A DNA stretch of 64,000 nucleotides, from the IMG/VR virus record IMGVR_UViG_3300027861_000018, positions 1 to 64,000 of that record; one strand, 5' to 3'. The stretch is from a virus. A program made the translations under genes and the position numbers. This document shows, one piece after another, positions 1 to 64,000 of this stretch. Numbering within the stretch: the first letter of the stretch is position 1; every line of letters begins with the position of its first letter. The notes under the pieces are model-generated. The model was not told the origin of the DNA and searched no databases. It saw only the letters and a program-made list of their open reading frames with translations.

Positions 1-158
1 TCCACGGAGCTGACTGCGTGGACATGGGATTCAGCTTCACCTCCTGGCTCCACATACACCAACATCACCGCACAGCCGTGAATCACGGAATCAGGAGGCA
101 TCCCGAGGATGGCGCGAGCCAGCTGCACTTCTGGCCTGATCGCATCGTCATCGCCCAT
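1..158 (-). CDS. hypothetical protein, partial (runs off the left edge)
   Basis: Frame from ATG 158 (MGDDDAIRPEVQLARAILG...) is open to position 1 and overlaps the end of the upstream gene; not in the ORF track. Confidence 0.4.
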   Translation of the reverse strand, partial: MGDDDAIRPEVQLARAILGMPPDSVIHGCAVMLVYVEPGGEAESHVHAVSSV

Positions 159-1131
159 CGATGTGGGCCTGCTCTTCAGAGTCCAGGATGGCTGTGCTTG
201 CTTCCAAGGACATCGCCCAGTCGCCATCCGTTGCTGGCGGCGCATCGTCATCGTCACTGCCGCTGGCGGCGGTCAGGGCGTCATCCTCGGCTGGGTGATA
301 GACCAGGGTGAGGTGGCCTGTGGGCTCCCCCTCCACAGAGCTCACCGGGCAGCTGAAGTCCACCTCAACCTTGAGGTGAGTTGGGCAGAAAGCTGTGAGG
401 TCGTTGATGAGGGTTGTCAGCTCATCTTCATCATCGCCCATGTAAGCATCCATCGCGTCATTGCGTATCGTGGCCAGCACCATATCCCGAGGCTTGTCTG
501 CATGGTGCATGACCATCTGCGGCCAATCCAACCTGATGCTGGTGCCTTCTGCCACAAGCTCTCGTAAGCGAAGATGCATCGCGGTATACACCTGGAGCAT
601 CGAGTTGTAGCTGAACACCTGGCCTCTGTGGTGAAGCGCGGTATCTTCCACGCCTTGGACGCCATCCTTCACGATGTCCTGAAGGTTGACCTCTGAGATC
701 AACTGGAAGCCGTCAGCCAAGACCATGTGATACACGAGGTCGCCAGTTGGGATGCCCTCCATGTCGTCACGATGGCGGCCGATGCGCTGGAAGCCCAAGT
801 CAGCCATCGCGCTGTCGAGTGCGCCCAGGAGCATCGGCACGCCAAGCGTCGGCTCTCGCAACGTCTCAATCACCGGAGCTTCACCAGGGGCACTGGGTGC
901 TTGGGCCCTGATGACGAGGCCGCCAGGAGCGACCTGGAACTGGACGCCATCCTTGCGCGGCACATTGGGGTTGCCTGGCTCGGTCGGGATGATGGCGATG
1001 ATGTCTTGACCGCTGTACCGGCACTTTTTGCCGGTTGGCAAGGCCACGATGTTCATGACATCAACAAGGGTGTCTGACTCCTTCTTAGGGGCAGAGGCGA
1101 GTGTGGCAAGGGTGAGAGGGTCAAAGGTCAT
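148..1131 (-). CDS. hypothetical protein, acidic C-terminus
   Basis: Long ORF; start moved to ATG 1131 behind GGAG; no recognisable family. Confidence 0.7.
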   Translation of the reverse strand: MTFDPLTLATLASAPKKESDTLVDVMNIVALPTGKKCRYSGQDIIAIIPTEPGNPNVPRKDGVQFQVAPGGLVIRAQAPSAPGEAPVIETLREPTLGVPMLLGALDSAMADLGFQRIGRHRDDMEGIPTGDLVYHMVLADGFQLISEVNLQDIVKDGVQGVEDTALHHRGQVFSYNSMLQVYTAMHLRLRELVAEGTSIRLDWPQMVMHHADKPRDMVLATIRNDAMDAYMGDDEDELTTLINDLTAFCPTHLKVEVDFSCPVSSVEGEPTGHLTLVYHPAEDDALTAASGSDDDDAPPATDGDWAMSLEASTAILDSEEQAHIDGR

Positions 1132-1260
1132 GGCGTGTTGCTCCAAGTGAAGAGTGCGTTCACCGCCCGCCTGCTGGCGGGTCGGCACGCTCTGCGTGTC
1201 GATAGGGGGTTGCCTGGGTCGTCGCCCAGGCACAGGCTTGCGATGCCTTCTGGCAGGCAA

Positions 1261-1722
1261 CTAGGCAGACCCGGCGCTAGGGGCGATGCAGGCATGAGTC
1301 GCTCTACAGACAGGATGGCCGCAAGGAGAAGGGCGTTGCACAACCCCCATCCAATGGGCGACAAGCACATTGAGGTTGTCATCAACAGGAATCTTGCCAA
1401 AGTGCAAGCACTTTGTCCAAGGACGCGGCAGTTTGAAGGGCAGAGACAAAGTTAGCTCGGACAAGGTGTTGCGCAAAAGCTGGCTGTCAGTGCCACTTGG
1501 GATGCCAATGGCATACAGCATCTCATCAGCTTCCTCGCACTCCAGGTGGTAGCGAACGGCGAGCAAGGGCGCCTTCAAGCGCAAAGGATTGCCGAGCATC
1601 CTGCCCGCATCCCGCATTGATTGCTCCCACCCCAAGACTTCATGCAGCGCAGCCGGGTGCTCATAGGTGCACAGGGTGTGCGTGCGAGCATCGATGGCAC
1701 GTTGAATGGCTTCAGGACTCAT
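1261..1722 (-). CDS. hypothetical protein
   Basis: ORF with GAGGAGG SD before ATG 1722; overlaps the upstream gene end. Confidence 0.6.
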   Translation of the reverse strand: MSPEAIQRAIDARTHTLCTYEHPAALHEVLGWEQSMRDAGRMLGNPLRLKAPLLAVRYHLECEEADEMLYAIGIPSGTDSQLLRNTLSELTLSLPFKLPRPWTKCLHFGKIPVDDNLNVLVAHWMGVVQRPSPCGHPVCRATHACIAPSAGSA

Positions 1723-2224
1723 CGTCATCCTCCTCAAGTGGGTCGCACTCAGAACATTGGCGATATATCAGGTCAGTGTCTATGCGGCCGTCGACGCCTA
1801 AAGCGCCTTTTGACTTAGCATATTCCAAGAATGCCTTGGGAGCAGTGTGCGCCCATCTAACAGCTTGCGCCTTGGCTTGGGCCATCCGTTGGTCGTAACT
1901 CGGCCCAGGGCCGTGGGCATATGTGACCTTGGTGGCGCTTGGGGTGACCTCCCACCCGCACGTGACGCTGTCCCCACTCCAGTTGGCATGGCAGCAATCC
2001 TGACATCCGACAGGGCTGGCGTGGTAATTGATGCCAATGCGCCAAACGCCCTTGGGTTCATATGCTGCTGCCGCGTATGCCTTGGCGACCTGGCGGTGGG
2101 GCTCTTGCGTGAACAACATTCCGCGCCTGGCAGCCACCGCGCCGGTCGGGATGAGGGTGCGCCTGATTCTCGCAGGGAGGTCTGATAACTCCTCCATCCA
2201 GTGTTCGATGCGCAAGATCACCAT
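1712..2224 (-). CDS. hypothetical protein with CxxC motifs
   Basis: Tightly packed ORF; CQDC and CSEC motifs. Confidence 0.6.
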   Translation of the reverse strand: MVILRIEHWMEELSDLPARIRRTLIPTGAVAARRGMLFTQEPHRQVAKAYAAAAYEPKGVWRIGINYHASPVGCQDCCHANWSGDSVTCGWEVTPSATKVTYAHGPGPSYDQRMAQAKAQAVRWAHTAPKAFLEYAKSKGALGVDGRIDTDLIYRQCSECDPLEEDDDES

Positions 2225-2686
2225 TCACTCTAACCACCTTGCGCGCAAGCGCTCCAAAGGGAGTAGTTCCCCTGTGGCCCTTTCAAGGTCAGCCAGTTTG
2301 GCCTGCCTGCGGCTTGCAACCACGAGGTCATCGAAGCGGCGGCGCAAGGATGCCTGCTCTCCAATGTGATGAGCATTCACGCAGGGGATCAATGCTTCAA
2401 AGCTGAGCCTGTCGTCAGGAGTCCACCAGTATGATCGAACTTTCCTCTTGGAGCGCAGGCACACATATGTCAGCATTTGGGTCCACGTATTCACGAGCAG
2501 CCAGCTTGCCGAGTTTGAGCGTTTGATGAGGCGCCGCCTACCAAGGTGGGTGGCGCCAAGTCGTGCATCTGATCCCAGCTTCTCTTGAAGGCAGACCACG
2601 ATTGGCTGACATTCGGGAGAGGGGGACCATGCCCACTCAGGCATCTCATTTTTCAAAAAGCTCATGGTCGGGGTGAATGATGGCAT
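2225..2686 (-). CDS. hypothetical protein
   Basis: TGATG coupling to the HNH gene; abuts the next gene. Confidence 0.6.
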   Translation of the reverse strand: MPSFTPTMSFLKNEMPEWAWSPSPECQPIVVCLQEKLGSDARLGATHLGRRRLIKRSNSASWLLVNTWTQMLTYVCLRSKRKVRSYWWTPDDRLSFEALIPCVNAHHIGEQASLRRRFDDLVVASRRQAKLADLERATGELLPLERLRARWLE

Positions 2687-3204
2687 CAGAAAGGAATCTG
2701 TGATGCCGGAGCCTCGGCTGTCGCAGCTCCACAGGCCGAGCAGAACAGCTCAGCTTGCTCTTGCAGATGCGTCCAGTGGTCGCCGTCCAGCGAATCACCC
2801 CACTGGCGCTTGACCAACCAGTCATGGTGCTCAACCAGAGTCGCCACAGGAACCCCCTCCAGCTTGCCTAGCAAGATGTGGGCAGCTGATCTGTACAGTT
2901 CCAGGTTACGGGCGCGACGGCGGCCGATGCGCTTGCTGACCGCACTGGCGCTCCATCCTCGACTTCTGCACCACGCCGCCAAGGTCGTGTCCTTCTTGCT
3001 GATATTGCAGTCATAGCAACAAGTGATAAGATTCACATGGTCGGACGTGCCACCCCTCTGGCGCGAACGCACGTGATCAACGGTCAAGAAGTTGTTCCCT
3101 GCCTTTCTGATCAACTCCTGGATTGACACCCGGCAGTAAATGCACCGCATGTCGTCGCGCACATATATGGCCCATCTGGTTGCGGGGCGCAGCCACTGCG
3201 GCAT
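2686..3204 (-). CDS. HNH endonuclease (McrA/HNH-type, Zn-binding)
   Basis: RDDMRCIYC...LTVDHVRSRQRGG...NLITCCYDCNISK; AGGAGG SD before ATG 3204. Confidence 0.85.
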   Translation of the reverse strand: MPQWLRPATRWAIYVRDDMRCIYCRVSIQELIRKAGNNFLTVDHVRSRQRGGTSDHVNLITCCYDCNISKKDTTLAAWCRSRGWSASAVSKRIGRRRARNLELYRSAAHILLGKLEGVPVATLVEHHDWLVKRQWGDSLDGDHWTHLQEQAELFCSACGAATAEAPASQIPF

Positions 3205-3214
3205 CACACACCTC

Positions 3215-3580
3215 CTATCGCGGCAGCGATGTGCTGGTTGTCCAGTCATGGCGTTCAGCGCCTGTTACGTCAGACAAGCGGCGCTCATCTGCGTCACGGG
3301 TTATGCACATCACCAGAGGCTCCCCATATTGGGAGCCGTGCCTCAAGATATGGCGGCGCCCAATCGCTTGAGCAGAGTTGGCCAGCCAGGCGATGGAGCT
3401 GGCCGCCTCTGGCGCCATGTCCTCCTCTTCTGACAACGTCCAGAAGATGCCCCACTTGTCGCCACGGCTGACGATTGTAAGGCACTCTGGCACTGGCTCT
3501 GGGATGGGAGGGCTTGTAGTCGAGGCGCGTTGATTGATTGGGATGAAGACGCCAAAGTGTGTGATTGTTTCAGCACTCAT
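3215..3580 (-). CDS. hypothetical protein
   Basis: ATGA overlap with the MazG-like gene. Confidence 0.55.
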   Translation of the reverse strand: MSAETITHFGVFIPINQRASTTSPPIPEPVPECLTIVSRGDKWGIFWTLSEEEDMAPEAASSIAWLANSAQAIGRRHILRHGSQYGEPLVMCITRDADERRLSDVTGAERHDWTTSTSLPR

Positions 3581-4230
3581 GAGCACGCATCACACACATA
3601 CTTGTCGCCTGATGCCCGATAAGCAATGGCGCCAACCGTCGTCAGGTCGGCGTCGCACGTGGCGCAAAGCTCAGGGGAGGGGCCGAAGACGCCAGCGCCG
3701 GTGCCCTTGATGTTATCCGCCTTCCAGTCGCGCTTTGCAACGATGCCATCCCACACAGCCGCCAGCGTGAGCCCTGCTGTCGTTCCCAAGCTCAGCGCCA
3801 TCAGCTCCATTGCCCCGATGACGCCACCAAGGCTCGCCACCTCGGCCGCAGCGTGATCTTCATCTGCGCGTATGCCTTGAGCCGCCTTTAGCCGGGCGTG
3901 AGCCAAGCGCCCCAGCGACGATACGCCCAGGCGCAACGCGCTGGCCTCTAGTTGGGCAGGGGATGGCGTGAGCATGTTGACGCACAGCTTCGCTTCAGCC
4001 ACGCTTGAGCGACCGATCACGCTTGCGTCCAGCGACAGGATGGAAGCGTGGTGGATGGCGTAGATGAGGACATCGCCAACCGCATCCGCCTTGTCGGCCG
4101 AGGTCTTGGCAGATGCCAACTCGCCCAATTCCTCCACCATTCCCTGAAGCGTCTGGTCAGCTGTGGTGTCAGGGAAATTGTGTGCCGCCCATATGCGGTG
4201 TTCAGTTTGGACGCGCTTGAAAGAGATCAC
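3577..4230 (-). CDS. MazG-like NTP pyrophosphohydrolase with C-terminal Zn ribbon
   Basis: GMVEELGELA...DAVGDVLIY (EExxE...D MazG motif); CATC...CDAC at the C-terminus. Confidence 0.8.
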   Translation of the reverse strand: MISFKRVQTEHRIWAAHNFPDTTADQTLQGMVEELGELASAKTSADKADAVGDVLIYAIHHASILSLDASVIGRSSVAEAKLCVNMLTPSPAQLEASALRLGVSSLGRLAHARLKAAQGIRADEDHAAAEVASLGGVIGAMELMALSLGTTAGLTLAAVWDGIVAKRDWKADNIKGTGAGVFGPSPELCATCDADLTTVGAIAYRASGDKYVCDACS

Positions 4231-4248
4231 GGCTCACTCCTTGATGAC

Positions 4249-4563
4249 CTATGCTTCCCAGCCAGGGAGCCAAAGCGCCCCTTGCCCGGGTTTGAAGATA
4301 TGGGATTGCCCCGAACAGAGCAAAGTGGACTTTGTCGGCAGGTCCTTTATCCCTACGCGATCACTGCCCTGCCACACGAGCAACCACCCATTGGGCGGCA
4401 CAACGCACTCAGATGAGTCCTTGCCCTCAAGGAGGGGTCCGACCGGGTGTGCCTTTATCTCACAGCCCATCAGGTGAGCCATGACAGCGCAGTCTGTCTT
4501 TGGAACATCCTCTTCATCCGTGTACCAACATTCCAACGGCAGTATGATGACAGGCAGTGACAT
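4249..4563 (-). CDS. hypothetical protein
   Basis: 104-aa ORF filling the gap between genes. Confidence 0.5.
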   Translation of the reverse strand: MSLPVIILPLECWYTDEEDVPKTDCAVMAHLMGCEIKAHPVGPLLEGKDSSECVVPPNGWLLVWQGSDRVGIKDLPTKSTLLCSGQSHIFKPGQGALWLPGWEA

Positions 4564-4566
4564 ATT

Positions 4567-4575
4567 ACCCTACAG
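4567..4575 (-). promoter_or_regulatory. class B motif CTGTAGRGT (putative promoter element)
   Basis: Exact copy of a 9-mer that recurs at gene junctions (see findings). Confidence 0.5.
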
Positions 4576-4610
4576 ATGACGGGGCGCCGTGCGACCCTGG
4601 CTGAACCTAA

Positions 4611-4811
4611 CTAGCAGAAACGGACTGAATCGCCGTCGCCGGAATAGGTGATTGCTGCGCCCGCGTTGCTCATGGTGTCGCCGAGGCGCAGCACTGAGCG
4701 CCTTGACTTGTCTTGGGTCGTGACCTTGTTGCCCTGGATGCGGCCACCGGCAAGATGGGCGATGGCCCGGGCCGCAGCCCGCGCTTGGCGTCGATAGTCT
4801 CGAATGCTCAT
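4611..4811 (-). CDS. small basic hypothetical protein
   Basis: GGAG SD; directly downstream of a class A promoter. Confidence 0.6.
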   Translation of the reverse strand: MSIRDYRRQARAAARAIAHLAGGRIQGNKVTTQDKSRRSVLRLGDTMSNAGAAITYSGDGDSVRFC

Positions 4812-4839
4812 GGTGTGCTCCAGGGCTTGTCTGTCAGCT

Positions 4840-4884
4840 AGCTTAACTGTATCGGCCGCTCTAGTCTACAGACTTTTTGCTTTT
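4840..4884 (-). promoter_or_regulatory. class A sigma70-like promoter (A-tract, TAGACT-17-TAAGCT)
   Basis: -35 at 4863-4868, -10 at 4840-4845, 17-nt spacer, upstream A-tracts; same layout at three other sites. Confidence 0.55.
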
Positions 4885-4971
4885 ATCCAAGGAAATTGGG
4901 AGCAGTGAGGGCTGTGATCACAAAAAATGCCCCGCCAAGGTGACCCTTGACAGGGTGGCGCCACTCCATGA

Positions 4972-5400
4972 CTAGCTTTTGAGCCCGCCCAAGGAGCCCG
5001 ACACAACGCCGGTCAAGAATGCCGCGCCCAATGCGCTCAGCACAATGCCCAACTTGGTAAACCAAGCCCGCACAGCCCGCCTGCCGCCAATCTCGTCACG
5101 CTCCATCGCTGTGAGGATGGCGTGACTGGTCCGGGCATCAGCCACGTCCAGTTGGCTGATCTTGCCATCAGCCAATTGGCTGATCTGGACCAAGGCAATG
5201 TGCAGCCCCTCTGGGCCGTGCTGCTGTACAGCCTGTGCCGCAACGTCCAATGCCAATGCCTGCCACGTATTGGTGGCTTCACCGGCCAACTCTCGCAACT
5301 CAGCTGCAGCTCTCTCGGCAGCAGGGTCCTCCATCTGGTGCAGAGCTGCCAGGAGCAGTGTCAATGCCGCAGGTGGCGGTGCGTCGTCAGGCATGCTCAT
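4972..5400 (-). CDS. hypothetical protein with C-terminal transmembrane helix
   Basis: Ends LGIVLSALGAAFLTGVVSGSLGG; ATGA-coupled to the upstream gene. Confidence 0.7.
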   Translation of the reverse strand: MSMPDDAPPPAALTLLLAALHQMEDPAAERAAAELRELAGEATNTWQALALDVAAQAVQQHGPEGLHIALVQISQLADGKISQLDVADARTSHAILTAMERDEIGGRRAVRAWFTKLGIVLSALGAAFLTGVVSGSLGGLKS

Positions 5401-6158
5401 TCCTCCTCAAGAGTGTCTGATGGTTCGACCGTGACAGCCGGTATATCAGACACTACAGCTTCAGGCTCCGCTTCAGGACAAAGCGTGGTGGCGGCAGGGA
5501 TGGGGGCAGGGTCCCCAGGGTCTGCCCCGAGGTCTGCGAGGTGGAGCATCATCGCATAGCGCCAGGCGGTGGCGTGTTGGCCGATGAGCAACTGCTCGGC
5601 ATACACCAGACAGCCTTCATGATCATCAGCGGCGGTCGCTGTGTCCATGGCTCGTTGGAATGCGGCGATGCTCTCTTGATTGCGCGCCTCCAACCAGGCC
5701 ACCTGATTGGAGTAGACAGTCGCATCACGCAAGACCAGCTGCTTCATGCAGCCACCACCGAACGCGCTGGCGGCGATGGCAAACAGCGCGATGAGGGTGG
5801 TGGTCGTGGGCGCCTTGGCCTTTGGCTGAGGCGCTGGGGCAGGCTCGGCAGGTGGTGGCTGGGCGGGTTGGACGAGCTTTAACAGCTCTCGCATCTGGCT
5901 GTGACCGAAGACAGCCATGGCGCCAGCGGCCAAACCTTCCATCGCCACAGACCACTGGAAAGCGTCATCAATCACAAGGGTGCCGTCGAAAGCCGCCAAC
6001 GCTGCCTGGCTGCCCGTGGCGAGCAGAACCGCCACCATCGGTAGCGCGATGCGCAGCTTGGGCTTGTCCACTAGGTTGACGAAGTAGCCGACCACGCTGG
6101 TCAACGCCCAAGTGAGCAAGACCACGATTGGGTCAGTAACGTCAAGGGGAATGTCCAT
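5397..6158 (-). CDS. membrane protein: holin-like N-terminus, Pro linker, internal lipobox-like segment
   Basis: About three hydrophobic helices, then PAQPPPAEPAPAP, then LIALFAIAASAFGGG-C; GGAGG SD. Confidence 0.6.
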   Translation of the reverse strand: MDIPLDVTDPIVVLLTWALTSVVGYFVNLVDKPKLRIALPMVAVLLATGSQAALAAFDGTLVIDDAFQWSVAMEGLAAGAMAVFGHSQMRELLKLVQPAQPPPAEPAPAPQPKAKAPTTTTLIALFAIAASAFGGGCMKQLVLRDATVYSNQVAWLEARNQESIAAFQRAMDTATAADDHEGCLVYAEQLLIGQHATAWRYAMMLHLADLGADPGDPAPIPAATTLCPEAEPEAVVSDIPAVTVEPSDTLEEE

Positions 6159-6248
6159 GAGACCTCCGGTGTCTGCGCTGTTTGGTGCGCAGTCCGTCCA
6201 TCGAAATCATAGCCCCTCTCACATCCAAAGTCGAGGGCGCAACCTCAT

Positions 6249-6671
6249 TCAGGCGCTGCGCCCATACACTCTGTCCAGGAGGCGCTTGCGCTCTGCTGCC
6301 CTCACTGCGGGCACGAGGGTGTCAGCGGTGTCTCGCATCAGGGTCGCTACAATGCGGACAACGGCGGCTGAATCCCTTTCTCCGCCATCATCCTGCACGC
6401 GATCAATCCATGTGTCACGGATGTGACAGAGGGCGATGGTCCGCACGTCACTGGCGCCCATCATCCCCTGACGCACAATGCTCCCAAGTTGGGCATTGAT
6501 CCAGGCATAGCCAGGAGCGCCATGGATGTCTCCATCCGGCACAGCAGTTAATGCCGCTTCATTCTCCAGCTGACTAGCTGATATGCGCAGGAAGGTGCGC
6601 AGCTCTGCTACGTCAGCCTGAATCTGATTGGACAGCTTTGCCGCCAATGCGTCCACGTATCTCATGGTCAT
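6249..6671 (-). CDS. hypothetical protein
   Basis: ATGA overlap; GGAG SD. Confidence 0.6.
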   Translation of the reverse strand: MTMRYVDALAAKLSNQIQADVAELRTFLRISASQLENEAALTAVPDGDIHGAPGYAWINAQLGSIVRQGMMGASDVRTIALCHIRDTWIDRVQDDGGERDSAAVVRIVATLMRDTADTLVPAVRAAERKRLLDRVYGRSA

Positions 6672-6964
6672 TCTCTCCAGTAATAGTGCGGGGGAGTGAC
6701 GAGACGGTGCGCCAGGTCTGCGTGCCACTGTGGCCAATCTATGCACATCCACCTCTCGCCATCGATTCTGAATCCTGGGATGTGTGACCGTTCCTTCAGG
6801 TCACCGAGGGCACCAAGGAGCCACTGGGCATTTTCATTGCGAGCCGGTGTGCGCGCCATGAGATGCGGCTCAGCATAGACTTCAGCGACTGCGGACACCC
6901 TGGCGATGGCGATGTCAATTGCCTCCTGGAAGGTCGACAACTCATCGCGAAAGATGGTGTCCAT
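6668..6964 (-). CDS. hypothetical protein (frame open upstream to 7192)
   Basis: GAGG SD before ATG 6964; start uncertain. Confidence 0.55.
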   Translation of the reverse strand: MDTIFRDELSTFQEAIDIAIARVSAVAEVYAEPHLMARTPARNENAQWLLGALGDLKERSHIPGFRIDGERWMCIDWPQWHADLAHRLVTPPHYYWRE

Positions 6965-7195
6965 GATGCCCTCTTGGGCCTTCCAAATCTCCGACCACCG
7001 TGTCAAGCCAGCCGTGATCTCAGAGCGGCGGGGATATCTGTGGGCGTGTCTGAAGTGCCACTTGCCCCCCGACTTCCACGCCCAACACGCTCGCGCGGAC
7101 CTGATGCCTTGCGAAGCGCGGCGGTGCCGCGCCTGCCAATCACCTTCATTCCCCGCAGTGCGTCGATAAATGCGTGGCCAGACACGGGGCAAGGG

Positions 7196-7432
7196 TTATC
7201 CCTTGTCCGGGACGATGCCAAAAACGCCTTCAATGACGCCAATGTCATCTTCTGAAAGATGGCCCGACGTGTTCACGATTGCCGCCAACAGAAGTGCCGT
7301 GCGATGGGTGCACGCCCCGCTTGCGGCATATGAACCCTCCTTTGAATGGTTCAGCTCCAATTTGAACAAGACAAGCCCATCCCGCTTGGCGTCACGCCTT
7401 GCTTTGCCAGTCCACGCAGGCGCAGCCATCAC
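7196..7432 (-). CDS. hypothetical protein
   Basis: GTGA overlap with the exonuclease gene; GGAGG SD. Confidence 0.55.
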   Translation of the reverse strand: MMAAPAWTGKARRDAKRDGLVLFKLELNHSKEGSYAASGACTHRTALLLAAIVNTSGHLSEDDIGVIEGVFGIVPDKG

Positions 7433-8145
7433 AACACCTCCCTTGGCATTTCGACACGCCCTTGAGACGGGCTCTCAAGCCACCCGTGTTCCCAAGCAAA
7501 GGCATACAGGATCAGCGTCAGCGCCACATCGCCAATGCAATAGCTGCCTACCTCGGAATACCGGCCCTGTTGCCACGCCTTGATGACCTTGGCGCCATCA
7601 AAGCCAGCCATCTTCCCTGTCCAGGCGCCCAGCGTCGCCTTGGCGACAGCATCAAGACCAAATCCGGCATTGATCCACCCGTGAGCGCTGCGACCAATCC
7701 GTGGCGCCATGGACATCCAATCCTCAGGCACTCCTGTCTCCAGCACAGCAGGGTCCGTTCCTGTCTTCAACAGAGCCATGATTGCCATCAAGTCCACACA
7801 CTTCTTGGCCATGATGACCTCACCCAGCCTGGGGATGCCGTTGACCACCACCGGGTTGTCGAAGCCCGCGCCATTCCAGCTGATGATGCCTTCAGCGCGG
7901 CTGAACTGCTTGGCCATCCAATGCTCGGTGAGGATCACGCGAGGCAAGCGCGTGGTGTCACACAGTCCCAGCATGGGAGCGATGTCCCCAGTATTCCAGA
8001 ATGCGATGGTGCTGATGCCCACGCGCCCTTTCTTGACCGCATTCCAATTGAGCCGCCCATCGCCTTGTTTGGGGATGTCCCCGCCAAGCTCGATGTCATA
8101 GGCTGTTCGATTGGGGATATCATCTGGAAAGAATGGGTGTGTCAT
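7429..8145 (-). CDS. DEDDy 3'-5' exonuclease (RNase H-like fold)
   Basis: ExoI AYDIE, ExoII WNGAGFD, GLDAVAKATLG, ExoIII YCIGDV. Confidence 0.85.
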   Translation of the reverse strand: MTHPFFPDDIPNRTAYDIELGGDIPKQGDGRLNWNAVKKGRVGISTIAFWNTGDIAPMLGLCDTTRLPRVILTEHWMAKQFSRAEGIISWNGAGFDNPVVVNGIPRLGEVIMAKKCVDLMAIMALLKTGTDPAVLETGVPEDWMSMAPRIGRSAHGWINAGFGLDAVAKATLGAWTGKMAGFDGAKVIKAWQQGRYSEVGSYCIGDVALTLILYAFAWEHGWLESPSQGRVEMPREVL

Positions 8146-8179
8146 TTGACTACCTTGTAGCGATTGCGCAACACCTCTA

Positions 8180-8188
8180 ACCCTACAG
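8180..8188 (-). promoter_or_regulatory. class B motif CTGTAGRGT
   Basis: Intergenic, 34 nt upstream of the exonuclease start. Confidence 0.55.
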
Positions 8189-8266
8189 GCGTCCGCATTG
8201 AAAGCAAAAGCAGAGCATAGCATGGGCCGCAAACTTGCTAGGGTGGGGCTTGCACGTCTTCAGCCG

Positions 8267-9094
8267 TCAGGACAAGAAGCGACGGCGCAAGGCATCAAGG
8301 CTTGTGCTCTGCTTGCTCTCCTGCTTGCTAGGCGTGGCTGGTGGCCCGACATCAGGGGTAGGCTCAAGCGGTAGGGGTGCGGCGGCAGGAACAGGCGGTG
8401 AGCGAAAGGCTGAGCCTGAGAAGAGGGGGGCAGGGGCGGGCGCCCTTGATGCAGGCTGCCAGGCATCCAGCTCTGTTCGCAAGCCATCGCCTGGCACCCC
8501 ATCCACTGTGCGCTTACACCCATCAGCGTACCCTGTACACCCCCAAAACCTGCCCATCCTGCCGTCACGCTCCCGCATTGGCTTGCTGCAGTCAGGACAG
8601 CGAGGCGGGAGCAGTTCATCTTCATCAATGTTGAGTGACCCCTTGCAGCCAGTCTCTTTGAATCGCGAGCAACCCCAAAAGCCTCCGCCGGCGCGCAAAT
8701 CAATCCAGCGCATGGAGCTGTCGCACCGGTAGCACATTGGCACTTGGCCGTACTTGAGGACCCAGGCCTCACGCGTCATAGCGACTGGCGCATCCACGAG
8801 CTGCGGATGCTCGGCCAACCACTTGATAAATGGCGTTTGATTCTTGCGGGCAGGGTTCGGTGCTTGCTGTTTGACGCCGTTGATGGTGCACCCCACCTCT
8901 TGGCCGTCCCGCAGATTGGGGCCGACCATGTGAACGTACACGGGTGCTTTTTTGCAGTGAATAACCACCGCAACCTGGTTCGGCCGCATGGCCATCGAAC
9001 GATTGACGGACGTTATGCACACCTCTGACAAATCAGGATGGGTTGCGAGCTTCCGTATGCGGTCGATGATGACCGCGACCACCAGCGCATCCAT
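8267..9094 (-). CDS. protein with two topoisomerase-type C4 zinc ribbons
   Basis: CYRC...FWGCSRFKETGC and CPDC...RFWGCTGYADGC; GGAGGAGG SD. Confidence 0.8.
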   Translation of the reverse strand: MDALVVAVIIDRIRKLATHPDLSEVCITSVNRSMAMRPNQVAVVIHCKKAPVYVHMVGPNLRDGQEVGCTINGVKQQAPNPARKNQTPFIKWLAEHPQLVDAPVAMTREAWVLKYGQVPMCYRCDSSMRWIDLRAGGGFWGCSRFKETGCKGSLNIDEDELLPPRCPDCSKPMRERDGRMGRFWGCTGYADGCKRTVDGVPGDGLRTELDAWQPASRAPAPAPLFSGSAFRSPPVPAAAPLPLEPTPDVGPPATPSKQESKQSTSLDALRRRFLS

Positions 9095-9111
9095 GCCACC
9101 TCCTCCTTGAA

Positions 9112-10461
9112 TCAGCTGGCTGCCGCAGCCTTCTTGGCGCTGGCACTCCAGCGGTTGATCGGCTTGGTCCTGTCGATGATGGCCTGGTGAGTCCAAGTGT
9201 ACTCATCATCCATCAACTCAGGGTCATTGCCGGCCACTTTCTGCAAGGTGTACTGCGTTTCCTCGCCCTCGCCTGATGCCGCTGTGATCTGAAGCACGGT
9301 GGCGATGGAGTCGCCACCCACCACGACGCACATCTGGCCCATCCGCATGGCGTGGGTGCGGCGGACGGCGGCATGGGCTTTGGCGAGCGACGCCCTGGCG
9401 CGATTGGTGCACTTGGGCGTCGTGTCAGCCGGCAAGCCGTACTCTTCACAATATTCCTTGAAGCTGAGATTCAAGGCGCGAAGGTGCGGACCGAGGTGAT
9501 CACCCACCCAGAGGTCGCCAGGGACGCGACTGACGCACGGCATCTCAATGGGACCATCCCACAGGTTGTTCTTGGGCTTGGAGCGCGTGTCTGGCTCCAC
9601 CACAGCTGTGAAGTTGAAGCTGTCGCCCTTGGCGTCCACAGCATCCCGCCACACCTGGGCGACCCGCTCTGCCTCTGCCAGCACAGCATTGTCGCCAACG
9701 AGATACCGTTGGCCGCGCTGCTCTTCGACGGTCTTGCCCTCGCTGTCGGGCTTGACCCACTCAGGTGAGGTTGCGTACACCTTGAATGTCTTGGGCTCAC
9801 GCACGCTCTTGGCCTTGCGCTCAGCGGCCGCACTGGCCTTGTCTGCCGCCTTGGCCTCTGCCTTGGCAGCCTTTGCCGCGGCCTCTTTGATGAGCAAGGG
9901 GCTGTTCTCAGGCAGGCGTGAGCGGAACACGCGCACGGCGCCGTCAGCCATCACGCTCACAGCGGCGGCTTCAAGCTCCCACTGGAACACATATGCTTTG
10001 CCGCTGTCGCTGATGCGTGAGCGCTGTGACTTGCTGTACCCCATGTCTGCCAACTTCTTGTCATCGCCACTCAGGCTTTCTGATTCTGAGTCGCCTTCAC
10101 CGGGCGCCTCCTCGGCAACCGGCTCGGGCTCGGTGGCGGCGACAGGCTCAACTGCGATGGGCGCAACAGGCTCGGGCTCGGCGGTTGCGGACGGCTCTGC
10201 GCCCAGTGCTTCAGCCACCGCTTCCACGTCCATCAAGTCAAGCGCGTCATACTTGGCCATGAGCTTGGCCAAGCGCGCGCTGCTGTTCTTCTTGCCTCGC
10301 ACCTCCGTTGGCGCTTCCAGGTGATCATCCACATCCTCATCGCTGAAGGTGTACGCACCTCCCTCCAGCGCCAGGGCGGTTGCGGTCAGGACGGCAACTC
10401 CAATGATGAATTTGGTGCCGCCGACATTGCGGCGATAGCCAACGGTCAGTGCGTCGGGCAT
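9112..10461 (-). CDS. hypothetical protein with a Ros/MucR-like segment
   Basis: HLRALNLSFKEYCEEYGLPAD...RASLAK resembles the MucR HL...TPEEYREKWGLPADYP...RS.LAK pattern; Ala/Glu/Pro linkers. Confidence 0.65.
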   Translation of the reverse strand: MPDALTVGYRRNVGGTKFIIGVAVLTATALALEGGAYTFSDEDVDDHLEAPTEVRGKKNSSARLAKLMAKYDALDLMDVEAVAEALGAEPSATAEPEPVAPIAVEPVAATEPEPVAEEAPGEGDSESESLSGDDKKLADMGYSKSQRSRISDSGKAYVFQWELEAAAVSVMADGAVRVFRSRLPENSPLLIKEAAAKAAKAEAKAADKASAAAERKAKSVREPKTFKVYATSPEWVKPDSEGKTVEEQRGQRYLVGDNAVLAEAERVAQVWRDAVDAKGDSFNFTAVVEPDTRSKPKNNLWDGPIEMPCVSRVPGDLWVGDHLGPHLRALNLSFKEYCEEYGLPADTTPKCTNRARASLAKAHAAVRRTHAMRMGQMCVVVGGDSIATVLQITAASGEGEETQYTLQKVAGNDPELMDDEYTWTHQAIIDRTKPINRWSASAKKAAAAS

Positions 10462-10511
10462 GGGTGTTCTCCAGGTAGGTTACCAGCGTGGCTGGTGAGT
10501 GATGCGCTTGA

Positions 10512-10551
10512 AGTATACTTGACAGCTGTCATGGCGTCGAACAATTTTTTT
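10512..10551 (-). promoter_or_regulatory. class A sigma70-like promoter (A-tract, TCGACG-17-TATACT) with a palindrome in the spacer
   Basis: -10 at 10512-10517, -35 at 10535-10540; TGACAGCTGTCA at 10520-10531. Confidence 0.65.
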
Positions 10552-10576
10552 GGACGCCGGGCGAAATGTCGGTTTG

Positions 10577-10993
10577 CTACTTGATCTCACAACCCAAGAT
10601 GGTGGGCCACGGGAATGTCGAACTGCCGCTGTGATCCAGCTCGACGGCCTTCACCTGCCTCACTGCCTCGCCCAGCAGAGTGGCCTCGTGATAGTGAATG
10701 CCAGTGCAGTAACCGGTGAGCGTGCTGCCGCTATCGAGGCGCAAGGCAATGCGCTGGCCGACCAGGCAGTCAATGTTGGCCGCGAGGTCAGGCAAATCAG
10801 GCACCAGAGCCAAGCCTGGTGACGCGACATTGATGGTGCGGTGGGAGCCGCTAGCCACGTGGACCAGACTCAGGTCACCCTTTTCCGTGGGAGGTTCAAC
10901 CAGTCGGTAGATGCGACGATGGGCAGGAAAGGTGGTTGTGCTGTGATCATACAGCAGCGCACCTGGCTTCAGGAGTGCTCTGGGAAGGGTCAT
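10577..10993 (-). CDS. hypothetical protein
   Basis: GGAG SD; class B motif upstream at 11018-11026. Confidence 0.65.
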   Translation of the reverse strand: MTLPRALLKPGALLYDHSTTTFPAHRRIYRLVEPPTEKGDLSLVHVASGSHRTINVASPGLALVPDLPDLAANIDCLVGQRIALRLDSGSTLTGYCTGIHYHEATLLGEAVRQVKAVELDHSGSSTFPWPTILGCEIK

Positions 10994-11020
10994 GCGATGT
11001 CTCCGATTGACTCCAGCACT

Positions 11021-12049
11021 CTACAGCGTGGAGTGTAGAATGCGGCGCGGGAAAGGGCGTTGGCCAATATCTTTGATGTCCTGATATGTGTTGGGCATCA
11101 TGAGAGTCCGCATCTTGAAGTAGTTCAATGCCTTGTGCAACTTCTTGTAGTCCACGGCACGGCGCATGAAGCGCACAGGCACGTCCCTCCGGATGACCGC
11201 TAGCTGATAGCTCACACGCGCCTGCTCAGCATTCTCTGCCACAGCCTTTGATTTGGCCGGACTCTGCCACTTCTTCCCATTGTGCTCACCGCTCAGCACC
11301 TCCCCTGACTCAGCCACAAGTACCACTTCTTCATGACCTCCATAGGCATTGAGCATCTTAGCTGCCCAGCCCGGCCCAACGCCGGGAACGCCAGGGATGT
11401 TGTCGCCGCTGTCGCCACCGAGCCCCTTCAAGTCTGCCACCAAGTCCGGTGACACCCCGTGCTTCTCTGCGACAGCTTCAACGTTGTACACCTTCTCCTT
11501 GCGCGTTTTGCCGGATGTTGGCGGCGGACTGACGCACGTGATGCCGTCATTCACCATCTGGTGGAGGTCGTGATCTGCTGTGTAAATCATGATGTCTGAT
11601 TCACCAACCTGGTGAAGGCAATGGGCCAAGGTGCCCATGACGTCATCGCCTTCGAAGCGCGGAGCCCATGCTTGGTTCCATCCAGCAACCTGGAGCATTC
11701 CCTTGAGCACCTTCTGCTGGTCATCCATTGTGTCAAGGTAGGCTCGGATGTCGTCAGGAACTGTGCTGGCTCTGCGATTGCCTTTGTAGGCAGGATACAT
11801 CTCGGTGCGGTGGCCGTAATCGCCCTTGGCTCCCGCTCCCTCCCAGCAGATGACCAAGGTGCAGCCATCGCGTCGGCCCCAATCTTGGACAACTTTGGTC
11901 GCCACTTTGATGAAGCCATAGATGCCCCCTGTTGGAACGCGATCACCGCCAGGCAGCTCGGTGCTGAGGGTGGCGAGCTTCATAGTGACACGCCAGAGGA
12001 GGTGGCGACCGTCGAGCAGAATCCACTTGAACTTGGGCTTGTCAGTCAT
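11021..12049 (-). CDS. 5'-3' exonuclease / flap endonuclease (Pol I N-terminal / T4 RNase H family)
   Basis: LLDGRHL, YPAYKGNR, FEGDDVMGTL, DHDLHQ, H3TH motif GDSGDNIPGVPGVG. Confidence 0.93.
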   Translation of the reverse strand: MTDKPKFKWILLDGRHLLWRVTMKLATLSTELPGGDRVPTGGIYGFIKVATKVVQDWGRRDGCTLVICWEGAGAKGDYGHRTEMYPAYKGNRRASTVPDDIRAYLDTMDDQQKVLKGMLQVAGWNQAWAPRFEGDDVMGTLAHCLHQVGESDIMIYTADHDLHQMVNDGITCVSPPPTSGKTRKEKVYNVEAVAEKHGVSPDLVADLKGLGGDSGDNIPGVPGVGPGWAAKMLNAYGGHEEVVLVAESGEVLSGEHNGKKWQSPAKSKAVAENAEQARVSYQLAVIRRDVPVRFMRRAVDYKKLHKALNYFKMRTLMMPNTYQDIKDIGQRPFPRRILHSTL

Positions 12050-12285
12050 CGATCGCTCTGTGAAGGGACTGGGGTGGTCAGGCAAGCCAATGGCTGGTGG
12101 TAGTTGCAAGCGGCCGACACGCAAAAAACAGAGATTGCTTCTGGCCTATAGTAGAGGAGCTCACCTGATGCGTGAACGACATGCGGCGAACCATCTGGGC
12201 GGATGGCTCCAGAGGTCATCATTGCGCCAGCGACTGGGCCATCGCATATCGGACACTTGGGATAATCAATCCGTGACGCAGACAT
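12046..12285 (-). CDS. small Zn-ribbon hypothetical protein
   Basis: CPIC...C.SAACNY; ATGA coupling; GGAGG SD. Confidence 0.6.
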   Translation of the reverse strand: MSASRIDYPKCPICDGPVAGAMMTSGAIRPDGSPHVVHASGELLYYRPEAISVFCVSAACNYHQPLACLTTPVPSQSDR

Positions 12286-12300
12286 CTTCCCCTCCTGCCC

Positions 12301-13050
12301 CTACTCTACAGAAACATAGGGGGCGTGGTCCTCAACAACACCTGGCTCGGCAATCCATTCACGACCCAATACATTGACTGGCTGCGCCTTTGTGGCGCGC
12401 ATGAACACCGTCCACTCACGTCCATACAGATGCGATGGGCGCATGAGAGCGTGGCGCAGCTTCCATTCGACCATAGCCAAGCGCGCAAGCACATATGCGT
12501 CACACAGGTCGCCCTCGGTCTGGCGCTTGCCGGCACCGGTGCAGAAGAGGTACAGCCCAGGGTGCCAGCGCTCCTCCACGGCGTCCATCACGCGCTCTTT
12601 GGGAGCGTTGCCATTCCGAGCCGCAAACATCTTGACGCTGATGTTGTCATGGAGTCGGAATGGGATGTGCGACTCCAGCATGTCGCGCTTGACTGCGCCC
12701 GCCACCTCGCCAATCTGGTACTCCCGTCCCTCAGCGCCCCACGCAAAGTCTTCAAGCGCCAAGCGATGGGGATTATGCCGGTGAAGCGCATCAGCGACAT
12801 CGCCGGACACAAATTGAAGCCGCATCACATCCTTGTATCCGTTATCTGGATTCACCTTCGACGTGGGGTGTCTGTACGTCGTCGAGGTGAACCGGTCGTC
12901 TGCCTTGGCGAGGTCAGCCCCCTTCTTGGTGCCCACCATGTAGTGACCGGCAACCAGCTCACCAAGCCCGTTGACGGTGATCAGCCCATAGTGGTTTGGA
13001 GAAAGGTCAAGGCCGCTAAAGCGCATCTTGCGCAACTCATCATTGTTCAT
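12301..13050 (-). CDS. RuvC-like Holliday junction resolvase
   Basis: GLDLSPNHYG, LALEDFAW, VKMFAARNGNAPKERV, DLCDAYVLA. Confidence 0.8.
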   Translation of the reverse strand: MNNDELRKMRFSGLDLSPNHYGLITVNGLGELVAGHYMVGTKKGADLAKADDRFTSTTYRHPTSKVNPDNGYKDVMRLQFVSGDVADALHRHNPHRLALEDFAWGAEGREYQIGEVAGAVKRDMLESHIPFRLHDNISVKMFAARNGNAPKERVMDAVEERWHPGLYLFCTGAGKRQTEGDLCDAYVLARLAMVEWKLRHALMRPSHLYGREWTVFMRATKAQPVNVLGREWIAEPGVVEDHAPYVSVE

Positions 13051-13197
13051 GCTTGCCTCGAAGAATTGGCTGCTCACTCGGTCATCCCCACCAAGGTTGC
13101 CGCGGCGAAATCTTTTCAACCGCATCGCATTCAGGAGTCGACAGGGGCGTGGCGCTGAAGAGCAAATCGCTGCAACTATTGCGATGGCGACTAGGGG

Positions 13198-13377
13198 TCA
13201 CCATCTGCTCAACCCGGCACTCCAGGCATCGTTCGCAGTAGAACACGCGACAGCATACAGCACGCTGCCATCGCGCCATTCATAGCAGATGTTTGATCCC
13301 TTACTCATCCGGCCAGCATAGTGGAATTGCTCCACCATGCGCTTAGCGTCGCCATAATCGCAAGCGTCAAAGTTCAC
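13198..13377 (-). pseudogene. possible truncated Mom-like (GNAT) DNA-modification gene fragment
   Basis: GTGA-coupled to sbcC; AKRMVEQFHYAGRM...WRDGSVLYAVAC resembles the N-terminus of Mom-family proteins; stops after 59 aa. Confidence 0.4.
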
Positions 13378-15404
13378 TCTGTTTCCAATGTGGCGGCGCC
13401 ACCGGCCTTGGTCACTGTCCACACCGTCTCAAAGCGCTCTTTGATGGTGTCGTCATGACTGATCACGATGATGGTTGATCTGTGCTCGCGCAGGTGCTCC
13501 AAGAGCTCAAACACTCGACGCTTGCCCTCACTGTCAAGGCCATCCATGACCTCATCAATCAACAGAATATCAAGCGATGCGCCTTCGCGAGTTGCCACCA
13601 AGTCCATGAGAGCGAGGTCGATGGCGATTGATATTTTGGACTCCTGTGCCCCGCTAGGTCGCACTCCGTTGTGCCCCTCGATGCGGACATTGATGTCAAT
13701 CTCATCCCTCTTGCCGCCTGCCTTGAGCTCGCGTTGCGGCTGGATGTCCACCTGAATGTCGCCGTCGCTGAGCACATGGAGGTAACGGTTGGCTGACTCC
13801 GTCACAATTGGCAACACAGCGTCAAGCGCCATGGATGGCAAGCCCTTGTTGCTGAAGCCGCGCTCCCAAAACCGTAGTGGAACCATCTCAGCACCGATGG
13901 CAGCAACCTCAGCTTCGTGGCGCTTGGTGACGCCTAGCGCCTCCTCTGCAGCCTTCTCCGCACGAGCCAGGGCCTTGGTGTGGGGATTGATCTCACCCTC
14001 TAGACGCTGCACCTCTCCTTGCGCGACGGCTAGCGCGCCGTCTAGCTCTGCCAAATCAGCCTTGGCTTTTCGTGCGACAACGAGCAGTCTGCGAACCTTA
14101 GCCAGCTTGGGCTTGAAGGCATCAATGCGCTCCATCTCCGTGGTGAATTGCTCGCCAGCTGCGTCGTGCTGCTTCAGAGCCTCCCATGCCTTTGCCAAGC
14201 GGTCGCTGACAGAGGCGTGATCGGCATCAAGAGCCTCTTCTGCCTCATCGTGCTCTTGCGCCTTCTCCAGATGAAGTTGGGCGAGGTCGTCATGGGTCTT
14301 GGCTTTGGCTTCCAGGTGCACCAAGTGCTCTTGAGTGTGGCTGCTATCAGCAGTTGGCGTTCTGCACGTGGGACAGACAGACAAATCCTTCAGATTGCAA
14401 GCTTCATCACGGATTGCTTCCGCTGCGGCTTTGCTGCGATCAGCGTCGCGGCGCGCTTCAGCGGCGTCACGCCTAGCGTCACGGGCCAGAGACTTCAGCC
14501 GACTTTCCGTGGCTGTCATCTCTGTTATGCGTCCCTCCAGAGGGATTGCTTTGGCTGCGTGCGCCCGTAGCTCTTGCTCTACGCTTGAGCGCCCATCGAT
14601 GACCTTTTGGGCCTTGGCCTCTAGGGCTTCCCACTTCTTGACCTTGTCGGCCTGCTCCTCCAGCGGCTTGCGACCTGCCTCAACGTCATCGCGGCGCGCT
14701 TGTGCCGCAGCCAAGGCTGTATCGTGATTGCCCCGCCAAGCTCCGTGCTCCTCCTGCGCATCACAGAGGTCTGCTTGGGCGCGACTATGGGTCACGCGAC
14801 TCGCTGTCAGGAAAGTGGATGCCTCGTGCTCCCTCTCGCGGCACTCCTTGAGTTCAGCTCTGACGCGCTTGAGCGCGCGGTCCAGGCTTGTCAGGTTGAG
14901 CGCGCGCTTCATCACCTTCTTGCGATCAGCATCAGTGACGTGCGGGCTGGCGAACCGCTTGAAATCCCCCTGGCCGTACATGACTGTGTTCCTGAAGCTG
15001 TCGAAGTCCAGCCCCAGCAACTCCTCAATGCGGTCCTGGGTATTCTGACGCGTGCGCCCAGTCTCTGGGACATCATCAACGAACAACTCCAGCACTTGGC
15101 TGGCTCGTTTTTGGATCCGACGCACCTTGTAATGGGTGCCGGCCTCGCGCCAGTCCAGCGATGCCACAGCCTTCTTTGCGCCACGGCGGATGATGTCAGT
15201 GGGCCGCTCCTCGCCCACCAGCTTGCCGAACAGCGTCCATCCGAATCCGTGCAGCACAGTTGTCTTGCCGGAGCCATTGGAATCTGCCGCCAGCGTGTCC
15301 TCATTGACTGCCCGGATGAGCACCAATCCCTGCTCCTCCAGAGGAACGGTTGCGTGCTTGAGGACCCTGAAGTCATCCACGATGAGGGTGCCAAAAGTGA
15401 TCAT
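13374..15404 (-). CDS. sbcC: SbcC/Rad50 (T4 gp46-like) SMC ATPase
   Basis: Walker A NGSGKTT, coiled coils, zinc hook CPTC, signature PSGAQ, Walker B LLIDEVMDGLD, ISH. Confidence 0.93.
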   Translation of the reverse strand: MITFGTLIVDDFRVLKHATVPLEEQGLVLIRAVNEDTLAADSNGSGKTTVLHGFGWTLFGKLVGEERPTDIIRRGAKKAVASLDWREAGTHYKVRRIQKRASQVLELFVDDVPETGRTRQNTQDRIEELLGLDFDSFRNTVMYGQGDFKRFASPHVTDADRKKVMKRALNLTSLDRALKRVRAELKECREREHEASTFLTASRVTHSRAQADLCDAQEEHGAWRGNHDTALAAAQARRDDVEAGRKPLEEQADKVKKWEALEAKAQKVIDGRSSVEQELRAHAAKAIPLEGRITEMTATESRLKSLARDARRDAAEARRDADRSKAAAEAIRDEACNLKDLSVCPTCRTPTADSSHTQEHLVHLEAKAKTHDDLAQLHLEKAQEHDEAEEALDADHASVSDRLAKAWEALKQHDAAGEQFTTEMERIDAFKPKLAKVRRLLVVARKAKADLAELDGALAVAQGEVQRLEGEINPHTKALARAEKAAEEALGVTKRHEAEVAAIGAEMVPLRFWERGFSNKGLPSMALDAVLPIVTESANRYLHVLSDGDIQVDIQPQRELKAGGKRDEIDINVRIEGHNGVRPSGAQESKISIAIDLALMDLVATREGASLDILLIDEVMDGLDSEGKRRVFELLEHLREHRSTIIVISHDDTIKERFETVWTVTKAGGAATLETE

Positions 15405-16531
15405 GTGCGCGCCTCGCCCAACAGGCGCTTGCCCAACTCTGCGAGGGCATGATGGTCCGTGCCTGCCGGGGCTAGCTCACGAGCATACGCGCCCATCGCC
15501 TCATCCAGGTCAAACGTTTTCTTGGTGAGCTTGAGGCGGGCCCTCGTCACCCGCTCAGGGCGCTCATCCACCTTGATACGACGGAGATTGTACTTGTCAA
15601 GCTCTCCACGCCACTTGCCCAAGAGCTTGCGACTGGCCTCAATCGCAAGCGCATCGCCAGTCATGATGAATCGCAGATAACGCACGCCCTCTCCCACCAC
15701 CTCACTCAGGTCGTCCACATAGTCATCCAGATGCTCGCCTGCCGCAAGCTCCACATTGACAGTGTCAAACAGAGGATAATCAGGGGTGACCAGTTGCGGA
15801 TCAATGACTTTGGCCGCGAGGTCGACATCCCAAAAGCCGCGGGCCGTGATGCCGCCCTCACTGAACTTCAGATGGAGGGGTGAGCCGAGGTACATGCCCC
15901 ATTCATGGACTTGGGGCTTGTGGTAATGGCCGCTGAATGCATACTCAAACCCAGCCAGTGCAGAGCCGTCCAAGCCTCCATCACTCACCCAGCCTGCGTC
16001 ACCGACCGCACCCAACATGGTCTGGTGAAGGAAGAGCACGTCACGGTCTGTGGCGGAGCACCCCCTGGCCCGCTTCCTGATGCGCCGGCGTGCTCGCGCT
16101 TCTGGCAGCCACGGCACAGCGTGAAGGCGCAATCCTTCAGTCAGCTCAATTGACTCGTGTCCAAATACATGGATGTTGGGCAAGTCCAGCTCATTGTACA
16201 GTTGAAGGTTGTACAGCCGGCCGTCGCGATCAACAGCATCATGATTGCCGGGCAGGATGTAAGTCTTGATGCCCTCGGTGGCGGCGCGTTGTAACACCCG
16301 ACAGACCGCCACGATTGTGGCGCCGTCAGGGCGCTGAATGTCGAACAGGTCGCCAAGGATGGCCATGGAGGGGATGTTGTTCTCCAGGCAGTGGGTGATG
16401 GCCTGGTCGATGACGCTGATCACATCCCTCAAGCGATCAGATGACACCCCGCCGCTGTCCACCTTGGCCATGCCAAGACGGATGTTTGCGTGGAGGTCGC
16501 TGACAAGGACTATGCGTGACGGATTAGACAT
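15401..16531 (-). CDS. sbcD: SbcD/Mre11 (gp47-like) metallophosphoesterase nuclease
   Basis: SDLH, GDLFD, PGNHD, SGHYH, YLGSP; coupled to sbcC. Confidence 0.92.
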   Translation of the reverse strand: MSNPSRIVLVSDLHANIRLGMAKVDSGGVSSDRLRDVISVIDQAITHCLENNIPSMAILGDLFDIQRPDGATIVAVCRVLQRAATEGIKTYILPGNHDAVDRDGRLYNLQLYNELDLPNIHVFGHESIELTEGLRLHAVPWLPEARARRRIRKRARGCSATDRDVLFLHQTMLGAVGDAGWVSDGGLDGSALAGFEYAFSGHYHKPQVHEWGMYLGSPLHLKFSEGGITARGFWDVDLAAKVIDPQLVTPDYPLFDTVNVELAAGEHLDDYVDDLSEVVGEGVRYLRFIMTGDALAIEASRKLLGKWRGELDKYNLRRIKVDERPERVTRARLKLTKKTFDLDEAMGAYARELAPAGTDHHALAELGKRLLGEART

Positions 16532-16670
16532 GACAGACCCCTACAGCGGAAGAAAGGCGATGGGCATCCGCTTACAGGCGGACGTTCAGTGGGGCGCCAG
16601 ATTGGCCATGACCCAGGACCGGCTTGCCGACCTATCTGACTACCTCGCGAAGCAATCAGAATCCCATCGC

Positions 16671-17702
16671 TCAAACCTTCCACTCTGTAGCCTCATAGTA
16701 TCCTCTAATGGCGACCTCAATGGCGTCGTGGTCACCCTGGCGCTGCTCGGCAAGGTCGCGCAAGCCAGACCAAGACTTGATCTTGGACTTTTCAGGAGGC
16801 TTGGTCCAGCTGCCCCCCATTTTGGCCCATCCGCACTTTGCGGCCACGCCGTGAAGCCCGTGGGCCCGGTCAATGCCCTCGCCAAACTCAATGCGAAGCT
16901 CGCTCTTGCGATGGGGCGGCGCCACCTGATTCTTGTGGACATACACGTGAGTGCCGACGCCAATGGAGCTGCCGTCATCCTTGACGAGCTTGCCGCGACC
17001 CAGATTCACAATGACAGCGCTGTAGAATCGTGGAGCCTTGCCGCACGACGTTGAGGTGTTGTCGCCAAACGTGACCCCAATCTTTTCACGCAACTGACTG
17101 ACGAGCATCAAGCAACATGCCTCGGCGCTGATGTGCTGATTGATTTTGCGCAACCCCTTGGACATTGCGCGCGCCTGGCCGCCAGGCTGCTTGTCGTCGA
17201 AGCCCTGCTCAAGCTCATAGCGATCAGGCAGGGCGCTGATGGAGTCATACACCACGAGCACAGGGACCAGCTTGCCGCCAGAAGCGAGGCGCCTGCGCTT
17301 CACCACTTCCAGGACTCGGGCAAGCATCTCCATCGCGTCTTCAATGCACTTGGGCTGCATCAGCAGCAACCGGTCGCAGTCCACGCCCAACATGGCGGCA
17401 TAGCTCATATCCAGTTTGTATTCAGCGTCAAGATACACCGCCGTGCCGCCCATCGCCTGAACGGCGGCACACGCCTGGATTGCCAGGGTGGTCTTGCCCG
17501 TGCCCTCATCGCCACCGACCAAGCAGATACGAGACAGAGGCCAGCCGCCTCGGCCCAGAGCCCAATCCATCCAGGGGCTTCCTGTCGGTATGACTCCAGG
17601 GATGTGAATGCTCAGGCCGCCATCAGACAAGCTGAGCGCCGTTCCAGCGCCAAGTGCCTTGTTGACGTCCTTCATGATGTCTTCTTCAAGCGTCCCAGCC
17701 AT
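16671..17702 (-). CDS. recA: RecA recombinase
   Basis: IPTGS..D.ALG.GGWP, GDEGTGKTT, YLDAE, ARAMSKGLRK, SQLREKIGVTFG, KNQVAPP. Confidence 0.96.
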   Translation of the reverse strand: MAGTLEEDIMKDVNKALGAGTALSLSDGGLSIHIPGVIPTGSPWMDWALGRGGWPLSRICLVGGDEGTGKTTLAIQACAAVQAMGGTAVYLDAEYKLDMSYAAMLGVDCDRLLLMQPKCIEDAMEMLARVLEVVKRRRLASGGKLVPVLVVYDSISALPDRYELEQGFDDKQPGGQARAMSKGLRKINQHISAEACCLMLVSQLREKIGVTFGDNTSTSCGKAPRFYSAVIVNLGRGKLVKDDGSSIGVGTHVYVHKNQVAPPHRKSELRIEFGEGIDRAHGLHGVAAKCGWAKMGGSWTKPPEKSKIKSWSGLRDLAEQRQGDHDAIEVAIRGYYEATEWKV

Positions 17703-17776
17703 TCAGCAACTCCTGCTGCCGCCAAAGCCCCGCTGGGCGAACCATGCGGGGCAGGACTGGGCGGGACTGGGCTGGG

Positions 17777-18868
17777 CTAGTCTGCTGCTTCGGCTAGCTC
17801 GCGCTCAAGAGCGTCCAGCTCTTCATCGTCGTCATCATCCATCATGGCGGCACGGCTGGACTTCTTCTTGGATGCCGCCGCCTTCTTGCCCTTCTTGCCC
17901 TTCTTGGCGGGCTCGGGGGCTTCCTCCTCTTCCTCATAGCCCTTGTCCCCAGGCTTGAGTGCGTGATTGGGGCCCAGTTCTTCCTTGCACTTGGGGGCGC
18001 AAAGGCCGCGGAAGGGGCATTTGCCGCAGTCCTCGTCATCGTCAGGCTCATAGTCCTGACCAAAGCAGCTGGGAGGCTCCTCCACGGACTCTTCACCTGC
18101 TTCTTCTTCAACGCCGGCCAACAGACGCTCGACGCCTGGCGCATCCATCACCATCTCGCCAATCATCTTGTAGAAGTCGCCGGTGCCGCCTTCTGCCAGC
18201 GCCTCGCGACAAGACGCCTTCTGCGACTTGTTGAGACGCACCGGCTCACGGATGGATGCGCTGTCTGCGGCGACCTTGTATCTGGTTGCCATGAGCGCGC
18301 CAGTCTTTGTCACCCGAACCAAGATGGCCTTGCGCGGGTCGGTGATGTCGCCCTCTTCAAAGAAGACCTCCAAAACACCTTCCCACACCATCTTGCCGCA
18401 CAGCATGGGCAAGACCTTGTCTGCGGGCAACTCCTCCCAATCATCCGTCTTGGTCTTGCGGTGCCTGATTGGAATGACATTGAACAAAAAGCGATTGTTG
18501 CGCTTGATGTCTTCTCGCGCCTTCTCGTCGCCAGCGGCATCAAGCCGTTCCCACTCCTTGCTGATGGGGCAGACCGTGCTGGCATCTGGCACCTCGAAGC
18601 CATCGCGCGCTTCCATGACGGCCGTGACACGCGGGTCGGCTAGGATTTTGTTGACCCGCGTGTCCAGCGATGGCAGCATGCGATTCTTGGGGCCGATGCC
18701 ATAGTGGACAACCAGCTGGGCGTAGGGCAACTCATCATCGTCACGACACGGCGGACAGATGTACAGAAGCGTTTCGCCGGCCTGGATGTTGAACCAGTCT
18801 GTGCCTCGCTTGGCAGCGGCGTCACGCTCCTCTTTGTCTTTGCGCATTGCGCCGACATTGACAGCCAT
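17777..18868 (-). CDS. ssDNA-binding protein (T4 gp32-like) with C-terminal Cys cluster and acidic tail
   Basis: Next to recA; VHYG, CPI, RFLFNV, DITDP..G...V.KTG..TRY pattern; DDDDDEEL tail. Confidence 0.75.
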   Translation of the reverse strand: MAVNVGAMRKDKEERDAAAKRGTDWFNIQAGETLLYICPPCRDDDELPYAQLVVHYGIGPKNRMLPSLDTRVNKILADPRVTAVMEARDGFEVPDASTVCPISKEWERLDAAGDEKAREDIKRNNRFLFNVIPIRHRKTKTDDWEELPADKVLPMLCGKMVWEGVLEVFFEEGDITDPRKAILVRVTKTGALMATRYKVAADSASIREPVRLNKSQKASCREALAEGGTGDFYKMIGEMVMDAPGVERLLAGVEEEAGEESVEEPPSCFGQDYEPDDDEDCGKCPFRGLCAPKCKEELGPNHALKPGDKGYEEEEEAPEPAKKGKKGKKAAASKKKSSRAAMMDDDDDEELDALERELAEAAD

Positions 18869-18908
18869 AACAGTATCTCCATTTCTTTGAGGGACGGGAA
18901 ATGCCAGA

Positions 18909-18962
18909 GAGTCTGAACGCGGGGCACGAGCGAGAGACCAGAGACCACCCGCGTTCAGACTC
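18909..18962. repeat. 15-bp perfect inverted repeat in the SSB leader
   Basis: GAGTCTGAACGCGGG (18909-18923) and CCCGCGTTCAGACTC (18948-18962). Confidence 0.9.
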
Positions 18963-19002
18963 CTGACTGACGTGCCCTTACGCTACAGGGCACTGATGAA
19001 AT

Positions 19003-19530
19003 TCAGTCGCCTTTCAGTCGCGCTCTCAAGCGTGCTTCCCTGCTTCCCACTGACTCAGCAGTGGAAATGCGCGGACCGGGCAAAGAGCGGTCCAGATGGT
19101 TGATCTCGGTGCGCATCATGGCACCTCTGGACCGCAGCATATCTGCCTTGACTTCCAATGCCTTGACGGCTCCTGAGAGACGATTGACCAGCTTCCAAGC
19201 AACTGCCTGCCTAGTCTTCCAAGACAAGAAACTTGGCTCAGCATTCAGTGCTGCCTTGGCCTTCCACTCTGCCAGCCTTGGCTCATCTTGGATGTACTCC
19301 AGCAACTGCTCCGCTTGCCAAGCCCTGTACCCAGCCTCAATCATGTCGCTGTGCTCACGAGCCGCCGCAAGCACTTGGGTGTACCAGCCAATGAGGCCGG
19401 CAATGTTCTCCATGTCCTCATCGATGTCAACGCTGGCGGTGGCACCCTTGACGTCAAGGGTGTGGCGTTGACCTTCGATGGTGACGATGATCTCATTGGA
19501 GGTTGACAGATGAATGAGTGCTTCAGCCAT
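19003..19530 (-). CDS. helical protein, possible UvsY-like recombination mediator
   Basis: Coiled-coil character; adjacent to SSB and RecA; function inferred from context only. Confidence 0.55.
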   Translation of the reverse strand: MAEALIHLSTSNEIIVTIEGQRHTLDVKGATASVDIDEDMENIAGLIGWYTQVLAAAREHSDMIEAGYRAWQAEQLLEYIQDEPRLAEWKAKAALNAEPSFLSWKTRQAVAWKLVNRLSGAVKALEVKADMLRSRGAMMRTEINHLDRSLPGPRISTAESVGSREARLRARLKGD

Positions 19531-19814
19531 CAGCTCTTGGCCTCCAAGACCCACTTCTTGCGCAAACTCTCGCTCATGGCAAACTTGATCTTGCGCCGCC
19601 GCACGACTGCCGACCCAGCCGGGATGATTGGCGACGTGATTGGGCGCGGCTCAGTGAATGCCGGCCGGAAGCTGCCGAAGTCAGGCACTGTGATGCGGCG
19701 CCCCTCCTCCAACAAGCTGATGATGGACTCGAATACAGCCCGCAGTTGCGCGGGCTCGACGCCAGAGCGTCTTGCCAAGACTTCCAATCCAATGCGATCA
19801 CTCGATGCGGCCAT
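19530..19814 (-). CDS. HU/IHF-like DNA-binding protein
   Basis: VFESIISLLEEGRRITVPDFGSF...KIKFAMSESLRK; AAGGAGGT SD. Confidence 0.85.
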   Translation of the reverse strand: MAASSDRIGLEVLARRSGVEPAQLRAVFESIISLLEEGRRITVPDFGSFRPAFTEPRPITSPIIPAGSAVVRRRKIKFAMSESLRKKWVLEAKS

Positions 19815-19878
19815 AACGACCTCCTTGGTATGACTGTGGATTGCCACAGGTTCAATGATTACTCTACAGCTACTGCGG

Positions 19879-22800
19879 TCAGATGGTTGTGGAAGTTACC
19901 TCTATGACGCCATCATCGCCTAGCATGACAGTCTTCCTGTCCTTTTTGAGATCAACGCGGATTGTGCATCCAACCTTGAGCCTTGGCCCCCAATCAGCAT
20001 AGCTGTCAGGAAACACAACGACCTCCAAGCAGGAGTGGTCTGCTAACTCCAGCGTGATGAAGGCCATGTCTTGACCGGTCTTTTTGGTAATGATGTGCTT
20101 GTGACTAATCACCAAGCCGCAAGCAACAAAGGAGCGTCGGCGCTGCCAAGCCTTCCCCCTCGTCACATCCCCCTTCTTGGCGGCCCGAAATGCAGGGTGG
20201 CTGGGGGTCAAGCATTTCTCCCAACCGTCCCATGCCAATCCGTGGCGCCCCTTATTGCGCATGGTCTCCAGGTCCACCACATACAGAGCGCGGCATGCCT
20301 TTACCCCCCTCCACGTCAGCAATCGCATCGCCATGGAGGTGCCAATGCCTTGGTCTAGAATCCACCTGAACTCAGGGAAATTGTCCTGGTGGACCTTCAC
20401 GCGAACCTGATTGCCGTGGATGTCTTCGATGTTCACATTGGCATAGCGCTTGCCCCAACCCATCCTGGCCTTGGTGGCGGCATCAGGCTCCACCGTGTCA
20501 AAGTCACCCACCTGATTGTACTTGATGTCAATCATGGTGCCGGCGATGAGCGGCATGGACGGCCCTGCCCACACCTCCTCAATAGGCGTGAAGCGACACC
20601 CAGAGAGGGCGCTGGTCATGAGATTGGCATAGACGGCCATGGGATGCTTCCCGCCACCAAGGGGCGACACCTCGCCTGCTAGATACAGCAGGTCCTCTTC
20701 ATCATAGTCAGGCTCGCCATCCCAATCGGCAATCAACTCGCGCAGGGCGTCCTCCCATCCTGCTTTCTGCTTGCGGCCGATGTCCAACCAACTGCCCTTC
20801 TCCTTGATTGTCTCCAGCGCGATGCGCGTGTTGGGCAAGAGCTTCCGCATGGCGCCTGACTTGATCATCGCCCCCAAGGCGCGACTGTTGACGGCACGCC
20901 CGGCGATGCGCGCGAAGAAGTCTGGCATATCTGTGAACGGCTGGGCCTTCTGGATGGCTGTCGTAGCTGTCTCACCAACATACTTGATGTCAGTGAGATT
21001 GGAGACGATGTGGCCGTCGCCATTGATGGCGAAGCCGACACCGCTGACATTGATGTCTGGCGGCTGTACCTCGACGCCCAGGCGTTGAGCCTCTTTGGAA
21101 TAGCGGGCAATCTGCTCGCGTTTGGGCTCGTTCTGCATCAGCGCCCACATCAGCTCGGCCGGGTGGTGAACCTTCATCCACATCTGCCAATAACCAATGA
21201 TGGCATAGGCGGCTGAGTGACTCTTGTTGAATCCATAGGAGTTATGTGAGATAATGCCGGATTCACTCAAGATGTATGTGGCCGGTGCTGCGCCCATCTC
21301 AATGTCATAGGTAGCCTGGAATCCTATGTCTTCAATCGAGACAACGCGGCGGCAGTCAAGCGTTCTTCCGCGTGCTCCTCCCTGTGGCAGCGATGGCACA
21401 ATGCTTCCAGATTCTCCAAGGAGTGGTCCTGAATCCTGTTCTTGTGATGGACGTGCAGGCCCTTCAGGGCGGGGTGGGGGCTGCTCGCATCCGCCTGGGC
21501 GCCGCACCTCTCGCATACGTTGTTGGCGCGCGCCAACGCCGCTGCCCTCGCAGCCTTCCGCGCCATTGACCTTCCGTCGATGTATCCCGGATTCAATGCC
21601 CCGGTCATCTTCTTGGACTGCGCCGCGATGGATTTGTCCGTGCCCTTGGTCAAGCCAGCCTTCCAGCCCCTGCCCTTGCCGGCATGCGGACCGTAGGACC
21701 CCACTGGGCGCCCTTCCTCGCGACGCAACGCCCTGTACTGACGCTGGTAGCAACGATTGCACAACCCGCGGCAGAATGCCTGCCGCTCCTGGCACGTCGA
21801 ACACATCTGTTCTGTCGACATCCTCATGCCCCTCTGCTTCTGGCTCAATTACCATAGCTGTCGAAGAGCAAATCAGCGACCCTTCAACCAGCTCCCGCGC
21901 CTCCAGCCATCCTGTTGGCGTAGCCCAGTGATGGCCCAGTGAGCAGGCAAAGGAGGACCCGTCATCCAAGGTGATCTTGATGCACGTCTTGACGCCAGTG
22001 GGCTCCACCACCTTGATCGCATTCACCACCTCACCCTGCGGCGTCCATGACACCAGTTCTTGGCCATTGACCAGGGAATCGATGCGTTGAGAACCATGCC
22101 TGGTCTTGATTAACGTTTCCCCAGTTAGGCAGCCGAAAAAGGTGATGTCACTTATGATCTTCTCTGCCACATCGGCAGGCACGCCGCGCTCGACCGCACC
22201 GGCCACGAACTTTTCACGCTCACGCTTCAGAGTCTCATCGCCAATCTTTTTGGCGATGACCTTTCGCAAGGAGTCGGCCGTGCCTGGCGCGTATCCCGCC
22301 ATCTGTACAAATATCTTGGTGACCTGCTCTTGATACACCAGCACACCCAGTGAGTCAGAACAGATGGAATCATACAGGGGATGGACTTGCCTCTCATCAC
22401 GACGTTTGGGGTTCAGCTTCCTCTTTTTGAACTCCGTCGCCAGCCCCGACCGCGCTGGCCCTGGCCTGTTGAGAGCCACCATCGCCACATTGTCTTCGAA
22501 GCTATCAAAGGCGATGCCCTCACAAGCTGCATGTGCGCCAGTGGAATCATATTGGAAGATGCCAACATAATGGTGATCTGTGAATGCCTGAAGCGTCTCT
22601 GGGTTATCGAGCGGCAGCAGCTCATAGTCCAGCTTGAGCCCAGGATTGCGCTTCTCTGCCATCTTGCGCGCGTCATTGAGCACGGTCAGGGTTCGAAGGC
22701 CCAAGATGTCGAGCTTGAGCAAGCCCATGCCGCCAACGCCGTACATGTCCCACGCCGCCAACTTGACGATCAGGTTGTTGCGCATGTGCGTTTCGATTGG

Positions 22801-24567
22801 CACCACATCCGGGAGCGGGACAGGCGAGGTGATGACGCCGGCTGCATGCACGCCCGGCTGCCTGGCGTGGCCCTCCAGCTTCACCACCAGCGGCAAGACG
22901 TGCGGGTGGCGTGCATTGAAGTCGCGACACACTTTGAATTCCACAAAGCTGTCTGCCACAGTCTGGCTCGCACGCTCATCACCGCTGGACCGCTCAACAA
23001 TGGCGCCCGTCACATCATTGAGCTCTCCAAACGGCACACCAAGCACGCGCCCCACATCCTTCAGCGCGCTCTTGCCCTTCATGCGGCCCACTGTACAGAT
23101 GAGACTCACCTTGTCTCTGCCCCACTTCTCATGCAAGTAGGTGATGACCTCCTCACGCCGCACATCCTCAAAATCCATATCGATATCAGGCATATCGATA
23201 CGCTCAGGGCTGATGAAGCGTTCGAACAGCAAACCATGCTCAAGTGGATCCAGAGAGGTGATGCCTAGCAAGTAACACACCAGCGAGCCAGCTGCAGAAC
23301 CGCGCCCCGGGCCTGTCATGATTGGCGGCTCTGCCATATCACGGCACCAGTTGATGAGGTCGCGAACAATCAGAAAGTACCCAGGGAACTTTGCGCAGGC
23401 AATCGGCTCCTTTCCTGCCTTGCGCAGTTCCACGTCCAATTCCTTGTCCAATCGTGCCCTGTACTCTGCGACTGAATATCCTGTGACCTTGGAGCGCCCC
23501 TCGATGTCGCGCCAATCCCACCCTTCAGCGCAGAGACGGGACAGCTCTGCCACATCATCGCTGGAATCATGAGGCACTTGCGGCACCAATGCCTTGAAGC
23601 GGTCGATGTGCATCTTGTAGGTGTGTGCATCAGAGACCTCCACCGTGGCTTCAATGACCTCTGCGGCCAATTCCTCACCCATGTATGGGTGATTGGCCAA
23701 GAACGCTTCCATCATCTCAGCACCGCTGCGCAAGTGGTAGCCCTGCGGCGACCGCGGGTGATCAGGCTCCTCCATCGTCATCTTGTTCGCCAGGCACAGC
23801 AAGATGGTGTGGGCATCGGTGTCGTCAGCATTGATGTAGTGAACGTCATTGACAGCAATGAGAGGCAAGCCCAATGCCCTAGCGATGCGGATGAATGCCT
23901 TGTTGACTCTGCGGTGGAGCGGTCCGGCGTGCGGCATTAGCTCCAGATACATGCGGCCCTTGTAGGCGGCAGCCAGCTTCTTGGCGGTGCGGGCGGCTTG
24001 GGCCATCCGGCCCTGGATGACGTGATCGCCCAACAGGGAATCGGGGCCGCCAAAGCTGATGGACAGCCCCTCGTTGTGCTCGATGAGGAGCTCAACGTCA
24101 ACGCGGGGGATGCCTCGATAGCAACCTCCATCATTGTCCCAGGCGATGGACGTGAGGCGCGACAGCGACCTGAAGCCGTTGCCCTCCATCACCCTCGCCG
24201 TCACATCCCACGAGCGCATCACCTGCTTGCGTGCCTCCTCTGCTCGGATGACTTTTTGGCGCTCCCGGCCTTCCAGCCCAAGTGCAACGATATCCTCGTC
24301 ATCCTTGGTCAATCCGTGCTGACGATGGTTGGTCACGACATTGAGCACTGCGCCATAGATGGGGCGTGGCTGCTCCTCGCCGTCAGGCGTGTGCACATAG
24401 GCTGCCTTCTGAAGGTCGTATGCATATCTCAAGGTTGAGGTGTCGGTGACGCACAGCGTGCGCATCCCTAACTCTCTGCCTCGATTCACATGGGCCCCAA
24501 GCTGCCCAAATGCCTGCAGATAACTATACTCTGTGCGGCGGCGCAACTCTTCATATCGCAACGTCAT
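19879..24567 (-). CDS. dnaE: DNA polymerase III alpha subunit (family C), intein-containing
   Basis: GPGRGSAAGSLVCYLLGIT, FERFISPERIDMPDIDMDF, HAAGV, KLDILGL, YQEQV, YGFNKSHSAAY, PPDIN; ATGA-coupled start at 24567. Confidence 0.97.
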   Translation of the reverse strand: MTLRYEELRRRTEYSYLQAFGQLGAHVNRGRELGMRTLCVTDTSTLRYAYDLQKAAYVHTPDGEEQPRPIYGAVLNVVTNHRQHGLTKDDEDIVALGLEGRERQKVIRAEEARKQVMRSWDVTARVMEGNGFRSLSRLTSIAWDNDGGCYRGIPRVDVELLIEHNEGLSISFGGPDSLLGDHVIQGRMAQAARTAKKLAAAYKGRMYLELMPHAGPLHRRVNKAFIRIARALGLPLIAVNDVHYINADDTDAHTILLCLANKMTMEEPDHPRSPQGYHLRSGAEMMEAFLANHPYMGEELAAEVIEATVEVSDAHTYKMHIDRFKALVPQVPHDSSDDVAELSRLCAEGWDWRDIEGRSKVTGYSVAEYRARLDKELDVELRKAGKEPIACAKFPGYFLIVRDLINWCRDMAEPPIMTGPGRGSAAGSLVCYLLGITSLDPLEHGLLFERFISPERIDMPDIDMDFEDVRREEVITYLHEKWGRDKVSLICTVGRMKGKSALKDVGRVLGVPFGELNDVTGAIVERSSGDERASQTVADSFVEFKVCRDFNARHPHVLPLVVKLEGHARQPGVHAAGVITSPVPLPDVVPIETHMRNNLIVKLAAWDMYGVGGMGLLKLDILGLRTLTVLNDARKMAEKRNPGLKLDYELLPLDNPETLQAFTDHHYVGIFQYDSTGAHAACEGIAFDSFEDNVAMVALNRPGPARSGLATEFKKRKLNPKRRDERQVHPLYDSICSDSLGVLVYQEQVTKIFVQMAGYAPGTADSLRKVIAKKIGDETLKREREKFVAGAVERGVPADVAEKIISDITFFGCLTGETLIKTRHGSQRIDSLVNGQELVSWTPQGEVVNAIKVVEPTGVKTCIKITLDDGSSFACSLGHHWATPTGWLEARELVEGSLICSSTAMVIEPEAEGHEDVDRTDVFDVPGAAGILPRVVQSLLPASVQGVASRGRAPSGVLRSACRQGQGLEGWLDQGHGQIHRGAVQEDDRGIESGIHRRKVNGAEGCEGSGVGARQQRMREVRRPGGCEQPPPRPEGPARPSQEQDSGPLLGESGSIVPSLPQGGARGRTLDCRRVVSIEDIGFQATYDIEMGAAPATYILSESGIISHNSYGFNKSHSAAYAIIGYWQMWMKVHHPAELMWALMQNEPKREQIARYSKEAQRLGVEVQPPDINVSGVGFAINGDGHIVSNLTDIKYVGETATTAIQKAQPFTDMPDFFARIAGRAVNSRALGAMIKSGAMRKLLPNTRIALETIKEKGSWLDIGRKQKAGWEDALRELIADWDGEPDYDEEDLLYLAGEVSPLGGGKHPMAVYANLMTSALSGCRFTPIEEVWAGPSMPLIAGTMIDIKYNQVGDFDTVEPDAATKARMGWGKRYANVNIEDIHGNQVRVKVHQDNFPEFRWILDQGIGTSMAMRLLTWRGVKACRALYVVDLETMRNKGRHGLAWDGWEKCLTPSHPAFRAAKKGDVTRGKAWQRRRSFVACGLVISHKHIITKKTGQDMAFITLELADHSCLEVVVFPDSYADWGPRLKVGCTIRVDLKKDRKTVMLGDDGVIEVTSTTI
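21241..22131 (-). mobile_element. intein (297 aa) in DnaE
   Basis: FFG|CLTGETLI (block A), CSLGHHW (block B), TYDIEM (block F), ISHN|S (block G plus Ser+1); removing it restores FFG-SYGFNKSH. Confidence 0.93.
21324..21821 (-). CDS. HNH homing endonuclease encoded out of frame inside the intein
   Basis: Frame shifted by 1 nt from dnaE; CSTC..CRGLCNRCY, NUMOD3-like WKAGLTK...GALNPGYIDG, CERC...LHVHHKNRIQDHSLENLEALCHRCHREEH; GAGGGG 7 nt before ATG 21821. Confidence 0.85.
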   Translation of the reverse strand: MSTEQMCSTCQERQAFCRGLCNRCYQRQYRALRREEGRPVGSYGPHAGKGRGWKAGLTKGTDKSIAAQSKKMTGALNPGYIDGRSMARKAARAAALARANNVCERCGAQADASSPHPALKGLHVHHKNRIQDHSLENLEALCHRCHREEHAEERLTAAALSRLKT

Positions 24568-25166
24568 GCTTGCTCTCCTGCAAGGCCAAGCCAATCGACA
24601 ACTGCCGCTTCGACGGCCGACCCTATGTGCTTCTCACCATCCCAGTAAGGAACCTGGCTCACGTCCAATCGCAAGGTAGGCAGAGCTGATGCTAGGCGCA
24701 CTGCGGTGTTGAGCCTGGACCGTACCCCAGACAATCGCTCCGGATGCCGTCTGGTGTCATCTGGCGGCAGGCGTGCCATCAAATTCTCAACCGGGGCATC
24801 CAGGTGAACGATGCGGGCGTCAAGCGGGCGCAGAGTTGACGCCCACCACCTCACCAGCGCAGCGTGGGCCAGCGGCCCTTCAGGAGCATAGGCCACGCCT
24901 GATGGCATCGACCTGTCCAGGAACAACCTGGACGACCAGGCCAAGCCAGCGTTGTGATGAAGGCACGCCAGCACATCGGCCGCATACACGTCATCCACAT
25001 AGGTGTTCACAGGCACGCCGCGCTCTCGCCACTCTGCCAGTTGATCCTGCGACAAGCGCCCATCCCTCCACGCCATCGCGCGATATGGCAGGAAGTCATA
25101 GCGCGCGAGTGACTCAGACAGGGTCGTCTTGCCGACACCTTCTGGGCCTTCCAGAACGAGAATCAC
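24564..25166 (-). CDS. dNMP (thymidylate-kinase-like) kinase
   Basis: ILVLEGPEGVGKTT, LFLDRSMPSGVAY, IVHLDAP. Confidence 0.85.
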   Translation of the reverse strand: MILVLEGPEGVGKTTLSESLARYDFLPYRAMAWRDGRLSQDQLAEWRERGVPVNTYVDDVYAADVLACLHHNAGLAWSSRLFLDRSMPSGVAYAPEGPLAHAALVRWWASTLRPLDARIVHLDAPVENLMARLPPDDTRRHPERLSGVRSRLNTAVRLASALPTLRLDVSQVPYWDGEKHIGSAVEAAVVDWLGLAGEQA

Positions 25167-26473
25167 GCGAGTGCTTTCATGAGGGCGGCGTGGGCCGCAT
25201 CCATCATTCTGAAAGCAATGGCCAGATCACGGGCGCTGATGTTCATTGGCGGATTGAACCTGATGGCGCCAGCATCGCGCCACGTCATGAGGAGCAGGCC
25301 GGCAGCGTGACAAGCGTCACAGAATTGACGCCCATTGTATGGCAAATCATCCCATTCCAGGTCAAATGCCTTCATCAAGCCATAGCCGTGCACCTTCTTG
25401 ACGTATGGGCGCTCATTCAGAGCCTTCTCGATGAGGTCGCCCTTGACGATGACCTCGCCCAGGTGGTCATCCAGCCACCCGATGAAACGAGTGGAATGAT
25501 GGCACACCCACTCAGACCCTGCCATACTGTTGAAATGGGTGCCCGGGGTCATCGCCTTGGCAATGGAAGCGTTGGCGATGACTGCGCTCATAGGGAAGCC
25601 CATGGCCAAACCCTTGCCAAGGCAGAGAATGTCAGGGCGCAAGTCAATCTCAGGGTGCTGCCAGCTGCTGTAATGGCCGCAGCGACCCGCGCCAGCCTGA
25701 ACATCGTCAAAGATGATCAAGATGCCCTTCGTGTCCGCAAACTCTCGCAACCTCTGGAAGAACACCTTGGGATAGGTTGTGATGCAATTGTTGCCAAGAA
25801 CTGGCGCCATGTTGATGGCGCCCACCTGATCCCAACGCAGGTCAGGATCATCGCCCGGCGGCAAACCTCCGGTGGGCCCCTCCTTCAGGAGGGAGAACCA
25901 CCAGTTGTCACCATTGTCGAAATACTCGACAGTCCCAAACAACGGGGGCATCGGGCCATACCCCTCCTTGTGATATGGGCTATCGGTTGAATCAGAGCAC
26001 GCCATGGCGAAGGCTGTACGCCCATGGAAGTTGCCCTTGAGAGTGACGACGCCCAGCTTGGGGTTGCCGTCACGGTCTTTGTGCGTGCCATGCTTGGTCT
26101 GCCACAATCGGGCTAGCTTGATGGCTGTCTCATTTGCCTCGGCGCCGCTGTTGGCATAGAACACCTTGCCGCAGTCGCCTTCATCTGTATAGCCTGTGCG
26201 ATTGACCAACAGAGCCGCATTGTACTCGCGGTGCGGGCCGTGATAGGCGCGAGGCAGGCGGTGGGGTGCGTTGGTTGTGAGTAGCTCCATGGCTGTCTTC
26301 TGAAGAATTGGCGTGTTGTAGCCCATTGAGGCCACGCCTTCATCGTTCCAACAGTCAAGGAGTTTGAGCCCTGTGTCAGTGATCAGCCACGACCCCTTGC
26401 CTTTGACAAAGCACAACGGTACGCGGTGGGTGATGTCAAACAGGTATTGGGCTGGCTTGATGGTGTCGTCCAA
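25163..26473 (-). CDS. PLP-dependent class III aminotransferase (ArgD/ornithine AT-like, divergent)
   Basis: NSGAEANETAIKLAR, FHGRT, LIIFDDVQAGAGRCG, PDILCLGKGL (PLP Lys), IRFNPP. Confidence 0.93.
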   Translation of the reverse strand: MDDTIKPAQYLFDITHRVPLCFVKGKGSWLITDTGLKLLDCWNDEGVASMGYNTPILQKTAMELLTTNAPHRLPRAYHGPHREYNAALLVNRTGYTDEGDCGKVFYANSGAEANETAIKLARLWQTKHGTHKDRDGNPKLGVVTLKGNFHGRTAFAMACSDSTDSPYHKEGYGPMPPLFGTVEYFDNGDNWWFSLLKEGPTGGLPPGDDPDLRWDQVGAINMAPVLGNNCITTYPKVFFQRLREFADTKGILIIFDDVQAGAGRCGHYSSWQHPEIDLRPDILCLGKGLAMGFPMSAVIANASIAKAMTPGTHFNSMAGSEWVCHHSTRFIGWLDDHLGEVIVKGDLIEKALNERPYVKKVHGYGLMKAFDLEWDDLPYNGRQFCDACHAAGLLLMTWRDAGAIRFNPPMNISARDLAIAFRMMDAAHAALMKALA

Positions 26474-26482
26474 GATGTCCTC

Positions 26483-27562
26483 TCAGGATGTGCGAAGGGC
26501 GTGGGCTGCGACGGTTGCCGCGTGTTGCGGGTCCTCCCCTGACTCCAAGGGGCGGCCTGTATACGGGTCACGACCCCAGAAAATGGCGCGGCGCATTGCC
26601 TCCTCTTCGATGTCAAACATAAGCCTGATTGTGCCATTCTTGTAGGCAGCTCGGGCCTGGTCTGCCAGGGGTGAGGATTCTCGGCCGAGGAATAGCGGAC
26701 AGACCGGCAGATTGTGGTCGCGGCCATCAAACCTGCGCTGGATGTCCTCTGGGAAAATGCACCCCGTGTACTTGGTTCCCTTCATGCACGGCGGGGTGAC
26801 GAGGCGGCCAAAGCACGGGTGGATGTGGGTTGTGAGTTGGCTGATGATCCCGTTGATGATCGGGCCCCAATACCCAAGCTGGAGGATGGTGCAGCCTCGC
26901 TTCCCAACGATGTGCTGGAGTGTTCGCAGATTGAGGGTCCAACTGAGACGTGAGGTGGCGCCCAGTGGGATGAGGTCACGGGCATCCTCCAGCGGGAGGC
27001 CGCTGGAAGCCCAGCGAGCATACATTGCCTCGATGGTCTCCATGTCCTTGCGCCACCTCAGCACCGCGTCTGGCCCCATCGCAATCACAGTATCTGGGGT
27101 GCGGAAGGCACTGCGCTCGCTGGCGAACGTTGACATGTCGAGAAGTCGCATGGATTGGCTCCACGCGCTCATGTCTGCCACTTCAGGGATGGTGTCGACT
27201 GTGATCCAGTCAGCACCAACGCGCACATCAGGCTTGGTCCCGACGCGATGGCGCACCATCTGCTCCCGCCAGCCGATGCTGGCATTCTCAATGATGAAGT
27301 TGAAACTAACTGCCTCGACAACAGGAACGCCCTCCATCACGCTGGTCATCAAATCTGCCAGCTCAACGTCACTCATGATCAGCACTTGGCCGACGATGTC
27401 ATCCAACTCTTCAGTCGTCTTTGACTGAAGCCAGATGATAGCGATGACCTGCATCACGCCCAGACGTGGATCGGAATTGATGCGGCGCTGAAGGTGGAAG
27501 GGCATGCCGCTGACGCCAACCAGTGTGACCTTGGGCGGGTCGGTTGGCTTGACGAGGTCCAT
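26483..27562 (-). CDS. thyX: ThyX-family flavin-dependent enzyme, divergent
   Basis: QMVRHR...SQSMR and EDARDLIPLG...LNLRTL..IVGKR; GGAG SD before ATG 27562 (GTG 27598 also possible). Confidence 0.8.
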   Translation of the reverse strand: MDLVKPTDPPKVTLVGVSGMPFHLQRRINSDPRLGVMQVIAIIWLQSKTTEELDDIVGQVLIMSDVELADLMTSVMEGVPVVEAVSFNFIIENASIGWREQMVRHRVGTKPDVRVGADWITVDTIPEVADMSAWSQSMRLLDMSTFASERSAFRTPDTVIAMGPDAVLRWRKDMETIEAMYARWASSGLPLEDARDLIPLGATSRLSWTLNLRTLQHIVGKRGCTILQLGYWGPIINGIISQLTTHIHPCFGRLVTPPCMKGTKYTGCIFPEDIQRRFDGRDHNLPVCPLFLGRESSPLADQARAAYKNGTIRLMFDIEEEAMRRAIFWGRDPYTGRPLESGEDPQHAATVAAHALRTS

Positions 27563-27612
27563 CAAGGTCTCCAGAGAAACGGGGTTAGTCTCGACCACTC
27601 TACAGCGGCGCG

Positions 27613-28566
27613 CTACCTATCAGACAGGAATAGTGGCTTGTTGACATTGATTGTTGCGTCCGGGTTCCTGCCCCAGTTGGTCTGAACCATGGCGTGGCGC
27701 ACCTGTTTCCACGACCACACGCGCACAATGTCGCTGTGGACCGGCAAAGACTGATTCCACGGCTGATCCATCAGCAAGACCGGCTTGACGTGGTGGGTGA
27801 CCAACTCCAAGCAGTGCTTGTCACGGTCCTCCACGAATGCGACCACCTGTGCCGGCATGATGCTCTGGTGCACAGCATCCCACTTGTCCTTGTTGAAGAG
27901 CAGGATGTCGCACGGCACGCCGTTGTCTTGTAGCCATTGCACGGTATCGGGCCGCACCCGGGCATGCTCCCATACAGGCCGAGCGGTGACGATGGCCACC
28001 AAGCACCCTGCCTCCTGGGCTTGGATGAGCGCCTCTTTGGCCCCCGGCACGAGATCCAAGGTTTGGAACCCGCCATCAGCATACCACTGCGCCTTCTTCT
28101 CTTCAGTGGAGAGAGTGCCGACCGTTGGGTTGCCGTACTGGCCGCCGGTGGCCTCAAAAAATTTGGACAAGTCGGCGACGCAGCTGTCGAGGTCTGTGAC
28201 AAACACTCGCCTACCCGCCAACTCCACGCGGTATTGATGGAACTTCTGCTCCACATCCAAGGTCTTGGCGGCAAATCGTTTGCTGATTTGCTTTGGAGTC
28301 ATGCCGGCAAGGTGAGCGATTGCCATCGCATACTTGAGCACATCAACCATTTCTTCCACGGCATTGCCGCCGTGCCCTCTCTCTTGCCTCACGACGTGAG
28401 GCTTGCGCCGTAGGCTGCGCGCAAGCTCGGTCGCCTCTTCATGCAGGCCCAGCAGCAACTCATCCATGTATGCAGAGCGTTCTGCGTCGGTCATGAGGTC
28501 ACGGTCATACCACAGCGTCTGCTGTGCAGCCTGTGCCACAAAAAGGTCTTCAATGGTCGTTGTCAT
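27613..28566 (-). CDS. all-alpha dUTPase/MazG-type NTP pyrophosphatase fused to a HAD (5'-nucleotidase-like) phosphatase
   Basis: N-terminal LHEEATEL...KPH...EEMVDVLKY; C-terminal DLDSCVAD, IVTARP, FVEDR. Confidence 0.82.
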   Translation of the reverse strand: MTTTIEDLFVAQAAQQTLWYDRDLMTDAERSAYMDELLLGLHEEATELARSLRRKPHVVRQERGHGGNAVEEMVDVLKYAMAIAHLAGMTPKQISKRFAAKTLDVEQKFHQYRVELAGRRVFVTDLDSCVADLSKFFEATGGQYGNPTVGTLSTEEKKAQWYADGGFQTLDLVPGAKEALIQAQEAGCLVAIVTARPVWEHARVRPDTVQWLQDNGVPCDILLFNKDKWDAVHQSIMPAQVVAFVEDRDKHCLELVTHHVKPVLLMDQPWNQSLPVHSDIVRVWSWKQVRHAMVQTNWGRNPDATINVNKPLFLSDR

Positions 28567-28841
28567 TCCGCCTCCTCTTCAGGCTCGTCTACATCCGAGT
28601 TGTCACACATGTACTTCACGCCTGTCCCGACAAGGGGGTGCACAGCGCAAGGCACCAAGGTCCCGGGTGCGCACTTTGCGACCAGCGTGTGGGCGCGGTC
28701 CGGCTTGATGCTGATTGCGGCCATGCAGTCTACCTCAATCACCCTTGTCGGCTTGGCATCAAATGCCAGAAACGTATCTGTCAAGATGCCGAGGGCAGCG
28801 GCAATACCGATAGCGACAACAGCCCAGCGCACTCTAGTCAT
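28563..28841 (-). CDS. small membrane-anchored Cys-containing protein
   Basis: N-terminal hydrophobic helix; ATGA-coupled on both sides. Confidence 0.6.
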   Translation of the reverse strand: MTRVRWAVVAIGIAAALGILTDTFLAFDAKPTRVIEVDCMAAISIKPDRAHTLVAKCAPGTLVPCAVHPLVGTGVKYMCDNSDVDEPEEEAE

Positions 28842-29806
28842 GCGGTCAACTCCTCGTGGCAAGCGTCGACCACCTGATCCACTGTGATGCGTGAATTCCA
28901 TTGCGCAAAACGCCCTGCCAATCGAATATTTGACCCAGAGCCAGCGCGCCAAGTGCGCCAAGTCACAGGGTGAAGGTGCCCCGGCAGCTGGCGCGGTGGC
29001 GCGAGCAACGTACTGCCCAGACGGGCTAAGTCGACGGCCAAGGAGTGCGTGCTGCGATCATTCCACTCAAGCTCCAATGCGATGTTGCCATCATCATCAA
29101 CAACAGGGCGAACCCTGTGAATTGCCTCCAGCCATGGCGTGTACGTGTAATCGTAATGCCCCAGATGCGCCGTTCTGCCGGTGAGCGAGATTCTGGCGAC
29201 CTTGAGCCACTCATGGGGGCACACGGGCGCTTCCCTGCCCTCCAGCTGAAGCAACTTGGCCAAAATGGGGAGTGGCACCGTGCTCGTGATGCGGCCGCTG
29301 GCGCTCTCGATCCATCGACGTGGACCAACACATGCCATAGGACCTGATATGACTGTCGCGTGCGCCTGTATGATGTCGCAGTGTCGCTCCACCAAGCCAA
29401 ACAGACGGCTGAAGTCTGTCAAGACTCGCTCGCCCCCAGTGCCGCCAAAATTCATGACGCCCGGCCCATATCCTTCATAGGTCCCGCGAGTCTTGCCATA
29501 ATGCAAGCGCTGGACCGCCTCCAGGTGACCGCCCAAGCCTTGAGGATAGGGCAGCACCCGGCCTTTATGTGTGAGCACCCCTCCGCTCATTGCCTTCAGC
29601 GTGAAGTCCATCTTGTGCGCGTGCAGCAGAGCCCTCACCCCGACGCTATTGCGAAGGTATTGGAAACCGCCCTTGGCATAGCTACCACCCAGATGGCTGG
29701 GCTCAATGACAGCAACTGTCTCGCCCTTCCTCCATGCGGCAAGGGATAAAGCGATGAGGCAGCCAGACATGCCGCCGCCCAAGATCACGTGGTCATAGTG
29801 CGCCAT
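28838..29806 (-). CDS. FAD/NAD(P)-binding oxidoreductase
   Basis: Rossmann VILGGGMSG...VIE...GG, STVPL, C-terminal LAGRFAQW. Confidence 0.85.
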   Translation of the reverse strand: MAHYDHVILGGGMSGCLIALSLAAWRKGETVAVIEPSHLGGSYAKGGFQYLRNSVGVRALLHAHKMDFTLKAMSGGVLTHKGRVLPYPQGLGGHLEAVQRLHYGKTRGTYEGYGPGVMNFGGTGGERVLTDFSRLFGLVERHCDIIQAHATVISGPMACVGPRRWIESASGRITSTVPLPILAKLLQLEGREAPVCPHEWLKVARISLTGRTAHLGHYDYTYTPWLEAIHRVRPVVDDDGNIALELEWNDRSTHSLAVDLARLGSTLLAPPRQLPGHLHPVTWRTWRAGSGSNIRLAGRFAQWNSRITVDQVVDACHEELTA

Positions 29807-30852
29807 TAGGCAATACTCTCTGTTATGCGCGGCCAGTCACCGCTCTTGATGATCCGTGCCAATACTCGCGCGACTTGGCTCACGTGACGCTCCTCGACCC
29901 CCTCAATGACGGTTGGTCGTCGGGCATCCTTCCACCGCTTGACGCGCAACGTCTTGGGCAAAACAGCCCTGGCCATCTCCACCATTGCATCAGGCGCTAC
30001 CAATTGAATCTTGATCATGGGCTGACGCTTGGATGGATACAGATACATCACGGCCAATGGAGTCGCCTTGGCGTTGTTCTTGCGGACGTACATCACATAG
30101 TGATCGCTTCTGCGAAGCCTGTCCCGGTAGAACATGCCCCCAGCGTGACACCGGTGTCGATACTCTCCAGCAAATTCAACAGGGATTGCTCTGGCAAAGG
30201 CCGCCATCATCTTCTTGGCGATGGCTCGTGACTCAGCATACACATACGGGTCGTGAGGGAACCCGATGCGCGGGCGGGGTGAGCCAGGCTTGCTTGATGC
30301 GGTGACCTCTTGCTTGCTCTGCGCATCAGGCGTGGGCTGGGTGGGCCGAAGCACAACTGACCGATACTGAGTGGCAGAAGGCGGTCCTTCAGCATCATCA
30401 TCGGCCGCCATGAACCATATCGTCCGCTCTGGAGTCGTGTTGACCGCGGCTGACCTGATTTGAATCTTGCGACACATATTGCGCCAGACACAGGGCGGCT
30501 CGGCCCCGGGGCCGATCAGGCCGTCGCAAGTTGGGTCGCCGGGCTCATGGTGGCCGACACACCCAGGGTTGTTGAATCTGTGCCTGGCTGCTGCCGCCCA
30601 GTGGGGCAACCCCTCCGGAATGGACCCGTGCTCCACCCACGTCACAGTTGCCGTCTGCTTGTTCACAGCAACGCATACGCGCCCCCACTCATACGTCTCG
30701 ACGAGCAGACTCCATCCCTTGTCCCTCAGGCGCACAGGGCGATGCTGCTTGGTTGGCCTGGGGTCCAGCCCGAAGGCTGCGATGTAGTCATGGACCATCT
30801 TGGCATCCATGCGGGCGCCAATGGCGACACGGTATAGCGTTTCAGACTTCAT
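29806..30852 (-). CDS. hypothetical protein with a 4-Cys module
   Basis: TAATG coupling; PGCVGHHEPGDPTC...CVWRNMC. Confidence 0.7.
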   Translation of the reverse strand: MKSETLYRVAIGARMDAKMVHDYIAAFGLDPRPTKQHRPVRLRDKGWSLLVETYEWGRVCVAVNKQTATVTWVEHGSIPEGLPHWAAAARHRFNNPGCVGHHEPGDPTCDGLIGPGAEPPCVWRNMCRKIQIRSAAVNTTPERTIWFMAADDDAEGPPSATQYRSVVLRPTQPTPDAQSKQEVTASSKPGSPRPRIGFPHDPYVYAESRAIAKKMMAAFARAIPVEFAGEYRHRCHAGGMFYRDRLRRSDHYVMYVRKNNAKATPLAVMYLYPSKRQPMIKIQLVAPDAMVEMARAVLPKTLRVKRWKDARRPTVIEGVEERHVSQVARVLARIIKSGDWPRITESIA

Positions 30853-31528
30853 AGCCGCGCTCCCTGAGCAGTGCTCTGGCAGCCCTGCGAATGCGCCCTG
30901 CTTCGCACTCCACCTGCCCGTATGTCATGTCCAAGTACATGGCGATGTGCCGCTTGGTGACCTTGAACACACCTGAATTGCCTGTCAGGTTACGCACCAT
31001 GGCGTGAAGCTCCCAGTCAGGATTGACCATTGCCTTGAGAATCTTGCGTTGGCCTTTGTTGAGACGAGCCATCAACAAGATGACTATGGTGCGCGCCTCC
31101 GTATTGCCCTCCCCATAGTCAGCCACCTGCTCTGGGGTCAAGCCGCTGATCCCCTGTGCCGGCAAGCTGTCGACGTATCTGCTGCTGCCATCCTCTGACA
31201 CCAGGCGGTCCAGCGAGCAGGGGCGGCGAGGCACCTTGTTCCACTCGCCTGTCCCCACGTCCTGCTCCCACACCCTCGGCATGCGCATCAGAGCATATGC
31301 CTTGTTGGCGATGTTCCGATACTCATTGTCCAAGAAATACCCCACATAATTGGGGAGCTTCACGCCCTTGCTTGGGTCGTATGTCTGAACTGCGCGATGG
31401 GCGTGCCAACGCCCTTCTTGGAGCAGGTCGGCATACTCGCCCACGCCCTTGCGCACCAGGACACGGACCTTGAAATGGATGAGGCCGATGAATTGCGGCT
31501 CGACATCCTCATATCTCAGATTGTTCAT
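30842..31528 (-). CDS. phage sigma70-family RNA polymerase sigma factor
   Basis: Region 2 DLLQEG...AVQTYDPSKGVKL..Y, SLD, region 4 HTH IAMYLDMTYGQV. Confidence 0.85.
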   Translation of the reverse strand: MNNLRYEDVEPQFIGLIHFKVRVLVRKGVGEYADLLQEGRWHAHRAVQTYDPSKGVKLPNYVGYFLDNEYRNIANKAYALMRMPRVWEQDVGTGEWNKVPRRPCSLDRLVSEDGSSRYVDSLPAQGISGLTPEQVADYGEGNTEARTIVILLMARLNKGQRKILKAMVNPDWELHAMVRNLTGNSGVFKVTKRHIAMYLDMTYGQVECEAGRIRRAARALLRERGYEV

Positions 31529-31543
31529 TTTGTACTCCAGGGG

Positions 31544-33559
31544 TTATGCGTGTCGGTGGAGGTTGAACCAGTGGGGCGCGACCTCTAATATCATGTCAGC
31601 CAATTGGCCTAAGTTGTTGCAGGTGCGGTGATTGGGGTAGTAGTGGCGCACGGAATCATCCATGATTCCGAACCCCCAAACCTCAATGCCAGCTGATATC
31701 GCTGCGGCAATGCACGCCTTGAGCTCGCGGCGCATTTTCGCCGAGTTGCCTGGCGCTGCGGGTTGGCCGTCAGACAAGACCATCAAGATGCGGCGCTTGG
31801 CTCTGCGGCACCGCAGCTCTTGGAGAGCCCACTTGACCGAGTCTGGGTCAGCATTCTCCCACAGCCTAACCTCTGCTGCCACGCGGCTGCGAACCTGCGA
31901 CCAGTTCTCATCCCAATCGCACCAGTTGTAGTGCTCAATGGGCGACAGACGACCGTAATGATGCGTGTGCGTGTAACTTCCGGTGATGGAGTTGCCTGCC
32001 GTGAAACCTGTGGCACTAAGCTGAATGCTGTTAGGCGTTGTCCTGTTGATGGAATCCAGCAAGTCACCCAGAAGCAGGATGCCCTGCTGCATCAGGGCGA
32101 ATTTGGAACCTGCCATGGAGCCAGAGCAGTCGCCCAACAGCTTGATAGCCACATCATGCGTCTCGCCCGGCACCAGGCGTGTCCTGATGTTATCGACTGG
32201 GCGCCCTGCTTCGCGGATGTTTGCGCGCCACATGGCGCGGCGGTCAAGTCGCCCGTGGCGCTGAGCATATACCTTTGTGGACTGAGACCGCGTAGCCAGC
32301 AAGGTGCGCATCCTAGCAGACAGCGTGGCCGACTCCTTGCTAACCCCCTTCGCGATGCGCTCTGCCGCAGATAGGGTGGCCGCTGTGACGGCTGGCGTCG
32401 CAATCATATCCTTCTTGGCTGCGCCGGGGTGCACCGTGTAGTCGGTCATCCCATCCGCCTTGGCCGTGTTGGTGGGCGCAGCGCCAGCTTGCCTGATTAT
32501 GGCTTCATCAATCGCTTCATGAATAGGCGACTCAGTGTCAGTGAGCGTGAGAGACCCGGCCTTGAGCGCCCTAAGTGCCTTCAAGACCTCCTCTGCTGAC
32601 ACTGGCGCCATGTCTGGGCTCTCGGCGCTCTTGTCGCGCTTGGCGCCTCCACCCCCTTCATCCCCTTCATCCCCTTCACCCTCTTCACCCTCTTCACCCT
32701 CTTCAGCAGGGGCCTCGCTGTCACCGCCTGGCGACATCATACCTTTCAACTCTTCATCAGGGATGGAAGTGCCGGCGCTGTAAAGCGCGTCAGCATAGCA
32801 CAGCGCCAGATTCCAAGCATCCCAAACGCTCCCAAGGGTCTCTGGACTGAGCAAGGCATGGAAGCCGTCAAGAGCCTTCAACACGGTCAGGGACTCTTGG
32901 CACAAGAAGCTGTAATCATAACCCCAGGCGTGGAAGATGATCCCGCACCCAACCTGATACGTTGGGTCAACTGATCTGGGATTAGCTGCCAGCTTCTTGC
33001 CCCAACTCCGATGGGCGTGATCACGCCCGGCCTTGAGGTGCTGCGCCACGCCTCGATAACGCTCACCAGCCCGCCGCTCAATTCGCACATCCTCCACCAC
33101 ATTGAACATCATAGCAACAAGATTGGCGCCAAGTAGTCCGGCGACGACATTCAGAAGGCCGACAGGGGTGGTGCGATAGGTGCATCGGGTCCCTGGCGGC
33201 AGGGCGAGTAATTTGATGTGGTCTGTGACTATGAGGCACGTCCTCTCCCAGATGGCGGCATTGATGGCAACTGACGCCCTGTCGGCCGCGGCGTGCTCTG
33301 CCTCCACCTGCACTTTGACGTGCTCTGATTCATGATTGACCTTGGCCCACACCAAGTCCATATCTTCATCAGCCAGCTCTGCGACGTTTGTCGGCAGAGT
33401 GACCGTCCCTAGCATGTCAGTCTTGCACTGACCTGACTGGAAGATGACTCGCAGGTCGTGGCGGTCACTGAACGTTTGGGCGATACGCTCAAGGCGCCCC
33501 CCTATGAGGGGCAATCGCGTCTCAATGGACTTGGCATTCTTGATAGCAGCTTTTGCCAC
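31544..33559 (-). CDS. CobT-like vWA protein with N-terminal HExxH
   Basis: HESEH...NVVEDVRIE, acidic linker, GRLDRR, MIDAS DCSGSM and LSDGQP. Confidence 0.88.
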   Translation of the reverse strand: MAKAAIKNAKSIETRLPLIGGRLERIAQTFSDRHDLRVIFQSGQCKTDMLGTVTLPTNVAELADEDMDLVWAKVNHESEHVKVQVEAEHAAADRASVAINAAIWERTCLIVTDHIKLLALPPGTRCTYRTTPVGLLNVVAGLLGANLVAMMFNVVEDVRIERRAGERYRGVAQHLKAGRDHAHRSWGKKLAANPRSVDPTYQVGCGIIFHAWGYDYSFLCQESLTVLKALDGFHALLSPETLGSVWDAWNLALCYADALYSAGTSIPDEELKGMMSPGGDSEAPAEEGEEGEEGEGDEGDEGGGGAKRDKSAESPDMAPVSAEEVLKALRALKAGSLTLTDTESPIHEAIDEAIIRQAGAAPTNTAKADGMTDYTVHPGAAKKDMIATPAVTAATLSAAERIAKGVSKESATLSARMRTLLATRSQSTKVYAQRHGRLDRRAMWRANIREAGRPVDNIRTRLVPGETHDVAIKLLGDCSGSMAGSKFALMQQGILLLGDLLDSINRTTPNSIQLSATGFTAGNSITGSYTHTHHYGRLSPIEHYNWCDWDENWSQVRSRVAAEVRLWENADPDSVKWALQELRCRRAKRRILMVLSDGQPAAPGNSAKMRRELKACIAAAISAGIEVWGFGIMDDSVRHYYPNHRTCNNLGQLADMILEVAPHWFNLHRHA

Positions 33560-33602
33560 GGCGCACTCCTGGTTGCGGGCATAGGGGGCGACCCGCTCAG
33601 CT

Positions 33603-33641
33603 ACCTTAGCTGAAGCGCCGCCACAAGGCTAATTAATTTTA
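33603..33641 (-). promoter_or_regulatory. class A promoter (A/T tract, TAGCCT-17-TAAGGT)
   Basis: -10 at 33603-33608, -35 at 33626-33631. Confidence 0.55.
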
Positions 33642-33685
33642 TGGCATTCGCCGATAACGCTGGCTGATGCCAAGCGCGACCAAGC

Positions 33686-35044
33686 TCAACGGCCGACCAC
33701 CTGACGGATGATGTCACCCACCGTCTTGTGATCTGGGTCTGCCGGATCAATGCCATTGGTGACACTAAGCCGAGCTGCCAGATGAATGTTCTTTGTGGCG
33801 TGCGCGAGACGCGCCCACACCAGCGACTTCCGCGGGCTGATTGAAGCTCGACAACGCGCCTTGGCCTTGGCTTCATTGACCTTGATCGCTGTCTGAACAA
33901 TCATCTTGGCGTCGGAAAGTGCGATGGATGTCTTTCCAACCAGCATCTTGACCCACACCTTGTCAGCTGGGTACGCGTGGCGCATCTTGATGCCCCATCG
34001 ATCCAGCGCTGCTGCATTGAGGACGAATGTGCCAGCATAGTCGCCAGTCATATCACCTTGCCCAGACGTGTTGGCGCTTGCCATGATGCGGAAAGCAGGG
34101 TGTGCGTCGACCACTTCGCCGCTAGCGAGGAGCAATTGACAGTGAGGTTTGCCGTCAGCAATGGCCTTCAATGGGTCGTGGTGGCGCTCAGTCAACCTCT
34201 GCAAGACCGTGTGCACCTGGGGCGGCGCAGCGTCAATCTCATCAATCAGAAGCAGATGGCCGCGGCGCATGGCGGTTACCACAGGGCCATCTTCCCATGC
34301 TGTGACGACACTCCCCTCATCGGTCTCGACCATGACCACGTCACCAACAAGATCAGATGGGCGCATATCCCCATAGAAATTGACCCTGGTCACGGGTTGA
34401 TTCGACAGGGCGCTGATGATGTTGACCAGCGAAGTCTTGCCGCTTCCGGTGGGCCCAATGATGAGCACATTTTCAACCATGGCGATGCCCAGGGCAATCT
34501 GCGCCAGAGCTGCCTCGACGCTCCCGCTGATCTCATATCGGTCGTCGTAAGGTGCGACCATGGATGCATCCGCAGCACCCCACCCATCCCAGATACCAAG
34601 GCGTGCCTTGGCCGAACCGCACGGAAGCTCCATCCATTTCGTGACTCGCGGACCAATGTGCCCGAGCGGCGCCGGCGCTGCCGCAAGCGAACTGCTCAGC
34701 GAAACCCCCTCTTCAGATGCGGGTGCGGGCGCTGGGGTGGGTGCTGGCTCTGGTGCAGGAGGACGGGCAGCACCCTTGGCTCCGGCTCTGATGCGGGCCG
34801 CATTGTACGCGCTCTGCGTCGGCGCTCCCGGATACTTGAGCCGATATGCCTCCACGCGGTCAAGTCCAGGTTTCAACATCTCTGGATGAGCCTTTCCCAG
34901 ATGGACGGGCAGAGCGTGAAGCCTGCGCCCGCACTCGCAGCAAATGATTTTGTCGGCGCGACTTGTCTCATCACGTCCCATGGTGGTCGCCATGATCACC
35001 CTGTCTCGCAGCGACAGGTCTGCGATATCGATACGCTTGCTCAT
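33686..35044 (-). CDS. MoxR/CobS-like AAA+ ATPase with N-terminal MucR-like Zn finger
   Basis: GPTGSGKTS, DLVG, WEDGP, LLIDEID, FRIMASANT, LDRW, SPR; ICCECG...LPVHL...H...AYRLKYP; GGAG SD. Confidence 0.9.
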   Translation of the reverse strand: MSKRIDIADLSLRDRVIMATTMGRDETSRADKIICCECGRRLHALPVHLGKAHPEMLKPGLDRVEAYRLKYPGAPTQSAYNAARIRAGAKGAARPPAPEPAPTPAPAPASEEGVSLSSSLAAAPAPLGHIGPRVTKWMELPCGSAKARLGIWDGWGAADASMVAPYDDRYEISGSVEAALAQIALGIAMVENVLIIGPTGSGKTSLVNIISALSNQPVTRVNFYGDMRPSDLVGDVVMVETDEGSVVTAWEDGPVVTAMRRGHLLLIDEIDAAPPQVHTVLQRLTERHHDPLKAIADGKPHCQLLLASGEVVDAHPAFRIMASANTSGQGDMTGDYAGTFVLNAAALDRWGIKMRHAYPADKVWVKMLVGKTSIALSDAKMIVQTAIKVNEAKAKARCRASISPRKSLVWARLAHATKNIHLAARLSVTNGIDPADPDHKTVGDIIRQVVGR

Positions 35045-35068
35045 CCGTGTACTCCAGTGTGCCGTGGC

Positions 35069-35097
35069 GCCGGGGTTGCCGGGGTTGCCGGGGTTGC
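35069..35097. repeat. 9-bp tandem repeat (GCCGGGGTT x3)
   Basis: Directly visible in the leader of the AAA+ gene. Confidence 0.9.
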
Positions 35098-35112
35098 GCG
35101 TTGACTGACGGA

Positions 35113-35153
35113 ACCTTAACTGAGCAAGGCACCTTGCGGCTACAACTTTTTTT
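35113..35153 (-). promoter_or_regulatory. class A promoter (A-tract, TAGCCG-18-TAAGGT)
   Basis: -10 at 35113-35118, -35 at 35137-35142; inverted repeat GCAAGG-N2-CCTTGC in the spacer. Confidence 0.55.
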
Positions 35154-35174
35154 GCCTTAAAGCAATATCTGTGC

Positions 35175-36182
35175 TCAATCCCAAGGATTGTGAAAGAGCT
35201 TTGCTGCGGCAGCAAGTCCATCAAGCGGAGTGGCAACGAGCGCGGCCTCAATAATGTGACGGCGGGCAGCCTTTTTGTTGGCCACAGTATCGGGGTCAAT
35301 GCCGCGAGGCAACTTGACCACCTTCATTGAGCGGAATCGATGAGCAATGTGAGAGCATTTGACCACCACGTCTTGGTATGCCTCGCCATCAGGCACCACA
35401 ATTAGCTCTGGCGGGTCCAGCTCAGCCAATAATTCCACTTGTGGGTCCCGCAAGTGGCTGCCGAAATAAGGGCACGACTGGAAGCCCCAGCCATCCCATC
35501 GTATGGCGTCAAAAATGCCCTCCATCACGTATACGGGGGCACCTGGGTCCAATCTGTCAAAGCCGCCCAAGAAATTGGCTTGGAGGGTCCCTGGGTTGAG
35601 ATACTTGAATTTGGACCTGCCGGACATGTCCCGAGCAACAAAGCTCGTCATGCCGCCGCACACAACAGGAATGACCACGCGCTCGCGATACTTGCCACTC
35701 ATGCAGTAGCCCATCCCCCAACGTCTAGCAGCTGATTGATTGATGCCCCTGTTCTTCAAGTATGGCGGGATGCGATAGGTGTTGCGACCCCTGTCCCAGC
35801 AAGGCCTGAAGCCCGGCGGCATCGGCACCGAGAGATCAACGGCAGCGGCGGCGCTAAGCGTCCCATCCTTCAAAGACTGGAACATCTGGGCCAGCTCTGA
35901 CATTGGTCGAGCTTTGATGATGCCGCGAGCGAAGCGCCCAACGACCTCCACCGCTTGGGCGTATCCGCAACCCTCAATCTGCATCACCAGGGCGGCAATG
36001 TTGCCTCGTGCTTTGCAGTGCCCGGAATAGCAGTTGAACTTCAACTTGCGAATATTCACATACATCTTGTCGGACCGACCGCAGAAGAGGCAACTGCGCA
36101 AGACCAATTCATCCCCATCCCGGTGCTTTTGACGGCGCAGGACAGAGAGATTCCTGAGCAGATAGTCTTCTGCCGCACTCAC
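35175..36182 (-). CDS. DNA primase (Zn finger plus TOPRIM)
   Basis: CLFC...FNCYSGHC, YLKNRGI, RVVIPV, KYLNP, VMEGIFDA, DPD. Confidence 0.9.
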   Translation of the reverse strand: MSAAEDYLLRNLSVLRRQKHRDGDELVLRSCLFCGRSDKMYVNIRKLKFNCYSGHCKARGNIAALVMQIEGCGYAQAVEVVGRFARGIIKARPMSELAQMFQSLKDGTLSAAAAVDLSVPMPPGFRPCWDRGRNTYRIPPYLKNRGINQSAARRWGMGYCMSGKYRERVVIPVVCGGMTSFVARDMSGRSKFKYLNPGTLQANFLGGFDRLDPGAPVYVMEGIFDAIRWDGWGFQSCPYFGSHLRDPQVELLAELDPPELIVVPDGEAYQDVVVKCSHIAHRFRSMKVVKLPRGIDPDTVANKKAARRHIIEAALVATPLDGLAAAAKLFHNPWD

Positions 36183-36319
36183 GGATCACACAGCACGCTT
36201 GAGGAATGACCTGCTTGGGCGTGGCCGCGCGTTGCAAGGGAGACAAGCAAAAAAATTGCGGTCATCATCGCGCACCTCTGGAATTGGGCACAAGCGCCCT
36301 TGGTGATTATATCCCCATC

Positions 36320-37633
36320 TCATTCATCCTCATCCTCTTCATCGTCTTCTGGGACGTGTTCAAAATGCGACCGGCTAAGATCCACCTTCATGGGAATGAG
36401 AATCTTGCCGCGGCCGCCGCGGTTCTTGGCCAAAAACCACCGCATCCGGTCTTCACCAGCCTCTCTCCTGGTCTGGTTCAGCGTCACCACCCGGCTGGCA
36501 ATCCGAGCCTTGTCATATGCCTCACTGAGATGCTCTGCTGCTGCGATACGATTCAGCGCCTCCTTGGACAACTGAACAGTGACGGCAATGGGGATGCCCC
36601 TCTCATCTGCGATGGACTTCAACTCCCAGAATGCGTTGGCAGCGTCCAATCGCTTCTCCTTGTTGGTTTGCGTCGGCGTGAGGTGATCTCCGCAGTCAAC
36701 CCATAACATCTGACAAGGACGCCCTTCCATCGCAACGTCATCCAGAGCTTGCTCCAGCGTGACGATGCTGGCGTGGCGAGGCGACATGTGGACCACCTTG
36801 AGCTTGCGCGCCAAGCGCTTTTTCATGCGCGCCATCTTATCAACCAGTCGATTCAACTCGCCCTTGGTGAGATCATGCACGGCGACGCGATCACTTGCCG
36901 CACCCATGAACTTGGCATCCAACCGATCAAACATGATGTCCAATCCATTCTCTGTATCAACCAAGAGGGTGTTGTAGCCGCGTGCAGCGGCGTGGTAAGC
37001 TCCATTGATCGCTGTGTGACTCTTGCCAATACCCGTGAGGCCAGCAAAGATGCACATGTCGCCAGGGATGAGGCCGCCGCCCGTTAAATCGTCTAGCCGA
37101 TCATTGCCTGTGGTGACTCTGTAATAGCTCTCTGGGTCTTCACTGCGCTTCTTGCGCATGGCCATCCGAGCTTCCATCTCCTCAATCCAGTCACCCTCTT
37201 GATAGGTGCCAACTGGCCGGTGCCTTGCCGCGACGTGGAGCGCCTCTGTGGCGCCATCCACATCCCCCCTCTCCATTTTCTTGATGGCCCCTTCAATGCC
37301 TGTAGACAGGGCCGCATAGCTGGCGAACTTGCGCAGCTGCTCAAGGGAAGCATGAGCATGAACGACCTTCCTGTCCAGGAGTGCTCGCGCCTCTTTGAGG
37401 TGGTTCTTGGCCTTCTCAGGGTCGCTTGCGAACTCTGCCCTGATCTGAGTCGCTATTAGTTTGGCTGTGCATTTTTCGCCGGCGGGCAGTTGCACAGTTT
37501 GGCGCCAGCACCACTCCAACTCTGTTCCTGTGAAATGCTCTGGCTGAACAATGCGCGCCGCCTGGACTCTATATGCAGAGTCAGCCATGGCCTTGGCAAC
37601 AATGTCCTTCTGAAAGCCTACATCAAAAGCCAT
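36320..37633 (-). CDS. dnaB: DnaB-like replicative helicase
   Basis: TTGNDRLDDLTGGGL, AGLTGIGKS, TEN, VDCGD, VQL, LAKNRGG. Confidence 0.9.
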   Translation of the reverse strand: MAFDVGFQKDIVAKAMADSAYRVQAARIVQPEHFTGTELEWCWRQTVQLPAGEKCTAKLIATQIRAEFASDPEKAKNHLKEARALLDRKVVHAHASLEQLRKFASYAALSTGIEGAIKKMERGDVDGATEALHVAARHRPVGTYQEGDWIEEMEARMAMRKKRSEDPESYYRVTTGNDRLDDLTGGGLIPGDMCIFAGLTGIGKSHTAINGAYHAAARGYNTLLVDTENGLDIMFDRLDAKFMGAASDRVAVHDLTKGELNRLVDKMARMKKRLARKLKVVHMSPRHASIVTLEQALDDVAMEGRPCQMLWVDCGDHLTPTQTNKEKRLDAANAFWELKSIADERGIPIAVTVQLSKEALNRIAAAEHLSEAYDKARIASRVVTLNQTRREAGEDRMRWFLAKNRGGRGKILIPMKVDLSRSHFEHVPEDDEEDEDE

Positions 37634-38362
37634 CTATTTGCGTCCCTTGCGCCGCTTGCGATAATCGCCCGGCTCATAAATCAATAGCTTGTTGCGGTCT
37701 GACAAGATGGAATCGATGGATGCGCCATACACATCCTTGAAGCCCTTGAGGGACAGGTTGGACACAACAATGGTCGGCTTCATCGCGCCTCGTCTCGCTC
37801 GGAGCAAGCTATCCACCTCTGCCAGCTTGCTCGCCTCTGCTGATCTGAACTCCTTCCCCATCTCATCCAACACAAGCCAATCGGCTTGTAGCAACTCGTC
37901 AAGCCATGCCTTCAGGTCAGGATTCCTCCAGGTGGCAGGTATTGTCGTGAGATAGTCGTGAGCCGTGATGTAACCCACCCTGAAACCTTCGCGCAAAGCC
38001 GCTGCCAGTATGAGGCAACTCATGCCTGTCTTGCCCGCCCCATTCTCACCCAGAAGCGTGAAGCCCGCGCCCGTCTTCCGGTGCTCTTCTATGCGCTCAA
38101 TGTATGAATTGACTAGCGATAGGTTGTCTTGATTGTGAACCCAATCAAAATCCTCCACTGCCCAAAACTCTGGCGGGATGTTGCCGGCCACCAGCCCAAC
38201 TTTGAAATCAGCGCGGCGGCGACATTCGCACGCCTCTTGCCTTGTTGTGAAATCATCAACGTCCACGTGGTTCCACCCGGTGCCCCGGCACTCTCTGCAC
38301 CTGGTGATGATTCGCCTGTGAGAGCGATCAACAAGCGTCACGAAATCAGGCAGGTGAAGCAT
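37634..38362 (-). CDS. DnaC/IstB-like helicase loader ATPase
   Basis: CRECRGTG...CEC, LLGENGAGKT, LVLDEMGKE, TIVVSNL, DYR. Confidence 0.88.
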   Translation of the reverse strand: MLHLPDFVTLVDRSHRRIITRCRECRGTGWNHVDVDDFTTRQEACECRRRADFKVGLVAGNIPPEFWAVEDFDWVHNQDNLSLVNSYIERIEEHRKTGAGFTLLGENGAGKTGMSCLILAAALREGFRVGYITAHDYLTTIPATWRNPDLKAWLDELLQADWLVLDEMGKEFRSAEASKLAEVDSLLRARRGAMKPTIVVSNLSLKGFKDVYGASIDSILSDRNKLLIYEPGDYRKRRKGRK

Positions 38363-39146
38363 CTGCGTCCCCTACCAGGATGGTTACAGCCTCTTGCCAG
38401 CGAGCAGGCACGGGGGTGTCCGGGTCCATGACGAGGGCTTGGGCTAGGTCGTCCACATATCGACAGCGAGAAGCATCCATATCTGAAGTATCCATCCCGG
38501 CATCCTTCAATCGTCGCTTTATGGCCTTGGCTGGTCTGTATTCAGAACCAGCATGACTCTTGCGCTTCACGGTCGACGCTACAGCAGGCCCTGCGGAGTC
38601 CCTGTTGAGCCAGTTGGATTGAGCATAAGGCCCTGCCAGATGCGACGGGCCAGGAACATGTACGGCTGCGATGGGGCTGTAGAGCGCCAAAGCATAGTCA
38701 GCATATTCCTTGAAGTCCACCTTGTGATGCTTGAGCCACGCATAGAGACTCTCCCATTTGCGCTCATCAGCTGGCGTGGGAGTCCACGGTCTGAATCCGT
38801 TATCGCCTCTCCACAGTTGGTACAGCTCAAACAATATTTGGCATTGAGCCGCCATCGTAGGCACCGGGCTTGAGCTCAATGTCCCCTTGGGAGATACATC
38901 AGGGGCTGCTGCCTTATAGACCATCCCGCCGTGCTTGAGCTCCACCGGAGCCACCAACTCCATCTCCAGCAGTATGTCCAGCCCTTCGCGCCAGTTAATG
39001 TCCGTTGGCCCAAATACCTTGTCAAAATGCGGTTGGCCGCCGCCGCCAGGCAAGGCGTGCCTGAGATAAGTCCATATGACCATGGCGTCACTTGATAAGT
39101 CGCTTGTCAAGATACCTTTGAGCTGGGCCTTGTCCTTCTGTCTCAC
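38346..39146 (-). CDS. putative replication initiator (possible N-terminal winged helix)
   Basis: Immediately upstream of dnaC and dnaB; function inferred from synteny. Confidence 0.5.
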   Translation of the reverse strand: MRQKDKAQLKGILTSDLSSDAMVIWTYLRHALPGGGGQPHFDKVFGPTDINWREGLDILLEMELVAPVELKHGGMVYKAAAPDVSPKGTLSSSPVPTMAAQCQILFELYQLWRGDNGFRPWTPTPADERKWESLYAWLKHHKVDFKEYADYALALYSPIAAVHVPGPSHLAGPYAQSNWLNRDSAGPAVASTVKRKSHAGSEYRPAKAIKRRLKDAGMDTSDMDASRCRYVDDLAQALVMDPDTPVPARWQEAVTILVGDADASPA

Positions 39147-40819
39147 GACACTACCTCAATATCAAAAGCACCCTGCTCTCGATACAGACGAATGCGCTCA
39201 AGGGAGTGATCTGCTAGATACTTATTGTGCAAATCCATGAAATCAATCAAGATGGCGCGCTGCTCTGCTATTGGCACCCCAGGGATGGGAGTCAGCTGGC
39301 GATTGCGCTGCAGACAAGCCTTGCGACTAGCGCCCCCCTCTGCGTTGAGCACGGCCTGAATGGCGGGGATGTCCACGCCCTCGCCGAACACGGTCCCAAT
39401 TATGACATCCAACTCTCCCGCAATGTATGACTCGATGATGGCCTCACGTCGCTTGGTCGAGGTCTGGCCTATGACTTTCCCGACACGGATGTCGGCACCC
39501 TCCATCATCTCGACAAGGAGTGAAACGTGCGCCAACTCCTGGACCACGACCAGAGACTTGATGCCCTCGCCAGCTAGACGCCTGACCTCAGCCACGATGC
39601 GATTGTTTCGCCATTCGTGCTTGATTATGCCCTGGCTGCGCGCCTCGTTGTAGACGCCATTGACCTCTGGCGCTTTGGGGACCTTGATGAGCTGAACCGA
39701 TGGTCGCACCAGGAAGCCCATATCAATGAGCCGATTAACGTCCAAATCATACACGATGGGGCCAGTAGTCGCTCTCACCCAGATAGACCCAGTGGGGTAG
39801 CCGCCACTTTCATCCTCTGTCCAGATTGTAGCGCTGAGGCCAATCTTGTGCTGAGCATCCAATGCCTCCAGGACCTGGCGCCACCTCTCGCCTTCCAGGT
39901 GATGGACCTCATCGAAGAACACAACATCAAAGTGGCCAAACAATGCCGTGGTGCGCTCTAGCTTGTGCCGCTCGCGCTCGATGCGCTTGCTGACCGGGAT
40001 GATCTGCGCCTTGGCATCTATTGTCCATATGCCTCGCGCGTTGGTCATCTTGGTCCAACTCGCAGGCTGATACATGTTGCTGACAAGACTCCTCTTTGCC
40101 TTGGCGATCAGCAAGTCCAATTCTGATTCATCGGCAACAGGCGGAATGGAGGTGAGTGCCTGGCGCGCTCTGCGCTTGGCGCGCCTGATCCGCGGCCTCA
40201 TATCCTCCATGTTGCGAGCTATTGACTGGACGCTCGCCACTGTGACGTCCCGCACATCCCAAGCCCCTCCCCCTATGCGGCCAATGGGCACTCCCAACAC
40301 ATCGCTGAACAGGCGGTGGGTCTGATTGAGCAAAAGGTCGGATGTGACGAGAAAGAGAGACCGGCGCTTGATGCGATCAATTATCAGCGATGCGATGACC
40401 GTCTTGCCCCCACGGGTGGCAACCCTAACCAAGCACTTGCCTGTGGCCAACCCGCGGTCGGCGACCACGGCGTCAGTCGCAGCCACCTGGTAGTCACGAC
40501 CCTTCCAAGCAGGATTCCAGGCGGTGATGATGGGCGGATGCATCGGGCGCCGGTGATCGCGCCATCTGATCTTCTCTCCCAGCTCTTTGGCTAGCTCTCT
40601 GATGTCTGTCACAAGGCCAACCGGAGCGCGATATCCGCCACCTGATCTGGCTGGGATTGCCTTCAGCAGGCGCTCCTTGCCGTCCCATCTGTGAGCTTTG
40701 AAAGCAGATACGTGCTCATGCCCTTCCACAAAATAGCTCGTGCGCGCTGACAGCTTCCTGATGTAGCTCATAGGTGCGCCAAGCACTACCGCATATTGGT
40801 TATCAACGTGCACTTCCAC
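39143..40819 (-). CDS. superfamily 2 helicase (UvsW-like)
   Basis: RDYQ, ATRGGKT, DEVHH, GLSAT, GEGVDIP, QRNRQL. Confidence 0.9.
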   Translation of the reverse strand: MEVHVDNQYAVVLGAPMSYIRKLSARTSYFVEGHEHVSAFKAHRWDGKERLLKAIPARSGGGYRAPVGLVTDIRELAKELGEKIRWRDHRRPMHPPIITAWNPAWKGRDYQVAATDAVVADRGLATGKCLVRVATRGGKTVIASLIIDRIKRRSLFLVTSDLLLNQTHRLFSDVLGVPIGRIGGGAWDVRDVTVASVQSIARNMEDMRPRIRRAKRRARQALTSIPPVADESELDLLIAKAKRSLVSNMYQPASWTKMTNARGIWTIDAKAQIIPVSKRIERERHKLERTTALFGHFDVVFFDEVHHLEGERWRQVLEALDAQHKIGLSATIWTEDESGGYPTGSIWVRATTGPIVYDLDVNRLIDMGFLVRPSVQLIKVPKAPEVNGVYNEARSQGIIKHEWRNNRIVAEVRRLAGEGIKSLVVVQELAHVSLLVEMMEGADIRVGKVIGQTSTKRREAIIESYIAGELDVIIGTVFGEGVDIPAIQAVLNAEGGASRKACLQRNRQLTPIPGVPIAEQRAILIDFMDLHNKYLADHSLERIRLYREQGAFDIEVVS

Positions 40820-40837
40820 GGGCAGACCTCCGGCACT

Positions 40838-40846
40838 ACCCTACAG
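40838..40846 (-). promoter_or_regulatory. class B motif CTGTAGRGT at the head of the replication block
   Basis: Intergenic, 18 nt upstream of the helicase start. Confidence 0.55.
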
Positions 40847-40858
40847 CGCACACGCGGA

Positions 40859-41377
40859 TCAGGGCTGGTCGTGCGATGATGAGCCATTGTTGCTGAGCTG
40901 GACATACATCCCTGCCCCTGCGCCGATGACTGCGACGATCAAGGCAACGATGAGGCCGCCTGCGATGCGGCGCCACATTGATGCCGAGTCACCGGCAACC
41001 TTGTCTCGCTCTTTCTTTTGACCCTCAAACTCAGCTTTCCACAGCAAGACATCTTGTTGGAGGCTCTCAATGTGATCAACCTTCTTCTGGACTCTGTCGA
41101 AATTGGGTATGCTCCCGCCCAACTCCCCAACGCTAGTCTTGACTGAATTCAGATCAGAGCCTAGCAATTCAATCTTGTCGCCAATGCGGCGCTCCACTTC
41201 GCCCAACGCTTTGTGGAAATCAGCTTCAGTCATTTTGAATCCCAGCAAATTGCTGTTGCGCCCAAACTCAGGCGTGATCTTGGCGACACGGTGTCGCTGC
41301 TCCACTATTCCCAATGGTTCGATGGCTGACATTATGCATTCCATTTGTTGGCAAGTTTGATATGACAGCCGCCCCAC
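40859..41377 (-). CDS. coiled-coil protein with C-terminal TM helix (holin candidate); start uncertain
   Basis: IAGGLIVALIVAVIGAGAGMYV; adjacent to the endolysin. Confidence 0.6.
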   Translation of the reverse strand: MGRLSYQTCQQMECIMSAIEPLGIVEQRHRVAKITPEFGRNSNLLGFKMTEADFHKALGEVERRIGDKIELLGSDLNSVKTSVGELGGSIPNFDRVQKKVDHIESLQQDVLLWKAEFEGQKKERDKVAGDSASMWRRIAGGLIVALIVAVIGAGAGMYVQLSNNGSSSHDQP

Positions 41378-41445
41378 CCTGCCATTAACTCTATCTGAAT
41401 TTCAGGTAAGGAGGGCTACGGAGCGCGACTGTACCAGATTTGGAT

Positions 41446-42297
41446 TCAGTGACACTGATCCGTGGGCCTGCCACTATCCGTCCACACGCGGTGCGCCTTG
41501 GCAAGCTCAACGGCTGTCATCACGTCGCGCCAACCTGTGTCATGAGCACGGCTGGACTTCTGGAACTCAACTAGAGCAATGCGAGACTTGGCACCCCAAG
41601 AGCCATCCACCCCATCTTGGTTCGGGCCATACGCTCCCAAATCATACCCCAAGTCCACGAGGCGCTGCTGCCACTCACGATCAGTCTTGGGCACCTTCAC
41701 GCCACGCGCACGCCTATCCTCAACCCACCTCTGGAGGCGCTTGCCTGGGCAATTCTCCTTTCCGAAGTGGTAGTGGCCATAAGTCTGAGCAGAATCAAGT
41801 CCCAGGATGAACGCGAGAGCGTCTGTCGTCCTCTCCAAGGTTGAGAGCTGGGCTTGGCTTGGACCGCGGCTGGCGCCCTTGTAGCTGACCCCGGTGAAGT
41901 CGCCAAGGACGCACAACGCCAGAAAGTTGTGATTGGCTCTGGTGCCCGGGACGGGATTTGTTCTGCCTCCCTGACTCCAGGTGATGTCCTCCAGGTCATT
42001 CACAATGTGAAGGACGCCATCAGAATCGATGATGGCGAAGTACAGCGCACGCGGTGCGCCTGTGGCGCTGACGTGATTGGGCCCAATGTGATATTTGTTG
42101 ATGCCGTCGGAGGTGCCTGTGCCAGCTGATTGGTGCACCACGATGCCCTGGATGGCGCTCTGACCTTCCTCTGCTGCGGCACGCACCAGGCGACGGGCGA
42201 AGTGCTTGCTGCTGTGTCGGGGCAACTCGCTGCGTCGGTCCACAGCGTGGGGCACCTTGGACAGCAGTACGTCGATGAGGTCATTGCGAGTGGTCAT
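41446..42297 (-). CDS. endolysin: N-acetylmuramoyl-L-alanine amidase (Amidase_2) plus peptidoglycan-binding domain
   Basis: IVVHQS, GHYHF..ENCPG; QQRLVDLGY...GVDGSWGAKSRIALVEFQ. Confidence 0.92.
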   Translation of the reverse strand: MTTRNDLIDVLLSKVPHAVDRRSELPRHSSKHFARRLVRAAAEEGQSAIQGIVVHQSAGTGTSDGINKYHIGPNHVSATGAPRALYFAIIDSDGVLHIVNDLEDITWSQGGRTNPVPGTRANHNFLALCVLGDFTGVSYKGASRGPSQAQLSTLERTTDALAFILGLDSAQTYGHYHFGKENCPGKRLQRWVEDRRARGVKVPKTDREWQQRLVDLGYDLGAYGPNQDGVDGSWGAKSRIALVEFQKSSRAHDTGWRDVMTAVELAKAHRVWTDSGRPTDQCH

Positions 42298-42376
42298 GGT
42301 ATCTCCTCTGGCCACCTCCTGCGCATCAAAGAGGTGTGCTTGGGTATCGGTGTGGTTGCGGGCGCCTGAGCGCCCT

Positions 42377-42664
42377 CTAGGCAGACGGAGGTGCGGCCGT
42401 GGTGCAGTAGGCGTGGATGAGATGGCGCCACGCTTCCGTCAGGACTGTGCGCTGGTCTTGCACCGCTCGCGCCTTGAGCGTGAGCTGATCGACCCTTGCC
42501 TGCTGGGCCCTGAGATTGTGCTCTGCGAGGGCGAGGTCAGATGTGACACCCTCATGCGTTGCTCGCAGATTCCGCATCATGCCAGCGACCGCCGCCAAGT
42601 GATCTGGCGGCTCGACAGTGTATCGTTCCAACTCTTGGGCAGTCACTTGCAATGACTTTGACAT
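42377..42664 (-). CDS. small coiled-coil protein
   Basis: GGAGG SD; heptad pattern. Confidence 0.6.
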   Translation of the reverse strand: MSKSLQVTAQELERYTVEPPDHLAAVAGMMRNLRATHEGVTSDLALAEHNLRAQQARVDQLTLKARAVQDQRTVLTEAWRHLIHAYCTTAAPPSA

Positions 42665-42700
42665 TGATCCTCCTGTGCCATGAGACCAGATGAGGGTGGG

Positions 42701-45700
42701 TCAGGCGATGTTGTTGCCATTTGAATAGGTGTTAGTTCCATTGTCTGTGAGCGATGCGCCGGTATACTTGTTGCCAACGATGGTCGTTTCATCGGCTCCC
42801 GCATCAATCACAATCGTGCTCGTGAGCCGATTCCCAACCAGCACAGTCTCATCACCGTCAAGCGCGAGCGCGCCATCAAAGTGATTGCCGACCAGCGCAA
42901 CTTCGCTTGCCGCTGACTCAATGGTGGTGGTGCCGTCAAACACATTACCTGTCAGCGCGCACTGATCGCCGTCGAAATCAAAGGTGGCGTCAAACACATT
43001 CCCAACCAGCGTGTTCTGATCATCCGTGCCGCCATCATTGAAGTCAGCATTGCCTGTCACCCTATTGCCAACAAACGTTGCGAAGTCCAGTGTGGCAGTG
43101 ACCGTGCTATCAAACACATTCCCGGACACCGAGCCGTCAGCAATGGTCAAAGCTGCTGCGCCAGAGACGCTGTTGCCCGTCAGAGCTGAATTGGTGGTGC
43201 CGTCCCACGTCAGCGCACCCATGCGATTACCGACACACGTGCCATTGGCTGACGCCATGTCAACGGCGCCATTGCCGAAGTTGCCCAAGAAGGACATGCC
43301 CACGGTGACACCCGGACCATCATACAGGCTGGTTGTACTTGGAGCCAAATTGCCCATCACAACCCAGGACGTAGCGCCAGTGCGTGCCTCGACCGCGATG
43401 GGGGAGCCGCTTGACGTCTCGACGATATTGCCGCTGATGACGTGCTGATCGCCAGCAGCCGTGACGCCAATGGCATCAACCAAGCTGGCCTGAATTATGT
43501 TGTTGTTGACAACAACTTGGGCTGCGCCATTGGTGTCGATTCCGATGTCACCGACGCGCATGATGTTGTTGCTGATGATGACCTGCTCGATGCTCCCCGC
43601 CGTCTCCAGCAACTCCACGCCAATCCCGACCTCGACGATGAGATTGCCCTGGATGAATATGCATTTAGCGTCTGCCGTGCTGCCCGTCTCAATGAGGATG
43701 CCCACAAGGGCAGCAGTGGTGACGTCATCTCCAACAATAGTATTCCCCAAGATGAAGATGCCATTGCCGTGCGGTCCGATGGGGGAGTCATCGGGCTTGA
43801 TGTAGATCACCGCTGCTGCGGCTGCGCCTGCGCCATAGTTGGATGTGAAGCGATTGTTGTGGATGCGAAGGTTGTTCACATCACTGCCTGATGCCCAGTC
43901 CCCCACCTCAATCGCAGAGGTGTCGGCGGCCATGTCGAAGTCGAAATCATTGTCATGGGCATACAGGTTGGAGCAACCTTCTGACATGGCCAGCAGCTCA
44001 GCATTGATTGAATCAATGTCATTGTGCGCCAATGTGACCTTGTCAGCACTGCCTGTCACTTGAATGATGCCGCCCGGGTTGCCGGTCGGGATGGTGGTTG
44101 CGTTCTGCGAGCCGCGGCAGCCGATGAAGCTCACCAAGCTGATGTCAGAGGTTGACCAGAGCACAGCCCCCTCTGTGTGGATGATGCAGTTCTCGAAACG
44201 GATGTTGTCAATGGCATTTGAATCAGTGCCAATGTTGTTGATGATGCCCGGGAAAGCATTGCCAACGTCGCTGCCGCCGATGAATGTGCACCCCTGGAAT
44301 GACAAGCCGCTGATGTCCCGCTGCTCTGCCGCGCTGTTGGTCAGCGCCTTGATCCACGCATCTTCATCATCCGTCGATGTGCCGGTGTAATTGAAGGTGA
44401 CGCCCTCGAAAGTCCACCCGGTAATTGCTGTTGCTGCCGGCATCTCAAACAAGGAAGCGTCTGCGCTGAATGTGATCCTGGCGCCACTTACGTCGTCTGG
44501 CGACGTGTCGAAACCAGTGTGTTGGAACTTTGTCCCTAACCCGCGGAAAGTGACGTTGGACGGGTAGTGGGCTGCGCGGTCCAGAGCGGATGCGATTGTG
44601 ATGTCATCCACAATTTCAATAATGGCCTTGAGCTTGTCTGTCCCTTGCTGCAAAGAGTAGATGCGCGACAAGGCCGCTTCCAAAGTACGATATGCGGTGC
44701 GGTGATCATTGTTGTCCGACACCTGGAGCACGATTGGCTCGTTGAACTCTTGGATGCGGCGCGCCACCAGATTCCCGACCGTGCCCACCACGTTCCCACT
44801 TCCGTCCACAACGAAGTGCAGGTATGGCGTGCGCCCGCCCTGGTTGGCAGCGTCCCAGGTGTCATATGCTTCGAACACCTTGGTGACCGGGTTCCACGTG
44901 ATCCACACATCGCTGGTCGTGTATGCCCAGGTGATGACCTGCGAATTGGCGCTGACCAGAAGGCGGCCGCCTGTGAAGACTTCTCCTGTGCTCGTGATCG
45001 TGATGTCGGCCGTGTTCACGGTGCCCGTTGGCACAGTGATCCACCCCTTGGTGAGCAGTTCATCAAACAAGTCACTGACTTCCCCAAGTGGAGTCATGAT
45101 TGTCTGACCGCTGTCAACAAATGTGCGCGGCGCACCGCCCCCAGCAATGGTCCCAATGAAGGCGTGGGCGGCCAGGCTCTGGACCGTGCTTGACCTCGTG
45201 ATGATGGGGCCCATGATGGCGACACGATAATCGCCAACGGTCGTCGATACAGTCGACTGCCCAAGCACGCCAGTGGTAGTGATCTCATCGCCGCCGGCCC
45301 CGCCTATGACAACCGCTTCAACCGCAGTCGCATATGAAGTGGATTCAGGGCTAACGAGCCAGACAATGGCGGTGCGGCCGGTGAAGTCATCAGAAGCATG
45401 CAACAGGTGGTCGCCGAGGGTGATTGTGATCGACCCTCCGTTGTCCACCACAGCAGTTGGCGCATCCAGTTGACACAACTCCAAGTCTGTGTAGTCATAC
45501 TTGGCAGTGCCGTCGGCCTGGTTGACAGCCATCGCTTTTGGCACTTGGCCTGTGGATGCTGCGACATAATAGGTGGTAGCCGCATCTTCAAACGGCACCT
45601 CATCCAGATATGTCGAGCCAGCCTCATCGCTGATCATATTCCCCTGACCATCCACGCCATACATGTCGCCAAAATCAATGTGATTGGCGCCAGTGCCATC

Positions 45701-45883
45701 AGCCATGGTGACTGGCGTCCACCACGCCCCAACGTCTGCTGCCGCCGCCTCCCCTGTGGTCATGGCCTTGGTGTGGCGCTTGACCCCCTCTTCCAGGTAA
45801 TCCAAGAAGCGGTCGCCAAGGTCTGAAGAGCCTATCACGCGACGGGTGAACAGGTTGATGCGTGAGGCGTTTGTGACTGGCAT
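42701..45883 (-). CDS. tail fibre/tailspike with right-handed beta-helix
   Basis: Many I/VxGNxF/I repeats in the C-terminal 600 aa; follows the baseplate genes. Confidence 0.85.
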   Translation of the reverse strand: MPVTNASRINLFTRRVIGSSDLGDRFLDYLEEGVKRHTKAMTTGEAAAADVGAWWTPVTMADGTGANHIDFGDMYGVDGQGNMISDEAGSTYLDEVPFEDAATTYYVAASTGQVPKAMAVNQADGTAKYDYTDLELCQLDAPTAVVDNGGSITITLGDHLLHASDDFTGRTAIVWLVSPESTSYATAVEAVVIGGAGGDEITTTGVLGQSTVSTTVGDYRVAIMGPIITRSSTVQSLAAHAFIGTIAGGGAPRTFVDSGQTIMTPLGEVSDLFDELLTKGWITVPTGTVNTADITITSTGEVFTGGRLLVSANSQVITWAYTTSDVWITWNPVTKVFEAYDTWDAANQGGRTPYLHFVVDGSGNVVGTVGNLVARRIQEFNEPIVLQVSDNNDHRTAYRTLEAALSRIYSLQQGTDKLKAIIEIVDDITIASALDRAAHYPSNVTFRGLGTKFQHTGFDTSPDDVSGARITFSADASLFEMPAATAITGWTFEGVTFNYTGTSTDDEDAWIKALTNSAAEQRDISGLSFQGCTFIGGSDVGNAFPGIINNIGTDSNAIDNIRFENCIIHTEGAVLWSTSDISLVSFIGCRGSQNATTIPTGNPGGIIQVTGSADKVTLAHNDIDSINAELLAMSEGCSNLYAHDNDFDFDMAADTSAIEVGDWASGSDVNNLRIHNNRFTSNYGAGAAAAAVIYIKPDDSPIGPHGNGIFILGNTIVGDDVTTAALVGILIETGSTADAKCIFIQGNLIVEVGIGVELLETAGSIEQVIISNNIMRVGDIGIDTNGAAQVVVNNNIIQASLVDAIGVTAAGDQHVISGNIVETSSGSPIAVEARTGATSWVVMGNLAPSTTSLYDGPGVTVGMSFLGNFGNGAVDMASANGTCVGNRMGALTWDGTTNSALTGNSVSGAAALTIADGSVSGNVFDSTVTATLDFATFVGNRVTGNADFNDGGTDDQNTLVGNVFDATFDFDGDQCALTGNVFDGTTTIESAASEVALVGNHFDGALALDGDETVLVGNRLTSTIVIDAGADETTIVGNKYTGASLTDNGTNTYSNGNNIA

Positions 45884-47607
45884 TACAATTTCTCCACAAG
45901 GATGCGCATATCGTCAACATACCAGCCTTCATCAGAGCCGGAATGCGATACCAATGGATTGAACTGGAAGCGGATGTTCAGGGTGGCTTCTGCTGCGGCC
46001 CAGGTCGTAATATCCAAGCGCTTGCGCTCCCATCCAGTTGATGGGGCTGAGCCAACAGTTTCAGCCTTGGTGTAAGTCTTCAGCGCTGTACTACCAGACA
46101 AGATGATCACAAAAGCATCATCCTCGCCGCCGGCATAGCTGATCGCAGTGTATTGCCACCATTCCAACCATATCCGGTGATCCGTGGCATTGTAAGCAGA
46201 GAGGTCCAGCGTGCTGCCGGTGGTCGCGTTGTTGTTCGCCACCGCAATGTCGTGGTCACCAGCCGTGCCCCAGGTGTGATAGCCTGACTCCCCCTGTCCG
46301 CAATACGCGGCTTCCGAACTGGACCTGTATCTGAAGCTAGTCACATGCCAATCGGCCGTGACCGTCCAGTTGTTCCAATCAGTCCACAGCGCCGGAGTCA
46401 CGTCTGCCCAGATGGGGATTGAGGTGCCGGGCTCGGCGTCCCGCGTTGCGTCCCCCGCCTCTATTGTATCGCAGTAAAGCGGGTGGCCAAACATGATTAC
46501 GTTATCCACGCTCATGACGGCCGTGGTGGCAGCATAGCCGATGGCGCCCAAGACCAATGCTGCCGTCTCTGCGACAGTCATCAGATAATCGACCTCTTCG
46601 ACTCCATCCACCAACACCTTGATGCGCTTCTGAATTGAATTCTCATCCAGGATGTGGATGACTATGCCCACCGGGTCAGCAATCGGGATTGCGGTGACGC
46701 CAGTATCCAAGTTGGATGAAACGGAGCTAACTGTCTGGTCCAAAGACCAAGTTGTGGTGCTGAGCGTGAAGGCCAAGCAATCAGCTGGCGCTGATGCGCC
46801 ATCCCACATGAAATAGATGGTACAGGCTGTGAGCGATGTGAAGGTGAAGCTGCTCACCAAAGTAAATGTAGCGAGCGCATCGAGCCCAATCACATTGGCC
46901 TCAATCACGGCCCCTGTCGGCACCAGCATCTTGAAATTAGTGTCATCCCACGTAGGCTCTGTGCCTGACACCAAGCTCCACTTGGTGACATCAAGCTGGA
47001 AGTCATCCACAAGGTCAGCATAGCAAACTTGGATTGCCTCTCCCATCGGACGGTTGAGCTGGACGATGTCGTGAATCAACTCTCTGTCTGTGCCATCTTC
47101 ATCCATGATCCAGCAGATGGACAGGTGCTCGTCCCGATCACCATAGGTTTGGCCGACAAGCCATGGGTCAATCCCTCCAATCCCCTTGTACCAGAAGCCG
47201 CTTTGATCTGTCTCGATTCGCATATAAAACCAAGACCAATACACCACATCGCGACCGGTGAACAGACGCACGGCATTCTTGATTCCAGTCGGCGTCCCCT
47301 TCTGCTTCCACAGCTGCGCTGAAAGACGAAGCACCTTGCGCTTCTGCGCCTCGGTAAGGTCGGCAACAATGTGCTTCACGGGCGTGGACCATCCCACAGC
47401 CCACAGCAGATAATCCAAGGCCCAAGCTGGGCAGGTGTCGAGGTCGAACAGCTGGAGCAGAGACCCTTGATCACTCTGCGTCTGTTCGAATGCCTCCTGA
47501 ACGCCGCCCACATAGCCTTCCAGGATGCCACTGTCATCGGCATCGCGCAATGGCTTGATCAGGAAACGATATACATCGTGCGGGAAGTCAGGATCAATGG
47601 TCGACAT
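45883..47607 (-). CDS. baseplate/tail protein (P2 gpI-like N-terminus plus beta-sandwich domains)
   Basis: DLDTCP.WALDYLLWAVGW...LWKQKGT..GIK..V; C-terminal GWYVDD. Confidence 0.8.
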   Translation of the reverse strand: MSTIDPDFPHDVYRFLIKPLRDADDSGILEGYVGGVQEAFEQTQSDQGSLLQLFDLDTCPAWALDYLLWAVGWSTPVKHIVADLTEAQKRKVLRLSAQLWKQKGTPTGIKNAVRLFTGRDVVYWSWFYMRIETDQSGFWYKGIGGIDPWLVGQTYGDRDEHLSICWIMDEDGTDRELIHDIVQLNRPMGEAIQVCYADLVDDFQLDVTKWSLVSGTEPTWDDTNFKMLVPTGAVIEANVIGLDALATFTLVSSFTFTSLTACTIYFMWDGASAPADCLAFTLSTTTWSLDQTVSSVSSNLDTGVTAIPIADPVGIVIHILDENSIQKRIKVLVDGVEEVDYLMTVAETAALVLGAIGYAATTAVMSVDNVIMFGHPLYCDTIEAGDATRDAEPGTSIPIWADVTPALWTDWNNWTVTADWHVTSFRYRSSSEAAYCGQGESGYHTWGTAGDHDIAVANNNATTGSTLDLSAYNATDHRIWLEWWQYTAISYAGGEDDAFVIILSGSTALKTYTKAETVGSAPSTGWERKRLDITTWAAAEATLNIRFQFNPLVSHSGSDEGWYVDDMRILVEKL

Positions 47608-49760
47608 CAGGTCACCGTGATTGTGAGCGTGCCCTTGGACGGCAAGCCATCCGCTGGGACAGCCGTTGGCGCAGCGGGTAGCGTCATCGTCACTGAAGTG
47701 ATATCGCTGGAAGTGTTGTAGATGGCAGCCAGCACCTTGCCGTCAGGGACATCTTGACCATAGTCCCACGTGTAAGTCAGATCATCATCATCCAGCGCGA
47801 GCGGGTTGAGTAAGCCGGTCAGTGCTGTCTCAATCGACTCCTGATTACCTCCCGCAACTGTGGCAGTGACAGCGACGGGGACCAAGGTGGCGTTGCGCAC
47901 ATAGACCAGCTGATTGGCAACCATCACGCCGGATGTGCCTTTGCCCGCATCCCCGTTGAAGTATTCTTCCAGCTCCAGGCGATGGGCGCTTGTGACGGCG
48001 CCACCATCTGGTCCGATGACGTACAGCGTGACCGTCTTGGCGCCATATGCCCCCTCTATTGCCTTAGCGCGTTTGAATGGAAAGACGCCGCTGGCTGCCG
48101 CAAACTGCGTTGCCAGGAACTCTGCATCCTCTGGCGCTACTGCGCGCGACATAGCGCGAAGGTCTGCTGGCCCCTCCAGCTTGACCAATTCCAAGTCTGC
48201 TGCCACAGAGCCGCGCTTGGCGACCCAGCCAGAAGTTGGCGCCGGGTTGAACACCTTCCGCACAAAAGCCAACCCGCCTCTGATGCGGCTAACCATGGAG
48301 GCTCCAACATTCCCATCCGTATTTGCGTCCGTGCGATACACGGCGGCAATGGTTGAGGATGTCGGCGGGATGGCGCCGTTGATGCCGTCCCCGAAAGTGA
48401 CTGTGGCAACCCCGTCACTGTCTATCGCAGTTCTGTAATGCTTGTCGATGGAATTGCTGTTGAGGAAGTTGGTGACCTCTGCCCAGGACAAAGTTGCTAC
48501 GGTGATTGCGATAGTGCCATCAATGACGTCATCATTGCCCAAGGTGAAGGCCTGAGACTGCGACCCGTCACTGACGCCCAAGCTGGCCGTGGTGCGCGTG
48601 CGGCCCTGCGTGACAGCCACCTCCGCATAGAGATTGCCCTGATCCCACTCGATGATGTCGAAGTTTGGCGGCGTTGGGGATGACACGCTGTACACATAGA
48701 AGCGGATGAAGTAGCCGGTGAATCCATTGAGGGCAACCTTGTCCCAATCCAGAGCCGCTGTCTTTGGCAAAGTCCAGCTGAGGTCGCCATCGGCTGTGAG
48801 GTCAGTCGTCTCATCGTCAATGCCTGGCGCATCGTACCAATGAGACCCTACTGTGTAATCTGTGACCGTGGTTGACGGCGTTGTCTGACCCAAGAATCCG
48901 GTTGTGAGGACGTAGTTGTTGACCCCATCCCAGACAATCGCCACCTCTTCGCTGGCGCCTGTCGGATTGTACTCCACCGTCACGAGCCTGCCAGCCCTGG
49001 AGGCATTCGGGCTCAAGCCCAACAAGGTATCCACCACGACCTTGAGCTGCGTCCCTGCTGTGGCTACGCTGTCCGGCTGATCATCATCCACATCAGTCTT
49101 GTACACTTCCCAGACGCCCGTCACGCCTGCCATGGCTGTCTGCAGGTCTGTGAGCTTGATCTTGTTGGACATGACGCTAGAATGGCCCAAGGCCAAATAG
49201 TCACCTGCCGCAGGAACGGCAGGCAACCCATCCCAGTAACTTGTGGATGTGTAGCTCGCCACAGTGTTGTCCGCAAATGAAGCGCCATCTGCGTCATACA
49301 CATACACCGCGCCAAACCGGTCCGTGCGGTCCACATCAACAGCAGCATCACCCTCAAACAACACTGGCGCCAAATCAGATGTGCGCTTGGTGCTGAACAG
49401 CGAATTGTCTTGCGCAATGGTCGTGGTTGAAGTGAAACTCTTGGTCAGTTGCAAGACCACAGAGCCCTTGGCCGGGATGTCGCCTGCGACCGTGTAGCCA
49501 ATGAGCTTCATGTGCGCCACCAGCGAGTCGCGCAGCTGGGCCGTTGGCATCAAAGTCTCGTGAGCAACAATGTCCAAATTCACATTGTTGTAATGCCCCA
49601 CAAGCGCAAATGCGCGCAGCAGTTGAATCGCAGGGTCTGCCGGATTCTCTGTACTAATCTCCGACACATTGGAGCGCAACCAAGCAACCAGCGCTTCCAA
49701 CAATTGCGGATAATAACCGCCTGTCGGATAGCTGAAGTCAGGAACCTGAATTGTAGCCAT
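47607..49760 (-). CDS. baseplate wedge protein (gpJ/gp6-like)
   Basis: E.LMPTAQLR.S...MKLIGY, VTFGDGINGAIP, RAVAPEDAE. Confidence 0.88.
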   Translation of the reverse strand: MATIQVPDFSYPTGGYYPQLLEALVAWLRSNVSEISTENPADPAIQLLRAFALVGHYNNVNLDIVAHETLMPTAQLRDSLVAHMKLIGYTVAGDIPAKGSVVLQLTKSFTSTTTIAQDNSLFSTKRTSDLAPVLFEGDAAVDVDRTDRFGAVYVYDADGASFADNTVASYTSTSYWDGLPAVPAAGDYLALGHSSVMSNKIKLTDLQTAMAGVTGVWEVYKTDVDDDQPDSVATAGTQLKVVVDTLLGLSPNASRAGRLVTVEYNPTGASEEVAIVWDGVNNYVLTTGFLGQTTPSTTVTDYTVGSHWYDAPGIDDETTDLTADGDLSWTLPKTAALDWDKVALNGFTGYFIRFYVYSVSSPTPPNFDIIEWDQGNLYAEVAVTQGRTRTTASLGVSDGSQSQAFTLGNDDVIDGTIAITVATLSWAEVTNFLNSNSIDKHYRTAIDSDGVATVTFGDGINGAIPPTSSTIAAVYRTDANTDGNVGASMVSRIRGGLAFVRKVFNPAPTSGWVAKRGSVAADLELVKLEGPADLRAMSRAVAPEDAEFLATQFAAASGVFPFKRAKAIEGAYGAKTVTLYVIGPDGGAVTSAHRLELEEYFNGDAGKGTSGVMVANQLVYVRNATLVPVAVTATVAGGNQESIETALTGLLNPLALDDDDLTYTWDYGQDVPDGKVLAAIYNTSSDITSVTMTLPAAPTAVPADGLPSKGTLTITVT

Positions 49761-49761
49761 C

Positions 49762-50163
49762 TCAGCCGTCTCCGCGCGCGATGGGGATATTGATGGCCAA
49801 CTCCTCGTTGGACTCAATGCTGATGAACACCACATTCATGGTGTCGACTCCTTCCTCTGTCTTGTCGAAGCTGATTGACTTCAGCGTCGCCAAATTTGTG
49901 CGCTCCAGATACAGCCTGAACATCCGTCTCATCTTGCGTCGCACTTGGCCCTTCCACGCCGGATCAGAGCTGATCTGAAACACTGCTTCCAAGCCGATGC
50001 CCAAATCTTGGAATGGATTGTCGCTATCGCAATCAGCAGCATATGTGCGCACATACTGAAGGATGAGCTCATCGCCATACAAAACCTTTGCACCACCTTC
50101 TCCGCTAGCGGCAAAGGGAAGTGCAAGGCCACTAGCTTCACCTGCTACATTGGCATTAGGCAT
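49762..50163 (-). CDS. baseplate wedge/sheath initiator (gp25/gpW-like)
   Basis: GLALPF start, size, and position between spike and gpJ. Confidence 0.65.
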   Translation of the reverse strand: MPNANVAGEASGLALPFAASGEGGAKVLYGDELILQYVRTYAADCDSDNPFQDLGIGLEAVFQISSDPAWKGQVRRKMRRMFRLYLERTNLATLKSISFDKTEEGVDTMNVVFISIESNEELAINIPIARGDG

Positions 50164-50169
50164 GTGCGA

Positions 50170-50481
50170 TCAATCCAGTGGGCACTTGAGCGTCGGCAGA
50201 GACGGCAGGCTGGGGATAGGTATAGCCGGAAGCCCAATGAGAGGTAAAGCCAAAGTGGGCAGAGTAATGTTGATGTCCACGTTCAGTGTTGGAAGACTCG
50301 GCAGTGACGGGATGGGAATAGCTGGCAAGCCAATCGTCGGTAGCGCCAAGGTGGGCAGGACAATGACAATGTCGAGGTTGATTGTTGGCAGAGAGGGCAG
50401 TGCCGGGATGGGTATGGTTGGCAAGCCAATCGTCGGTAGCGCCAAGGTGGGCAGCGGTGGAAGGGCGCAGCGACTCCCCAT
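50170..50481 (-). CDS. Pro/Leu-rich protein made of three 32-aa repeats
   Basis: LPTLALPxIGLPxIPIPxLPSLPT x3 with a 96-nt period; TGATG coupling. Confidence 0.7.
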   Translation of the reverse strand: MGSRCALPPLPTLALPTIGLPTIPIPALPSLPTINLDIVIVLPTLALPTIGLPAIPIPSLPSLPTLNVDINITLPTLALPLIGLPAIPIPSLPSLPTLKCPLD

Positions 50482-50717
50482 CAGGCCACGCCTGTGATGA
50501 TCCCGTCCGCGACTGTCACAGTATCCCCGTCGCCGTTGACGAAAGTCCCAGTCCAACCCGCTGGCGCAAACTCCTCGACGTGCACCTCAAGGGCATTGGC
50601 CACCGCCGTGAACAGCCCATCCTTGATTGCATCAGAGAGATCATCGTAATCAGTCCCGACAATGCTGGACATCTGGGAATCAAATTCATCCCGCAAAGTG
50701 TCGCTCATGGCTCCCAT
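50481..50717 (-). CDS. small hypothetical baseplate-module protein
   Basis: Acidic; packed between the spike and repeat genes. Confidence 0.6.
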   Translation of the reverse strand: MGAMSDTLRDEFDSQMSSIVGTDYDDLSDAIKDGLFTAVANALEVHVEEFAPAGWTGTFVNGDGDTVTVADGIITGVA

Positions 50718-50724
50718 GCTGACC

Positions 50725-51651
50725 TCACTCTGCTGACAGGAGCAAAGAGCTGAATGATCCGGCTTGAAGTGCTGGCACGACTACGCCGGTGGTGGTTGAC
50801 GCCACGAGACCGAGGCCGGCAATCAGGCCGGCAATCTCTGTGAGGCTGCTAGCAATCGTTGCCTGAAATCCCAGCGCACCTTCGACAATCGCTGCGGTGG
50901 CCGTTAATGACGTCTGCTCCACCTTGAACTCGCCCACTTCAGCCAACACATTGGTTGCATTCAAGAGCAAGGTGCCAGTCAGCACAGACATCTCGCCGTC
51001 GCCAGCAGATATGATGTCAGAATCCTCTGTGCCCATGAACCAGCCGTCACTGTTGAACACGAGGATATTCTGATTGCCGTCAAGGATTGTGATGGTCCCA
51101 TTTGTCGAATCTAACTGGATAAGGTTGGATGATGCGCCAGCGCTGGCGAGATATACCCCATCAGGGTCCATGGACAGGAAGTTGGTCTTGCCCTCCCCGT
51201 GAGCCATTGACAGCTCCAGCTTCTCCATCTTGGCTGTGTCATCCCACATCAATACGTGGCCGCGCGCAGTCGTGACACCTCTGCGCGCAGGATAATTGGT
51301 CTGGAACAGTTCTGGCACCACATCAGAGCCGCGGCTGCTTGCGCACGCTTGCCATCGGATGTTTGGAGCAGCCATGGCGCTGAAGCCGCCTCGCTCATCG
51401 TTTGGACTGCTCACGATGATGCGCAGCTCAACCACCACCCCGATGTCAGGGATAAACAACCACCCTCCGTCGCTGGTCTCGTTGTCGCTGCTGGACAAGA
51501 ATGGGTACAGCGGCTCCACCCATTGAGGCAGCTCGCCTTCTACCGGCACCAGCGTGCCGCACTGGACCTTCAGCCTGCCTCGCTTCTCTTCATCCAAATT
51601 GTCGGTGACAATTCCGTAATGGATTTCAATGCGATGACCTTGCGTGCTCAT
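50725..51651 (-). CDS. baseplate spike (gpV/gp5/VgrG OB-fold)
   Basis: YGIVTDNLDEEKRGRLKV...WVEP...GWLFIPDIG..V; beta-repeat C-terminus. Confidence 0.88.
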   Translation of the reverse strand: MSTQGHRIEIHYGIVTDNLDEEKRGRLKVQCGTLVPVEGELPQWVEPLYPFLSSSDNETSDGGWLFIPDIGVVVELRIIVSSPNDERGGFSAMAAPNIRWQACASSRGSDVVPELFQTNYPARRGVTTARGHVLMWDDTAKMEKLELSMAHGEGKTNFLSMDPDGVYLASAGASSNLIQLDSTNGTITILDGNQNILVFNSDGWFMGTEDSDIISAGDGEMSVLTGTLLLNATNVLAEVGEFKVEQTSLTATAAIVEGALGFQATIASSLTEIAGLIAGLGLVASTTTGVVVPALQAGSFSSLLLSAE

Positions 51652-52793
51652 TCCACAACCTTGTTGCCAAACCACTCAGTGGTGAACCCGCTGCTTGCAT
51701 CATAGACGTGCTTCACAGTTGAGAATTGATAGTCTCCAGACAACTGCGTGCCGACGCCTGCGACTGTGTGCACCTCGCCCGCCTTCAGCACCTCCAGGCC
51801 AACGCACTTGCCGCGAGCCGTGATGAATTGATCCTTGCGCGCTCTGAAGAATCGCTCAGCATACAGCTGGGCATCTTCTGCCGTGTCGAAGTGCACGCCG
51901 GGCACTACCTCGACGCTGACGCCGCTGGCGGCCAATCTGAAGCTAGTGGAACTGAGAATCTCATCCTCCAGCTCGCCCGAGCCTGTGAACTTGATGGACT
52001 CTCCATCCTTGGATTCCTCTAGCTCCACTGCCTCCCATGTCCTTGTATCCTGATCGAAATACAGGACGCTGACCTTGGTGGGTTGGCCTGTGATTGCCAT
52101 CGATGCACTAAAAGACAGGAGGGTGTTGGAGACTCCATCGGCTGCGTAAGTGAATGTGTACTGCTTGTCTTGTGCAAAGATGTCGGGACCCCAGTGCAGC
52201 TCCCACTCATTGAGGTCATCGCTCCAGCGCACCTTCGCATCATAGTTGTGCAAGCGGGCAAGGCCTGACACCAACTCCCAGTCGCTCATCCCGCGCTTCT
52301 TGGTGGTATTCTTTTCCACATCTGTGGGCTCAATCTCGGTGATGAAGGCATAGCTGTTTGCTACAGCTAGGGCCACGTCACTATGGGCTGTGTCTTCCCA
52401 CACCTTGCCCTCACGCGAGTCCTCGCCATCCATCATGAGCACGCTGCCATCATACGCCTGAATGGTAAGCATGGGCGCGCCATTCTCAGGGAAGCTAGGC
52501 AGGAACTTCTGGATGACCCCGGCGCCTACCAGGACCTCATCTGCTGAATATCCCAGATACACCTTGATCGTGTTGCCTGGTTGGAACACCTTGGTATCTG
52601 TGAACGCAAACTTGCCCGTGAGCCCCCCTTTCAAGGAGTCTATCTGCGGGTTGAGGACTGTGAGCGTGATCTTGTCAGCCATCTCCTGAGTCAGTTCCAC
52701 GGTGCATTTCTGGACGTAGTTGGTGACCTCAACATCCAGCTCGATGCCTTCCACCTCGATGCGGATTGACGGCGCTAGATGATCGAATGCCAT
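51648..52793 (-). CDS. baseplate hub (late control D / gp27-like)
   Basis: IKVYLGY, SDWELV..LAR, G...LKAG...VAGVG..LSGDY....VKH. Confidence 0.85.
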   Translation of the reverse strand: MAFDHLAPSIRIEVEGIELDVEVTNYVQKCTVELTQEMADKITLTVLNPQIDSLKGGLTGKFAFTDTKVFQPGNTIKVYLGYSADEVLVGAGVIQKFLPSFPENGAPMLTIQAYDGSVLMMDGEDSREGKVWEDTAHSDVALAVANSYAFITEIEPTDVEKNTTKKRGMSDWELVSGLARLHNYDAKVRWSDDLNEWELHWGPDIFAQDKQYTFTYAADGVSNTLLSFSASMAITGQPTKVSVLYFDQDTRTWEAVELEESKDGESIKFTGSGELEDEILSSTSFRLAASGVSVEVVPGVHFDTAEDAQLYAERFFRARKDQFITARGKCVGLEVLKAGEVHTVAGVGTQLSGDYQFSTVKHVYDASSGFTTEWFGNKVVE

Positions 52794-53611
52794 CAGATAT
52801 CGCCATTGACGATGTGGCTTCGATAACTCACGCTGCGCTTGTCCAGGACCGCATCAAACAAGGCTGTTTGGGCGGTGCGTCGGCGCAGGGCGAGTGATTG
52901 GCGCTTGAGCACAAGCTCGCGACGCGCTTTGGCCTTGGGGATGATGTGAATACGCTCCCCTTGCGGGATGCCATCTATCTCTAAGTCAGGATTGCGTCGA
53001 CGTATGACCTCACCCAGCTTAGCGTCCCCATACAGACGTTGGGCGATGACTTCGAATGTATCACCTTGCTTGGCGTATATGACCAATGACTCGCTGGCGC
53101 CGACTAGGGCGCCGACATCATACTCCACATACCTGGCCATTCTGATGCGGAATAGGACGCCGCGCAGACTGGAGGGTTTGGAGCCGAATAGATATTCAGG
53201 GCGGGCGTGATCATATCGAATCCCGCCGACGGACTGGATCACCACATCTTGTTGGAACTCTTCGGACCAAGTGAATGTATATACGTGAGGACGCCCCAGC
53301 GCCTCATCTGCGCGCGGCAGCTCTCTGATCGTATCCACCAAGTCCTTGATGTTATCAGAGTTCAAGCCAGTGCCGAGCACGCCGTTGTGCTTGGCAAACA
53401 CCTTGGCATCAAATGTGATGACATCCAGGTTGCCCCGCATGAATTGCAGAACCGGTTGCTGAAGCCCTAGCGTGCTCGTCTCTGCCCAGACCCCGCTCAC
53501 ATTCTCGACAAGGTTGCTTGGTCTATATTGACCCTCCACCGTCGTGCCGGGGGCATCGAGGCTCGACAAGGTCCAAATGACCTCTTTCGCGAACAGGTCG
53601 CTGGTTCCCAT
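52793..53611 (-). CDS. tail tube initiator with LysM domain
   Basis: P.LQF..G; KQGDTFEVIAQRLYGD...IRRRNP. Confidence 0.8.
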   Translation of the reverse strand: MGTSDLFAKEVIWTLSSLDAPGTTVEGQYRPSNLVENVSGVWAETSTLGLQQPVLQFMRGNLDVITFDAKVFAKHNGVLGTGLNSDNIKDLVDTIRELPRADEALGRPHVYTFTWSEEFQQDVVIQSVGGIRYDHARPEYLFGSKPSSLRGVLFRIRMARYVEYDVGALVGASESLVIYAKQGDTFEVIAQRLYGDAKLGEVIRRRNPDLEIDGIPQGERIHIIPKAKARRELVLKRQSLALRRRTAQTALFDAVLDKRSVSYRSHIVNGDI

Positions 53612-53614
53612 GCC

Positions 53615-53704
53615 TCAGGCCTCCTGTCGGGGCGCACCCGCCTGCGCGAGCACATCGAAGCGCGCCTGAGAGGGGTGCGGGTGGATATCGGTGTGGGGGA
53701 TCAT
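53615..53704 (-). CDS. possible 29-aa small protein
   Basis: GGAGG 8 nt before ATG 53704; MIPHTDIHPHPSQARFDVLAQAGAPRQEA*. Confidence 0.35.
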   Translation of the reverse strand: MIPHTDIHPHPSQARFDVLAQAGAPRQEA

Positions 53705-53740
53705 CTGCGATGCCTCCTGCGTGGCGCTCTGCCACCGGTA

Positions 53741-56137
53741 TCAGTTGTGCAAGAGGGCTGAGCCGTGTTCGAGAATCTGGCGGCGCTGGTATGGCGTGCT
53801 CGTGGCGCCGGTGCGGTCTGCGATGTCCTGGTGATGACGACCTGTTGCGATGGCCATGACTGCGCCATCTACCTTCACTTCAGTCGTGATGTCAACTTGA
53901 TTCTTGTTCTCGGTGTTCACAGTCACATTGGAATCATGCGGGGTTGCGACTTCTGCACTGCCCTTCCCCATCAATTCCAAGAGCTGCCCTGAAAGGGTTG
54001 CCGCCTTGTCTTGAGGCTTCATCCACTCAGGCATGGGCGGCTCTGAAATGAAGGCTTGGGCTTCAGTGAGTGCCGCTGCCGTGTCGACCCCTAACAGACG
54101 CCAGATTGCCTGCGTGACGGGGTTGTTCATCAGCACCTTGAACATTTCCAAGATGCCGTTGATGGCAAGCCGCATATGAGCTGACATCATCAACCCAATT
54201 CCAAAGAAGATGCGCCCCAAGCTCGCGTGGAGCGTATTGGCACCATAGATCAAGTCCAAGAATCCGCCCGCTATGAGCCCCATTCCCGCAACCGCCGGCT
54301 TCATGAACTTGGACCAGATGACGACCCCGAACTTGATGAATAGCGCAGTGCCTCTCAAGACCCAGCCGGCAAGGATGGCGAGCATAGCTGCCAGAGTCCC
54401 CATGGTCTCGCCCACGCCCTTGAATGTGGCCGAAGTCTCCACGCCGCCACTGGTCAGAGTCTCCATGACGACTTCCCATGCCTCTTTGAGGGTGGCGAGC
54501 CCTGGAGCAAATGCTTGCTCAATCGCTGTCCAATTTGACATGAACGACTCTTTGGCCGCCTGCCACATCACAACCATCGCGCCATGAATGTCAGTCAGGA
54601 GCTGCGTGAAGGTGACGCCATTCGCGCTAGCCGCGAGGAACATGCCGCCAATCAAGAGCCCGATGATTTGCGCGATGCCGGCCACGGCAATCATGACCGG
54701 CAGCAGCGCTTCTCCCAAAACAAACCCAACAGCAGCAATGCCGGCAATTGCCAACGCAACCGGGGTGAGCACAACAGCCAAAGCAATCAAAGCAACCGTA
54801 ATGACGCCAGCCATCTTGGCCCAAGCAACGTCACCCTCGCCAAGCGACGAAATGATGGCCTCCATCTCGGTACGGAACATCCTCGTGCCGTCCGCAACCG
54901 CCGTGATGCCAATCATCAGGCCCATGCCAAATTCTGCGGCGGCACCCTCTCCCTTGCCCTCCATGCCAAGAGTAACAGCCTGCACAAAGTCAGTCATGTT
55001 CTTGGTAGCAGCTCTCAACTCGACATTGAGAGGCATCATCGCATCAATAGCAAAACCTTCCGTGGCGCTCGACAGAAGGGTCATCTGGCCTGTCAGGTTG
55101 TCAAGCCGCAACTCTGCCATCTTCTCCGCGCTGCCCTTGGCCTTCTTGAGCAGCTCCACAAGGTCACTCAGCTTCCCTGATGTCGCCATGTCCTTGAGGT
55201 TGGTCGCAGCTTTCTGCCCTCGCAAGCCAAACAGATCAACCAGCAATCCGGCGGCATCCATGTTGCCGCCACTCTCTGCTGCCGCAGAAGCAATTGCATC
55301 AAGCACCTGCGGGAATGGCAGCATATCGCCGTGCGCATCTTCAAACGCTACGCCAAGTGCGCCCAGACGCACCTTTGTCTTGTCAGTCAACGTTGTCATT
55401 TTGGACAACATCGTGTTCATCGATGACCCAGCAACTGACGCATCCAACCCCACATCTTGCAACAAGGCGACGCCCGCAACAGTCTCCTCCAGGGGAATGT
55501 TGAATTGGCGAGCCGTTGATGCGACGTTCTTCATCGACTCACCCAGCGAACCGATGGTGCTGTTGGTCCTGCTGGACGCCAAGGCCAGCACATCAGCCAC
55601 GCGCGTCGCTTCACTTGTCTCCAGGCCCATGCCCTTTAGAACGTTGGACACATTGTTGGCCGTCTCTGCCAGAGTATCCCCTGATGCCGCTGCTGCATTG
55701 AGCACTCCCTCGATGCCGCCACCCTTGCCGTTAGGACCGATGACATCAATCATATCGAAGCCAGAGCGCGACATAAGCTCCATGCCCTCACCAACTTGCG
55801 TGGCTGTGAAGACAGTCGATGACCCCAGCCTCCTGGCCACCTTCTCCATCTCGCTGATCTCACTACGAGGCTTCAGCAAGACAGCGCCCACTGCGCTCAT
55901 CTGTGCTTCGAAGGCCGCTGCCTTCTCGCCCATGCCGGCCAGGACAGTTGTGAGCATCGCGCCGGCAGCACCGACAGCACCCATCGCAAGTCCGACGCTG
56001 CCCAACTTTTGGGCAAGCATGCCCGAAGCTCGCGTGGTGGACTTGAAAGCCCCTCCCAACCTACGCAACTGGCCAATGGAGCTGCCGACGCTCACGCGGA
56101 TGGTGGCCCCGAGAGCCATCGCATTCATGAACGCCAT
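53741..56137 (-). CDS. tape measure protein (TP901-type core)
   Basis: FEAQMSAVGAV...LGSSTVFTATQV.EGM..M.R.G; LDNLTGQ...LSSA; hydrophobic C-terminal half. Confidence 0.92.
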   Translation of the reverse strand: MAFMNAMALGATIRVSVGSSIGQLRRLGGAFKSTTRASGMLAQKLGSVGLAMGAVGAAGAMLTTVLAGMGEKAAAFEAQMSAVGAVLLKPRSEISEMEKVARRLGSSTVFTATQVGEGMELMSRSGFDMIDVIGPNGKGGGIEGVLNAAAASGDTLAETANNVSNVLKGMGLETSEATRVADVLALASSRTNSTIGSLGESMKNVASTARQFNIPLEETVAGVALLQDVGLDASVAGSSMNTMLSKMTTLTDKTKVRLGALGVAFEDAHGDMLPFPQVLDAIASAAAESGGNMDAAGLLVDLFGLRGQKAATNLKDMATSGKLSDLVELLKKAKGSAEKMAELRLDNLTGQMTLLSSATEGFAIDAMMPLNVELRAATKNMTDFVQAVTLGMEGKGEGAAAEFGMGLMIGITAVADGTRMFRTEMEAIISSLGEGDVAWAKMAGVITVALIALAVVLTPVALAIAGIAAVGFVLGEALLPVMIAVAGIAQIIGLLIGGMFLAASANGVTFTQLLTDIHGAMVVMWQAAKESFMSNWTAIEQAFAPGLATLKEAWEVVMETLTSGGVETSATFKGVGETMGTLAAMLAILAGWVLRGTALFIKFGVVIWSKFMKPAVAGMGLIAGGFLDLIYGANTLHASLGRIFFGIGLMMSAHMRLAINGILEMFKVLMNNPVTQAIWRLLGVDTAAALTEAQAFISEPPMPEWMKPQDKAATLSGQLLELMGKGSAEVATPHDSNVTVNTENKNQVDITTEVKVDGAVMAIATGRHHQDIADRTGATSTPYQRRQILEHGSALLHN

Positions 56138-56142
56138 TTATC

Positions 56143-56373
56143 TTACCCCCGGTTGCCTCGATTGGCCTTGGCCTTTGCCCTTGCGTCTTTCAGATGCTTG
56201 TCTTCTGCGAGCTTCTGCTCATACAGGCGCTTGAGATGCCAGCGCCGAGTGTGGCTGTCCATCTGTTCGCAATGCAGCGAATTGAAGTGACCCCCGTATG
56301 TCAATGCAAAGACCTCCTCATTCAGCTGCTCCGCTGGGGCTACAGGGAAGCAGCTCCAAAGAAAAAATCCCAA
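56143..56373 (-). CDS. tail assembly chaperone, frameshifted C-terminal part (gpT-like)
   Basis: -1 frame overlapping the chaperone end, directly before the tape measure gene. Confidence 0.7.
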   Translation of the reverse strand: MGFFLWSCFPVAPAEQLNEEVFALTYGGHFNSLHCEQMDSHTRRWHLKRLYEQKLAEDKHLKDARAKAKANRGNRG

Positions 56374-57206
56374 TCCCAGTTGATCGGAATCCGCAGCTCA
56401 GTTCCGCACTCCGGACATTCTGGCTCCAGCGTCATGTCTGGACCAGGCACGCAATCATCGAGTGCCTTTGTGATGTGCTCAATATCATACTTGGACATGG
56501 TGTCAATGACGTGCTCTGTGAGCGGCGTTGTCCCGTCCCCAAGCTGGCGAATGCAGCTGGCTATCACGCGCACCTTGACCATCACAGCATTGGTGCGACC
56601 AGTCTTGCGGGTGATGCCCAACATGCACTCCCAGCGCGGGGGCTGGAGCACGGCGCTCTTGATGCGGTCGCCATCCTTGCCCATCAAACCATGGCGCATC
56701 TCATGGCGCCATGAGATAGCCTCCGGACCTGTGACCACTTTGACATCACCCATCGCCAGGTCACCCACATACTTCCACTTGTGGGAACAAGTTGGGCACG
56801 TGCAGCTGGCGCTGAGCTCATCTCCCAGAGCCTCCCGGCGCAAGCTGAAATACGCATACAGCACATCTGGCAACCACATTCGTTGAATCACCAGCTTACG
56901 CTGTTGGTGGTTGAGTGCTTGGAAGTCAGCGTGAGGCCCGAGCACCGTGAGGACCGTTGACAGCACCTCCACCACATATTCAGCTGATGCTCTGGTCTTC
57001 TTCCTCTTCAGGGCAAGCTCGCGCTCGATGGCCAGATCATAGACCTTGAACCCAAAGCTGCGATGGAGCTCACCGCCGTCCAAGATGCCGATGGGAAGTT
57101 GCTCACCCCACATCTGGAAAGTGGTCTGGTCATGACCCTCGAAGCCATCGGTTGTCGGCAACGGGGCCTGTTCAGCCGCCGCATTGAGCTTCTGTACTGC
57201 TGCCAT
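56340..57206 (-). CDS. tail assembly chaperone (gpG-like; T4 gp26-like Zn motifs)
   Basis: Between tube and tape measure; CPTC, PGPDM...ECPECG...DFF. Confidence 0.8.
   Translation of the reverse strand: MAAVQKLNAAAEQAPLPTTDGFEGHDQTTFQMWGEQLPIGILDGGELHRSFGFKVYDLAIERELALKRKKTRASAEYVVEVLSTVLTVLGPHADFQALNHQQRKLVIQRMWLPDVLYAYFSLRREALGDELSASCTCPTCSHKWKYVGDLAMGDVKVVTGPEAISWRHEMRHGLMGKDGDRIKSAVLQPPRWECMLGITRKTGRTNAVMVKVRVIASCIRQLGDGTTPLTEHVIDTMSKYDIEHITKALDDCVPGPDMTLEPECPECGTELRIPINWDWDFFFGAASL
56361..56367 (-). other. programmed -1 ribosomal frameshift site T TTT TTC
   Basis: GAT TTT TTC in the chaperone frame; a -1 slip enters the 56143 ORF. Confidence 0.75.
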
Positions 57207-57311
57207 GCTATTCTGCTCCTCAGATGCGCCTGATGGCGTCTGTTGGGGTAAGGGTTGGGCGCAAACCCCGAAGCACAGAGCGTGTTGCTGTGCTGGCGGG
57301 GCGTGGTGTCA

Positions 57312-57755
57312 TCAGATTGGGAACAAGCTGTCCACCTGGAAGGTCCACTCAAGGACGGCCATGTCACCAGCGTTCTCAAAGTCCAGGTCAGGCGTCTTCC
57401 GCTTGCTGGGCCACATGCCGGTGAAGCTGTATGTCTTGATGAGGGCGCCTGTTCCAGAAGTCAAGACCAAGGTGCCTGGCTTCTTTGCAGTTGAACTGAT
57501 GGGGTCTTGGCACTCCTCAAACCAGACTTCCATCGCCAGCACTTCAGCAAGATGGTGCAACGGCTGCTCGCCGGTGAACTCGGTTGCCTGAGCATTGCCG
57601 CCTGGCGACCGGGTGCGGTCAGGCAGGTCCACCACATCAACGGCATATTCCAGCCCGCTCAATTTGGTGAAAGTGATGAGAGGCATGCCCACAACGATCA
57701 ATGTGTACTTATTGACCGGGATGTGATCTGCCTGGAGGACCTGCTTGATGCCCAT
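57312..57755 (-). CDS. tail tube protein (T4 gp19-like)
   Basis: F.KLSGL, KKPGTLVL...YSF.GMWPSK...DLD; GGAG SD before ATG 57755. Confidence 0.88.
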   Translation of the reverse strand: MGIKQVLQADHIPVNKYTLIVVGMPLITFTKLSGLEYAVDVVDLPDRTRSPGGNAQATEFTGEQPLHHLAEVLAMEVWFEECQDPISSTAKKPGTLVLTSGTGALIKTYSFTGMWPSKRKTPDLDFENAGDMAVLEWTFQVDSLFPI

Positions 57756-57844
57756 GATCCAGCTCCTATTTGGGTCTTGGCGAGCAGACCCGCCAGGAGG
57801 TTGATGCATTGCCGGCCCGACTAGGCCGGCAAGCGAAATGCGTG

Positions 57845-60607
57845 TCAGCCAAGGTCCTCAAAGATGCCAGCCTTGCCGATGCGAATGTTGAAGCGCTCGA
57901 CAGTGTCAGCCAATCGCAGCTTGATGTCTGCGTACAGGTCACCATTGGCGGCGGTCAAGTTGGTGTTGTTGTCTTCATCAATCTTGATGCTGACAGCTTG
58001 CTCAAACTTGTCACCCCGCAGCGCGCGCTTCTGCCACTCTGGCAGGAAGAAAGCCCTGAAGGTTGTGATCAGCCCTTGACGGGTGATCTGGTCATTGATG
58101 GCGAACACAATGAAGTCGAACTGATCCCTGAAGATGTTCTCATAGTGAGACAGCTGCTCACGCTGGTGCTTCCATCTCCACCCCGGGTCAGAGCTGATGG
58201 TGCGGTCGCCCCAGATCACGAAGTTGCCCTTGACCTTCTTGATGACGCCGATTCCCACCGGGTTCAACACTTCTTCGCTGAGCACGCGCTCGCCAGTTGG
58301 GAGCTTGGCCACATTGGGCAGGGTGACATCAATGCCGGCCGCCGCCTTGTGATAGCCGCCATAATTCTTGGCAACCAGGGCTTCGCGACCATGAATGGAG
58401 CCGGTCAGCGTGCGCACAACCAAGCCTGAGCCGGTCGGATTGGGCACATATCCATAGCTGGGATATGAGCACACCCCGAAGTCATTGCGGCCGATGGTGT
58501 CATTGATCCAGGCAACGGCGGCAGAATCGTCATCCAGGGTGTCCACGAACTCAACGCGGTACTGGTAGTTGGCAAATTCAGCATATGCCAAACCTGCCTT
58601 CTGGATGGCTGAAGCAGTCTTGGCCGGCGTGGCCAGCTTCACCAATCCGAGATTGCGACCAACCAGCCTGTTGATGACCGACGTGCTGGTGTTGTAGTGC
58701 TGGGTGTAATCAGCGTCTGCCGGATCATCGCCGTCATAGCCGTCGCGCAGGAATGTCGGTGCCTGAACTCTGAACTCGGCGCCCAGGGTGCCAAGCGCAG
58801 AGTCGCCGGCCGTGACGCCCAGATTGGCCACCGTAGTTTCAACGACCAAGAAGCTGTCATATCCAGCATTGACATCGTCGCCGCCATCATCCGTGCTGAG
58901 GTCAACCGAATCTGCTGGCGAAGTCTGCACCGTGGCAATGTCGCCTGCCGAACTGGTTGCAGTCTGCCATTGGGTATTGATTTCTGCCACAAGCGCCGCT
59001 GCGCTGGCGAACGGAGCATTGGTTGTGACATCCACCGTCACCTTCCCAAAGTGACTGTGGATCACGTCCAAGTCAGCCGACGGAGTCAGCGCAAAAGTCA
59101 GCGTGCCTGTGTTGGTGACATTCCCTGCCGCCGTTGCCGTGACAGCCTCATCCGGCGCAGCGGCAGGTGCGCTGGTAAGCGTGATGGTGTCATTGGTGTT
59201 GTCTTCGATGCGCAGACGTGACCGCTTGTTGGTATCGATGTCATAGTACAACCAGCCGCCAGCCAGCATACCGTCGCCATTCTCGTCGACAGGGAAGGGG
59301 CGCACATCGATGACGAAGGTATCGCCATCAGCCAGGCCGCCGTCGCCCTGGTGGACCAGGAAGCCGATGGTGTGCTGGTTGGATGCGGCGTATGCCGTGC
59401 CAATGGTGCCATTGGGGAGGTCAACATGATCTCCGCCATATGCGACATCAGATGCCACGGTGAACGTCGTGCCACTTCCGGTGATTGTCACCGTCAGGCG
59501 TTGGGGCACAATTCGATCAGCCAAGCTGGCGTCACTGGGCTTGGTCCAGTTGTCAATCCAGCCGCCATCAGCCGTCGCAAATGCAGCGGACTGGACGTGT
59601 GCGAATTGAGCTGTGAGGATGTTTGACGACCAATCCAGCGCCCAACCGCTGAAGTTGGACGGGCGAGTGCGAACCCCGATGCTGCCGCCATACACGACGG
59701 TCGCATCAACCCACTCATTTGACGCGTCCTGATTGACCACATTCTCGATGTAGTATTTGTGCACAGGGTCCAGGGACAAGTCGCTGTAGTCAGCCACCTT
59801 CACGCCATTCTCCCACAACTCCATCCCAAAGAAGTTGTCCTCATCTTCTTGGCCATTCTTCCACACGACCGCCAAGCCCTTCTTGGTGCCGGCCACGCTT
59901 GCTGGGAATGTCAATTCCTCAACAGGAAGCCACAGAGTGTAGCCGTCTGCGGCAGGAGTAGCGCCCGCGGCGAGGTCGGCGGCCATGGTACTGTCCGACT
60001 CGACGGTGAGCACGCCTGCCGTGCTGTTGCTGAGCACCGTGTATGTCTTCCCTGTGACACCCTCCAAGGCCAAGGTGGCTCCAGCCCACTCATCCGCCAG
60101 GAAGGTTGACGCCGTGTCGAGGGTGGTGGCCGTAATGTCGGTGGCTACCACGGCAACGTCGCCGGTGTGAACGCGCTCACGCCCGCCCCAGCGTCCACCG
60201 CTCTTGGTGGCGAGGGTGAGCATGACGTCTTGCACATCTCCCCAAGTGACGTCAGCCTTGCGACCATATGCGAAACCATGGCCGCCCTTCCGACCAAAGG
60301 CCGCATCATTGCTCTTCACCTCTGTGCCATCCGTGACGCGAACAACATACAGCTGCCCTGCACCCTGCCCCAGATTGAAGAAGTCGAAGGCGCAATCGGG
60401 CAACTCACTGCCTGTGTAATAGCTTCCCAGCTTCTTCTTGAATGCTGTGAGGCCAGGCGCATGAATGATTTCACCCACCTCGCCCTTTTCTGTCTGACCC
60501 ACGTAGCAGGTAATGCCAGTGGGCGCAGGAGACAGGGTCTTGTCGGGCGGCGTCTCGATGACGACAACACCGGCTCCGAGGGTAGGTCCAAAGCGGCGAA
60601 CGCCCAT
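57845..60607 (-). CDS. contractile tail sheath protein
   Basis: GVVVIE, YVGQTEKG, FFNLG.G..YVVRV, HKAAAG, LNPVGI..I, WGDRT, VFAIND. Confidence 0.93.
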   Translation of the reverse strand: MGVRRFGPTLGAGVVVIETPPDKTLSPAPTGITCYVGQTEKGEVGEIIHAPGLTAFKKKLGSYYTGSELPDCAFDFFNLGQGAGQLYVVRVTDGTEVKSNDAAFGRKGGHGFAYGRKADVTWGDVQDVMLTLATKSGGRWGGRERVHTGDVAVVATDITATTLDTASTFLADEWAGATLALEGVTGKTYTVLSNSTAGVLTVESDSTMAADLAAGATPAADGYTLWLPVEELTFPASVAGTKKGLAVVWKNGQEDEDNFFGMELWENGVKVADYSDLSLDPVHKYYIENVVNQDASNEWVDATVVYGGSIGVRTRPSNFSGWALDWSSNILTAQFAHVQSAAFATADGGWIDNWTKPSDASLADRIVPQRLTVTITGSGTTFTVASDVAYGGDHVDLPNGTIGTAYAASNQHTIGFLVHQGDGGLADGDTFVIDVRPFPVDENGDGMLAGGWLYYDIDTNKRSRLRIEDNTNDTITLTSAPAAAPDEAVTATAAGNVTNTGTLTFALTPSADLDVIHSHFGKVTVDVTTNAPFASAAALVAEINTQWQTATSSAGDIATVQTSPADSVDLSTDDGGDDVNAGYDSFLVVETTVANLGVTAGDSALGTLGAEFRVQAPTFLRDGYDGDDPADADYTQHYNTSTSVINRLVGRNLGLVKLATPAKTASAIQKAGLAYAEFANYQYRVEFVDTLDDDSAAVAWINDTIGRNDFGVCSYPSYGYVPNPTGSGLVVRTLTGSIHGREALVAKNYGGYHKAAAGIDVTLPNVAKLPTGERVLSEEVLNPVGIGVIKKVKGNFVIWGDRTISSDPGWRWKHQREQLSHYENIFRDQFDFIVFAINDQITRQGLITTFRAFFLPEWQKRALRGDKFEQAVSIKIDEDNNTNLTAANGDLYADIKLRLADTVERFNIRIGKAGIFEDLG

Positions 60608-60611
60608 GGTG

Positions 60612-61940
60612 TTACTCCGTGATATCGATGGTTTGAGATGTGGCGCCCACCTGGGTCACAATTTTGCCAGTGCTGACGCCATAGCCCTGTCCATCGCTGC
60701 TTGGGCCCGCGACGATTGCAGGCCTGTTCCAGTTGTTGATGTCCAGAAGGCGGAAAGACATGCTTGCCGTGTGAAGCCCAGAAAAGCCGGGCGTGGATGT
60801 GCGATTGAAGGTCTTTGTGACTACCAGCGTGGCTCGCTCACCTGTCTGCGCTGACTGCGGCGCCATGTTCGTATCCATCCAGTTGACCACCTCTGCCACC
60901 ATCCTCTGAAGGTCAATCGCAAGCGGTGCGCGTGCTTCCAAGCTGAAGTCGATGTGTGCACGCCTTGGTGATGGGAGTATAACTCCAACGGGTGGTGACG
61001 CGTAGATGTTCATGATGTGGGAATCCCCACCACCAACCCCGTGGTCCACTGTGTCAATGTCGGCGAACACCAGCGATGGCGTCGAAGCATCATCCTCATA
61101 GTCCATGTCTGTCTGGACGGCGACGGGTGGCGCATACTTGGCTCTGATCAAGATGTCGTCGCCGAGGGTGGGCGCGCCAGTCAGCGTGATGACTCCTGCC
61201 GCAAAACTGGAAAGTATGCTTGAGCGCGCCTTAGGGTCTGACGTGAGATTCCACACCCCGTCAATGCTATCCACGCTCGCGACCCAAGCAGCATAATCAT
61301 CGCCAAACACGTCAGCCAGGGTGATGGTTGACGTTCCGTCGCTGGCTGCCCGGATGTCTGTCATTGGGCGAATTGTATCCTGGAGCTGGGCAACCACTGT
61401 GCCATAAATCCAATCTTCAATGAAGTCTGGAAGAGACAGCGTGCACAGCAGCAACACCTCGGTCACGCTGGGCGTGTAGTCTCGGTCCGTGGTCTGAAGA
61501 TTGAGCACCACCCCAAGTGCCGTGTCCGGATTCCACGTAGGCAAGTTGGTATTGATGTCTTCAATCGTATTCCAATCACTCGCGCCGGCCGCCGACCAAG
61601 CTGCGCCATCCCAATAGTAGTGAGTCGTGCCGTCCCAAAGTCTGCCCTGGATCGTGGTAACTTGATTGAGGTCCAGGTCCTTGGGTGACTCCCCAATTAT
61701 CTGGATCATGTCCCACGTGACCAACTGACCGATAGAATGGGTCGGAAGCGCAACATACAAATCAGCGTCAGTGGGGTAGCCCTCTCCCAAGCTGTCGCCT
61801 ATGTCTGCTGGGATGAGCCTGATGAGTCTTTCACGCGGGATAGCCCGCAACTTCGTGTAGTCGCTGGTTGTCGCGTCACCCACCATTTTGGAATCAAAAT
61901 GGTGACACTTCAGCAACCTCTTTGTCGTGGTCGTGCTCAT
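60612..61940 (-). CDS. putative tail terminator with extra N-terminal domain
   Basis: Immediately before the sheath gene; function from synteny. Confidence 0.6.
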   Translation of the reverse strand: MSTTTTKRLLKCHHFDSKMVGDATTSDYTKLRAIPRERLIRLIPADIGDSLGEGYPTDADLYVALPTHSIGQLVTWDMIQIIGESPKDLDLNQVTTIQGRLWDGTTHYYWDGAAWSAAGASDWNTIEDINTNLPTWNPDTALGVVLNLQTTDRDYTPSVTEVLLLCTLSLPDFIEDWIYGTVVAQLQDTIRPMTDIRAASDGTSTITLADVFGDDYAAWVASVDSIDGVWNLTSDPKARSSILSSFAAGVITLTGAPTLGDDILIRAKYAPPVAVQTDMDYEDDASTPSLVFADIDTVDHGVGGGDSHIMNIYASPPVGVILPSPRRAHIDFSLEARAPLAIDLQRMVAEVVNWMDTNMAPQSAQTGERATLVVTKTFNRTSTPGFSGLHTASMSFRLLDINNWNRPAIVAGPSSDGQGYGVSTGKIVTQVGATSQTIDITE

Positions 61941-62566
61941 ATCTTGAACCGCTCCCCGGCAAGCCCAGCCGACCAAGCCTTGAGCCAATTGCGACCAATG
62001 CGACGCTTGATTGACTCATCATCCATAGTTTGCGCAATGAAAGGGCGCGCAGGGATGCGGATGTGGGTAGTGGACTCCCTAAGAGCGCGCCAACCGCCTG
62101 GGCGCCTGCGATACAGCTCTGCGGCCCTGCCTGTGAGCTCTGACTCTGATCGGTTGCCTGCGCTCACATCAGCCAGATAGCCGAACATCGTGCGCATCTT
62201 CTGAGTCACCTTGATGCGGCCGCCATCGTGAAGCATCCGGGCATAGTCCGCCTCTGGGTTGCCCTTCCGCACCCCAATCTCTGCCGTGTAGTGGTCAATC
62301 ACAACGCTTGTGATTGCCTTGAACAACTCCCCGCTATCCACGCCTGGCTTGCTTGAGCCCTTGATCATGACAGTCAATGGCGCATTGGCAGGGTTGAGTC
62401 CCCTCTGAAGGGTGCGTCTGATCTCTTTGCGTACGATGGCGCCGTTGGCTCTTGTGGCATTGCCCATCTCACGGGCGATGCGACCTGAGGCCACGGCCGG
62501 GCTCATGATGGCGGTCAACTTTGACCACGGGCCAGTGAGGGTGATGGATGCGACCTTGGCCATCAC
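61937..62566 (-). CDS. tail completion / virion morphogenesis protein
   Basis: NAPLT..IKGSSKP.VDSGEL..AIT, YARMLHDG, IPARPFI. Confidence 0.82.
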   Translation of the reverse strand: MMAKVASITLTGPWSKLTAIMSPAVASGRIAREMGNATRANGAIVRKEIRRTLQRGLNPANAPLTVMIKGSSKPGVDSGELFKAITSVVIDHYTAEIGVRKGNPEADYARMLHDGGRIKVTQKMRTMFGYLADVSAGNRSESELTGRAAELYRRRPGGWRALRESTTHIRIPARPFIAQTMDDESIKRRIGRNWLKAWSAGLAGERFKI

Positions 62567-62955
62567 GTCCTCCTGGGTTGCTGGCTGCTGTAACGGATCA
62601 ACACGAGCGTGTTGGCGCCATCCAGGTGACCCTTGTCTGTCGTCCCTGTGACATATACGGCGGTTGCGCGTGAGCCAATGACTGTGATCTTGTCCCCATT
62701 CTTGGGCACATATGACTCATCGTCAAGCATCCACTGACGAGTGATCACATATCCCGTTGTGGACTTCTCCTCTCCAGACCTGTCATAGCCGCGCGATTGG
62801 CGGCGTGTCTGGCTGTGCTGCGCATCGAAAGTGACGCTGGCGCCCCTGCTCACTCCCTTCACCGGCTCGCGAGCGCGCGCATTGTATGCGGTGGATGCCT
62901 CGTCCAGAGGCACGACCGTTATGCTGACCGGGCTGATGAGAGGAAGGTTGGCCAC
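62563..62955 (-). CDS. head closure (stopper) protein
   Basis: Size, PKNGDKI motif and synteny. Confidence 0.6.
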   Translation of the reverse strand: MANLPLISPVSITVVPLDEASTAYNARAREPVKGVSRGASVTFDAQHSQTRRQSRGYDRSGEEKSTTGYVITRQWMLDDESYVPKNGDKITVIGSRATAVYVTGTTDKGHLDGANTLVLIRYSSQQPRRT

Positions 62956-62958
62956 GAA

Positions 62959-63999
62959 TCACACCACCGCGATGCTGATGGGCGCACGATAATTCTTGAT
63001 GATTTGCTCGACCTCTGGCGTCAATGCCAAAGCATCGCTCAAACCGACCGTGGAACTGAGCGTATCCCACTCTTGCTCATGCCTGTCCACGCGCAAACGC
63101 TTGAGCGGTCCGGGCGATGAAGCACTGCTGGTGCTGCCCGTGGTGAGGCGTGACGCCATCCCAAACACCATTGCCATGGTTGCTCGACGGATAGGCCCAG
63201 GCGTTGTCCCGTCAGGCTCCAGAAAGCCGAACACGCCGCCGATGTCTTGGTTGGCCGCGCCCTCCCCGAAGTACCCAGGATAACCTGGACGACCGCCTGA
63301 ATAGATGGACGGCGTTGCCACCATCTCAATCTTGGGATTGCGACGGTGATCTGCCTGAAGCCAGATTGGGCCCTTGCGATTGATTGGCGACGCATATGCG
63401 TGGTAACTGTCTGCGTCCAATTCCTGGGAGCTGAAATTGGCCTTGATGTAGTCGATTCCGATGATGGGCACAGGAAAGTGAAGCCGCGGGCTGCCCGTGC
63501 CGTCCATCTTGAATGTCTGATATACCGGCCTGAAGGGCTGCTTGCACAGCCGATCAATGAGTTGTTGCGCATAGATGAGCAGCTCCAACATCCAAGCATC
63601 AGCGACGGTCACAGCACTCAATCCTTCAGCACGAAGCTCGTTGGGACTCACATAGCTCCAGACGCCCAATCCCAAAGCTGCGTCGCTGATGTAAAATACC
63701 TGCTCCCACGACAGCGTTGCTGCGCTGTTGTCAGGGTCTGTGTACCACCATTTGATGCTGTGCTTTCCTTCATTGGGCGTGGCCCATGATGTGCCTGGCG
63801 TCAGCCCGACTGAAAGTGTCACATCCTTGGCCGGGAACACCCCTGTGAAGTCGCCTTCACTGGACACATCCTCCCTGCCTGTGGCAGGAAAGACCTGCAC
63901 GGGGCTGCCGCTATCCCAATCATACACGACAAACTCAACAACAGTCGGGTCAAACAACTGACCCTCGCGATTCACGGCATGGAGCGCCAGGATGTCGCG
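62959..63999 (-). CDS. head-tail adaptor protein (probably 5'-partial)
   Basis: YVSPNELR...AQQLIDRLC.QPF...P.PIRRAT...VEQIIKNYR; frame stays open past 63975 to the window edge. Confidence 0.75.
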   Translation of the reverse strand, partial: RDILALHAVNREGQLFDPTVVEFVVYDWDSGSPVQVFPATGREDVSSEGDFTGVFPAKDVTLSVGLTPGTSWATPNEGKHSIKWWYTDPDNSAATLSWEQVFYISDAALGLGVWSYVSPNELRAEGLSAVTVADAWMLELLIYAQQLIDRLCKQPFRPVYQTFKMDGTGSPRLHFPVPIIGIDYIKANFSSQELDADSYHAYASPINRKGPIWLQADHRRNPKIEMVATPSIYSGGRPGYPGYFGEGAANQDIGGVFGFLEPDGTTPGPIRRATMAMVFGMASRLTTGSTSSASSPGPLKRLRVDRHEQEWDTLSSTVGLSDALALTPEVEQIIKNYRAPISIAVV

Positions 64000-64000
64000 G

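Follow-up and report, generated by a model that had tools for sequence, protein, structure and literature searches.

An HNH endonuclease gene lying out of frame within a predicted gp41-1-like intein in dnaE of uncultured phages

Background

Endonuclease genes that overlap an intein in another reading frame have been described in two recent preprints, in the accessible parts of which a cyanobacterial dnaX intein carries a LAGLIDADG endonuclease in the +2 frame (bioRxiv 10.64898/2026.09.14.751524) and actinobacteriophage inteins carry an endonuclease VII-like gene in frame 3 (bioRxiv 10.1101/2025.01.02.630785). Both cite Gorbalenya 1998, and by their account the layout was proposed in 1998. The dnaE locus reported here was found in a stretch of phage DNA of 64,000 nucleotides (the window). 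It resembles these inteins, as far as their accessible descriptions go, in having a nuclease ORF that sits between the splicing blocks, on the strand of the host gene but in a different frame, an unbroken, junk-like host frame, purifying selection on the nuclease frame with raised dN/dS in the host frame, Shine-Dalgarno-like motifs and coexisting mini-intein alleles, as well as in its proposed origin, the invasion of a mini-intein by a free-standing gene. It differs from them in that the nuclease belongs to the HNH type, the offset is +1 and the element resides in dnaE genes from uncultured environmental phages; moreover, a single intein family has the gene in two different loops (loci L039 and L124 versus the rest). 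The accessible text of the actinobacteriophage survey (10.1101/2025.01.02.630785) reports HNH nucleases in frame only, and no published case of an out-of-frame HNH gene inside an intein was found in the accessible literature, the supplementary intein tables of which may list dnaE or HNH cases. The novelty implied in a preliminary description of the window was nevertheless overstated, because overlapping-frame endonuclease genes in inteins had already been published for LAGLIDADG and endonuclease VII-like enzymes.

Out-of-frame HNH insertions of the ShiLan type in phage C5 DNA methylases (Genes 2025, PMC11855218) are the precedent to which the preliminary description had pointed, and this precedent is real. 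According to the accessible part of that article, an HNH gene and flanking zinc-finger parts are likewise hidden in another frame of a stop-free host ORF. However, ShiLan-type insertions have no splicing domain and their junk stays in the methylase, whereas intein blocks flank the insert in the window, so that its junk would be removable after translation; the locus was therefore not assigned to this type. In fractured genes, split inteins surround a free-standing endonuclease gene; gp41-1 and three loci in dnaE are among the examples (Dassa et al. 2009, PMC2677866). The window shares with these a nuclease gene of the free-standing type that has start signals of its own and takes the place of the endonuclease in the intein, and a nuclease gene 3' end that overlaps downstream intein coding DNA, and among solved structures its intein is closest to gp41-1. 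Unlike the fractured genes, in which the host gene occupies two ORFs, the intein is split and the nuclease is of the GIY-YIG or Vsr-like type, dnaE of the window is one continuous ORF of 1571 codons with a contiguous intein and was not classed with them. Finally, canonical in-frame HNH inteins (Dalgaard 1997, as cited in 10.1101/2025.01.02.630785), such as that in the dCTP deaminase of phage CL131 (PMC6293099), also have an HNH nuclease between the splicing blocks, but in these, by the accessible accounts, it is part of a single polypeptide, whereas the HNH gene of the window has its own start, stop and frame.

Results and discussion

The predicted intein and its host gene

The window derives from an 86-kb metagenomic phage record that contains a single dnaE copy. 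DnaE residues 822-1118 (window 21241-22131, 297 aa) constitute the predicted intein, which begins with Cys, ends with His-Asn and is followed by Ser (Table 1). The insertion point is FFG/SYGFNKSH (the slash marks the junction), which we take to be two residues upstream of the cyanobacterial split-DnaE site. In the alignment, intein-less alleles (P0005-P0009 and L115-L119, of which P0005-P0009 and L115 are close relatives) have FFG contiguous with SYGFNKSH, and the insertion at this conserved dnaE site is thus as precise as expected of an intein.

Table 1. Features of the dnaE locus (window coordinates)
Feature	Coordinates	Strand	Evidence
dnaE ORF, 1571 codons, uninterrupted	19879..24594	-	ORF list; Pfam PHP, DNA_pol3_alpha, finger, HHH_6
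dnaE N-extein (PHP, polymerase core, fingers), ending ...DITFFG	22132..24594	-	Pfam PHP, DNA_pol3_alpha, finger; alignment with intein-less relatives
Predicted intein N-terminal splicing region, intein residues 1-90, with Cys1 and block B Ser-x-x-His	21862..22131	-	Family alignment; gp41-1 match
Stretch absent from the mini-intein relative; 170-aa stop-free hydrophilic linker in the DnaE frame; includes the leader 5' of the HNH gene and the greater part of that gene	21352..21861	-	P0004 alignment (about 11 residues here)
TAA in the HNH frame, shortly before the HNH leader; blocks HNH-frame read-in from upstream	21849..21851	-	Frame scan
Shine-Dalgarno-like AGAGGGG, spaced 7 nt from the ATG (21821)	21829..21835	-	Sequence
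HNH homing-endonuclease gene (predicted), +1 frame relative to dnaE, 165 aa + TAG	21324..21821	-	ORF, Pfam HNH, homologues, selection
Cys cluster near the N-terminus of the HNH protein (CxxC...CxxxCxxC), a probable zinc ribbon	21750..21803	-	Member alignment; weak Pfam DZR_2
HNH catalytic core, CxxC ... HVHH ... N ... CxxCH, residues 103-152	21366..21515	-	Pfam match
Predicted intein C-terminal splicing region, blocks F and G, ...ISHN	21241..21351	-	Family alignment; NCBIfam intein_Cterm
dnaE C-extein from Ser+1 (SYGFNKSH...), HhH and OB regions	19879..21240	-	ORF, Pfam, alignments

The preliminary description had listed normal splicing blocks in a 297-aa intein, and Cys1, the block B His, the terminal His-Asn and Ser+1 are indeed all present. 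The seven aligned inteins all agree at C1 (codon at window 22129-22131), T6, G13 and H67, the third residue ahead of H67 being Ser or Thr in every case, and also at D276, P283, Y286, H296 and N297 towards the C-terminus; Ser+1 opens the sequence SYGFNK in all loci. A phmmer search matched the N-terminal splicing region to the gp41-1 intein (6riz, E = 1.4e-5). The family profile, compared with the PDB, recovered 22 sequences; 21 of these are named inteins or proteins that host one, the remaining one is a bacterial intein-like (HINT) domain, and gp41-1 is the top match (E = 2.7e-13). The NCBIfam model intein_Cterm matches three of the seven family members; intein_Nterm scored 20.6 bits, below its cut-off of 24.5, and a Pfam scan of the window intein returned no family. 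Judged by these motifs and profile matches, the insert in dnaE is a class-1, gp41-1-like intein.

The out-of-frame HNH gene

The +1 frame is open between TAA (21849-21851) and TAG (21324-21326), and the HNH gene that it contains lies between splicing blocks B and F, its final 28 nt overlapping DNA of the C-terminal splicing region. Counted across the entire intein, the +1 frame contains seven stops, none of them within the HNH ORF, and the third frame 15; the DnaE frame has none in the 170 central codons (21352-21861), the encoded peptide of which matched no chain in the PDB. The preliminary description had likewise seen a stop-free, nonsense-like centre and, shifted by one nucleotide, a complete 165-aa HNH ORF, for which a Shine-Dalgarno-like motif, ATG and stop could all be located.

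The same arrangement, a same-strand nuclease ORF that lies inside the intein but is read in a different frame from the uninterrupted host gene, is found in seven further loci. The eight loci (the window, L002, L003 = L036, L035, L037, L038, L039 and L123) are non-identical, come from different samples and have the HNH gene at +1; the GC content of the seven further phage contigs ranges from 0.37 to 0.58, and all insert lengths are multiples of three. All eight have a start codon shortly ahead of the Cys cluster together with a Shine-Dalgarno-like motif, which is weakest in L003, and in six of the eight a stop in the HNH frame is located 0-9 codons upstream of the start. A hairpin test of the window motif gave z = -1.06, with 28 of 200 shuffles equally good, indicating no significant structure, and no sigma-70-like promoter or terminator was found on the minus strand between 21200 and 22300.

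The product matches Pfam HNH (PF01844, beta-beta-alpha-metal) with 29.1 bits at a cut-off of 21.4, as all eight family members do above the cut-off, and PHROG HNH families match it with a best E-value of 5e-12. The catalytic and zinc-binding residues C112, C115, H132, H134, H135, N146, C151, C154 and H155 (numbering of P0002) are invariant; the HNH profile matched McrA, IscB and phage HNH chains in the PDB, and full-length homologues share 41-55% identity. The core of the Cys cluster, RG.C..(C/H)Y, can be aligned in seven of seven members, with three of eight columns identical in all, and the cluster shows a weak zinc-ribbon match (Pfam DZR_2, E = 0.38). Of the earlier designation "Zn-finger/NUMOD3-like/HNH", the HNH part thus stands and the zinc part is weak, whereas the NUMOD3 part was not confirmed: the Pfam NUMOD3 model matched none of ten nested nucleases at E <= 1. 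The motif G..NP.W, conserved among the nested HNH proteins, presumably resembles NUMOD3.

Relatives of the HNH protein were recovered by exhaustive HMMER search. The five best of 80 metagenome matches are all nested in dnaE, and the weaker ones are mostly non-nested, 72 of the 80 loci not being flagged as nested. No match was obtained by blastn and tblastn against 50,697 phage records, and none at E <= 0.001 in a word-index search with the HNH protein; viral contigs scanned with the single HNH or intein protein yielded no relatives, which were found by alignment queries alone. Matches in 185,579 species genomes, many of them in Patescibacteria, were distant (at most 38% identity, except for stretches of about 50 residues or fewer), and no dnaE-nested copy was recognised among them, L134-L164 lying outside the nesting screen. 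The scans also picked up ShiLan-type loci, in which all four host ORFs tested matched Pfam DNA_methylase.

Selection on the two frames

In pairwise comparisons of seven loci, mean pN/pS was 0.43 for the HNH frame as against 1.25 for the DnaE frame, and each of the 21 pairs had its lower value in the HNH frame, pN/pS being a rough proxy due to saturation of synonymous sites (pS 0.70-1.09). Amino-acid identity amounted to 0.50 in the HNH frame and 0.26 in the DnaE frame, and nucleotide differences at HNH codon positions 1, 2 and 3 were 0.43, 0.36 and 0.62. For the overlap in the window, GC3 is 0.80 when read as HNH codons and 0.52 when read as DnaE codons.

When the HNH genes of the eight loci were resampled synonymously, the DnaE frame stayed open in 0-49 of 20000 replicates per locus, with 5-21 stops expected. 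Two runs on the window with host codon usage gave an open DnaE frame in 35 and 49 of 20000 replicates, and permutation of the gene's own codons in 135 and 130 of 20000. HNH codons ending in T, which create a stop when followed by AA, AG or GA codons, are absent from all 366 such positions and make up 211 of 767 elsewhere (Fisher p = 3e-41, seven loci). The third frame contains 5-18 stops per locus. Hydrophilicity of the linker beyond the effect of HNH codons ranged from z = -3.0 to +1.4 over the eight loci, an inconsistent signal that is confounded with the avoidance of T-initial codons. Purifying selection hence keeps the HNH frame, and the DnaE frame is relaxed except for the avoidance of stops, as the preliminary description had predicted for a two-frame test. 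The strictness of this avoidance over the whole overlap indicates that the DnaE frame is read throughout.

Origin and distribution of the element

A homologous mini-intein of 138 aa without an HNH gene occupies the same site in P0004, showing that the HNH gene is dispensable for the intein. L039 has a related HNH gene at a different position of this intein, in the loop that follows the first strand, and L124 an unrelated double-HNH gene in this same early loop; the gene is located between blocks B and F in the window, L002, L003, L035, L037 and L038, and L123 was not placed. The preliminary description had proposed that an HNH gene invaded a mini-intein, and the P0004 allele and the alternative loop of L039 support the notion that a gene of the free-standing type did so. 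The HNH proteins of family members share 39-62% identity and the exteins 39-61%; being about equally diverged, they give no sign of recent homing.

A dnaE tree of 24 rows requires at least six changes of intein presence, among which gains and precise losses are not separable, and the distribution is patchy, which lends indirect support to a homing function. In the P0004 row of this tree, 374 instead of 138 residues were cut, leaving 236 extein residues missing, and the tree was built without L120 (ORF coordinates as L116), L125 (contig as L003) and L128 (identical to L124). Partial matches of 24-25% (L131-L133) were dropped, and L122 and L130, which have no recognisable site motif, were not counted.

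Inteins whose HNH domain is in frame occur in the dnaE genes P0189, P0156 and P0245 at the site FNK/SH, six residues downstream of the junction in FFG/SYGFNKSH. Their HNH domains share 39% identity over 82 aa with the HNH protein of the window (E = 9e-7; hhalign probability 94.9%). This kinship, the related HNH genes in two loops of one intein family and the unrelated gene in L124 led us to consider, tentatively and with some doubt, that the HNH gene itself may be the mobile element, parasitising the intein rather than dnaE. If so, the family would record a route from a free-standing gene via an overprinted gene to an in-frame domain or a split intein, and the target of the HNH nuclease might be the HNH-less mini-intein allele.

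Proposed mechanism and alternative explanations

The architecture, its conservation and the selection acting on both frames are best accounted for, in our view with good confidence, by a composite selfish element, in which a gp41-1-like intein in dnaE, presumably removed by protein splicing, carries an out-of-step HNH gene that would be translated separately and would be capable of homing. Ribosomes translating dnaE would read through the HNH gene as a hydrophilic linker of 170 aa, and the flanking HINT domain would excise this linker by protein splicing, restoring DnaE. The HNH protein would be produced separately by internal initiation at its own Shine-Dalgarno motif and ATG (21821). In co-infections, the nuclease may cut intein-less or HNH-less dnaE alleles, repair of which would copy the element in. 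Such a mechanism predicts selection that maintains the nuclease sequence in one frame and merely forbids stops in the other.

Alternatively, the HNH gene could be a relic that invaded long ago and is now unexpressed or inactive, leaving a mini-intein with a tolerated long linker and an ORF that has not yet decayed. A search for RNA runs with the window stretch listed none, no close pair of loci points to recent homing at HNH identities of 39-62%, the P0004 allele does without the gene, and the Shine-Dalgarno motif of the window is modest and unstructured. However, decay would bring stops into the gene's own frame, as in the third frame, whereas the ORF is intact in all eight loci across exteins of 39-61% identity. 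The lower pN/pS of the HNH frame in every pair, the invariant catalytic His and Asn and all four zinc-binding Cys, and the Pfam HNH scores above cut-off in eight of eight members likewise speak against a relic, which we consider improbable.

Recoding, i.e., a +1 shift into the HNH frame and back that would make the nuclease an in-frame domain of the intein, is very unlikely. Both frames are on the same strand and mRNA, and the actinophage intein preprint (10.1101/2025.01.02.630785) notes, in its accessible part, that such ORFs could come into frame through one or two indels. The ribosome would have to shift efficiently twice, however, and in six of the eight loci the entry interval is confined to the 0-9 codons after the upstream stop, where a Shine-Dalgarno-like motif and a start are found and no shared slippery site. 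Moreover, stop-avoidance across the overlap implies that the DnaE frame is read all through.

The preliminary description had also named two circumstances that would undo its reading. The first, an ordinary in-frame HNH intein displaced by two compensating assembly indels, has hardly any probability left. Although the window is a metagenome assembly with about 10x word depth that was compared with contigs rather than raw reads, and in-frame HNH inteins exist at the neighbouring FNK/SH site, the recurrence of the +1 layout in seven other non-identical contigs from different samples argues against an assembly error. The HNH-frame stop shortly before the start in six of eight loci and the gene's own stop inside block F DNA point in the same direction, avoidance of stops would be pointless in an unread DnaE frame, and a Logan contig from a second assembler, which probably stems from the same reads and is not independent, is identical to window 20900-22500 with no gaps. 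The second, removal at the RNA level as a group I or group II intron with an HNH ORF, is extremely improbable even though phage polymerase genes with such group I introns exist in the literature as far as it was accessible, because an Rfam search of 20800-22600 turned up no intron family at E <= 1 (the sole match being a chance snoRNA, E = 0.86), intein blocks with homology to solved inteins lie on either side of the insert, and selection keeps the host frame open, which an intron would not require; the insert was accordingly not classed as an intron.

Conclusions

The general two-frame layout of inteins was published in 2025-2026, and the window is a further case, with an HNH gene in dnaE. 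For annotation, the consequence is that gene callers give the long dnaE ORF alone and Pfam is blind to the intein, so that annotation of these phages misses an intein together with a complete nuclease gene. For the study of evolution, the locus offers a clean and statistically strong instance of two-frame coding, in which one frame is selected for protein and the other merely for absent stops. With HNH-bearing and mini-intein alleles at hand here and split relatives published, the model "splicing domain first, endonuclease invades later" becomes testable. Inteins similar to gp41-1 are popular tools in protein engineering, and a relative that tolerates an unstructured insert of 170 aa may be of interest to that field.

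Host gene and intein

The IMG/VR viral record from which the window comes (86,268 bases) contains a single dnaE gene, interrupted by the insert that the preliminary description had recognized as a 297-residue intein with normal splicing blocks (see table for coordinates). The closest DnaE relatives among the protein-collection matches listed (P0005–P0009, 62–82% identity; 7 of the 120 listed matches were aligned) have FFG contiguous with SYGFNKSH and no insert, and in another DnaE protein, P0004 (40% identical), the homologous insert at this site is just 138 residues long. The roughly 170 codons by which the window's intein exceeds this mini-intein contain, as described earlier, no stop in the dnaE frame, and their product in that frame gave no match among the PDB chains searched.

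Pfam found no family in the window's intein, and NCBIfam intein_Nterm scored under its cut-off. The N-terminal part of the window's intein matched the solved gp41-1 intein (E = 1.4e-5), and a profile of seven family inteins retrieved 22 PDB sequences, namely 21 inteins or intein-host proteins and one bacterial intein-like domain, with gp41-1 as the best match (2.7e-13); the same profile also weakly matched, through the C-terminal blocks, a second stretch of 6qaz, one of the gp41-1 chains. The family inteins, that of the window included, invariably have Cys1, the block B His, His-Asn at the C-terminus and Ser+1. These comparisons support the assignment of the insert at FFG-SYGFNK as an intein. 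Removal of the segment at the RNA level, the alternative raised in the preliminary description, is not favoured by an Rfam search of the insert region, which found no intron.

Coordinates of features in the window and at related loci
Feature	Position	Strand	Remarks
DnaE-type polymerase ORF, 1571 codons	19879-24594	minus	PHP, DNA_pol3_alpha, finger and HhH domains (Pfam)
Intein, 297 residues	21241-22131	minus	between ...DITFFG and SYGFNKSH...; first residue Cys, last two His-Asn
Extra stretch relative to P0004 mini-intein, ~170 codons	21352-21861	minus	stop-free in dnaE frame
HNH-frame opening	TAA 21849-21851 to TAG 21324-21326	minus	one base downstream of dnaE frame
HNH start ATG	21821	minus	AGAGGGG 7 nt before ATG
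SD hairpin, L035	4959-5021
SD hairpin, L037	4932-4994
SD hairpin, L038	1486-1548
SD hairpin, L002	1455-1517
L038 first dnaE intein	1248-2063
L039 dnaE intein	4955-5833
L039 HNH ORF	4998-5480
L124 dnaE intein	3931-4917
L124 nested ORF	4001-4564
L009 terminase ORF	4665-7403
L009 HNH ORF	5806-6270

An HNH gene in the second frame

The complete HNH ORF reported in the shifted frame, with its own Shine-Dalgarno (SD) motif, start and stop, was recovered. Its 165-aa product scored 29.1 bits with Pfam HNH (cut-off 21.4), matched many HNH families in PHROG and retains both CxxC pairs and the His/Asn/His residues; the proposed NUMOD3-like part was not detected by Pfam. The third frame has 15 stops across the intein span. 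In the overlap, the HNH frame has GC contents of 0.56, 0.52 and 0.80 at codon positions 1, 2 and 3, as against 0.79, 0.56 and 0.52 for the dnaE frame. Since the former resemble the long ORFs of the window (0.61, 0.46, 0.68), the coding-like periodicity belongs to the HNH frame.

An exhaustive HMMER search with the HNH protein yielded two full-length homologues, P0123 (51% identity, E = 6.5e-41) and P0124. Scans with HNH alignments identified L002 and L003 among viral contigs and L035–L039 as the best five of 80 metagenome loci, and L123 came from a further scan that used an intein-less DnaE as query. L003 and L036 proved identical, and P0123 corresponds to the ORF nested in L035. All eight non-identical loci (GC 0.37 to 0.58), including the window, have a homologous dnaE intein at FFG-SYGFNK with an HNH homologue inside, offset by +1, and insert lengths at this site are multiples of three throughout. 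The possibility of compensating indel errors, considered previously, is thus not borne out. The stretch occurs in one public run, a seawater metagenome that is probably the source of the window; the separately made Logan assembly of this run is identical over 20900–22500 without gaps, which is not independent evidence because the reads are probably the same. We regard the sequence comparison across loci as decisive against sequence error.

Selection in the two frames

Codon alignment of the HNH core from seven loci (L123, found later, was left out) gave a mean pN/pS of 0.43 in the HNH frame versus 1.25 in the dnaE frame, with the HNH frame lower in 21/21 pairs, although pS is close to saturation and the ratios are rough. 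Amino-acid identity was 0.50 versus 0.26, and nucleotide differences were commonest at the third HNH codon position (0.43, 0.36 and 0.62 at positions 1, 2 and 3). When the synonymous codons of each HNH gene were redrawn with the codon usage of its host gene (20000 trials), the number of trials in which the dnaE frame remained open was 49, 12, 0, 0, 20, 0 and 0 at the seven loci and zero at L123; 5 to 21 stops were expected. The mechanism of stop-avoidance is visible in codon choice: T-ending HNH codons never precede a codon starting with AA, AG or GA (0/366), as opposed to 211/767 elsewhere (Fisher p = 3e-41). The pattern anticipated earlier was observed: the HNH frame is constrained at the protein level, and the intein frame shows nothing beyond stop-avoidance.

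In the proposed mechanism, dnaE would be translated through the HNH gene, yielding a hydrophilic linker (Kyte-Doolittle mean -0.67), and the HINT domain would remove the entire intein by splicing. The HNH protein would be translated separately from its own SD and ATG, and the nuclease would then drive homing. An SD-like motif lies beside the start codon, just ahead of the Cys cluster, at 8/8 loci, and at six of them an HNH-frame stop occurs 0–9 codons upstream of the start.

At four of the eight loci, the SD of the nested gene forms a hairpin with a complementary sequence upstream of it (z = -1.5 to -3.4), recalling the RBS-sequestering hairpins described in Dassa 2009 (PMC2677866) ahead of free-standing endonuclease genes; none was seen in the window (z = -1.06).

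Variants at other loci

On the 105-kb contig of L039, the interval between blocks B and F has only a short linker, and the homologous HNH gene begins instead 28–43 nt (about 10 codons) into the intein. The +1 offset is retained, and none of 20000 resamplings left the dnaE frame open. The position of the gene suggests either that an HNH gene was inserted a second time, independently, or that it moved inside the intein. In L038, dnaE contains a pair of inteins separated by six residues: one at FFG-SYGFNK with a +1 HNH gene, followed by a 171-aa mini-intein at FNK/C...HN/SH, which occupies the next 171 codons. L124 (identical to L128) has a dnaE intein at the site occupied in the window, with another kind of nuclease in the +1 frame. 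The ORF of this nuclease, 187 aa long, contains two HNH_3 repeats (Pfam E = 2.2e-19) and starts some 70 nt inside the intein; 7/20000 resamplings left the host frame open.

Three DnaE-type proteins (P0189, P0156, P0245) have in-frame HNH inteins at FNK/C...HN/SH, a site lying six residues further downstream than that of the window's intein, with HNH domains related to that of the window (39% identity over 82 aa; hhalign probability 94.9%). L126 has a 286-residue insert between SYGFNK and SH, whose first residue is apparently Thr rather than Cys or Ser, by a pattern match that may misplace the boundary. The two-frame layout also occurs outside dnaE: the intein of a terminase large-subunit ORF (L009; Pfam Intein_splicing, E = 1.5e-12) contains an HNH ORF at +1, with the host frame open in 0/20000 resamplings. 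HNH ORFs of 112–215 codons also occur at +1 inside longer ORFs at L005–L007, L010–L015, L019, L031–L033 and L069; the hosts are C5 DNA methylases (PF00145) in 4/4 tested, and the nested ORFs look like ShiLan-type insertions.

Known systems and history of the element

The general layout, an endonuclease gene in another frame of an intein, is already published. A cyanobacterial dnaX intein has a +2-frame LAGLIDADG gene and resembles the dnaE intein in its pattern of selection, in having SD motifs and in the occurrence of mini-intein alleles (bioRxiv 10.64898/2026.09.14.751524). Actinobacteriophage inteins have a frame-3 endonuclease VII-like gene; HNH nucleases, out of frame here, are reported in that survey in frame only (bioRxiv 10.1101/2025.01.02.630785). 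Both papers credit Gorbalenya 1998. The out-of-frame HNH genes in phage methylases mentioned in the preliminary description are in print as ShiLan and lack a splicing domain (PMC11855218). Dassa et al. 2009 describe split inteins, including gp41-1, on both sides of free-standing nuclease genes (PMC2677866). Neither an out-of-frame HNH within an intein nor such a dnaE intein was found in the literature searched, supplements being outside its scope.

A tree built from 26 dnaE rows places the window within well-supported clades alongside six intein-less relatives, and L035, its nearest intein-bearing gene, is sister to the window plus the intein-less group. Intein presence requires at least six changes on the tree (24 rows), and extein divergence is similar to HNH divergence. 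The two-frame intein of dnaE is solidly supported, and these tree and divergence data argue that intein and HNH gene form an old association in dnaE, with repeated loss or spread, rather than a recent transfer.

Follow-up and report, generated by a model that had tools for sequence, protein, structure and literature searches.

A conserved phage operon of deoxynucleotide enzymes linked to DNA polymerase III, with a putative role in supplying an amine-bearing nucleotide

Organisation of the locus

The window analysed here spans 64,000 nucleotides (positions 1 to 64,000) of IMGVR_UViG_3300027861_000018, an uncultured marine phage. In it, a block of nucleotide enzymes sits 5' of the phage's own dnaE. 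All named genes lie on the minus strand:

28838..29806, minus strand: FADox, a 322-aa flavoprotein of the amine-oxidase / UDP-galactopyranose-mutase (UGM) / renalase superfamily, from a phage-only family
28563..28841, minus strand: ORF of 92 aa restricted to this phage, with a single hydrophobic helix, an acidic tail and ATGA junctions on either side
27613..28566, minus strand: MazG-like/HAD fusion, an N-terminal MazG-like all-alpha NTP pyrophosphohydrolase (~110 aa) and a C-terminal HAD 5'(3')-deoxyribonucleotidase (~200 aa)
26483..27598, minus strand: ThyXL, a divergent Cys-rich ThyX-like protein (371 aa from GTG 27598, 359 aa from ATG 27562)
25163..26473, minus strand: AT3, a class III (fold type I) PLP aminotransferase of a phage-specific subfamily
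24564..25166, minus strand: P-loop nucleotide kinase of the thymidylate-kinase / deoxynucleoside-kinase superfamily
19879..24594, likely start ATG 24567, minus strand: DnaE, DNA polymerase III alpha with intein

As described in the first-pass annotation, the block is co-oriented with mostly overlapping stop and start codons. Overlaps occurred at five of seven junctions (in order TAATG, ATGA, ATGA, a 50-nt gap counted with the ThyXL start at ATG 27562, a 9-nt gap, GTGA and ATGA). Judged by these junctions, AT3 is translationally coupled to the kinase, whose own stop overlaps the DnaE start as ATGA. The motif CTGTAGAGT lies directly upstream of ThyXL.

Identity of the encoded proteins

Profile searches bore out the earlier identification of a divergent ThyX, a class III PLP aminotransferase, an NTP-PPase/HAD fusion, a dNMP kinase and dnaE. 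ThyXL, with at least 252 homologues, matched Thy1 in Pfam above the cut-off (1.2e-16, 61.5 bits), scored 47.5 bits against TIGR02170 (under the 87.9 cut-off) and has the ThyX fold (E 8e-6, TMt 0.63-0.68). It keeps the RHR and S.R nucleotide-binding motifs, with a ~25-aa insert after RHR, and the nucleotide-binding residues Q113, R116, H117, R118, S149, R151, R207 and R234 (in order, Q75, R78, H79, R80, S88, R90, R147 and R174 in T. maritima). Four Cys are invariant (C236, C271, C280 and C300; alignments A1 and A10). Yet the position of H53, conserved in canonical ThyX, is variable, and that of Y91 holds Leu/Ile. Y91 is called strictly conserved in canonical ThyX, where its mutation is described as slowing flavin oxidation in methylation 1000-fold (PMC11940539).

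AT3 was nearest to acetylornithine/ornithine/putrescine aminotransferases (Aminotran_3, 1.7e-55; best PDB match 2eh6, 1.1e-39) and fell far under the cut-offs of all NCBIfam equivalogs. D256, K287 and R152 are invariant, and R82 and D44 are family-specific. The fusion matched NT5C in Pfam just under the cut-off (6e-5), and its profile, built from 22 orthologues (A3), matched cytosolic and mitochondrial 5'(3')-deoxyribonucleotidases (1.4e-6 to 7e-5) as well as MazG-like 2q73 (9e-5) and YpjD (7e-4) in the PDB; D125, D127 (DxD) and K228 are invariant. The kinase matched AAA_28 (Pfam, 2e-6) and phrog_761 'thymidylate kinase' (9e-7), and by profile (A9) SPbeta YorR (4.8e-12), Tmk (1.8e-10) and deoxynucleoside kinases (3e-6), with G7, G12, K13, D84 and R85 invariant. 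DnaE carries DNA_pol3_alpha (2e-73) plus finger, PHP and HHH_6 domains in Pfam, and an intein-like insert is visible in its translation.

In Pfam, FADox reached only a sub-threshold DAO match (4e-5), confined to its N-terminal Rossmann region. Its AlphaFold model (pLDDT 86) retrieved 6-hydroxynicotine oxidase in Foldseek (1.3e-12), together with putrescine oxidase, UGM (TMq 0.64) and renalase, and the nearest Atlas clusters were viral only. GxGxxG, KTR, MN, Y.P and GR..W..R.T were invariant across the 21 sequences of alignment A2. The FAD oxidoreductase first annotated is a real flavoprotein gene, but its fold is that of amine oxidases and UGM, not of a typical alcohol oxidase. The small membrane protein, previously counted as part of the block, has its best start at ATG 28841 (92 aa); the longer 132-aa reading had no match in Pfam, PHROG or NCBIfam. 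Among 44 related loci, L002/L003 with their 60-76% identity included, tblastn found no counterpart, and we therefore place this ORF outside the conserved set.

Conservation of the gene set

The set comprises five genes, encoding the flavoprotein, the MazG/5'-deoxynucleotidase fusion, the Cys-rich ThyX-like protein, the class III aminotransferase and the Tmk-like kinase. Counted at E<=1e-3, it stood beside DnaE in 28 of the 43 related viral loci found via ThyXL, these loci including same-phage duplicates (L008/9, L010/22, L018/19, L029-32, L033/34); one further locus was cut by the contig end. Identities across related loci went as low as 25-45%. The reverse search via the flavoprotein returned the set in 24/26 loci, and the pattern was repeated in 80 metagenome loci. 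The set was found neither in a cultured phage nor in any of 185,579 species genomes. The first-pass annotation had proposed a neighbourhood survey for ThyX, aminotransferase III and kinase, with lack of co-occurrence to count against its reading; other phages do carry these genes together, and this objection falls away. Since the same five enzymes recur together in both searches, the block is more than chance. It very probably constitutes a real co-functioning operon, and comparative genomics supports one that is conserved, phage-only and polymerase-linked.

The AT3 subfamily (a score of at least 342 bits with the family HMM; 30 of 80 loci) was accompanied by ThyXL in 30/30 loci, and ThyXL was absent from the other 50 aminotransferase loci, which scored below 342 bits.

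Three locus classes were distinguished. Class 1 shows synteny across its whole replication module. Class 2 (12/43 viral loci; 23/86 distinct ThyXL sequences) is a second phage backbone, where ThyXL stands beside PolA and an HD 5'-deoxynucleotidase, without aminotransferase, flavoprotein or kinase. ThyXL is always accompanied by a nucleotide-destroying enzyme; class 1 has the HAD type, class 2 an HD YfbR-like type that is not homologous to it. Class 3 is rare (2 contigs only): a classical SDR occupies the ThyXL slot, and a short Cys-type ThyX follows DnaE. A GNAT/FemAB-like protein, so far an Atlas lead only, adjoins the aminotransferase in one class 3 contig; such a neighbour would be expected if the product were an acylatable amine.

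Among cultured phages, ThyXL has its closest relative in Listeria phage LIS04, which is catalogued as species Thornevirus SP15: the SP-15 type Thy1 protein encoded by gene 124 scores 126 bits with the ThyXL HMM and aligns to a class 2 ThyXL member at 26% identity (E 3e-23). It lacks the RHR His, the insert and all four Cys of ThyXL, and the LIS04 genome has no class III aminotransferase. We infer that gene 124 is SP-15 gp130, SP-15 itself being absent from the collection searched. The published work on SP-15 proposed a divergent Thy1 protein 'without homologs' to be its hydroxymethyluridylate synthase and describes the 5-substituted uracil of that phage as formed ahead of DNA synthesis (PMC5977210).

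Pseudomonas phage LMA2 (Pbunavirus) encodes, in one region (gp65, gp59, gp57 and gp55), a homologue of the flavoprotein (gp65; 95.8% probability and E 6.9e-9 in hhalign), a Cys-type ThyX that also lacks Y91 as well as the RHR histidine and insert (gp59), and DnaE (gp55); gp57 has only the DxD motif in common with the fusion (probability 21%). No class III aminotransferase was found in the LMA2 genome. We are aware of no account of unusual bases in Pbunavirus DNA, and a search for one returned nothing. The class 2 ThyXL, this Pbunavirus trio of flavoprotein, ThyX and DnaE, and class 3 are new here.

A possible pool-level pathway and its alternatives

We propose, at a probability of roughly 0.35, that this conserved phage-only operon remodels the pool of deoxynucleotides shortly ahead of replication. 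Working through a flavin N5 adduct, ThyXL would place a carbon unit on the C5 atom of dUMP but omit the last, reductive step, and the C5 substituent would be brought to the carbonyl level. AT3 would then convert the carbonyl to a primary amine, with 5-aminomethyl-dUMP as the simplest product, the Tmk-like kinase would phosphorylate the new dNMP and DnaE would incorporate the modified nucleotide, while the fusion would remove its canonical competitor (dTTP to dTMP to dT). We infer all of these steps from the observed genes, families, coupling and deep co-conservation. Also in favour of the pathway are the altered Y91 and H53 positions of ThyXL beside its intact nucleotide-binding residues, a genome with no ThyA, no second ThyX/Thy1 and no dUTPase, the constant pairing of ThyXL with a nucleotide-destroying enzyme, the GNAT/FemAB-like neighbour in one class 3 contig and the SP-15 proposal. 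Amination of a nucleotide-derived carbonyl by the aminotransferase falls just short of an even bet. A ThyXL origin of the carbon at C5 is rather doubtful; given the SDR in the ThyXL slot and the short ThyX after DnaE in class 3, the aminotransferase substrate may not come from ThyX.

A putative amine-bearing nucleotide at the pool level is plausible, and 5-aminomethyl-dUMP is only one option among others. The first-pass idea of a pool-level modified nucleotide accords with a conserved operon containing a destroying fusion, a Tmk-like kinase and a ThyX relative, but 5-aminomethyl-dUMP and its entry into DNA were not supported. The case for the flavoprotein as the oxidation step of that idea was weakened by the amine-oxidase/UGM fold and by the Pbunaviruses; as these pair the homologue with a Cys-type ThyX in the absence of an aminotransferase, FADox may serve ThyX instead. 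Class 2, where ThyXL does without the aminotransferase set, and the lack of conservation of the small ORF weaken the first-pass reading further.

The Pbunavirus trio suits ordinary thymidylate supply, with ThyXL as the lineage's divergent thymidylate synthase and virion DNA of A, C, G and T. FADox would then be an accessory of ThyXL, for example a redox partner feeding a Cys-bound metal site, the fusion and kinase would balance the pool as in canonical-DNA phages and the aminotransferase would have a separate metabolic job. With the trio known, neither the flavoprotein nor a missing Y91 is necessarily a sign of base modification. Class 2 ThyXL, accompanied only by a 5'-deoxynucleotidase beside PolA, and the retention of every ThyX nucleotide-binding residue point the same way, as does the lack of any other thymidylate synthase candidate in the genome (84% complete). 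Because class 1 is syntenic, genome order passed down by descent may account for some of the co-occurrence. T-containing palindromes are also avoided: the summed O/E for 4-bp palindromes was 0.76, against 0.93 in SPO1 and 0.88 in PhiW-14, a stronger avoidance that argues weakly against strongly protective T replacement (6-bp palindromes did not discriminate; 0.78 versus 0.79 and 0.81). However, the AT3 subfamily is coupled to the kinase and was never apart from the set among the 80 loci, the set holds together in six loci with permuted gene order, a fused dNTP pyrophosphatase and 5'-deoxynucleotidase would be wasteful if only more dTMP were needed, and Y91 and H53 are missing from ThyXL. We consider ordinary supply somewhat unlikely.

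Class 3 raises a different prospect, in which the deoxyribose (at 3' or 5'), and not the base, would bear the amine and ThyX would be a mere neighbour. An oxidoreductase would convert the sugar to a ketone or aldehyde for amination by the aminotransferase, and pyrophosphatase, phosphatase and kinase would trim or restore phosphates, yielding either a compound that inhibits host synthesis or an atypical building block. The fusion and kinase are the aminotransferase's invariant partners in classes 1 and 3, the class 3 SDR has an intact YxxxK and lies upstream of the aminotransferase (directly in one contig, one gene further in the other), the fusion would give a free nucleoside, and deoxynucleoside kinases are among the relatives of the kinase. 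The gene logic resembles that of puromycin (Pur10/Pur4/Pur7/Pur3) and of nucleoside antibiotics that use uridine-5'-aldehyde transamination. Such an amino-sugar nucleotide is nevertheless improbable: it has no phage precedent, 3'-amino nucleotides are chain terminators that would affect the phage DnaE as well, the kinase profile is closer to thymidylate than to nucleoside kinases (1.8e-10 versus 3e-6), a Cys-type ThyX lies nearby in every aminotransferase-bearing class seen, and class 3 amounts to two contigs.

The nearest solved relatives of AT3 use ornithine-type, putrescine and diaminobutyrate-type substrates, and the enzyme might instead make a ligand, either a diamine or an amino acid, for later coupling to hydroxymethyl-uracil in DNA. 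A class III enzyme, the host diaminobutyrate aminotransferase Dat, is reported to provide the donor for diaminopropane-thymine (dapT) in Acinetobacter phage SH-Ab 15599 (PMC13458397). Donor supply of this kind is very unlikely here, as the genome lacks a ThyA-type hydroxymethylase and no recognisable transferase occurred among the 48 Pfam-scanned ORFs of the 84% complete record (~40 smaller ORFs and the 5-HMUDK / aGPT-Pplase models lay outside the scan); both absences had been claimed in the first-pass annotation.

Comparison with known systems

Pre-replicative replacement of thymidine by 5-hydroxymethyl-dU is found in the SPO1/SP8/phi-e type and in the pre-replicative half of PhiW-14 and SH-Ab 15599. 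The logic, namely a thymidylate-synthase homologue acting on dUMP, destruction of dTTP/dUTP, kinases and an own polymerase (PMC13458397), is shared by the block described here. These systems, however, use ThyA-family hydroxymethylases and have neither aminotransferase nor flavoprotein, whereas the present phage has both, with a ThyX-family protein and no ThyA. Where such a system has an amine, a kinase and Pplase2 attach it post-replicatively. Pseudomonas phage PaMx11 makes 5-aminomethyl-dU (5-NmdU) through gp46 and then gp47, with a flavin enzyme also involved (PMC11472151), and the candidate product here could be the same base. The route described for PaMx11 is post-replicative on DNA, from 5-phosphomethyl-dU via glycinyl-thymidine, and the account includes neither ThyX nor a transaminase (PMC11472151).

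At the level of pathway design, our block can also be set beside other pool-level systems. The 2-aminoadenine (dZ) cluster PurZ/MazZ/DatZ/DpoZ combines a synthase homologue, a MazG-type pyrophosphatase, a canonical-dNTP hydrolase and a linked polymerase. It concerns a purine and its enzymes are unrelated to those found here except for the MazG-type fold, but the design principle is the same.

Organisation of the operon and its genomic surroundings

The window covers positions 1-64,000 of an IMG/VR virus record of 86,268 bp, whose completeness is estimated at 84%. The sole sequencing run listed as containing this record is seawater metagenome DNA, which may be its source, and no RNA runs were listed in the same search. 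All genes of the operon are encoded on the minus strand.

Components of the operon in order of transcription (window coordinates)
29806-30852, minus: 348-aa protein, no family assigned, first in order and upstream of FADox
28838-29806, minus: flavoprotein (FADox)
28563-28841, minus: 92-aa ORF
27613-28566, minus: fusion of MazG-like and HAD (putative 5'-deoxynucleotidase) parts
27597-27605, minus: 9-mer CTGTAGAGT, between the fusion and ThyXL genes, just 5' of the ThyXL start
26483-27598, minus: Cys-rich ThyX-like protein (ThyXL)
25163-26473, minus: class III aminotransferase (AT3)
24564-25166, minus: P-loop kinase
19879-24594, minus: DnaE with an intein

The first-pass annotation had described mostly overlapping stop and start codons, and the junction sequences proved this right. 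In order, these were TAATG, ATGA, ATGA, the gap with CTGTAGAGT, which is the only sizeable one within the operon, a 9-nt gap carrying a Shine-Dalgarno-like GAGAGGA, GTGA and ATGA. The operon is embedded in a replication module, with a helicase, a DnaC-like protein, DnaB, a primase, a CobS/CobT-like pair and a sigma factor encoded upstream, and RecA, SbcD/SbcC-like proteins and a 5'-3' exonuclease downstream. The pair, identified through PHROG matches, consists of a CobT-like protein (671 aa) and a CobS/AAA-like protein (537 aa) at window positions 31544-35299, upstream of the sigma factor gene. No tRNAs were detected in the window.

Two further features were observed at the ends of the operon. 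The 348-aa protein, whose gene overlaps the FADox start by one base, contains a Cys/His-rich stretch and has no family match; counterparts occur in just 9 of 44 related loci. Within dnaE, the translation of an intein-like insert (window 21200-22150, minus) starts with Cys and ends with His-Asn followed by Ser; a 174-aa ORF (21324-21848) overlies this region on the same strand in another frame.

Conserved and divergent features of the encoded enzymes

ThyXL passed the Pfam Thy1 cut-off (61.5 bits; cut-off 24.8) and scored below that of the TIGR02170 equivalog (47.5 bits; cut-off 87.9), and the best Foldseek matches to its fold were all ThyX proteins (E 8e-6, TMt 0.63-0.68). Across 24 ThyXL sequences, R116-H117-R118, S149, R151, R207 and R234 were invariant. 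The RHR and S.R motifs for nucleotide/FAD binding are kept, as are both distal arginines (T. maritima R147 and R174); R147/R174 were placed by aligning ThyXL to the T. maritima protein with HMMER, and S88/R90 using alignment A10 together with inspection. Four cysteines were also invariant, and an insert of ~25 residues was left disordered by the structure model. For canonical ThyX, a strictly conserved and critical role is reported for Tyr91, whose mutation slows flavin oxidation in methylation 1000-fold, and His53 is described as conserved (PMC11940539). All 24 ThyXL sequences carry Leu or Ile after R151, at the Tyr91 position. The His53 position, mapped by inspection only to five residues before the invariant E95, is occupied by Arg, His, Gly or Lys with no fixed residue. 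Metagenomes contain at least 252 ThyXL homologues, many of them encoded on contigs 85-116 kb long.

The earlier assignment of a class III (fold type I) PLP aminotransferase held for AT3. This included a high score against Aminotran_3 (188.8 bits; cut-off 30.5) and invariance, across 21 AT3 sequences, of the PLP lysine K287 and the pyridine-binding aspartate D256, which match the motifs of 2eh6. Its nearest kin are acetylornithine, ornithine and putrescine aminotransferases (<31% identity). Scores fell below the ArgD equivalog and subfamily cut-offs (best 193 bits versus 372, and 184 versus 457), and far under the cut-off for all 25 NCBIfam families listed of the 69 matching.

The fusion scored just below the cut-off for Pfam NT5C (23.4 bits; cut-off 24.8). 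The C-terminal half of a 22-orthologue profile matched the human and mouse 5'(3')-deoxyribonucleotidases cdN and mdN (1.4e-6 to 7e-5), and the DxD nucleophile motif (D125, D127) was invariant. In the N-terminal half, profile positions 39-123 matched MazG-like 2q73 (9e-5), YpjD (7e-4) and 5ie9 (3e-3); here, where the four-helix domain would carry its EExxE...D metal motif, E43/E44 were nearly invariant and D75 invariant, and Pfam gave no match. The kinase, for which a P-loop and a DR(x) motif were sought, retains invariant G7, G12, K13, D84 and R85. Its profile was closest to the uncharacterised YorR of SPbeta (4.8e-12), followed by Tmk (1.8e-10) and deoxynucleoside kinases (3e-6), and the Pfam Thymidylate_kin match was limited to the P-loop.

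For FADox, Pfam matches covered the Rossmann start only, where G10, G12 and G15 of the N-terminal GxGxxG are invariant, and the Amino_oxidase domain was unmatched. A structure model built from 21 orthologues (pLDDT 86) gave 786 Foldseek matches at E ≤ 0.001 (best 1.3e-12), had a GR2-type two-domain FAD fold and resembled flavin amine oxidases, UDP-galactopyranose mutases (UGM) and renalase. By its modelled fold, FADox is assigned at the level of this flavin amine oxidase/UGM/renalase superfamily. In the Atlas it falls among viral-only clusters, the nearest named families being protoporphyrinogen/amine-oxidase families; flavoprotein clusters there have 53-110 members in the three listed of 16. 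No relative of the 92-aa ORF was found even in the closest locus, and we treat it as an accessory particular to this phage.

Co-occurrence of the gene set

The first-pass annotation had proposed a neighbourhood survey for ThyX, a class III aminotransferase and a kinase, and these genes do co-occur in related loci. FADox, the fusion, ThyXL, AT3 and the kinase (the five-gene set) were found together at E ≤ 1e-3 in 28 of the 43 viral loci retrieved through ThyXL, several of which are duplicates of one phage. Of the remainder, one was cut by the contig end, one had ThyXL and the kinase only, with its upstream side cut, one (L037) had ThyXL, AT3 and a weak kinase, and twelve had ThyXL without the others. 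Identities within the set go down to 25-45%, and AT3 precedes ThyXL in six loci, showing that the set holds together through rearrangement. In the reverse test, all 30 loci with an aminotransferase scoring at least 342 bits carried ThyXL, compared to none of the 50 other loci. The set was likewise present in 24/26 loci found through FADox. Synteny extends over the entire replication module where the set lies beside DnaE (class 1), and the co-occurrence therefore partly reflects shared ancestry. Most class 1 loci also retain the CobT/CobS-like pair alongside this module.

A prophage or cellular origin was rejected, as no relative of ThyXL was found in 185,579 species genomes. Amongst cultured phages, megablast gave no match to the block, and tblastn with ThyXL, the aminotransferase and DnaE gave distant matches only; the 'phage' matches to AT3 were mostly unannotated or bacterial-looking records.

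ThyXL and the aminotransferase in other gene contexts

A second context (class 2) has a backbone of PD-(D/E)XK nuclease, AAA_24, HD YfbR-like 5'-deoxynucleotidase, ThyXL, PolA and primase-helicase. AT3 and FADox are absent from class 2, as is a clear kinase. In 7/12 class 2 viral loci the block includes a radical SAM/SPASM protein; one example (L038:7856-12716) comprises the HD YfbR-like 5'-deoxynucleotidase, a 180-aa protein, the radical SAM/SPASM protein and ThyXL, followed directly by PolA. The pairing of a radical SAM enzyme with a ThyX-like gene may point to a different tailoring chemistry. We considered whether loci with ThyXL only were independent of nucleotide destruction and discarded this, as 9/12 have the HD YfbR-like 5'-deoxynucleotidase upstream; amongst the others, ThyXL stands at the locus start in two, and L040 differs. 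In a quick IQ-TREE phylogeny of 86 distinct ThyXL sequences (identical ones collapsed), the class 2 sequences grouped in a single clade (SH-aLRT 98) lying among lineages of class 1, which points to a single transfer between backbones. The same split seen in the viral loci was observed in 80 metagenome loci.

The third context (class 3) was found on two contigs only (L179:5674-13504 and L170:4714-11472); one of these, 30.7 kb long and 61% complete, implies a genome size of ~50 kb. The order is primase-MCM, a 255-259-aa protein, the fusion, an SDR, AT3, kinase and DnaE. The 255-259-aa protein aligns with the first ~50 residues of FADox only (probability 93.5% and 52%). The SDR, a classical one with an intact YxxxK, takes the ThyXL slot. 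L170 has an extra GNAT/FemAB-like protein (a lead from the Atlas) between the SDR and AT3. The contig reaching far enough encodes a 224-aa ThyX after DnaE, with three cysteines common to ThyXL and the ThyX of Pbunaviruses and with Phe at the Tyr91 position. A class 3 devoid of any ThyX was rejected on the basis of this short Cys-type protein, the other contig being a 31%-complete fragment. With this protein counted, no aminotransferase set has been seen that lacks a nearby Cys-type ThyX. The converse, ThyXL without the aminotransferase set, does occur.

Cultured relatives and known thymidine modification systems

The Pbunavirus-group Pseudomonas phage LMA2 (L048; loci 6638-7639 and 8848-9765) encodes a homologue of FADox, gp65 (hhalign probability 95.8%, E 6.9e-9, 256 columns), annotated as hypothetical, together with a Cys-type ThyX, gp59, which shares the cysteine pattern of ThyXL and has no Tyr91. 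HMM coverage of gp59 was below 250 positions and it was therefore excluded from the tree. DnaE is gp55, gp57 has nothing beyond the DxD motif in common with the fusion, and a class III aminotransferase is absent from the LMA2 genome.

This pairing bears on the main rival explanation, whereby the operon encodes an unusual two-part thymidylate synthase (Cys-type ThyX and flavoprotein) alongside enzymes that balance the pool and an aminotransferase with its own, separate role. It also bears on the oxidation step suggested in the first-pass annotation, which listed an FAD oxidoreductase. FADox is indeed a flavoprotein, but the proposed step fares less well, as FADox has an amine-oxidase/UGM fold and accompanies ThyX in Pbunaviruses, which have no transaminase. 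Both observations weaken the specific 5-aminomethyl route, as do the SDR in the ThyXL slot of class 3 and the occurrence of ThyXL alone in class 2. On the other side, two observations would fit a non-canonical nucleotide, namely the GNAT-like protein in the class 3 module and the putative dNMP-destroying enzyme that constantly accompanies ThyXL (HAD in class 1, HD in class 2).

Among cultured phages, the nearest relative of ThyXL itself is encoded by gene 124 of Listeria phage LIS04, catalogued under the species Thornevirus SP15; this protein lacks both the cysteines and the insert of ThyXL. In work on SP-15, Kropinski et al. put forward a divergent Thy1 protein 'without homologs' as hydroxymethyluridylate synthase and noted that dihydroxypentyluracil formation precedes DNA synthesis (PMC5977210). 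Known thymidine replacement is described as relying on ThyA-type hydroxymethylases, with amines introduced by a post-replicative kinase and transferase (PMC13458397, PMC11472151). No ThyA-type hydroxymethylase had been recognised in the sequence at first, and a search of the 86-kb record with PF00303 agreed, giving no match where controls matched in 10/14 genomes. Amongst the 48 larger, Pfam-scanned ORFs of ~91 in this 84%-complete record, none matched the DNA-level kinase (5-HMUDK) or pyrophosphorylase/transferase (aGPT-Pplase). The full-text literature search, which covered the main articles, found no description of the gene set.

Predicted function

Of the readings considered, we favour one in which the operon encodes a pre-replicative nucleotide-tailoring path, for which the following chemistry is proposed. 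ThyXL would bind dUMP and FAD in the manner of ThyX and, lacking Tyr91 and His53, may halt before the reductive step, leaving a C5 substituent that could reach the aldehyde level. Transamination by AT3 would give a primary amine, and the kinase would convert the new dNMP to a form usable by DnaE, with the fusion removing dTTP/dTMP. We read the finding as a candidate case of pool-level base replacement, a known principle, with putative chemistry.

In its most far-reaching form, the proposal is that thymidine is exchanged in the nucleotide pool, across a widespread clade of uncultured phages, for a 5-substituted deoxyuridine bearing an amine. The route would comprise a ThyX-family non-reducing C5 alkylase/hydroxymethylase, a class III transaminase with a nucleotide aldehyde as its substrate, a kinase specific to the path and DnaE, and sister modules (radical SAM in class 2; SDR and GNAT in class 3) would build other bases on the same scaffold. 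We put the probability of this at roughly one in four. Two further rivals, amination of the sugar and a role in supplying amine donors, carry less weight. A nucleotide-sugar pathway, for which a UGM-like flavoprotein, SDR, aminotransferase and acyltransferase could be cited, was set aside: neither a nucleotidyltransferase nor a glycosyltransferase was seen, and the two enzymes in question are a classical SDR and an aminotransferase of class III, not of the DegT type.

A route combining a ThyX-family enzyme with a transaminase would be without a described counterpart. If a new pre-replicative base is made, this would add a ThyX- and transaminase-based route to the DNA disguises of phages, give a function to a large metagenomic family of ThyX-like proteins and flavoproteins, provide enzymes for making amine-functionalised DNA and represent the first test of the SP-15 proposal of a ThyX homologue as hydroxymethylase. 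Should the DNA prove canonical, the pairing of a Cys-type ThyX with a flavoprotein, also found in cultured Pbunaviruses, would constitute an undescribed form of thymidylate synthesis that is accessible at the bench.

Restriction-site avoidance

Several palindromes were avoided in the 86-kb genome. This included the 4-mers CATG, GATC and TGCA (observed/expected ratios of 0.58, 0.54 and 0.52, respectively) and the 6-mers AAGCTT (2 observed versus 24 expected) and CTCGAG (0 versus 12.7). The z-values computed for this avoidance are inflated, since both strands entered the counts. In some related loci the ratios for TGCA and CGCG fall to 0.00-0.13. Avoidance of 6-mers was equally strong in SPO1 and PhiW-14, both of which have modified T, and was therefore rejected as a test for modified T, leaving only the 4-mer contrast as weak evidence. 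The observed/expected ratio for T-containing 4-mers was 0.76 here, compared to 0.93 in SPO1 and 0.88 in PhiW-14, and this stronger avoidance counts weakly against a protective replacement of T.
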